Assembly (NCBI RefSeq): GCF_001194135.2
Contig: NC_068998.1
Span: 10,007,843 to 10,043,002, forward strand
Length of the DNA: 35,160 nucleotides
Source: Octopus bimaculoides
Taxonomy: Eukaryota
Direction of reading: 5' to 3'
The notes under the pieces: generated by a model
What the model saw: only the letters and a program-made list of their open reading frames with translations
What the model was told of the DNA's origin: nothing
The model's database searches: none
Shown: positions 1-35,160 of the stretch, one piece after another
Layout of the letters: the number at the start of each line of letters is the position of its first letter
Numbering within the stretch: the first letter of the stretch is position 1
Program-made: the position numbers and the translations under genes

Positions 1-733
1 GGTGAAACCAGATGGCTACACCAGGCTCCAATCTGATTTGGCAGAGTTTCTACAGCTGGATGCCCTTCCTAACGCCAACGACTCAGAGAGTGTAGTGGGT
101 GCTTTTACGTGCCACCCGCACAAAGGCCAGTCAGGCGGTACTGGCAACGGCCATGCCCAAAATGGTGTATTTTATGTGCCACATGCACAAGAGCCGGTCC
201 AGGGGCACTGGCAACAATCTCTCTCGAAAATCCTATGAAGGCCAGTCAGGCGGTACTGGCAACGGCCGTAGAAAATCCTGGGGTTGAAAGCTATACCAAT
301 CACTAGACTGGATGCCACTGCATAGTACAAAAGACTCTGCCCCTTCTGTCCAGAGTAAGGACCTAACACGGGAACAACTTAGGGTTAAAAAGGCCCATAA
401 TCTTTCAGTCTCTCGGAGATCTAAAAGAGATAGATGTGGATGTACTCAAAACATTTAGACAAATTTTTTGACCAGATAAACCCACATCTCATGGCAAGAA
501 ACACAAAGAAGGACAGTTTTATCCCACTCACTACTTCTCCAAGGCCAATTCTGGTGACAGGGCTGGGAAATAAACAAGCATTAATGCTAATGGCAGTGCA
601 CCAGCATGGCCACAGTCAGGAAGAATAAGCAAACACCTCATCCTTTTCCATTCCATGGATGAAAAATTATAATTGCAATTAAAAAGATGAATCAAAAGTA
701 CTATAAAAACTGTATAAGGTATATTGAACTTAC

Positions 734-894
734 AGGACTCCACTTGGCATCTTCTTTAGATAACAAAAATTGTGCATATTCACGACGATCATAGATTGTT
801 GTGACACACTTGAAAATCAAAAGAGCAATGATACCCAACACTATTATGCCAATTACCACAGCTAATGGCACCACATAATCAGGAATTGGACAAG
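734..894 (-). CDS. ITGB: Integrin beta exon: TM and membrane-proximal tail, (S)[53 protein letters not shown]
   Basis: 161 bp, phase 1-0; acceptor attattaacag, donor CCT|gtaagt; hydrophobic TM with the snorkel Lys, then DRRE and AKW. Not in the supplied ORF track. Confidence 0.96.
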
Positions 895-958
895 CTGTTA
901 ATAATTAGAAATAGGGGAAATACTGTTAGATATAGCAAAACAAAACAATCTACTGTCA

Positions 959-1002
<44 letters not shown>

Positions 1003-1668
1003 GCAGACATGCAGGAAGTAAATAGACACATTTAATTTTCAAAATTTCTGATCTAAGTGTTTTAATATGTTTACAGCAGTGTAGAATTTACAACGTAATT
1101 ATTCTTGTTCATTCCAGGTACCATTATATTAGACATTTACGAAAAGTAACCATGCCACGCACAAAAAATTCAGCACAACTGTCAGATTTTCAAAGAGGTC
1201 GTATTGTTGGGCAATCTGAGGCTGGTCATGGCCCACAAAAAATTGCAGAAAATCTTCAAATTCCTCTTGCTTCTGTTAATAGAATTATAATGCAATTCAA
1301 AAGCCAAGGAAAAGAATCAACAGATTCTCGTCCCAGCCAACCTGGGCCCACGGAAAGGAAGCTTCGCTGTTTGAAGGGAATTGAAAACGAACTCTGTTCG
1401 AAGGATTCTGACATTGCAAAACAGCTAGAAGCTAGTCCAAGAACGTGTGTTACATATCTGTATAAGCTTGGGTATTATGGAAATGCAATATTGAGAGTGG
1501 CTGAGGAAAACTGAACAATTTACTTACATTTCCCTTTTTTNNNNNNNNNNTTTGTATTGGAATGTGCAATGGTCATCGTCTACAAACTGACATTTCTTGC
1601 CCGTGGAATCTTCTGGAAAAATATAAAAATCCCAAAGGAAGAAGAAATGAAAGAAAAATTCAAAGAAA

Positions 1669-1701
<33 letters not shown>

Positions 1702-4700
1702 AAAAAAAGGAAATACCATATTTTCCAGTGAACAAGTTGAATTTTTCAGATCAAAATTTACAGCCAAAAAAAGGGTAGGTTGATTTGATAAATTGTTTAG
1801 TCATCATAGGGATGTAAGCAAGCCAACATCAGTTGTCAAATGGCAGTGGACAGTGGGGAACAAACATGATACACACACACACACAGAGTTTCATATATAT
1901 CTATATATATATTACTAGGTTGAGGGAAAAGTTCATGTGCTGTGTTAAAATAATGAACTGAGTGAACACACACCACAAAAATATATAAAAAAGCATTATT
2001 TTAATACGCCGCATGAACTTTTTCCTTAGGCTTATATATATGTATATATATGCAGTGGGATTGAACCAAAGATAACCTGGTTGGGAAGCAAGCTTCTCAA
2101 CTACGCACCAACACATGCACCTACTTGATAAAATACAGAAGAATAAGCATACAGAAAGTGTTCTGAAAGAAAGTTCCTTCAAAAATGAGGCTAAACACTT
2201 TGTTTCTCACAGCACCACTCAGTATGACCTTTGTCAGCTGCTCTCCAACTATCTATTTAAAACTGAATATGACAATAGAACGTCCACACTTAGAATTTGC
2301 ATCATCAGTCTGCAAATTCCTTACCTTGTTCAGTATATCAATCTCTTGGAAATGGTTCAGAAACGTGCATGATAACAAATGCCCACCACCAGACATCTAC
2401 CATACTCCGAACATTTTGCTTCCCTGGGCATGGACACATTGAAGCTCAGACATCTGACAACTGACTTGGTAGACACCCACAAGATTATCCACCATCTTTC
2501 CAACAACTACCTTGGACACCTTCATGAATTCTATATGTCAAATACTCATGGACATGCTTGTTGTTGGCACTCCGTCGCTTACGACGTCGAGAGTTCCAGT
2601 TGATCCGAACAACAGAACAGCCTGCTCGTGAAATTAACATGCAAGTGGCTGAGCACTCCACAGACACATGTACCCTTAANNNNNNNNNNGCCTGCTCGTG
2701 AAATTAACATGCAAGTGGCTGAGCACTCCACAGACACATGTACCCTTAACGTAGTTCTCTGGGGATATTCAGCGTGACACAGTGTGACAAGGCTAGCCCC
2801 TTTGAATTACAGGTCCAACAGAAACAGGAAGTAAGAATGAGAGAAAGTTGTGGTGAAAGAGTACAGCAGGGTTCGCCACCATCCCCTGCGGGAGCCTCGT
2901 GGAGCTTTAGGTGTTTTCGCTCAATAAACACTCACAACGCCCGGTCTGGGAATCGAAACNNNNNNNNNNNNNNNNNNNNNNNNNNNNNNNNNNNNNNNNN
3001 NNNNNNNNNNNNNNNNNNNNNNNNNNNNNNNNNNNNNNNNNNNNNNNNNNNNNNNNNNNNNNNNNNNNNNNNNNNNNAAAAAAAAAAAAAACACAACACC
3101 CTTGACTTTCAGAAACCCTCTTTTCAAGCTCAGAATTGTTGAAGCATGGAATAAACTACACGCATCAGTCATTAGCTGTCAAGACACTACATCCTTCGAA
3201 ACTTCCATGCTTCCTGAAATTTGCCAACAGTACACCTGATGGCTTTTTTTTGTTTTATGTTATTTTTTTTTTTTTCTTAGTTGTAGTGCACCTGAGCACT
3301 GTATACAACAATTTCATTCTAAGAGTGCTTAGCTTCAGTTTCTTTGACCACCAAAAAATGGAATTCTTTAAATTCTTACCAGAAAGTTCCTCAACGACAC
3401 TTATTTCATAGTCGCACAGTTTATCACAAACGTCACTAGTGTAGTTGCCAGACTCGAATACTTTGCATTGCACACAGTGTTTAGTTTCTGAACACATGCC
3501 AGGACAAGTCTGTAATGTAGAATTAGTTAACAAATAAATAAACAAAAATAAAAAATATTTCTCACATGTAGTGGCATTATCTGTATTGTTGTATATGCAT
3601 GTATGTATATATATATATATTATATGTGTGTGTTTGTATATATATAAATATATATATATATATACACACACACTCATACATATACATACAAATAAGTATA
3701 CAACTCAATAAAATGTTAACATAATAGGTCGGACATGATGATGTGAGATAGAGATGAGAAACTGTTTACAGTTGTGGAAATCAGCTGCCCAGCGGATGTT
3801 AACATAAAGCTAAAGATTATTGAAAAAGAAAATATTTATGCTGAACTATTGAGAATCCTACAGTTACTCTATCCAGATTATAAGTTCAGGTTAATACCTG
3901 TAATTATTGGGGCACTGAGATATGTAACACACTGCCTAAAAACCTTTCTTGAGAAATTAGGCTTCTTAAACCAGTACAGAGAAAGCTAATTTGAAGACTA
4001 CAGATCCAATCCATCACTGGAACTATAAAAATTTGTAAAACTTTATCATTTAAATATATATGAGCATGCAACTATATGAATGAGAATACATACATAAAAT
4101 GAAACATAAAAATTTGCACATATACATATATAAATAACTTGTGGTTGATGTTGAAATTCCAATGAAGGAGCCTTGGATCTAGGTTAGAAACTGGCTCTTT
4201 CTCTATTGGCAAGAAATCCGTATCTATAAAAGGCAAGATGTGTGTGTGTGTGTGTGTGTGTGTGTACGGGAATATAATTTATGCACATCCAAAAATTAGA
4301 ACGCATATCGCTCTAGTTTTAGGAGGACATTCCTCATGACCCTACCTGCATTTTCGTCAACTTTTTTTCTCAGAGGCACCCGCGTATAGCTGTGAAAATC
4401 GATTTTCAACCCTAACTTTTAACAATTTTCAAGTCGGAGAAAAAGCTAGCATTGTTTACAAACAGGAATTAAGTTCCCTTCTAGCGACGTGCACGTCTTT
4501 AAGACTTTTGTTGTTGTTTTTTTTCCATCGCGGAAAAAAGTGTTTTGTTGATATACGGGCAACACACACACACATACAAATATGTATGCAATTGGTGTAC
4601 GTACGTATGTGCGTGTGTGTATGTGTATTGCCCGTATATGTAGATATATATATATCTATATATATAAAGCTGTTTTGTTTTATTCCACACAGGTACAAAT

Positions 4701-7700
4701 ATAGAAAAAAAAAAGAAGTTAAAAATGCACTGAGAGCCTTTTAGATGGTTTATTTTTAAAAGGTTTAAATACTAACAGGACAATCTTCACATAATGGACC
4801 ACGGTGAAGGCTCTCTTTATCACAGATGCATTTTCCACATTCACACACGCCTTTGCCATTACAGGTCAACTGGAAAATAACAGTTGTAGAGATATATTAG
4901 ACAGAATAATATAACAAATAGAGAAGAAATTAAAAATAAAATATAAAAATGATATACAGTGATGAAAGAATAATTGAACAGATGTGGAAATTTAAGCAGA
5001 GCCATTGCAATGTAACTAGAAAATAACAAATATTAAATATATTAGAACAAAATGACAGAAAAAATAGAATATGAAGATTTCAGAACTTGCTCATTTTTCC
5101 ATTTATTTCAATCCTTTTCAGTATTATTTGAAGTAATACAAAAAATACTTTTACATTATTTACATTTGATGGATATTTGTCCTCATCTTGTTTGTTGTTA
5201 ACACAACGTTTCGGCTGATATACCCTCCAGCCTTCATCAGGTGTCTTGGGGGAAATTTCGAACCTGGGTTCTCATTGAGTGAATATGGTAGATGGAAACT
5301 AAAAGAAGCCTGTTGTGTGTGTGTGTGTGTGTCTTTGTCCTGCACTACTACTCAACAACCAGTGTTGGTGTGTCTACATCCTTGCAACTTAGCAGATTGG
5401 CAAACAGAGACTCACAGAGGGCAGCAGATGATCAAGAGAAAAGAAAAATGCATATTTAGCTATATCATTTTGAATAAATCATGCAGTAGACTGACTAGTG
5501 TGAGTGTGAATTTGATTAAATGGAAACTGTGTGGAAGCCTGTTGTATATATATGTGTGTGTGTGTTTGTCTGTAATGTGTGTATGCATGTGTCTTTCCAT
5601 TTGTCCCCCATCACTATCACTTGACAGCTGGTGTTGGTTTCTTCATGTTCCTGTAACTTAACAGTTCAGCAAAAGAGCCTGATAAACTAAGTACCAGACT
5701 TAAAAAATAGGTTCTTGATCAAGATGGTCGAGGTGGAGGTGGAGGTGGGGTGGTGCTATTTGTTTGATTAAATCCTTCAAAGCTGAGTCCCAGAATGGCT
5801 GCAGTTCAACGACTGAAACAAGTACAAGAAACAAGTACACTTTAATGACAACAAGAACAACATGTGAGAATTATTTGTAACATTTCACTCACCCCGTTTT
5901 CAGCGNNNNNNNNNNNNNNNNNNNNNNNNNNNNNNNNNNNNNNNNNNNNNNNNNNNNNNNNNNNNNNNNNNNNNNNNNNNNNNNNNNNNNNNNNNNNNNN
6001 NNNNNNNNNNNNNNNNNNNNNNNNNNNNNNNNNNNNNNNNNNNNNNNNNNNNNNNNNNNNNNNNNNNNNNNNNNNNNNNNNNNNNNNNNNNNNNNNNNNN
6101 NNNNNNNNNNNNNNNNNNNNNNNNNNNNNNNNNNNNNNNNNNNNNNNNNNNNNNNNNNNNNNNNNNNNNNNNNNNNNNNNNNNNNNNNNNNNNNNNNNNN
6201 NNNNNNNNNNNNNNNNNNNNNNNNNNNNNNNNNNNNNCGTGAAATTAACGTGCAAGTGGCTGAGCACTCCACAGACACGTGTACCCTTAACGTAGTTCTC
6301 GGGGATATTCAGTGTGACACAGTGTGACAAGGCTGACCCTTTGAATAACAGGCACAACAGAAACAGGAAGTAAGAGTGAGAGAAAGTTGTGGTGGAAGAG
6401 TACAGCAGGGTTCGCCACCATCCCCTGCCGGAGCCTCGTGGAACTTTAGGTGTTTTTGCTCAATAAACACTCACAACGCCTGGTCTGGGAATCGAAACCG
6501 CGATCCAATGACTGCAAGTTCGCTGCCCTAACCACTGGGCCAATGCGCCTCCACTGAGGTTTAAATACAAAAAGTTCACAAAGAACAAGTGTCTGTGTTG
6601 ATGTTACAATAAATCATCTCACAACAGCCTACAGCATAAACAACATACGAAGACTGTCATTCCACAAAAGCCTACAATATAGTATGTCGAATCATCTGCC
6701 TTGCAACAGCCCACATATTAATATTCAAAACATTTGTCTCACAATAGCCTACAATATAACATTTTAAAACATCAATCTCACAACAGCCTATAATATGATG
6801 TTCTGTTTCACAACAACCTACAACATAACATAGTCAAAACACCTGCCTCACAACAGCCTTCAACAAAACATATCAAAACCTCAGTATCAAAATAGCTGAC
6901 AATATAGCATGTTAATATACCCTTCTCACAAGGCAATGAAAGAAGCCTTATGCAGTCCACTCAACTATAAAAATAGTTGCCAAATCTCCCTCAAATCATA
7001 CACTTCTATCTTTACAAAAAGAAAAAACATGTTAAATAATGGTAGTCCCAGGTACATTATATTTGAAAACAAATGGCAAATTGGTGCAGATGGAATATTT
7101 TGGATCATAAGTCTGTTTGAACAGGGCTAACAGAGGGTTAAACAATTGTCTCACAACAGCTTAAATCTGGGCAGACAATATCCCCAATGGTGAGGTACCT
7201 CAGCAAACCAAGATCCAAAGTTTCTGGATTCTCTTGCAGAAGTTCAGGAAAGATATATCAGTCACAGGTTAAGCTACAATGTCCTTGATATGTTGACTTC
7301 AAGAGTGCACAGGCATGTGGAAGGCCGTCAGTTTGAGCACTTCCAGGTCTATGGGCCCTTGAAGTCGACGTACTAAGCAACTGTATATTCACTTTTGCCC
7401 ACCATTGTATATATTTCGGCTCCTTAAGACCATCAGTTTGAGCACTTGAAAGACTGAAATAACACATCGAAGATCATAGAATAATAGAATTCTTATCCTA
7501 AAAAAAGAAACAGAGAAATGAAAAGAACATTCCACTCACAACAAGCAACTGTATACCTACATTTGCCCACCTCTGCATACATACATGCATACATACATAC
7601 ATACATACATGATATACATGCATGCATACACACATACATGCATACATACATACATACATGATATGCATGCATACATACATACATAGAAACTATCAGAGAA

Positions 7701-10700
7701 CAGTCAAAAGAGTAACAAAAGTGCTTACCTCCACAGAGTTTACCATCAATGATGTCACAAGAGTAATCATCACATTGGCAGTACTGCTCAGAAAAGAATC
7801 GGTCCTTACTAGATTTGATGTTGTCACAGGAACACACACCGCACACACACTGGCCTCGGTCAGAGCATATTAGTCCACTTTCCGGGCTGAAATACATTAA
7901 AAAAAAAAACAATGATGATAACTGATTGGTATTTTAGATTGAATTTTAATTCTTGCTGTGTATGTAAAGGGTGCAATATCTGAATGGTTAAATTGTTCTA
8001 TCGGCTATGACAATGTGTGTACCAATTGATCCGATTGATGGAACAGCCTGCTTGTGAAATTAATGTGCAAGTGGCTGAGCACTCCACAGACACGTATATC
8101 CTTAACATAGTTCTCAGGGAGATTCAGCATGACACAGAATGTGACAAAGCTGGCCCTTTAAATTACTGGTACAACTTATTTTCACCAGCTGAGTTGACTA
8201 GAGCAATGTGAAATAAAATACCTCGCTCAAGGAAACAGCACGTTGTCAGGAATCGAACTCACGACTATACAATTCTGAGCTGAATATCCCTAACCACTAA
8301 GCTACGTGACTTCACCACTGGTAAAGCATTGCACATTTAGAGATTCAAGGGTGCAGTGACTGGATGGTTAAAGTAGTTGGGTAGCTACAAAGAATCAAAG
8401 AAGTCCATAGACAAAAAATGGTTGGGAACCACTGTTTAAAAAGAATCACAGAAATAAAATATGAACAACAATGAAACAATATAAAATGAATAATGAAAGA
8501 GGTTTTTACTAACTTCCTACATAGTTCATCAAGAGCCTGATTAGTAATATTCTCTCGATCGCATTCACAGTTACGACCAACATAGTTTTCCTGACAAATA
8601 CAGGCACCGCACTTTTTTATGCCTTTACCACTGCATTCCTGAGTTACCTGCATAACGAAATTAAATAAATAAATCAATAAATTATAACTATTACTTATTA
8701 TTATTTTTATTATTATCATCATTATTAGTCAAGACGAAGAGTGCGATTCGATTGAATAGATGTTTTATTCTTTGAACAATATTTTGACAGAACGTCTGTC
8801 TTTCTCAAGTTCAAACCGAAAGGTGATTAAAAATTAAAAATTTCAGAAATCTAAGCGTAAACTATGAACAAGAGTAACCAGCGTCCATACGTTGATGGAA
8901 TGACATCATCAGTTTTTGTCAGTTTTTTAACAAGCAGAAAGAAAGAAAGAAAAAGGAAGACGACAGAAAAAGAAAAGAAAAAGAGAGAAAGAAGAATATT
9001 CAATCAAACAGTTTTGTATAAATTTGATGATATTCTCCTGTCATCTTGTTCATTCCTCCAGGGCGTGATGTCAATAACCCGCAAATATTATTATTATTAT
9101 TATAATTATTATTATTATTATTATTATAAACAATTATGGTGACAGGCTGGAAGAATTGTTAGCATGCCAGACAAAATTCCACTAAGCATTTTGAAACCAT
9201 TATTATAAGGTGGTCCTAAGGTGGTGAACTGGTAGAACCGTTAACACGCTGGGCAAAATGCTTAGTACCATTTCATCCTACAAGGGTCAATTGAATGAAG
9301 TACTGGTCAAGCACAGGGATGATCTTGTTGACTAACCCCTGCCTCACTGAAATTTCTGGCCTTGTGCCAAAATTTGATACAATTATTAATACTGGTATTA
9401 TTATTGATGAAGGCTTTCACCAGGAATAACTTTTGGTAGATTTTAGACTTCACATCATCAGAAAATACACCTTTAAGTATTTCTTTATGTTTTGAGTGGT
9501 AAATCCATTGTTGGATTAACCATTAAGCAAAATAAGCATGTGTTTGGGGTGTCAAGGGAAGGAGAGGACACCATAAAAATGGTGAATGGTTTATGGCACA
9601 AATTCCCAGTCTGAGAATCGAAACCGCGATCCTACGACCGCGAGTCCGCTGCCCTAACCACTAGGCCATTGCGCCTCTACACATGCCTTCGCTAATGATC
9701 GGCTAAAGAAAGTTATAGAATATGGTAAAAGCATGTCAAACTGTAATAAAAGGATACTGTGGAATAATGTCACATACCTTAGTCGTTTCATTCTGACATT
9801 CACACTCACAGAGCAACTCAAGGTGGATGGTTAGATTATTGACCAGACCAACAGGATGGATGTTAAAAGTACGTTTCCTGTCAGCCTCTTTCTCTGGACA
9901 TTTATCAACTTCAATATCAACATCAAATAAAACCTGAAAATTGAAAAAAAAAAGAAAAAGAATAAAAAATAATTTCTGTTTAACAGGTATCACATTGAAA
10001 GCTATAAAATTACAAACTGTTTGTATTGTTTATAATAAATTTCATTTTATATTTTTTGCCCACAAGAGATTATGTCCGATCTTTAGCATACTGCTGTATG
10101 TTTTCTCAAATCACAATCACTGGAAAAGTTGTTGATAAGAATTACTAACAAAAACAAAACTGATAAGTATGCACAGCTGTCGCAAATTAAGTTTAATTAT
10201 CAATAAACATCAGCTTGGAGGACAATTTACTCAACCAACAGAGGAAGGTGACCAATCAAACTGATTATGTAAACAGAATTCTTTTCCACCTATTCTTGTT
10301 GGAACCTTTGATATGGAGTACTGAAATTTTAATCCCTTTCACACTTATAAAACATCAAGCAAACTAAAAAATTTGTCAACCGTTATTGTCAGTATGAGCA
10401 GAACTTATGAATCGTTGACTTTGAAGGAGAAATTAAATATGTTGAATATGCATTTGAACGTGGCAAGAGAGCTGCCAGAAGGTATTTTGATGTCAATGAA
10501 GCCAATGTTCGAAATTGGCATAAACAGTACGACAAACTTAAAACTGTGCCTAGTAATAAACAGACAAAAATAAAAACATACTATCAACATTATCCATATC
10601 GTTACATTTTTTTCAGTCAGGAATATCCATATCACTATGTATGTCAATGGTACTCCATTGTGATTGGTAGAAACTCCAAGCATTGTAAAATATGATCCCA

Positions 10701-11454
10701 GACCGTGATTACCAGCATGAACATCAAACTTCAGAAAATAGTTAACCATTTAATGGTTTTAGTAACTTTATACAGAAAAAGTAAGCATTATACTGTCCAG
10801 CATAAATAAAAGTCAATTTCATTACATTTAAGCCACCATTTTTTTTTTTTTTTTTGTAAAAACCTATTCTAACATTAAATGAGTCAGCTTCCGGTATGAA
10901 TGATTACATTTTGTACATATTTTCCCCTAAAGAAAAAAAATCTCAAAAATAAAAATTCTGGAAATGATCTACTCATGTAATTTATACACCTCCAAAAGTT
11001 TATTTTTATTTTTGTGAAAAAAGTGCATAAATTACATGGGTTTTTACGGCATATATATATATATGTAAATATATAAAAACAAAAAGATAAAGAGAGCAAA
11101 GGTAAGGTTTGCTCTCTTTATCTTTTTGTTTTTATATACTTACATATACACACACTAATACACGACTTATAATACCCAATCCTGTTCATACAACGACTGG
11201 GGCAAACTAATCGGTATACAGCACTTATTCGGTATTACCTGTATCCTCCGGGGTTTGGTTAAATCCAATACCTTATATATANNNNNNNNNNNNNNNNNNN
11301 NNNNNNNNNNNNNNNNNNNNNNNNNNNNNNNNNNNNNNNNNNNNNNNNNNNNNNNNNNNNNNNNNNNNNNNNNNNNNNNNNNNNNNNNNNNNNNNNNNNN
11401 NNNNNNNNNNNNNNNNNNNNNNNNNNNNNNNNNNNNATTGAAAACAAATTTTAA

Positions 11455-11497
<43 letters not shown>

Positions 11498-11708
11498 GTT
11501 TCAAATTTTTCCACAAGGGCAGCAAATTCGAAGGAGGGGATGAGTCAATTACATTGATCCCCAGTGTTCAACTGTACTTATTTTAGCAACACCGAAAGGA
11601 TGACAGGTAAAGTCGACCTTGGCAGAACTTGAACTGAGAACGTAGCAACGGGCAAAATACTGATAAACATTTCGCCCAGCGTGCTAATGATTCTGCCAGC
11701 TCGCCGCC

Positions 11709-11754
<46 letters not shown>

Positions 11755-14098
11755 TTATAATGAGTAATACTGCAACAGGGAGGAATATATGCACGACAGA
11801 AACCAGGAAACCAGTCTTATGCTCATTACAGAGTAATGTGGACTAACCTAACCTAATGTAGTCATAAGGTCACAATGAAAAGGATTACTTGATTAAAATT
11901 TGACCCCAGTACTTGGCTGGTATTTTCCTTCATTAACCCTAGAGAGATGGAATGTGGTGGTGGTGGTGGTGGTGCATGGAAATCTTACCCGTTACATTTG
12001 CTGAAGAAGTTAACAGTAATATTTTCATTGTTTTCAGCTCTTAGTTGGACTCGACGTACAATTGCCTGCAGAAAAAAAAATAGTAGAAATATCATTAGTA
12101 ATAATAAAAATAATACTGAAATTTTGTTGGGGTGGGGCTAACCAATTACATTGACTCCAGTCCTAAACCTGGTAATTATTTCTTATTTTATGAACCATGA
12201 AAAAATAACTGGCAAGGTCAACCTTGGCAGAATTTGAACTCAGAACATACTATGAAATACTATGAAGCATTTTAACCAGTGTATGAACAAAACTATGAAG
12301 GACAGATTAATATATTATTTACATTATTTACATTTGACGGATATTTGTCCTCATCTTGTTTGTTGTTAACACAAAGTTTCGGCTGATATACCCTCCAGCC
12401 TTCGTCAGGTGTCTTGGGGAAATTTTGAACCTGGGTTCTCATTCCTAACGATGTTACTATTATTATATTATTATTATTATTACTATTATTAATCAGGTCG
12501 CTGCCGTGAATCGAACTCGGAATCTTGGGGTTAGTAGCCCGCGCTCTTAACCACTACGCCATATGCCTCCTGACGAAGGCTGGAGGGTATATCAGCCGAA
12601 ACGTTGTGTTAACAACAAACAAGATGAGGACAAATATCCGTCAAATGTAAATAATGTAAATAATTCCTCATCTCTTAAATATAGAACTAGATTAATATAT
12701 GTCCTCCATGGTTGTGTTTTAAGAGGGTTTTCTGTAAAGAATTAGGATAACTTAGAAGATTAGTGGGGAGCATTAGATTTTATTTTAAACAACTGTATCT
12801 TAATATCATGTAAACCTATTTAGTAGAAAAACAAACATGGCAACTATTTCTCTGTAGATTGAAAATAATCATGAGCTGTGATCAATTCATTTGACTAAAT
12901 ATTCTTCATGGCAGTGTTTCAACATGGCTGCAGTCTTATGGCTGAATCAAGCAAAAGATATAAGATAAAAGAGCCCTAATTGATTTTTGAACCTTGCTTG
13001 GTTTTCATCATAGTTGTGTACATCACTTGACCAACACTTCAGAAATAAGTAGCTAGTCTGTTTCAATACACAACAAAACCAGTAGCTTCAGAAAACGAGT
13101 TATTAATTTGTATACAATAAATGTTTTAAGTCTTTATTTAATATTAGTAACTTTTGAACAGGAATTCCAGTCCACACACAGTTTCAAGGTATGTAAGTTT
13201 ATGGCAAAGACAAATAAATATGACAAATTGAACAAGGATCCTAGTTCACTTACAGTCTCAAGGTGATGTATGTAAACATATGCTGTAGATTACCGGAATT
13301 TGAACTCAGAACGTGAAGATCAATGAAATACTACCAAGCATTTCGCCAGGCGTGCTAACGTTTCTGCCAAGCACCACTCTAATAATACTACCAACACATA
13401 CCTAAACAGTAACAATCCTTTCTCCTAAATGTACAAGACCTGAAATTTCGGAGGAGCTGGTCTAGTCGAGTACGTCGACTCCAATATTTCACTGATACTT
13501 AATTTATCGACCACGAAAGAATGAAAGAAAAAAGTAATGATACTATACAAGCCGATTAATATAACCATGAATTACGTTACCAAAACTAATAGCTCTAAAG
13601 CACTTACTTTTACTTAATGTCATGAGTCTATTATTGTTTTCGAAGAACTTCGCCCAGCAAAAGGCTTCCACTAGATTAGAAACGCTTCTGAACAAGTGTT
13701 TCGGCAACGTACGAAATATTTGTATGCGTGCAAGAAAGTCTTCTAAGGGAAGTAACTCTAAGTGACTAAGATACGTATAAAAGTTAATGGTAGTAGCTTC
13801 CCTTGATTGAAGAGTTACTGATACACGAAAAGTGTATTTCTTTTGAACATCTAATATATTAGTTATCTCCCTTGACTTGTCGAAACGTGCCATGCGCGTT
13901 CAACTTTTTATGGACTTCGTTCTGGGAAGCAAGGTTGACAGAAAACATTCAATGAAGTGGGTTACGATAAGAATCAATGATCTCTTCATTTTGGACTAAT
14001 TGCGCCTTAAAACTTCTATTTCTGAAAGTAAGGATCATATTCAATATCACATTGGATCAACAGCTAAGCTACGATCAGCGTACAAGCAACCGTTTGAT

Positions 14099-14139
<41 letters not shown>

Positions 14140-14262
14140 GTTAAAAGACTGGTACGTATCCAATTGGATATTTATTTGAACATTCTCTCAGAGTATTCTA
14201 CTAGCCAATCGCATGGTGTAAGCTACTGAAGTAATGATGACGTGATCATGATCCTAACTAAC

Positions 14263-14303
<41 letters not shown>

Positions 14304-16379
14304 TCATCGNNNNNNNNNNTAAGTTTAGGCACCAGAATTAAGTATGGTATTATCCAGACAATTCCAAAATAAGGTGATTAAAAATCAAAATAAGCAACAT
14401 GGATATTCAAGGTTAATGCAGTACGATCGTTTCATGCGACTCCATTTATTTAAGCAATGCGAGCATTATATGAAATGTAAAATTTAGAGCAATTCTCAGC
14501 TGCACAAAGATATAGAAATTTACTGAAATTTCATTTCAACAGAAGGACATATTATCGTAACTACATTTAAACTCTCCAAGTAGAAAGGAAGAATACAAAA
14601 AAACCATTTTGACTTAGCCAGACCATACAGGCTAGTCTGTTTAATGAGTTTAATGAGTTGTTGTTACTGAAGTGAAGTTAAATAACTGGAGTTTCTGAGC
14701 AGAAGCTACTGAGCTGGGATTACTGAAATTAAGTTAACGAGCAAAGGTTAATGAGCTAAGGTTACTGACTTGATGTTACAAAACTAAGATTGCATTAGAA
14801 GTTAGAGAACTGAAAATGTATACAAGTGAAATGTGTGCATGTATTAAATGTGACAGAGAGTATGTGGCTTAGTGGTTAGGGCATTTAGCACACAATCATT
14901 AGATCATGAGATCGATTCTCAACAGTGCGTTGTGTCCTTGAGCAAGACACTTTATTTCGTGTTGCTCCAGTCCACTCAGTTGGCAAAAACGGGTTTTATC
15001 TGTATTTATTTCAAAGGGCCAGCCTTATCATATTCTGTGTCACACTGAATCTCCCAGAGAACTATATTAAGGGAATGCATTTCTTTTGGGTGCTCAGCTA
15101 CTTGCATATTAATTTCAAGAGCAGAATGTTTTGTTGATCAGATCAACTGGAATGTTCATGATTGTGGCTGATGGAGTGAGGAGAGCAAGAAGAGAGAAGC
15201 CAGCATGTAATGTAAAAAGTATGCAATAATTTACCTGATAATTTGACTTAATAACATCTAAAATGTTAGCTGAGTCTTTCTGTAGTGTTGTCACAGTGGA
15301 ACCAAGCAGGAAGGTCGATAGATGCTTGTATGTTATCATTTGGTCTTTGGGAACAGCAAATATTACATTGACCTTTTTCGAATTGACCTGAGATCTGATC
15401 TGGCTGACAGACGGGTAGTCCTGCAAAGATAAAACAAAGACTTCTATCAGATGGAAAATATCTCCATCAAGAAATAAGAAGTTAATAAAACAGACTTTAC
15501 ATGGTCACATGGCATGCTGCAAGAAATGATTGAATCTCCCTCAAATTACACCAGGATCTTTTTTTATTCAATTCCTAATAATTTTTAATGATAAAAATGT
15601 AATGGGATTTTTATAAACATCAAATCATTATGGGTGTCCAGTAGAGTAAAGTAAGAATCAAAGGAGCTCATAGGTACAAAAATGGTTGAGAAACACTCAT
15701 TGGGAAGAAGATAAATTTCATCTTTGTTTACAGGAGAAGAGAGCTATGTACATGTTTTGGTCTTTTAGGCCTCATCAACATAGTACTTATCTATATATAT
15801 AAAACAAAAGATTCTGTATATCTGTGTGTCTGTTTGTGTGTGTGTAGGGTCATTATGCATTTCCACATTTTTCAACCAATTTTACTCAAATTTGATACAC
15901 TGATAGCTTATGCTCCAAGAGTGGTCATGACCTAGTAGCACCATATTTTTTCAGCATGCAGTGACCATCTAACTAAAATATGTATGTTCTTTTCTCACCT
16001 CATCTTTTTTTTCTGTTGAAGAGTGTATGTTCGAAACATAAAAGACTTTTCCTTTTATTTTTCCTGAACGTAAACCTAATATATTCTGTTTGTTTTTATC
16101 TAGTCTTCTTGTTGTTTATAAATTTTGCACCTAAGTACTCATCATCTACTCAAAACTTCCTGATCAACAGACAAATATTTCTACATATTTAAAAATAGCA
16201 CTACAAATAATTTGAAGCCTGTATAATTCAAATAATTAAAAATAAGATTATCAACAGCATTCACTAAGTCACCACATAAATTCATTGTCCAAATACATGT
16301 CATTGGTCTATTTGAATTATTTCCCTTAACCCCTTTTATTTTAGAGAATTTCGTAGATGAAAACTATGTGGATGCTCAT

Positions 16380-16421
<42 letters not shown>

Positions 16422-17138
16422 TGTACATGTGTGTATGCGTGTGGGTATGCCTTTTCTGTTTTTTGCCTCTCCTCATTGTTTGACAACTGGTGTTGGTTTG
16501 TTTACATAACCTAGCAGTTCAGCAAAAGAGAACCAATACACTAAGCATGAGACTGAAAAAAAAAATACTAGGGTCAACCTAGTCAACTAAAAACCCTTCA
16601 AAGTGGTGCTCCAGCATGGCTGTAGTTCAATGAGTGAAACAAGTAAAAGATTAAAGAATAAATATATTGTCATTTAGCCCCAGGAGAATCCAGACTGAGT
16701 ATAACTATGACATTCCAGCTATGATCATTTTTACCTTTTCTAGGGACTACAACACGTAATGTGTCCTTCCTTTTTTCAGATGATAGTGTGAAATTTCAGG
16801 GAAATTTGGCAGCTATTTCTACAAGGTCAAGCAACCAAAAACCAGATAGAGTCTCCCAACAAAATAATATTTTGGGGAAAGGTGATGAATTAGCAATTAA
16901 AATAATAAATTGGAACAGAAATAGATAATGGAGAATAGAATTCATGCTTTACAAATTGTGGCTTACATCTTGCCATGCATCACTGAGTTTCATTTATTGC
17001 TTCAGAGAATCTAAAACATGTCATCAACTTTGTGTCCTCCGATTAAAAACCATTAAACCATAAAACTACATCTAGGAATGTTAGAGAGTATTTAGGTCAT
17101 GAATAGATAGGCTATAAAAATATTTTGTTTGATGTGAC

Positions 17139-17197
<59 letters not shown>

Positions 17198-20100
17198 CAT
17201 ACACACACACACACATTTCTTTGTCAGCATAAATAGGATTGCTAATTTGAAGAATTATAAATGTGTGTGTGTGTCTATACATACTTTCATACATACATAC
17301 ACACATACATACATGTACACACATAAACATACACACACACACACACACACACGTTTGTATTTGTATGTGTGTGGCTTGATTGGAAGAATGTGATTTCGAT
17401 TCCTGGAACAGGTAATGCACCGCATTTTGAGCAAAACGTTTCATTTTATATTGCTCCAGTCCACTCTGCCGACAAAAGTGAGTAATCCTGTGACAGACTG
17501 ACATCTTGCTCAGGTGGGAAACACAGACACCACAGAATCCACAAAACCAGCCTTCTGAGCCTATGGGCCTATGACTCGAGTAAAAAACCTCTGCTCTCTT
17601 AATAGATATATGTATGCCATAAAATATATACAATTACAAATGAACTACTATTGAATTCACCCTTTAAGATACATAATGTTATGAACTGAGCCTGAAAGAT
17701 TGCTTGAGATACCAACATGCCATGTATCTCAAGCAATCTTTCAGGCTCAATTGTGTCCTCATGGGTTATAAGGCACAGCTGTGACTGACCTACTGACCCA
17801 AAGACACCTTTGTTTTAGTCTTCTATTATGGGTCAGATAGAATTCACTGAGGCGGATTTTTTGTGGCCAGATGCCCTTCTTGTCATTAAGCATCACCTAT
17901 TTCCAGGTAAGATAAGTATTTTCCCATGGCTGGAAGACTGGAACCAAACGACACTGTTTCTACAATGGCAACACCCCTTTACAATCATCACATGATGAGA
18001 GGAGGAGGAGGAGACTAATAGACACCACTCATCCACCCACACACACACACACATACATACAAGCAGGCTTCTTTCACTTTCCAGCTACCAGATCTATTCA
18101 CAAGGTTTTGGTCAATTCAGAAATTTGCCAAGGTGCCAAGCAGTGAGATTGAATGTGGAAACATGGGTTTTACTAAGGTAAAACCAGAAATGAAGAAAGG
18201 CGAAATCCAAGATACCTGTACTTTACTCTCAGAGTATTCCCCAGCTGCTGTTAAATGACATTGCTCATCGTTTGGTTTCACAACTCCGAGTAACTGAATA
18301 ATAAAGAGAAGACAATAAAGAGATTCAGTCAAAGGATTGTGTTATATACAAAGGATCACAGTATGAAAATATCTGAAATAAGCAAGATTAAAGCTTAGAC
18401 ATGATGTGGTGATATAAGCAAGGAAAGTGAGGCTTGGAGAATATTTACATCTGAAGGCTGCGTTGAATGAATCAGGCAAAGATTCATGTAAAGAGACCAG
18501 TAATTGCTTCTCTTTAATGAAAGCTAGAAGGAGCAGAAGTAACTGAAACAAGCAAAAGAGTATATCCAGTTCACATTAGTGGTGAAGGTGGTGGTGGTGG
18601 TGGTGGTAGCAGTGGTGGTGACGGTGGTAATGTTGGTGGTGGTGGTGGTGGTGGTGGTGGTAATGGAGATATTGACTGTTGCTGCTGTTTTGTTTCTCTT
18701 TTAGTTCCAGGTCATCCCTTATCAAAGCAGAATTATGGTCAAAGATATTCCAGCCATCCATCCCCCCCCTTCCCCCAGATTCTTTTGTTCATTTTTTTGG
18801 CAGGCATAGTTTATCTAAGGTTACCATCACCCAGTGTGTGCAAAGGGTGTGTGTGTGTGTGTGTGTGTGTGATATGAAGTCACACTTATTCTGCCTTTTC
18901 CAGGCAGGGGTCAAAGGATCATAGTGAGGGGTGAGAAGAGGAGGAGATAGTGAAGAGGAAGGAGAGGAAGAAGAAGAAGAAGAACAACAACAACAACAAT
19001 AGTAACAACAACAACACTCACAAACATACACAAACACAAACACATGCACACACACACACACGTACACACACACACACACATGTACACACACCCAGACAGA
19101 CAAACACATGCACACACACAAACACACACACACAAACACAAACATACACACACATACACAAACACACGCACACATACACACACACATACACACACAGACA
19201 AACACACATTGTATTATGTGGGTGGAACAGAGAGGCAAAAGTTAAAGAAGCAGAAAAAGACCAAAAAATAAAAAATAAGACAACAGAAGACAACAAATAA
19301 AGTCAGAATAAGAGGAAGAAAGAGGAAAAGAGGAGTGAAGCTATTTAGAGATAAAACAAGGGTCTCTGAATCATAACAAGTGATTTGAAACCATAGCAAC
19401 TGAGTGTGTAGTGTGTGTGTGTGTGTCTGTGCATGTGTGTGTGTTTCCACATGTGTAGTGAGTATGTATATCTGTGCATCATGTACAGCGTGTATGTGGT
19501 GTGTTTGTGTGTGTATGTGTGTGTGTGTGAGTGTGTGGCATGGTGTGTATTGTGTGTGTGTGTGTGTGTGTGTTGTACAGAGATAAAACTGCCATCTCCT
19601 GAGTGTTTGACCTAGGAGAGAAGGGAATGCCTAATAAACAGCACCTGCAACCACCACCACCACTCCCAGAAAAAAAAGGGGACCATCAGAAGCCAATACA
19701 TGGTCACTCGAGTTGCTAGAAATCACAGCCGAATCTCCCCCCAAAAAATCACACTCTATTATCTTAAAAATGAACATGTTGGACAATGTAGTCCTAGGTT
19801 CACTGAATAGAAATAAGAATGGGATGGTCATGGCTGGAATACCTTTGCTAATAGTTCAGCTGAATCAGGGATGACCTAGGGCTAAACAATTGCCAAAATA
19901 ATAGACTGACAGAAACTGCTGTACCTTTCCTGAGCCTGCAGTATGGAAGGAGCTACCAGCAATAAAAAGGACCAGTTTTCTTGATTTGCTTCGCCAACCA
20001 ATTTGCTAAAAAGAGGATAAAATTAATAATAATAATAATAATTTTTTTATTGATCACAAAGACTCATAAAATTCAAAACATGTCATACAAAAGTGGCTAC

Positions 20101-23100
20101 GTATATCAATATACAGGGTGTTCAGGCCAAATTTGATGATTTTTTTTATATCTCCCTTTTATTTTATTTTTTTCAGGAACAGCTTCATGTATTGGTGAAC
20201 AGTCAATTCATTTTATTAACCCATTACCTCCCATAATTCTATTAACTGGAATTTCTTTTATGAGACTTTGATTTCTAGCATAAAACAGCCTTAGAAACAT
20301 GCTGGAATGATCAAAATAACATTTCAAAATAACATTTTAAATAGAAATAAGCAAGATATTGGGTGAAAAATTAGCGAACCTCATTTGAATATCAGAGAAA
20401 TATACCTAGTAGATATAGCAAAAAGGTTAGATATGTGTAAATATTCACAGATAATTACGAAATTTGTAATTTTTAAGTGATCTCATATGAGATCACTGGT
20501 AGGTAATGGGTTAACCATGAGGTTGAGAAAAAGAGGGGATGAAACGAAGACAGACAAAACAAACATTGGGGTCAGGGGGATCGAATGAGATGAAATGTAT
20601 GAATAAACAAACAATTAAAATATATACAATTAAATGAGAATGAGTGATTTACAAAAAATGAAGCGGAGGACGCGGTCGACCCCACAAACCACATAATGGT
20701 ATTGGAGAACATAAAGATTAAAGTTGTATTTGAGAAACTGGTGGCTGACTTGGAGGACTGGAAGCCATTTAAATATTGGTAAAGGGTTACTCATGTCATG
20801 ATGACCAATGCCAAGTACTAAAATGCTGGCATCGTGACAACTGCTCAATGCTCTATGAACACTGTAAAGGGTGTAAGACATGACATGGACATCATGAAAA
20901 CCAAGTTCCCCGAAACTGTGATGGTTGGTCTTTGTGTATGTCACCAGTGAAGGTGACATCATGCCACCCCATATTTTTGAACAGGGCCTTAGGATCAATT
21001 CCATAGTAGCTGGAGTCTGTGGTCAATCCCATGTGTTGGAGAAGTTTGCTGCTGGAATGCCATATGTGTGACAGCAGGCTTCAGCTCCTTGCCATATGTC
21101 CAGAAAGAGTTAGAAGTGGTTGTAGGAGAAGTTCTACAACTTTATCAGTTTCTAACCTAATTCCTCCATTTATAATCCCATGGTTGAGGAAGACACCAAC
21201 GTCTCTGCCTGTAACACCAAGGCCAAGCTGGTGGCTGATGTCAAGGAGGTGTTCAAAGACCTTCCCCAGGGCACTGTGAAGAATGCACACACTAGATTTT
21301 AGAACCTCCTTGAAGCTGTGTTGGAAGCTGAAAGCAGCTACATTGAATAAACTGTTATCTCCTCGGTATAATCTAGTTGGTATCTTTATATTTTTTAAAA
21401 ATACTTTTATCATTTTTTTCACCAACTAGAGTAACTTGGGACTTATGAAAGGAAATCTTTATATTATTATTCAGAGTATATGAAACAAGGGTAAACTAAA
21501 AGTCTGAAACCAAGTATGGACGTTTAGTCCAAACTTACAAAAAGGCTTTGGACAAGCAAAGGGTTGACCCTTTATTTCATGTGTATCAACACATGTGTAA
21601 CACAGGTCATATTTTCTTGGCATCCATGCATCATATATGATACATATTCCCAATTTTTTTCACCGACTAGAGTAACTTGGGATTTTTAAAGGGAAAGCTT
21701 TATATTTATTACTCAGAACTTATGAATCATGGGCTGGGCTAACTAAAAATCTGTAAGCAAGTAAGGACATTTAGGACAAACTTATGAAAATACTTTGGAC
21801 AGGAGAAGGTTAAGGTATTTAATGTAAGGGGCACAAAAGCAATTTAAAGGGTCAGTTTACTCAAAGATAAGGAATGTATATTCTGTATTTAGAAATGTGA
21901 GAAAACTCCTGTTGCTACTTACTTTGCAAACCAATGCTTGCATGAGAGCATCAAACCCAGCTTCAGGAATGTCATTGCTGCCAGAGATTTCGGCTGCAGC
22001 TACCATTTGCTGGATTTCAAAGGAAGACAAATGATTAGACTTAACATATAACAACAATAACAACATCAACTACAAGTTAATGAGAGGGCCTCGAAATACT
22101 TGCTAGACCTGTTAGAAATAGCAGTCAAATCTTCCTTAAATTACACCTTACCAACTTAAAAAAGAAAGGGCATTGCATAGTGTACAGGGTGTCCACAAAG
22201 TCTGGCTACATGCAGTAAATAAAATCATAACATAAACAATTAAATATAAGGAATAATAATTTCTTAAAGTATGTGTTAATCCCCATGTACCCAGACTTTG
22301 TGGACACCCTGTAGTTTTAGATGTATATACTCATTGATCACAGGCGTTTTCTTCCTCCAAAAATGCAGTGATAAATGAATCAGTGATAACTAAATCATCT
22401 CCATGAACTTTGTAAAGAGAACAAATGGTAGATTCCTTGACACAAAACTCACAGATCGGAATCCATTTCTTTAAATGGAAGACAAAGCAAGTTCTTATAG
22501 AGAATGTTGTAGTCACTTGACTCTTTCGCCTTCAGATTACTGTGTCAAATACAATGCTTATCTATTCACCCTGTGTTGAATTAGTCATGCATTATCTCAT
22601 AGCTCTGAGATTTCAATGCTGCATCTGCTCGTTTTTAGAATGACATTGTAGGGTAGGCATGAAAGGCCAGAATCTGGCCAGTTTGACCACAAAACAGGTA
22701 GAATATTCTGACTAGATATGGCTAGTTTAAATGATAAAGTATGAAACTGTTCCCAATATAGAATACTCTTGAAATTCTTCAAACCAGCAAAAGGAAGTCA
22801 TCATCCTCATCATCACCACTGCCGCCGCCGTCGTCGTCATCATTCTGGCATAGGTTGAATAGTTTGATGGGGCTGGTTAGGCAGAAGACTACACCAGGCT
22901 TCACTGTCTGTTTTTGGCAGGATTTTTATGGCTGGACACTCTTCCTAACACCAACCGTTTTACAAAACCAAACCAAACAAAGGAAAAAAATAGGGGCACA
23001 CAAATAAGAAGGAAAGATATTATGCTTACAGAGAATTTGGTACCATTTGGAGACAGTCTCATGACATGTCGGTAATCAAAAGTCAGAGCACAGTCATGGC

Positions 23101-23287
23101 ACCTGAGTAAAAGAGAATCAAAGAATATATTTGAAAATTAAGCTAAACGAAATTGAAGAAAAGTCAGGTGAGCATTTTTCTAATAATATACATACACATA
23201 TACACATGCACTACATAACCATGTGTGTATGCATATGTATGTATATACAATATATATATACACATGCATATATCTTATATATATATG

Positions 23288-23335
<48 letters not shown>

Positions 23336-23770
23336 TAGAGAGATAGCCTAATTTATATGTTTGTATATGTGTGTGATGGCTCATCTATATAAATAAAATC
23401 CATTTTGCGATCTGGCAGATGTTAGTCCAATTTCCTCCCTCGCCATACCCTCCTCTTCTCACGATGTTAGCGTTCCAATAAAAATAAGTAAATGAAAAAT
23501 ATGATGCTGACTGTCTGCTGGTATCTGTGTATATGTGTGTGTATGTGTGTGTATGTGTGAGTGCATGCGTGTATACGTATAACTGTACGAGACTGTGTTC
23601 AAGTGTTTGTATGTGCATGTAACTGAATGAGACTGCGTGTATGCATGCACATACCTTTACAAGACTGTGCGGTTGTGTGTCACCGTGTAACTATGTGAGA
23701 TTAACTGGAAGTAACCGAAGTATTATTTCACAAATTGTGAGCAGATGATAGTTGTATGTGTGTATATCTG

Positions 23771-23808
<38 letters not shown>

Positions 23809-24112
23809 CCACACACACAGCCCCTCGTTCTTCGATCACCGTTCTTTCTCCCCCCTTTGTTATCTCCCCCTTTTCTTAGCTCTCATGTGTAAAATTTCTA
23901 ACTTCCGGTCAGCCATTACTATGATTGACCGTTGACTGGACACTATTCAATTTTTTTTCTCCGTGTTTTTCTCCTTGTCTCCGTATTCTTTCTGTTGAAG
24001 AGCGTAGCTCAAAACGTCAAAGACTTTCCGTATTCCCGAGCGTCATACTAATACATCCTTTTGTTATTTATACCACCTGTCCTCGTCTGTTGTTGTTTTT
24101 TCGTACATTCTC

Positions 24113-24152
<40 letters not shown>

Positions 24153-24494
24153 AAACAATATTCATTTTGTACATATATAAATATATGCGTGAAAGTGCAT
24201 AGCCTAGTGGTTAGGCTGTTGCACTGATGATTACAAAGATCATTATTTCAATTTCCAGACTGGGTGGCACATTGTATTCTTGAGCAAAACACTTTATTTT
24301 ATGTTGCTCCAGTCCACTCAGCTGCAAATGGGTGACCTTGCAACAGACTGGCATTCCATTCAGGGGAAATATTGGCCTGCCTATCTTAGCAAGTGGGGTG
24401 GTATCATTCGAAAGTTACAACAATGCAAAGCAGCTTGTGACCAGCAATGTACAACAGTATCCGATATTGATTGATACCATGATACCTCACGATA

Positions 24495-24564
<70 letters not shown>

Positions 24565-26763
24565 CCTTGTACTTACATTGTTATGTTGCTATCAGTGTAG
24601 ACAAATGGCGGTATTTCTTTCTCAACAAAGGATCCGAATCCAAGCAGGAATTTTTTGGTAATCTTCTTCATTTCTTTAGCTGTAGAGAAGTAGATGGAAC
24701 ATACTTACATATACATAGCATGTCTGAGTACATCTGTGTCAGTCAGATTGTCTATATTTGTACCAACCCAAGACTATGTTTGACCTGAGACCATGGTCAA
24801 CTGAAGACTGATTGGACCTCCTGATGTTATGGTTGACTCATGGCTATGATAGACCTGGGGCTATATAGTAGAAGACACTTAATCAAGGTGACACACAGTG
24901 GAATTGAACCCAAAACTATTGGATCTAATCCCACAGTGGTGTGCAAATATGGCCATACTTCAGAAGTAAACTTCTTAAACATGGCCCATACCTTTGTTCA
25001 CACCCACCATTGCTACCACCACCACCACCACCACCACAACTAATACTACTGGTCTGTATTTCAAGTTAGTTATTATTTATCTGTCTATAGAGTGATGGAG
25101 TGGCATAATTGTCAGAGAACTGAATAAAATACCTTGTAGTATTTCTAATTGTTTAGGATCTGGTTTCAAACCAAACTGAGGCCAACTTTGCCTATCATTC
25201 TACCAAGGTCGATAAAATAAAATATCCACTAACCTCACTCCTTTTCAAAATTGCTGTCCTTGTGTCTAAATTAGAAATAATTGTTTATCTGTCACCCAAA
25301 TATCTTACAATCATAGCAACATCACCATCCTCATTCCTGTCATTTAATATCTGTCTTCCATGCTGACAAGAGTTGAACAGTTCAACAGGAACTTGTGATC
25401 CAGAGGACTGTCACAAGCTCTACTAGTCTCTACAGCTGGATGCCCTTCCTAACATCACATAAAATGTAAAGCAATAAAAATAACATAGACAGCAAAAAAT
25501 AAAGCAATCATTGTGCCTATTCTCACCAATGATCATGAATTTTTGGGAAATGAGCAAAAGAATACGATTGCAAATACATTTGGCCAAAATAAGGTTTCTT
25601 TGAAAGATCTCTGGAGTAACGTAACTTAACAGGGTGTGTAGCTCAGACATTAGGGGGGGGGGGGCTTCGGCTTAATCTGCAGATTTTCCACACTGGGAGG
25701 TCATAGCCCTGGTACTACAGATATGTAATTAGAATGCTGAAGGAAAGAATTTCAAGATGGATTCTTCTTCAAGCCAAACCAAACAACAGGAAACCCATGG
25801 GTAGACCAAAAATGGGAAGGTTGGGTAATGACCATTTTCTCAGTTTGTCGTACTTAGGAATCCAGCAAGAAAGTCAAATGAAATTAGCTTCTGATAGGAC
25901 CCTATGGAGGACATGCCTGAGGATTCTACCCCCATGACCCTCCCAGGAATTGTGAGTGGAAAATATGGATGAATTGATGGATGGGTCTTACCAAGTGTTT
26001 GTCCAAGTTTTGACAATGTTTCTTTACTACGTTTCATTGAAGCAGAGAGATCCATAAGGACATACAGGTCAACAGCACTGTCTTTAGCCTCCCGATAGGC
26101 CAGCTGTATTCTGTGAGGCTTTCCTGAAAGTAGACAAAAACCCAGGCAAGAATTTAAATACTTACAGTAAAAAAAGCAGCAAGAGTTTATAAGTTCACCA
26201 TTATCACCGTTTAATGTTCATTTTCTATGTTGGCACTAGTTGGATGGTTTGGCAGGATCTGATGAGCCACAAAGCTGCATCGTGCTCCAATGTCAGCTTT
26301 AGCATGGTTTCTACAACTGGATATCATCCTTAATGCCAACCACAGGTACAAGAACATACGCACATACATACATATGCACTCACACACACACATAATTAAA
26401 CTATAGCTGTGGGCAAAACAAATCTTCTGAGTGAATTTCGAAAATGGGAACAAAAAGAAGCCCACAATATACAAATATATCAAAAACATAATGATATTTG
26501 TTAGGCAGCTGATGATGAGAATATATGTTTGATATTTCTGTGAATCATTTATATCTCATGGTCTCATTGTTCTAAGTTATCCTTCATTCAAACAGGGTTG
26601 AACTTGTTACTAGATTCTTAGCATTATGGTGTTTTGGTTTATGGTAATTTCATTGTTTATACTATACATAAATCAATACAAGTGTGATTGTCCTTTATTG
26701 TGTTTCTTTATCATGGCCAGAGTAATAAATTATAGAAAAGTTCCTAGATTAAGGAGATTTTGT

Positions 26764-26801
<38 letters not shown>

Positions 26802-28193
26802 CAAATACTTACTGGGTCTTAACTTTAATTTGATCACCTGGGGTTGGATATAAATACCGGTTGTGTTTCCTATTTCATCTCGTAGATCATCATTCTGAAA
26901 TAGTTGTTCACAATGTTTATTAATTAGAAATTAATAATTAGTGTTCAGTAATTAAAAAGTAGGTGATTTATCAATTAAAGATAAAAATATATTTCTCTTT
27001 ACAACATAAATCATCACCATCATTTTCACCATCATTTACTCTTTTNNNNNNNNNNNNNNNNNNNNNNNNNNNNNNNNNNNNNNNNNNNNNNNNNNNNNNN
27101 NNNNNNNNNNNNNNNNNNNNNNNNNNNNNNNNNNNNNNNNNNNNNNNNNNNNNNNNNNNNNNNNNNNNNNNNNNNNNNNNNNNNNNNNNNNNNNNNNNNN
27201 NNNNNNNNNGGCCATGCTGGAGCACCGCCTTTAGTCGAGCAAATCGATCCCAGGACTTATTCTTTGTAAGCCTAGTACTTATTCTATCGGTCTCTTTTGC
27301 CGAACTGCTAAGTTATGGGGACGTAAACACATCAGCATCGGTTGTCAAGCGATGTTGGGGGACAAACACAGACACACAAACATATACATACACACACATA
27401 TACATACATACATACGACGGGCTTCTTTCAGTTTCCGTCTACCAAATCCACTCACAAGGCTTTGGTCGGCCTGAGGCTACAGTAGAAGACACTTGCCCAA
27501 GGTGCCACATAGTGGGAATGAACCCAGAACCATGTGGTTGGTAAGCAAGCTACTTACCACACAGCCACTTCTTTCATCATCATTTTAACATTTATTTTCC
27601 CAAGCTCACATAAGTCAGATGGAATATGTTGAGGCAGCTTCGCTAAAGCCAGATACCTTTCCTGCTGCCAACCCCAACCTGTTTCTAAACAAGGTAATAC
27701 TTCCTCATGTTTTTCATGAAAGACTGGAAACAAACAACATTGCTTGTATGATGATGATGATGATAATTGCTCATTTACAACCATCACATGATGTCTAGAC
27801 ATGGGTACATACAAACAAACACACACACACACCCACACATATCTTTTATCCTTTGCATGTTTCAGTCATTTGATTGTGGCCATGTTGGGGCATTGACTTG
27901 AAGAATTTTCATTTGAATGAATGGACCCCAGTACTTATTTTCTTAAGCCTGCTATTAATTCTATCCGTCTATTTTGCTGAACCACTAAGTTATGGCAACG
28001 TAAACACACCAACACCAGTTATCAAACAGTGGCGGGGGACAAACACAAAGACATATGGACAGACAAGCACACACACGTATGCACGCACACACACATGTAC
28101 GCACGCACACGTACGTATGTATGTATGCATACATGTATGCATATAAATATCCACACATACATATATGAATGAAAATGTGTATCTCTCTCTCTT

Positions 28194-28243
<50 letters not shown>

Positions 28244-28922
28244 CATATATATATATATATATATATAGATATGCAGGGCNNNNNNNNNNNNNNNNNNNNN
28301 NNNNNNNNNNNNNNNNNNNNNNNNNNNNNNNNNNNNNNNNNNNNNNNNNNNNNNNNNNNNNNNNNNNNNNNNNNNNNNNNNNNNNNNNNNNNNNNNNNNN
28401 NNNNNNNNNNNNNNNNGTTTTGAAATCAGTAGTTCTTTGACTGCTATTTCTGAATTCTCAGTATGTTGGAGAAGCAGGTTACTGTCAATCCCTATACATT
28501 TATGATTATATATATATATATATATATATATGTATTTATACACACACACATATGTATGTATGTATACATGATTGTGTATACATCAAAGTGTTTATGTATG
28601 TTTTACGATAATGCCTGTACCTCTTCTTCATGATTTCTGCTTTGTATTCATTAATCAGGCATTTAGGTGTGAGTATTAATGGCATGCAACTTTGTATCAC
28701 ACCTCAGAACATTCTAGGTTATTGGGACATACCACATCACGAAGTACTTTTTTTTTTGAGGGTTTTATTACACCAATTTTCTGCCCATCCCTGTTTCCAA
28801 ATTGATGTTTATATTATCTGCCTATTAGGGAGAATAATTTCATAAACTATTATCTGTTGGGGTTCAAATTCCTTACATTTCATAGACAACATAACTCATT
28901 ATAAACACTTTATTATATACAC

Positions 28923-28968
<46 letters not shown>

Positions 28969-30055
28969 TATTATTAATATTATTATTATTATTATCATTA
29001 TTGTTATTGTTATTATTATCATTATTATTATAATTTATTATTAAATAGGGGGGCTCTGAAAGGGGTCTCAGGGAGTAGCATCCCTGCATTCCTGAGCTAG
29101 TTTTCCACCACGCTTCTTAAAAATCATGGTAGAGGCCTTGGTCTCAGGACCACTCATGTCTAGTTAGGGGGTAAGCAAAGGCATGTGCCCCATAGAAAAT
29201 CCAGCCCCTAAAAAGCCTCATGATAGCAAAGGAGAATGGACACCAGCCAGCCCAAATGTTGGGGTGGGCTGCACCTGCCTACCTCGGTTGCTATGGCATT
29301 GACGGAGATCCAGCCAGCCCCGTTAATGGGGACAAAACCCGAATTTAAAACACTTAATGATGATGATGATTTTAAGGTGAACTGGCAGAATCGTTAGCAC
29401 ACTTGATGAAATGCTTAGTGGTAGTTCACCCATTGCTATGTTCTGAGTTCAAATTCTGCCAAGGTCGACTTTGCCTTTCATCCTTTCGGGGTCAATAAAA
29501 TAAGTACCAGTTGAACACTAGGGGCCGATATAATCAACTCATCCCCACCACCCTCAAGCTGCCCTTGTGGCAAAAATTTGAAATAATAATAATTATTATT
29601 ATTATTATCATCATCATTATAATTAAGGCGGCGAGCTGGCAGAATCGTTAGCACGCTGGACGAAATGCTTAGTAGTATTTTGCCCGTCACTACATCCTGA
29701 GTTCAAATTCTGCCGAGGTTGACTTTGCTTGTCATCCTTTCAAGGTCAATAAATTAAATACTAGTGAAATACCGGTGTCAATGTAATCAACTAGTCCCCT
29801 CCCCTCCAAAATTTGAAGCTTTGTGCCTATAGTAGAAAGGATTATTATTATTTTATTATTATTAATATTAATACTATTACTACTATTAGGTGTGTGTGTA
29901 TGTGTGTGTGTATGTGTGTGTGTGTCTCTCTCACTCTCTCTCTCTCTCTCTCTAGACTTCATAGTAAAATGTTCAAAGCTTTAATAGTGCTAATATAACA
30001 GAATTCAACATCTTAGAAATCTCACAAGAAAGACAAATGCATGAGAAAATTAATT

Positions 30056-30090
<35 letters not shown>

Positions 30091-31220
30091 TGTGTTTGTG
30101 TGTATGTGTGCATGCGCCCACACCCACATGCATGTGTTAGAGGGAAGGGGAAGGGGAGGGAGAGGAAGTGAGAGAGAAAGAGAGAAATAAGGGTGCTAAA
30201 ACTTGAAATGCAGGTTTGCTCTCAGTCACACACACACACACACACACAAAATCAAAGAAAAAAAACGAAACTTACACCCAGTCACCTTTATTATGACATA
30301 TTCAACAATTTTCTCACATTTTTTCACACACACACACACCCAAAAACATAAATACATCACCTTCGTTCATTACTAATAAACTTCAATTTGTCAACTTTTG
30401 GAACATATATATGCACTTAAAAATCACATTTAGGTTTGCCTTCAAACAAATGCATATATGCATATATAAGGTTGTGTATGAAGAGAGCAACGATGCATAA
30501 TGCAGGTTAGGCTGCAGTCACACATTAACACAGATATTACTTTGAGACCAACAGACAACAGACCAGCCGACCAACTGACCAGTGCCCAACCTGCAGCAGA
30601 GCCTTCGAAGCACACATTGCACTGATTCACCACAGCTCTGGACGCACCATCTCCTGTCTTCTTTCATGTGATGTCCTTGGTCATTACTGACAATGATGGA
30701 CGAACTAATGATAATAAAAATGATAATAAATCGAATTAAATTCGACGACTGGCACCCATGCCAATGTCGTCTCCTTCACTGGAAACGAAACTCGGCTTGC
30801 GAAGAAGACCTATTGNNNNNNNNNNNNNNNNNNNNNNNNNNNNNNNNNNNNNNNNNNNNNNNNNNNNNNNNNNNNNNNNNNNNNNNNNNNNNNNNNNNNN
30901 NNNNNNNNNNNNNNNNNNNNNNNNNNNNNNNNNNNNNNNNNNNNNNNNNNNNNNNNNNNNNNNNNNNNNNNNNNNNNNNNNNNNNNNNNNNNNGGTGGTG
31001 GGGTTGCCATCCTTGTCCTCTTTTCAAGTGATCAAATGACAAGTGTAAACCATCTGTAATAAAGCCCCAAATTACTATCAATCACCAAAAAAGAGCAATA
31101 AAGTTATACCTTGCTATATTTAAACTTATTCTTTGGATTAATGATGCTTTTGCAATTCCTCTTTAATAGGCTGTCTGCTATGTCACACCTGGTGTACTTG
31201 GTTCGGCCACTCTGGAATAC
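734..31220 (-). CDS. ITGB: Integrin beta subunit gene (multi-exon, 5'- and 3'-incomplete in window): PSI, hybrid, betaI/vWA, I-EGF1-4, beta-tail, TM and start of cytoplasmic tail
   Basis: Manual splicing of minus-strand GT-AG exons gives integrin-beta hallmarks in the correct order: RCD..LL...[74 protein letters not shown], CSxxGxCxCGxCxC repeats, a TM helix and DRREY..F....AKW. Exon phases chain consistently. Orthology to a specific paralog cannot be assigned by eye. Confidence 0.97.
1000..1514 (+). mobile_element. Tc1-like transposon 5' fragment; transposase N-terminal paired-like HTH (ORF 1152-1514)
   Basis: MPRTK...[14 protein letters not shown]....IA..L.IP..SV.RI...FK..G is a typical Tc1 HTH; the frame degenerates at about 1490. 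The left boundary is approximate. Confidence 0.8.
1528..1612 (-). CDS. ITGB: Integrin beta exon: beta-tail C-part, (E)[20 protein letters not shown]..gap..KKGK; interrupted by a 10-N gap of unknown true length
   Basis: Acceptor atatttttccag, donor AAAT|gtaagt (phase 1, giving S-C-P with the next exon); C...D.D.C.F.+ motif. Confidence 0.88.
2240..3240 (+). mobile_element. CR1-clade LINE 3' relic (RT C-terminus) split by a SINE insertion at about 2566-2959 and a gap
   Basis: [37 protein letters not shown]...DLVDTHKII, and after the insertion [16 protein letters not shown]. Confidence 0.8.
3380..3509 (-). CDS. ITGB: Integrin beta exon: beta-tail N-part, [43 protein letters not shown]
   Basis: 130 bp, phase 0-1; acceptor ctacattacag, donor TCTG|gtaaga; TCP..C.....CVQC..F.SG pattern. 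Confidence 0.95.
3724..4225 (+). mobile_element. Non-LTR retrotransposon 3' relic with a restriction-like endonuclease domain (R2/R4/NeSL-type) plus 3' UTR
   Basis: [63 protein letters not shown] fits the R(P)D...E RLE fold; stops are present. Confidence 0.7.
4777..4869 (-). CDS. ITGB: Integrin beta exon: I-EGF4, [31 protein letters not shown]
   Basis: 93 bp, phase 0-0; acceptor ttattttccag, donor CCT|gttagt; CNG.G.C.CG.C.C......G..CE.CP pattern. Confidence 0.95.
5200..5245 (-). ncRNA. Minimal type I hammerhead ribozyme motif (intact core) in a 5'-truncated copy of the same tail (copy about 5151-5276)
   Basis: RNA: GACAC CUGAUGA A GGCUG-GAGGGUAUAU-CAGCC GAAA CGUU^GUGUU. Stem I GACAC/GUGUU, stem II GGCUG/CAGCC, palindromic ACGU in place of stem III; predicted cut between 5205 and 5204. 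Confidence 0.75.
5893..5905 (-). CDS. ITGB: Visible 3' end of the I-EGF3 exon (...AENG); the rest lies in the N gap 5906-6237
   Basis: C GCT GAA AAC GGG|gtgagt emerges from the gap; phase 0 joins LTCNGKG to give the typical ..NG..CNG.G; the flanking exons require a phase 1-0 exon here. Confidence 0.75.
6238..6552 (-). mobile_element. tRNA-derived SINE family A; other copies at about 2566-2959 (-), 8012-8318 (-), 9608-9678 (-, head only) and 14858-15177 (+), with related copies at 24195-24490 (+) and 34750-34985 (+)
   Basis: Head GGAGGCGCATTGGCCCAGTGGTTAGG...GGTTTCGATTCCCAGACC with A and B boxes; the shared body ...GAGTGCTCAGCCACTTGCACGTTAATTTCACG recurs in the listed copies. Confidence 0.85.
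6618..6935. repeat. Degenerate ~39-bp minisatellite, about 8-9 units
   Basis: Core CTCACAACAGCCTACAATATAACAT recurs at about 6618, 6661, 6700, 6738, 6777, 6807, 6847, 6886 and 6925. Confidence 0.8.
7729..7886 (-). CDS. ITGB: Integrin beta exon: I-EGF2 into I-EGF3, [52 protein letters not shown](G)
   Basis: 158 bp, phase 2-1; acceptor atgtatttcag, donor GGAG|gtaagc; CS.RG.C.CG.C.C ... C.CDD.SC....G.LCG pattern. Confidence 0.96.
8514..8647 (-). CDS. ITGB: Integrin beta exon: I-EGF1, [44 protein letters not shown](N)
   Basis: 134 bp, phase 0-2; acceptor gttatgcag, donor GGAA|gttagt; CSG.G...CG.C.C...Y.G..CEC pattern. Confidence 0.95.
9778..9933 (-). CDS. ITGB: Integrin beta exon: hybrid C-terminus, [52 protein letters not shown]
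   Basis: 156 bp, phase 0-0; acceptor caattttcag, donor AAG|gtatgt; V.F.+.+....CP, I.PVG and C.C.C motifs. Confidence 0.95.
10394..10570 (+). mobile_element. pogo-family transposase N-terminal HTH relic with a 1-nt frameshift
   Basis: [50 protein letters not shown] resembles the Brinker/pogo-type DNA-binding HTH (K..VVEYA...G.RAA.R.F.V.E..VR.W.K). Confidence 0.7.
11070..11138. repeat. Perfect 31-bp inverted repeat with a 7-nt loop (extends to about 41 bp with one mismatch)
   Basis: TATATAAAAACAAAAAGATAAAGAGAGCAAA-GGTAAGG-TTTGCTCTCTTTATCTTTTTGTTTTTATATA. Confidence 0.92.
11989..12065 (-). CDS. ITGB: Integrin beta exon: hybrid domain, [25 protein letters not shown](G)
   Basis: 77 bp, phase 0-2; acceptor ttttttttctgcag, donor CGG|gtaaga; I...V.L......+.+.F.S.C pattern. 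Confidence 0.88.
12368..12413 (-). ncRNA. Hammerhead motif copy 2 (ACGU changed to ACUU)
   Basis: GACAC CUGACGA A GGCUG...CAGCC GAAA CUUU GUGUU. Confidence 0.65.
12569..12610 (+). ncRNA. Hammerhead motif copy 3 (inverted copy; core intact, 5' strand of stem I truncated)
   Basis: C CUGACGA A GGCUG-GAGGGUAUAU-CAGCC GAAA CGUU GUGUU; preceded by GCCUC instead of GACAC. Confidence 0.65.
15235..15420 (-). CDS. ITGB: Integrin beta exon: betaI C-terminal part, [62 protein letters not shown]
   Basis: 186 bp, phase 0-0; acceptor atctttgcag, donor CAG|gtaaat; DYPS, IFAV and DS.NI..+I...Y motifs. Confidence 0.96.
17687..17749. repeat. Perfect 26-bp inverted repeat with an 11-nt loop
   Basis: TGAGCCTGAAAGATTGCTTGAGATAC / GTATCTCAAGCAATCTTTCAGGCTCA. 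Confidence 0.92.
18216..18293 (-). CDS. ITGB: Integrin beta exon: [26 protein letters not shown]
   Basis: 78 bp, phase 0-0; acceptor tattcag, donor CAG|gtatc; G+V.PND..CHL motif. Confidence 0.95.
18580..19575. repeat. Compound microsatellite tract ((GGT)n, (GT)n, (GAA)n, (CAA)n, (CA)n); one of many (TA)n, (CA)n, (AAT)n and (TACA)n tracts in the window
   Basis: Directly visible; these tracts explain the many [12 protein letters not shown] ORFs in the ORF track. Confidence 0.95.
19925..20005 (-). CDS. ITGB: Integrin beta exon: [27 protein letters not shown]
   Basis: 81 bp, phase 0-0; acceptor cctctttttag, donor AAG|gtacag; IGWR...R.L+.F....FH.AG.GK pattern. Not in the supplied ORF track. Confidence 0.94.
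20640..21350 (+). mobile_element. Decayed maT/DD37D-like Tc1/mariner transposase relic
   Basis: Frame-broken translation [11 protein letters not shown] / [21 protein letters not shown] / [25 protein letters not shown] / PNSS..NP / CNTKAKL...[30 protein letters not shown]; several stops and frameshifts. Confidence 0.75.
21923..22009 (-). CDS. ITGB: Integrin beta exon: [29 protein letters not shown]
   Basis: 87 bp, phase 0-0; acceptor tttgaaatccag, donor AAA|gtaagt; matches SGNLD.PEGGFDA.MQ..VC. Confidence 0.96.
22185..22311. mobile_element. 127-bp Tc1/mariner-type MITE
   Basis: 28-bp TIRs CAGGGTGTCCACAAAGTCTGG(C/G)TACATG with one mismatch, TA on both flanks (22183-84, 22312-13), AT-rich core. 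Confidence 0.88.
23030..23102 (-). CDS. ITGB: Integrin beta exon: specificity-determining loop region, [24 protein letters not shown]
   Basis: 73 bp, phase 2-0; acceptor tcttttactcag, donor TCT|gtaagc; C..C...F.YRHV+.L pattern, and the phases bridge both neighbouring exons. Confidence 0.92.
23807..24114 (+). mobile_element. Probable Penelope-like element terminal fragment inserted in (TA)n, with a degenerate hammerhead-like motif at 23987-24023
   Basis: Bounded by (TA)n on both sides. UCUUU CUGUUGA A GAGC-GUA-GCUC AAAA CGUC AAAGA; a related degenerate copy lies at about 16007-16045. Confidence 0.5.
24577..24679 (-). CDS. ITGB: Integrin beta exon: (A)[33 protein letters not shown](M)
   Basis: 103 bp, phase 1-2; acceptor cttctctacag, donor CAAT|gtaagt; LGFGSFVEK motif. 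Confidence 0.96.
25730..25960 (+). mobile_element. RTE-clade LINE 3' end relic
   Basis: [21 protein letters not shown]...LGI......[12 protein letters not shown] matches the RTE C-terminal G.RP.GRP.....A.DR..WR pattern. Confidence 0.65.
25992..26123 (-). CDS. ITGB: Integrin beta exon carrying the MIDAS: (R)[43 protein letters not shown]
   Basis: 132 bp, phase 1-1; acceptor tctactttcag, donor CTTG|gtaaga; VDLY.LMDLS.SM motif. Confidence 0.96.
26813..26894 (-). CDS. ITGB: Integrin beta exon: hybrid domain start, [27 protein letters not shown]
   Basis: 82 bp, phase 0-1; acceptor ctatttcag, donor CCCA|gtaagt; Q.PQ...L.LRP motif. Confidence 0.93.
27030..27570 (+). mobile_element. SINE family C; other copies at about 27845-28065 (+), 33200-33420 (+), 5277-5830 (-) and 16440-16660 (-)
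   Basis: Recurrent GGCCATGCTGGAGCACCGCCTTTAGTCGAGCAAATCGA..CCAGGACTTATTCTTT...GGTTGTCAAGCGATGTTGGGGG..ACAAACACAGAC followed by a CA/TA microsatellite and GGCTTCTTTCAGTTTCCGTCTACCAAATCC. Confidence 0.85.
29624..29845 (+). mobile_element. SINE family B (Nin/Deu-domain-like core); other copies at about 29382-29585 (+), 11476-11710 (-), 9140-9380 (+), 12140-12280 (-) and 13295-13510 (-)
   Basis: AAGGCGGCGAGCTGGCAGAATCGTTAGCAC...GAGTTCAAATTC...GGTCGACTTTGCCTTTCATCCTTTCGGGGTCAATAAA.TAAGTACCAG, usually flanked by (AAT)n. The family name is from recollection. Confidence 0.8.
31110..31220 (-). CDS. ITGB: Integrin beta exon: PSI domain C-terminal half, [37 protein letters not shown]
   Basis: 111 bp, phase 0-0; acceptor ttttctatcatgcag, donor AAG|gtataac; RCD...L...C..I.NP PSI motif. 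Confidence 0.9.
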
Positions 31221-31330
31221 CTGCATGATAGAAAACGATCTCGATAAATACATATGCAAACATACATAAACAAAAATATATATATTTACACCCACATATA
31301 TAGGTATATACATATATGTGTGTGCAGGTA

Positions 31331-31376
<46 letters not shown>

Positions 31377-31400
31377 NNNNNNNNNNACACACACACACAC

Positions 31401-31449
<49 letters not shown>

Positions 31450-31614
31450 CATACACGCACACATATATATATATACATATACACACACACACACACACAC
31501 ACAATAACGCTTCAATATATGAGTTAATTTGTTCCTGGAGAATGCTCGTAAAGTGAAAACTCATAAACAGACAATAAAACTCGTAAAACCTCGTAATACT
31601 TCTTTATTTAAATT

Positions 31615-31954
31615 TAAATGCAATCTTTCAGGATGATAATGCACCAATTCACACAGCTAATGTTGTTACTGAATGTCACGAGGAACATTCTAGTGAAGTT
31701 GAACACCTTATCTGGCAACCACAGTCCCCAGATCTCAATATTATTGAACATTTACGGTGCATTTTAGAAAAACAAGTAAGGAGTCAATATCCTCCACCAT
31801 CATCACTACAAGAACTGGAGACTGTTTTAGCTGAAGAATGGACAAAAATTCCTTTGGAAAGAATTCAAACTTTATATGAATCCATACTTCATAGAATTCA
31901 AGCTGTAATTACTGCCAAAAGCAGTCCTACCCTATATTAAAATAAATTTGTTTG
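31615..31954 (+). mobile_element. Tc1-like transposase C-terminal fragment (open frame to TAA at 31938-31940)
   Basis: IFQDDNAPIHTA...LIWQPQSPDLNIIEHL..ILEKQVR......LQELETVLAEEWTKIP...IQTLYESI..RIQAVI.AK...TLY*. Confidence 0.9.
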
Positions 31955-33413
31955 NNNNNNNNNNNNNNNNNNNNNNNNNNNNNNNNNNNNNNNNNNNNNN
32001 NNNNNNNNNNNNNNNNNNNNNNNNNNNNNNNNNNNNNNNNNNNNNNNNNNNNNNNNNNNNNNNNNNNNNNNNNNNNNNNNNNNNNNNNNNNNNNNNNNNN
32101 NNNNNNNNNNNNNNNNNNNNNNNNNNNNNNNNNNNNNNNNNNNNNNNNNNNNNNNNNNNNNNNNNNNNNNNNNNNNNNNNNNNNNNNNNNNNNNNNNNNN
32201 NNNNNNNNNNNNNNNNNNNNNNNNNNNNNNNNNNNNNNNNNNNNNNNNNNNNNNNNNNNNNNNNNNNNNNNNNNNNNNNNNNNNNNNNNNNNNNNNNNNN
32301 NNNNNNNNNNNNNNNNNNNNNNNTATATATATATATATATATATGGACACAGATGTGTGTCGATAAGCCAGCTGGAGGAGATGTTCTCCTGGGGCTAAAA
32401 GCAACAGTAACATCCACCCTTAGGGGTCAGCCACATTTAAATGGCAAATGTACTTCACTTTATCGTGCAGTTACTGTTAATACCTCGTTCAGAGATTTAA
32501 CATATATACATATATATATATCCACATATGCACATATACATACTATTACCCATCAATCAATCCACCCAGCTACCCATTCATAACAATACTTGTGAGTATA
32601 TGTGTAAGTGTGACTCTCTGTGTGTACTAGTGTATACGTGTGCCTCTGTGTGTGTGTGTGTGTGTGTGCGTCTGTGTGTCTTTGTGTCTCTCTACCTACT
32701 GCAGTAGACACATCATTAATTGTTGTCAAGCACCATCCCCACCACTAACTACCCCTCCACATACACACACACACACACACCTCTCAGCTGACTCTGGGAC
32801 AACAACAAACAGTGAAAGTTTGGATAAAATACCAGAAACTGAAGACAGAGCCGGATAGACAGACAAAAAAAAGTGGGGGGGGGGAAACTGGCAGACATAC
32901 AGGCTGGCAGGCAGGCAGACAGACAGGCTGGCAGGCAGGCAGACAGAGAGTGATACATTGTTGACTTTCACCTTCCATAAAATCCAAACACAAAACAGCC
33001 ACTGTAGGAACATGACATTATCATATCTTTCCTTTTCCCCTTCTTTCTCTGCTTCTTTTTTTTTCCTTCTTGGCTTTCATCTCTTCACTCCTTCTTCCTT
33101 TCTTTCCCCTCCTCTTTCCTATCTTCCTTCCTTCCATCCATCCATCCCTCCATTGGAATCCTATATGCAGTGTTGCTATTCAATCAAATGTATGTATACT
33201 CTTTTACTCTTTTACTTGTTCCAGTCTTTTGACTGTGGCCATGCTGGAGCACCGCCTTTAGTCGAGCAAATCGACCCCAGGACTTATTCTTTGGAAGCCT
33301 AGTACTTATTCTTTCGGTCTCTTTTGCCGAACCGCTAAGTTACAGGGACATAAACACACCAGCATCGGTTGTCAAGCGATGTTGGGGGGACAAACACAGA
33401 CATACAAACACAT

Positions 33414-33444
<31 letters not shown>

Positions 33445-33843
33445 AAAACGCTTATGAAATTTATACATAAATATTTGCTGAAAATAACATGTATTTTTAC
33501 ATTTATTTATTTAACAGTATTTAACAAATAGGTTTATTGTCAATTAAAAGATTTCAATTAAAAAACATATATAAAATCAAATTGCCCATAAAAAGTATTT
33601 GCTGTCCACGGACCCCCTGTGGTCCGCGCNNNNNNNNNNNNNNNNNNNNNNNNNNNNNNNNNNNNNNNNNNNNNNNNNNNNNNNNNNNNNNNNNNNNNNN
33701 NNNNNNNNNNNNNNNNNNNNNNNNNNNNNNNNNNNNNNNNNNNNNNNNNNNNNNNNNNNNNNNNNNNNNNNNNNNNNNNNNNNNNNNNNNNNNNNNNNNN
33801 NNNNNNNNNNNNNNNNNNNNACATACATACATACATACATACA

Positions 33844-33891
<48 letters not shown>

Positions 33892-34097
33892 AAAACGCTT
33901 ATGAAATTTATACATAAATATTTGCTGAAAATAACATGTATTTTTACATTTATTTATTTAACAGTATTTAACAAATAGGTTTATTGTCAATTAAAAGATT
34001 TCAATTAAAAAACATATATAAAATCAAATTGCCCATAAAAAGTATTTGCTGTCCACGGACCCCCTGTGGTCCGCGCACCACAGTTTGAAAACCCCTG
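33445..34097. mobile_element. hAT (Charlie-like) non-autonomous element end; internally duplicated across an N gap
   Basis: Ends ...GGTCCGCGCACCACAGTTTGAAAACCCCTG (reverse complement CAGGGGTTTTCAAACTG), a hAT-type terminus. A similar terminus GGTTGGGAACCACTG lies at about 8420-8434. Confidence 0.5.
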
Positions 34098-34543
34098 CCC
34101 TAGAGGATAGCAAGGGAGATGGGCTGGAACAGCCACTCTGACTCAAGGGTTTTGCACTTGCAGACAGCAATCTCTTCCCCCTGATAGCAATCAGGAGGGA
34201 TACCAGAGGTCTCCAGCCATTTATCCAGCCAGCCAGCCATGCACTATATGGTAACAGACTGTATCTATAAAGCTATGATGAAATACAACTAGTAAGATAC
34301 AAACATGTACACTGTCTTCATATCTGTCATTTACTGCCAACAATCAGACTCGTTTACGCACTACCTTCTGTTATTGAATCAATTTTAATATATTTAAATT
34401 CCAAGAATTATTTCCCTTGCCTTTCTTTACCAGAATTAGTTCTTAAAATAACTATTTCTCATCACTGTCAGTGTAATTAAAATGATCAAATTTTATTCAA
34501 CAAAAACCAATAAACAACATGTAACAAAAACCTCTTTAAATGA

Positions 34544-34600
34544 TTATTCCAGAGCATATTCACCATCTACTTCAATTACTGCTTTCCATTTGCTTGGCAG
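34544..34600 (-). mobile_element. mariner transposase C-terminal remnant
   Basis: LPSKWKAVIEVDGEYALE* matches the mariner LP.RW..V+...GEY ending. Confidence 0.65.
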
Positions 34601-35006
34601 ACAGTCTGACCATCATTTAAAGATGTTTTTGTTAGATATTGTTATTGCTTTTGTTGAATAAAATTTGTTGAAAAAAAAGCTGCAATAATTATGCAGTAAC
34701 CCAATAATTCAAATGTATGTATGCATGCATGTATATATGCATGTGTGAAGGTGCATGACCTGGTGGTGAGGGTGTTTCATGATCACCAGATTGTGGCTTT
34801 AATTCTCAGGCTGAGCAGTGGGCTGAGCAAAACACTTCATTTCACATTGCTTCAGTACACTTCAGCTGCAAATGGGTAAACCTGGGACGGACTAACCTTC
34901 CAATCTTAGCCAGCAGGGTCACATCGTTTGAAAGTTCAAAATGATGCAAAGTGCATTGTAACCAGTATTGTTTAACAACATCTGACAGTCTATGTGTGTG
35001 TGTGTG

Positions 35007-35065
<59 letters not shown>

Positions 35066-35160
35066 AGACATGTATATGTTTACTATTTATGTGTTTTGTG
35101 TGAGCACATTCACAAACATTTTTGTGAGTGCTTGTGGGCTTATACTTATGTTAAGCAAGC

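What the first reader, a model, noticed from the sequence alone, without database searches (positions are those of the whole stretch)
26026..26052. Integrin beta with intact MIDAS but no ADMIDAS aspartates (DLSASMKRS)
Seen: D-L-S-A-S-M-K-R-S. Known: in beta3 numbering D119/S121/S123 form the MIDAS and D126/D127 bind the ADMIDAS Ca2+. These two Asp are near-invariant; vertebrate beta8, with Asn-Asn, is the known exception and has atypical activation. Here they are Arg and Ser, placing a positive charge where the cation would sit. Inference: a ligand-competent invertebrate beta subunit that lost ADMIDAS regulation, apparently independently of beta8. It may differ in Ca2+ inhibition, Mn2+ response and headpiece opening.
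Basis: partly seen in the sequence, partly recalled or inferred. Interest (0 to 1): 0.72.

Follow-up and report, generated by a model that had tools for sequence, protein, structure and literature searches.

The report
Octopus integrin beta paralog lacking ADMIDAS
The motif is real and belongs to a conserved, transcribed octopus integrin beta gene that has lost one of its three regulatory metal sites, but such losses are common among invertebrate integrin beta subunits, so the finding is only modestly unusual.

Summary
Window 26026-26052, minus strand, reads DLSASMKRS inside an exon of an integrin beta gene (PDB hits to beta6/beta1/beta3, E about 1e-53). The window is Octopus bimaculoides; the gene is the partial RefSeq model XP_014777706.1.

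It is not an assembly error or a pseudogene. O. sinensis and an octopus RNA contig carry the same KRS (the RNA contig the same codons). Argonauta has ST and a more distant cephalopod-like transcript has PS. dN/dS against the RNA contig is 0.18.

"Intact MIDAS" is only partly right. DxSxS and the E220 equivalent are kept. The beta3 Asp-251 equivalent, which links MIDAS and ADMIDAS, is Gly in all five orthologs. The N215 equivalent is Ser, and the conserved beta5-alpha6 Thr is Pro or Asn.

"Near-invariant Asp-Asp" is wrong for invertebrates. Of 159 cluster representatives, 93 have DD and 42 have no acidic residue at either position. These include beetle, wasp, sea-spider, abalone, snail, scallop and mussel subunits. 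O. bimaculoides also has a canonical beta-PS with DD.

The loss is independent of beta8, and unlike beta8 the orthologs keep a typical beta6-alpha7 loop and NPxY tail. Arg is not conserved, so a "built-in cation" is weakly supported. Modest interest.

The parts
26026..26052 (-). beta-MIDAS motif [10 protein letters not shown]1, S3 and S5 (MIDAS) are kept. Positions 8 and 9 (ADMIDAS Asp-Asp in typical betas) are Arg and Ser.
25992..26123 (-). beta I exon 1: beta1 strand, beta-MIDAS motif and alpha1 helix ([44 protein letters not shown])
   Evidence: 91% aa identity to the octopus transcript L001
31110..31220 (-). PSI domain C-terminal exon ([37 protein letters not shown])
26813..26894 (-). hybrid domain N-terminal exon ([27 protein letters not shown])
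24577..24679 (-). beta I exon 2: [13 protein letters not shown], with Glu at the SyMBS position of beta3 D158 (24 of the 160 surveyed representatives also have Glu; D134/E24)
23030..23102 (-). specificity-determining loop exon ([24 protein letters not shown]). The C-x2-C form is also seen in other protostome betas.
21923..22009 (-). SyMBS/MIDAS loop exon: [13 protein letters not shown]. The N215 equivalent is Ser. The D217, P219 and E220 equivalents are kept.
19925..20005 (-). beta4-alpha5 loop exon [17 protein letters not shown]. The Gly codon GGT at 19955-19957 replaces beta3 Asp-251, and AGDGK is AGSGK.
18216..18293 (-). beta I exon ([26 protein letters not shown])
15235..15420 (-). beta I exon with the beta5-alpha6 loop FAVPKDQ (conserved Thr replaced by Pro) and a typical beta6-alpha7 loop LQKDSANIL (Asp-Ser motif kept), plus alpha7
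   Evidence: PMC6889490
11990..12065 (-). hybrid domain C-terminal exon 1 ([26 protein letters not shown])
9778..9933 (-). end of hybrid domain and start of I-EGF1 ([16 protein letters not shown]...[11 protein letters not shown])
8514..8647 (-). I-EGF exon ([30 protein letters not shown]...)
7729..7886 (-). I-EGF2 exon ([20 protein letters not shown]...[10 protein letters not shown])
4777..4869 (-). I-EGF4 exon ([31 protein letters not shown])
3380..3509 (-). beta-tail domain exon ([43 protein letters not shown])
1551..1612 (-). beta-tail domain exon ([21 protein letters not shown]), cut off by the assembly gap at 1541-1550
734..894 (-). transmembrane and membrane-proximal cytoplasmic exon ([53 protein letters not shown]). 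The last exon with the NPxY motifs is not in the window.
   Evidence: the orthologs end ...RENPIYKVPKSTYMNPLYGGKK

Best explanation
The motif belongs to a functional, divergent integrin beta-subunit paralog of Octopus bimaculoides (RefSeq XP_014777706.1, a partial model). It is the ortholog of O. sinensis 'integrin beta pat-3' and Argonauta hians 'integrin beta pat-3-like', and it sits beside a separate canonical beta-PS gene in the same genome.

Shown:
- In this lineage all three side-chain ligands of the ADMIDAS Ca2+ site are gone. Positions 8 and 9 of DxSxSxxDD are R/S, S/T or P/S. The beta3 Asp-251 equivalent is Gly.
- The primary MIDAS ligands (D1, S3, S5, E220 equivalent) and most SyMBS ligands are kept.
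- The beta6-alpha7 Asp/Asn-Ser loop is kept. The orthologs keep two NPxY motifs in the cytoplasmic tail.
- The gene is under purifying selection, and its ortholog is transcribed in another octopus.

Inferred:
- The beta I domain binds two metal ions rather than three, and no Ca2+ next to the MIDAS.
- By analogy with beta8 and with engineered beta1 D137A/D138A, integrins using this subunit should show little Ca2+ inhibition or Mn2+ activation through the ADMIDAS.
- They should also show a smaller affinity gap between closed and open headpiece states.
- They would still be coupled to talin and kindlin from inside the cell.

The loss is independent of vertebrate beta8. It is one of many such losses in invertebrate beta paralogs.
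For: - Identity of the domain: PDB phmmer hits at E about 1e-53 with column-wise alignment of all the metal-site loops. The O. sinensis ortholog matches Pfam Integrin_beta at 4e-86, plus PSI, EGF, tail and cytoplasmic domains.
- Gene structure: 17 exons with GT-AG introns and consistent phases.
- Species and gene: P0204 (XP_014777706.1, O. bimaculoides) matches the window's exon peptides by eye.
- Orthologs share the loss at positions 8/9, Gly at D251, Ser at N215, non-Thr in beta5-alpha6, and a KDS or NNS beta6-alpha7 loop. The four full-length orthologs have the NPIY...NPLY (NPLY...NPVY in P0203) tail.
- Identical KRS codons in the octopus RNA contig L001. SRR3401912 is an octopus metatranscriptome (PMC11662614).
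- dN/dS is 0.18 over 626 codons, and 0.20 in the beta I exons. The beta I exons are among the best-conserved parts at 79-96% aa identity.
- A canonical O. bimaculoides beta-PS with DLSNSMADDK, STDSDFHYAGDGK and FAVT exists.
- NJ tree: the cephalopod clade is recovered in 200/200 bootstraps and is never sister to the canonical cephalopod beta (0/200).
- Mechanistic analogies: beta8 N8/N9 has no ADMIDAS ion (PMC6889490). ADMIDAS mutation raises closed-state affinity and lowers open-state affinity (PMC9265148). Asp-251 coordinates the ADMIDAS directly in open states and the MIDAS through water (PMC3691460).
Against: - No metal-binding, ligand-binding or expression data exist for this protein. All functional statements are by analogy.
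- Loss of the Asp-251 equivalent and the N215-to-Ser change could weaken the MIDAS/SyMBS itself, so ligand competence is not assured.
- The window lacks several exons (assembly gaps and window ends). The full-length reading frame in O. bimaculoides is therefore inferred from orthologs.
- Transcription is shown for an ortholog in another octopus, not for this locus.
- The tree is neighbour-joining only.
Confidence: 0.62

Rival explanations
1. Assembly or sequencing error, or a decaying pseudogene. The Arg/Ser codons would not reflect a functional protein.
For: The window is a draft assembly with 12 N-runs. The RefSeq model is partial and patched with intronic sequence.
Against: Two base changes per codon would be needed to restore Asp. 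The same KRS occurs in O. sinensis (independent assembly) and, with identical codons, in an octopus RNA contig. Non-Asp residues also occur in Argonauta and in a distant ortholog. dN/dS is 0.18. All 17 exons found are open, with canonical splice sites.
Confidence: 0.02
2. The Arg at position 8 acts as a tethered positive charge that occupies the former Ca2+ position and holds the alpha1 helix and beta6-alpha7 loop as the ion would.
For: - Arg8 is kept in three Octopus-type sequences.
- The beta6-alpha7 loop keeps an Asp (KDS) that could pair with it.
- The divergent gastropod betas Patella P0219 and Candidula P0221 also read R at position 8.
- Lys or Arg at position 8 occurs in 15 of 43 sequences without acidic residues at 8/9.
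Against: - Argonauta has Ser and the distant ortholog has Pro at position 8, while the rest of the site is conserved. The charge is therefore not required in this lineage.
- There is no covariation with the beta6-alpha7 Asp: Argonauta has KDS with Ser8.
- The Lys/Arg recurrence is not corrected for shared ancestry.
- No structure was examined.
Confidence: 0.12
3. The subunit has lost metal-dependent ligand binding altogether. It would act as a decoy, a structural partner or a non-canonical receptor, because the MIDAS outer-shell Asp-251 equivalent and one SyMBS ligand are also gone.
For: - Gly at the D251 position is rare: 4 of 160 aligned sequences (the window, its Argonauta ortholog and two others), against 147 with Asp.
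- AGDGK is AGSGK, and the N215 equivalent is Ser.
- Asp-251 coordinates the MIDAS through water in all states (PMC3691460).
Against: - All inner-sphere MIDAS ligands (D1, S3, S5, E220 equivalent) and the D217/P219 equivalents are strictly conserved in five orthologs.
- The beta I exons carrying these loops are among the most conserved parts of the protein.
- The full ectodomain, transmembrane segment and talin/kindlin-type tail are retained.
Confidence: 0.2

Closest known systems
Vertebrate integrin beta8 (ITGB8)
   Same: It has a natural beta-MIDAS motif without the two ADMIDAS aspartates (DLSASMHNN), and no ADMIDAS ion was seen in crystals (PMC6889490). The conserved Thr of the beta5-alpha6 loop is also replaced (Gln in beta8, Pro or Asn here).
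   Different: - Beta8 keeps polar Asn-Asn and keeps the Asp-251 equivalent. The octopus protein has Arg-Ser and Gly.
- Beta8 has an atypical beta6-alpha7 loop. The octopus protein keeps the typical Lys-Asp-Ser loop, and its orthologs keep two NPxY motifs; beta8's own tail was not examined here.
- Phylogenetically unrelated: this is a protostome, cephalopod clade.
Canonical protostome beta-PS / pat-3 / beta1-type subunit, e.g. O. bimaculoides integrin beta-PS (P0346) and Lottia gigantea beta (P0207)
   Same: Same domain architecture (PSI, hybrid, beta I, I-EGFs, beta-tail, transmembrane segment, NPxY tail). About 42-44% identity to the lophotrochozoan canonical betas Ridgeia, Lottia and Mya. 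The DxSxS, E220 and D217 equivalents are identical.
   Different: The canonical subunit has DLSNSM-ADD-K, SGNLDSPEGGFDA, STDSDFHYAGDGK and FAVT. The window gene has [29 protein letters not shown] and FAVP. It is a separate gene and clade.
Other invertebrate beta paralogs without the Asp-Asp pair
   Same: They keep DxSxS but have non-acidic residues at positions 8/9, often Lys or Arg at 8 and His or Tyr at 9. Examples, with residues at 8/9 and source calls:
- Tribolium beta-PS: DH (one acidic)
- Nicrophorus and Diorhabda: KY
- Holotrichia: KH
- Polistes: VY
- Nymphon: HH
- Haliotis: TH
- Haliotis: KE (one acidic)
- Bulinus: PY
- Sinanodonta: QK
- Argopecten: QF
- Patella: RE (one acidic) and Candidula: RQ
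   Different: Nearly all of them keep Asp (a few have Asn or Glu) at the D251 position and keep AGDGK. Only the cephalopod clade, Nymphon and one partial beetle sequence show Gly. A sister relation to the Patella/Candidula/Haliotis-KE group is only weakly supported (42/200).
Engineered ADMIDAS mutants (beta1 D137A/D138A in alpha5beta1)
   Same: The same two positions lack carboxylates. They give the experimental expectation of higher closed-state affinity, lower open-state affinity and blunted Mn2+/Ca2+ effects (PMC9265148).
   Different: These are laboratory point mutants in an otherwise typical beta1. The cephalopod protein has co-evolved changes at D251, N215 and the beta5-alpha6 loop.

Membership tests
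Integrin beta subunit | beta I (VWA-type) domain inserted in a hybrid domain, matching Pfam Integrin_beta and solved beta chains | tested here: met
   The window exons hit PDB beta6/beta1/beta3 at E about 1e-53. The O. sinensis ortholog P0202 matches PF00362 at E 4e-86.
Integrin beta subunit | MIDAS DxSxS motif plus the E220-equivalent Glu | tested here: met
   DLSAS and PEAGFDA with Glu, conserved in five orthologs
Integrin beta subunit | PSI domain, four I-EGF domains, beta-tail, single transmembrane segment, cytoplasmic NPxY motifs | tested here: inconclusive
   All are present in orthologs P0019, P0201 and P0202. In the window only the PSI C-half, parts of the EGFs, the beta-tail and the TM/membrane-proximal exon are found. 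The rest falls in N-gaps or outside the window.
Typical (ADMIDAS-bearing) integrin beta subunit | Asp-Asp at beta-MIDAS positions 8 and 9 (beta3 D126/D127) | tested here: not met
   Arg-Ser in the window. RS, ST or PS in the orthologs.
Typical (ADMIDAS-bearing) integrin beta subunit | Asp in the beta4-alpha5 loop (beta3 Asp-251) linking the ADMIDAS and the MIDAS outer shell | tested here: not met
   Gly (GGT at 19955-19957) in the window and in all five orthologs. Asp in 147 of 160 aligned sequences.
Typical (ADMIDAS-bearing) integrin beta subunit | beta6-alpha7 loop with the (Asp/Asn)-Ser motif whose -1 carbonyl binds the ADMIDAS ion | tested here: met
   LQKDSANIL in the window; KDS or NNS in the orthologs. 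Motif definition from PMC6889490.
Typical (ADMIDAS-bearing) integrin beta subunit | An ADMIDAS Ca2+ ion actually bound | not testable with these tools
   Needs a structure or metal-binding assay. Absence is inferred from the lack of any carboxylate ligand.
Vertebrate beta8-type atypical subunit | Asn-Asn at positions 8/9 with an atypical beta6-alpha7 loop | tested here: not met
   Arg-Ser, not Asn-Asn, with a typical KDS loop. The orthologs also have NPIY and NPLY in the tail; beta8's tail was not compared here.
Vertebrate beta8-type atypical subunit | Orthology with ITGB8 | tested here: not met
   The NJ tree places the clade among protostome betas, apart from the vertebrate sequences. No beta8 sequence was included in the tree, which is neighbour-joining only.

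The most novel reading that the evidence does not exclude
A cephalopod-wide, talin/kindlin-coupled integrin beta subunit has dismantled the whole ADMIDAS (positions 8, 9 and the Asp-251 equivalent) yet remains a regulated, ligand-binding receptor. In this reading a basic residue at position 8 (Arg in Octopus, Lys in many arthropod paralogs) serves as a convergent, metal-free substitute for the Ca2+ ion. That would make it a natural test of what the ADMIDAS is for.
Probability: 0.12. Interest if true: 0.55.

Novelty: new member of a known kind. Interest (0 to 1): 0.3.

Why it matters
The ADMIDAS is thought to keep integrins in discrete low- and high-affinity states and to mediate Ca2+ inhibition and Mn2+ activation. 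Natural subunits that lack it show how far integrin regulation can do without that site.

This gene adds a conserved cephalopod example. It differs from beta8 in keeping the beta6-alpha7 loop, and its orthologs keep a tail with two NPxY motifs, while it also loses the Asp-251 equivalent.

The broader point from the survey is that about a quarter of representative invertebrate beta clusters lack both aspartates. This is not discussed in the papers I could search, and it may be more useful to integrin biologists than this single gene. For genome annotation, the finding is an ordinary divergent paralog that RefSeq has already modelled.

Tried and rejected
I used the database copy of the partial gene model, P0001, instead.
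- The look-up of contigs encoding P0001 found nothing.
- Splice-site-aware searches for the missing hybrid, I-EGF3 and beta-tail exons found nothing. Ortholog-guided tblastn later found the hybrid exon at 11990-12065 and the beta-tail exon at 1551-1612. It also showed that the others are absent from the window: a ~17-aa hybrid exon, I-EGF3, the signal peptide and PSI N-half, and the last cytoplasmic exon.
- I first thought the specificity-determining loop was unusually short. I rejected this because the C-x2-C form is seen in other protostome betas.
- Pseudogene or assembly error: rejected.
- Orthology to the canonical beta-PS: rejected, because O. bimaculoides has a separate canonical beta-PS.
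- I did not run structure prediction. It does not model metal ions and returns no coordinates from which the orientation of Arg8 could be measured.
- The taxon of SRR27666088 (L002/P0203) could not be identified.
- Literature searches for ADMIDAS with invertebrate, mollusc or Drosophila terms found only a coral EDL variant and no treatment of this question.
Full report
**Observation**

On the minus strand, window 26026-26052 reads GAT CTC TCT GCT TCA ATG AAA CGT AGT, which is D-L-S-A-S-M-K-R-S. The plus strand has a stop codon there. The motif sits in an exon at 25992-26123 (minus) that encodes [44 protein letters not shown], bounded by an AG acceptor and a GTAAG donor.

I concatenated this exon with the other coding segments on the minus strand and compared the product with PDB chains. 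The best hits are integrin beta6, beta1 and beta3 at E about 1e-53. HMMER aligns DLSASMKRS opposite beta6 DLSASMDDD without gaps. Arg and Ser occupy the positions of beta3 D126/D127, which are 'D8' and 'D9' of the beta-MIDAS motif DXSXSXXDD defined in PMC6889490.

**The gene**

The window is a draft eukaryotic assembly with about 35% GC, many (TG)n and (TA)n runs and 12 N-gaps. An integrin beta gene runs on the minus strand from at least 31220 down to 734. I located 17 exons with GT-AG introns and mutually consistent phases. In gene order they are:

- PSI C-half (31110-31220)
- Hybrid N-part (26813-26894)
- Seven beta I exons (25992-26123, 24577-24679, 23030-23102, 21923-22009, 19925-20005, 18216-18293, 15235-15420)
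- Hybrid C-part (11990-12065, 9778-9933)
- I-EGF exons (8514-8647, 7729-7886, 4777-4869)
- Beta-tail (3380-3509, and 1551-1612, which is cut by a gap)
- The TM/membrane-proximal exon (734-894)

Five pieces are not in the window sequence: the signal peptide with the PSI N-half, a ~17-residue hybrid exon, I-EGF3, the second half of one beta-tail exon, and the last cytoplasmic exon. They fall in N-gaps or beyond the window ends.

P0204 is XP_014777706.1, 'integrin beta-PS-like [Octopus bimaculoides]'. Read side by side, it carries the window's exon peptides unchanged, which identifies both the species and the gene. That RefSeq model starts at [10 protein letters not shown] and bridges the gaps with intronic read-through.

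**Is it real and functional?**

Orthologs were found by an exhaustive HMMER search and a follow-up word-index search:

| Sequence | Source | Length | beta-MIDAS motif |
|---|---|---|---|
| P0202 | O. sinensis 'integrin beta pat-3 isoform X3' | 792 aa | DLSASMKRS |
| L001 / P0201 | 2759-nt intron-less contig from run SRR3401912 | 774 aa | DLSASMKRS, same codons as the window |
| P0019 | Argonauta hians 'integrin beta pat-3-like' | 777 aa | DLSASMKST |
| L002 / P0203 | transcript contig from SRR27666088, 54% identical, taxon not identifiable here | 775 aa | DLSYSMGPS |

A virome paper describes SRR3401912 as the octopus metatranscriptome.

Against L001, 626 aligned codons give dN 0.079 and dS 0.437, so dN/dS is 0.18. 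For the beta I exons alone it is 0.20. At the amino-acid level the beta I exons are among the best conserved (79-96%), against 68-70% for the PSI and hybrid exons.

Converting CGT or AGT to an Asp codon would need two substitutions each. Assembly error and pseudogene are therefore excluded for practical purposes.

**What else is changed**

Aligning the whole beta I domain shows that the changes are not confined to positions 8 and 9:

- **Asp-251 equivalent.** Typical betas read STDAGFHYAGDGK; this gene reads [13 protein letters not shown]. The equivalent of beta3 Asp-251 is Gly (GGT, 19955-19957), and the second conserved Asp is Ser. In beta3, Asp-251 binds the ADMIDAS ion through water in closed states and directly in open states. 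It also binds the MIDAS ion through water in all states (PMC3691460).
- **SyMBS.** The Asn (beta3 N215) is Ser. D217, P219 and E220 are kept, and D158 is Glu, as in 24 of the 160 surveyed representatives.
- **beta5-alpha6 Thr.** Among human subunits this Thr is missing only in beta8. Here it is Pro (FAVPKDQ).
- **beta6-alpha7 loop.** It keeps the typical Lys-Asp-Ser motif (LQKDSANIL), which beta8 lacks.

All of these states are shared by the five orthologs, with three exceptions in the distant one: Asn for Pro, Glu for the second Ser, and Glu at the D217 position.

The four full-length orthologs have a signal peptide, PSI, I-EGFs, beta-tail, a transmembrane segment and a tail with YDRREY, NPIY and NPLY (NPLY and NPVY in P0203). 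'Intact MIDAS' holds only for the inner coordination sphere.

**How unusual is it?**

The exhaustive search returned 1170 hits at E<=0.001. I aligned the 149 proteins it listed, together with 17 earlier hits and the window protein. Of the 159 other sequences with an aligned D1, counted without gaps from D1:

- 93 (58%) have Asp-Asp at positions 8/9.
- 23 have one acidic residue.
- 42 (26%) have none.
- Among sequences of 600 aa or more, the counts are 53, 13 and 32.

These are cluster representatives at 50% identity. Divergent lineages are therefore over-weighted, and the figures are not per species.

Named examples without the pair:

| Group | Protein | Residues at 8/9 |
|---|---|---|
| Beetle | Tribolium castaneum integrin beta-PS | DH |
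| Beetle | Holotrichia 'integrin beta subunit' | KH |
| Beetle | Nicrophorus, Diorhabda | KY |
| Cricket | Anabrus | AH |
| Wasp | Polistes | VY |
| Moth | Loxostege | KI |
| Sea spider | Nymphon | HH |
| Abalone | Haliotis beta1-like | TH |
| Abalone | Haliotis beta-PS-like | KE |
| Snail | Bulinus | PY |
| Mussel | Sinanodonta | QK |
| Scallop | Argopecten 'beta-6-like' | QF |
| Limpet / land snail | Patella / Candidula | RE / RQ |

By contrast, the D251 position is Asp in 147 of 160 aligned sequences. It is Gly only in the window gene, its Argonauta ortholog, Nymphon and one partial beetle sequence.

It is not true for invertebrate paralogs, molluscan ones included. The rarer feature is the Gly.

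**Place in the family**

O. bimaculoides also encodes a fully canonical beta-PS (P0346: DLSNSMADDK, SGNLDSPEGGFDA, STDSDFHYAGDGK, FAVT, NPIY/NPQY). Acanthosepion has one too.

In neighbour-joining trees on about 760 columns:

- The five-member cephalopod clade is recovered in 200 of 200 bootstraps.
- It is never sister to the canonical cephalopod beta (0 of 200).
- It lies among protostome betas, far from the vertebrate subunits.
- It groups with the divergent gastropod set (Patella, Candidula, Haliotis-KE, Bulinus) in only 42 of 200 replicates, which may be long-branch attraction.

The loss is therefore independent of beta8. Whether it is cephalopod-specific or older in molluscs is open.

**Mechanism**

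Shown: no carboxylate remains at any of the three ADMIDAS side-chain positions. The inner MIDAS ligands and most SyMBS ligands are conserved under purifying selection. The intracellular NPxY motifs are conserved in the orthologs.

Inferred: beta8 loses the ion with the milder Asn-Asn change. This domain should therefore bind metal at the SyMBS and MIDAS only. In alpha5beta1, mutating the two aspartates raises closed-state affinity, lowers open-state affinity and removes much of the Mn2+/Ca2+ effect. In alphaVbeta6, the Asp-to-Asn swap raised Mg2+ affinity 6-fold and cut Mn2+ responsiveness.

By analogy, integrins using this subunit should be less sharply bistable and less sensitive to Ca2+/Mn2+. 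They should remain open to talin/kindlin control, unlike beta8. I put about 0.6 on this overall picture. The descriptive part is near certain; the functional part is about even.

Rivals:

- **The subunit no longer binds ligand through the MIDAS**, because the outer-shell Asp is gone (0.2). The strict conservation of the inner ligands argues against this.
- **Arg8 substitutes for the cation** (0.12). It is weakened by Ser in Argonauta and Pro in the distant ortholog. The recurrence of Lys or Arg at position 8 (15 of 43 sequences without acidic residues) is a lead worth testing.
- **Artefact or pseudogene** (0.02).

**Literature and novelty**

Full-text searches combining ADMIDAS with invertebrate, mollusc or Drosophila terms found only a coral beta with EDL for DDL (PMC2397394) and general reviews. 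None describes ADMIDAS-less protostome subunits or this gene.

The gene itself is already annotated in RefSeq for two Octopus species and for Argonauta. I class it as a new member of a known kind: a naturally ADMIDAS-less beta subunit, with beta8 as the characterised example and many uncharacterised invertebrate paralogs.

Its distinctive points are the additional Gly for Asp-251 and, in its orthologs, a tail with two NPxY motifs. Interest is 0.3. A specialist would find it a useful natural variant, not a surprise.

Noticed in passing
window 1541-1550, 2680-2689, 2960-3077, 5906-6237, 11282-11436, 14310-14319, 27046-27209, 28280-28416, 30816-30993, 31377-31386, 31955-32323, 33630-33820: There are twelve assembly gaps (N-runs). 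Together with the window ends they hide several exons of the integrin gene. The RefSeq model XP_014777706.1 (P0204) bridges them with intronic read-through, for example '[16 protein letters not shown]...' from the ORF at 10405-10749 (minus).
   Followed up: partly
window 1152-1514 (+): A 120-aa ORF inside an intron matches winged-helix/HTH domains of Tc1/Sleeping-Beauty-type transposases (HTH_29 E 1e-6; HTH_SB E 1.6e-5, below its cut-off). It is probably a transposon remnant.
   Followed up: partly
window 2774-3142, 6376-6531 (+); 9526-9660, 6463-6603 (-): Several dispersed copies of one short repeat give near-identical ORFs (…[15 protein letters not shown]…, …WLGQRT…[11 protein letters not shown]…). 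The first 23 residues of the database gene model P0001 derive from such a copy, not from the integrin gene.
   Followed up: no
proteins P0050, P0066, P0076, P0081, P0084, P0097, P0112, P0114, P0117, P0120, P0150, P0152, P0159, P0167 and the window: Among beta subunits that lack acidic residues at beta-MIDAS positions 8/9, Lys or Arg at position 8 recurs (15 of 43), often with His or Tyr at position 9. This is not corrected for shared ancestry. It may be a convergent replacement of the ADMIDAS cation.
   Followed up: partly
proteins P0219 (Patella vulgata), P0221 (Candidula unifasciata), P0112 (Haliotis), P0154 (Bulinus): A well-supported divergent gastropod beta group (200/200) has R or K at position 8, Asn at the D251 position and (except Bulinus P0154, which keeps Asn) Ser at the N215 position. 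Candidula has Gly for the MIDAS S5. It may be the sister of the cephalopod clade, but support is weak (42/200).
   Followed up: partly
proteins P0353 and P0397: Two public records that score as full-length integrin beta subunits carry unrelated names: 'protocadherin alpha' (JGI) and 'sodium-dependent multivitamin transporter-like [Sarcoptes scabiei]'.
   Followed up: no
protein P0020 (776 aa): This database protein contains the N-terminal half of a beta6-like beta I domain twice (DLSASMVDD appears twice). It is probably a mis-assembled or mis-predicted model.
   Followed up: no
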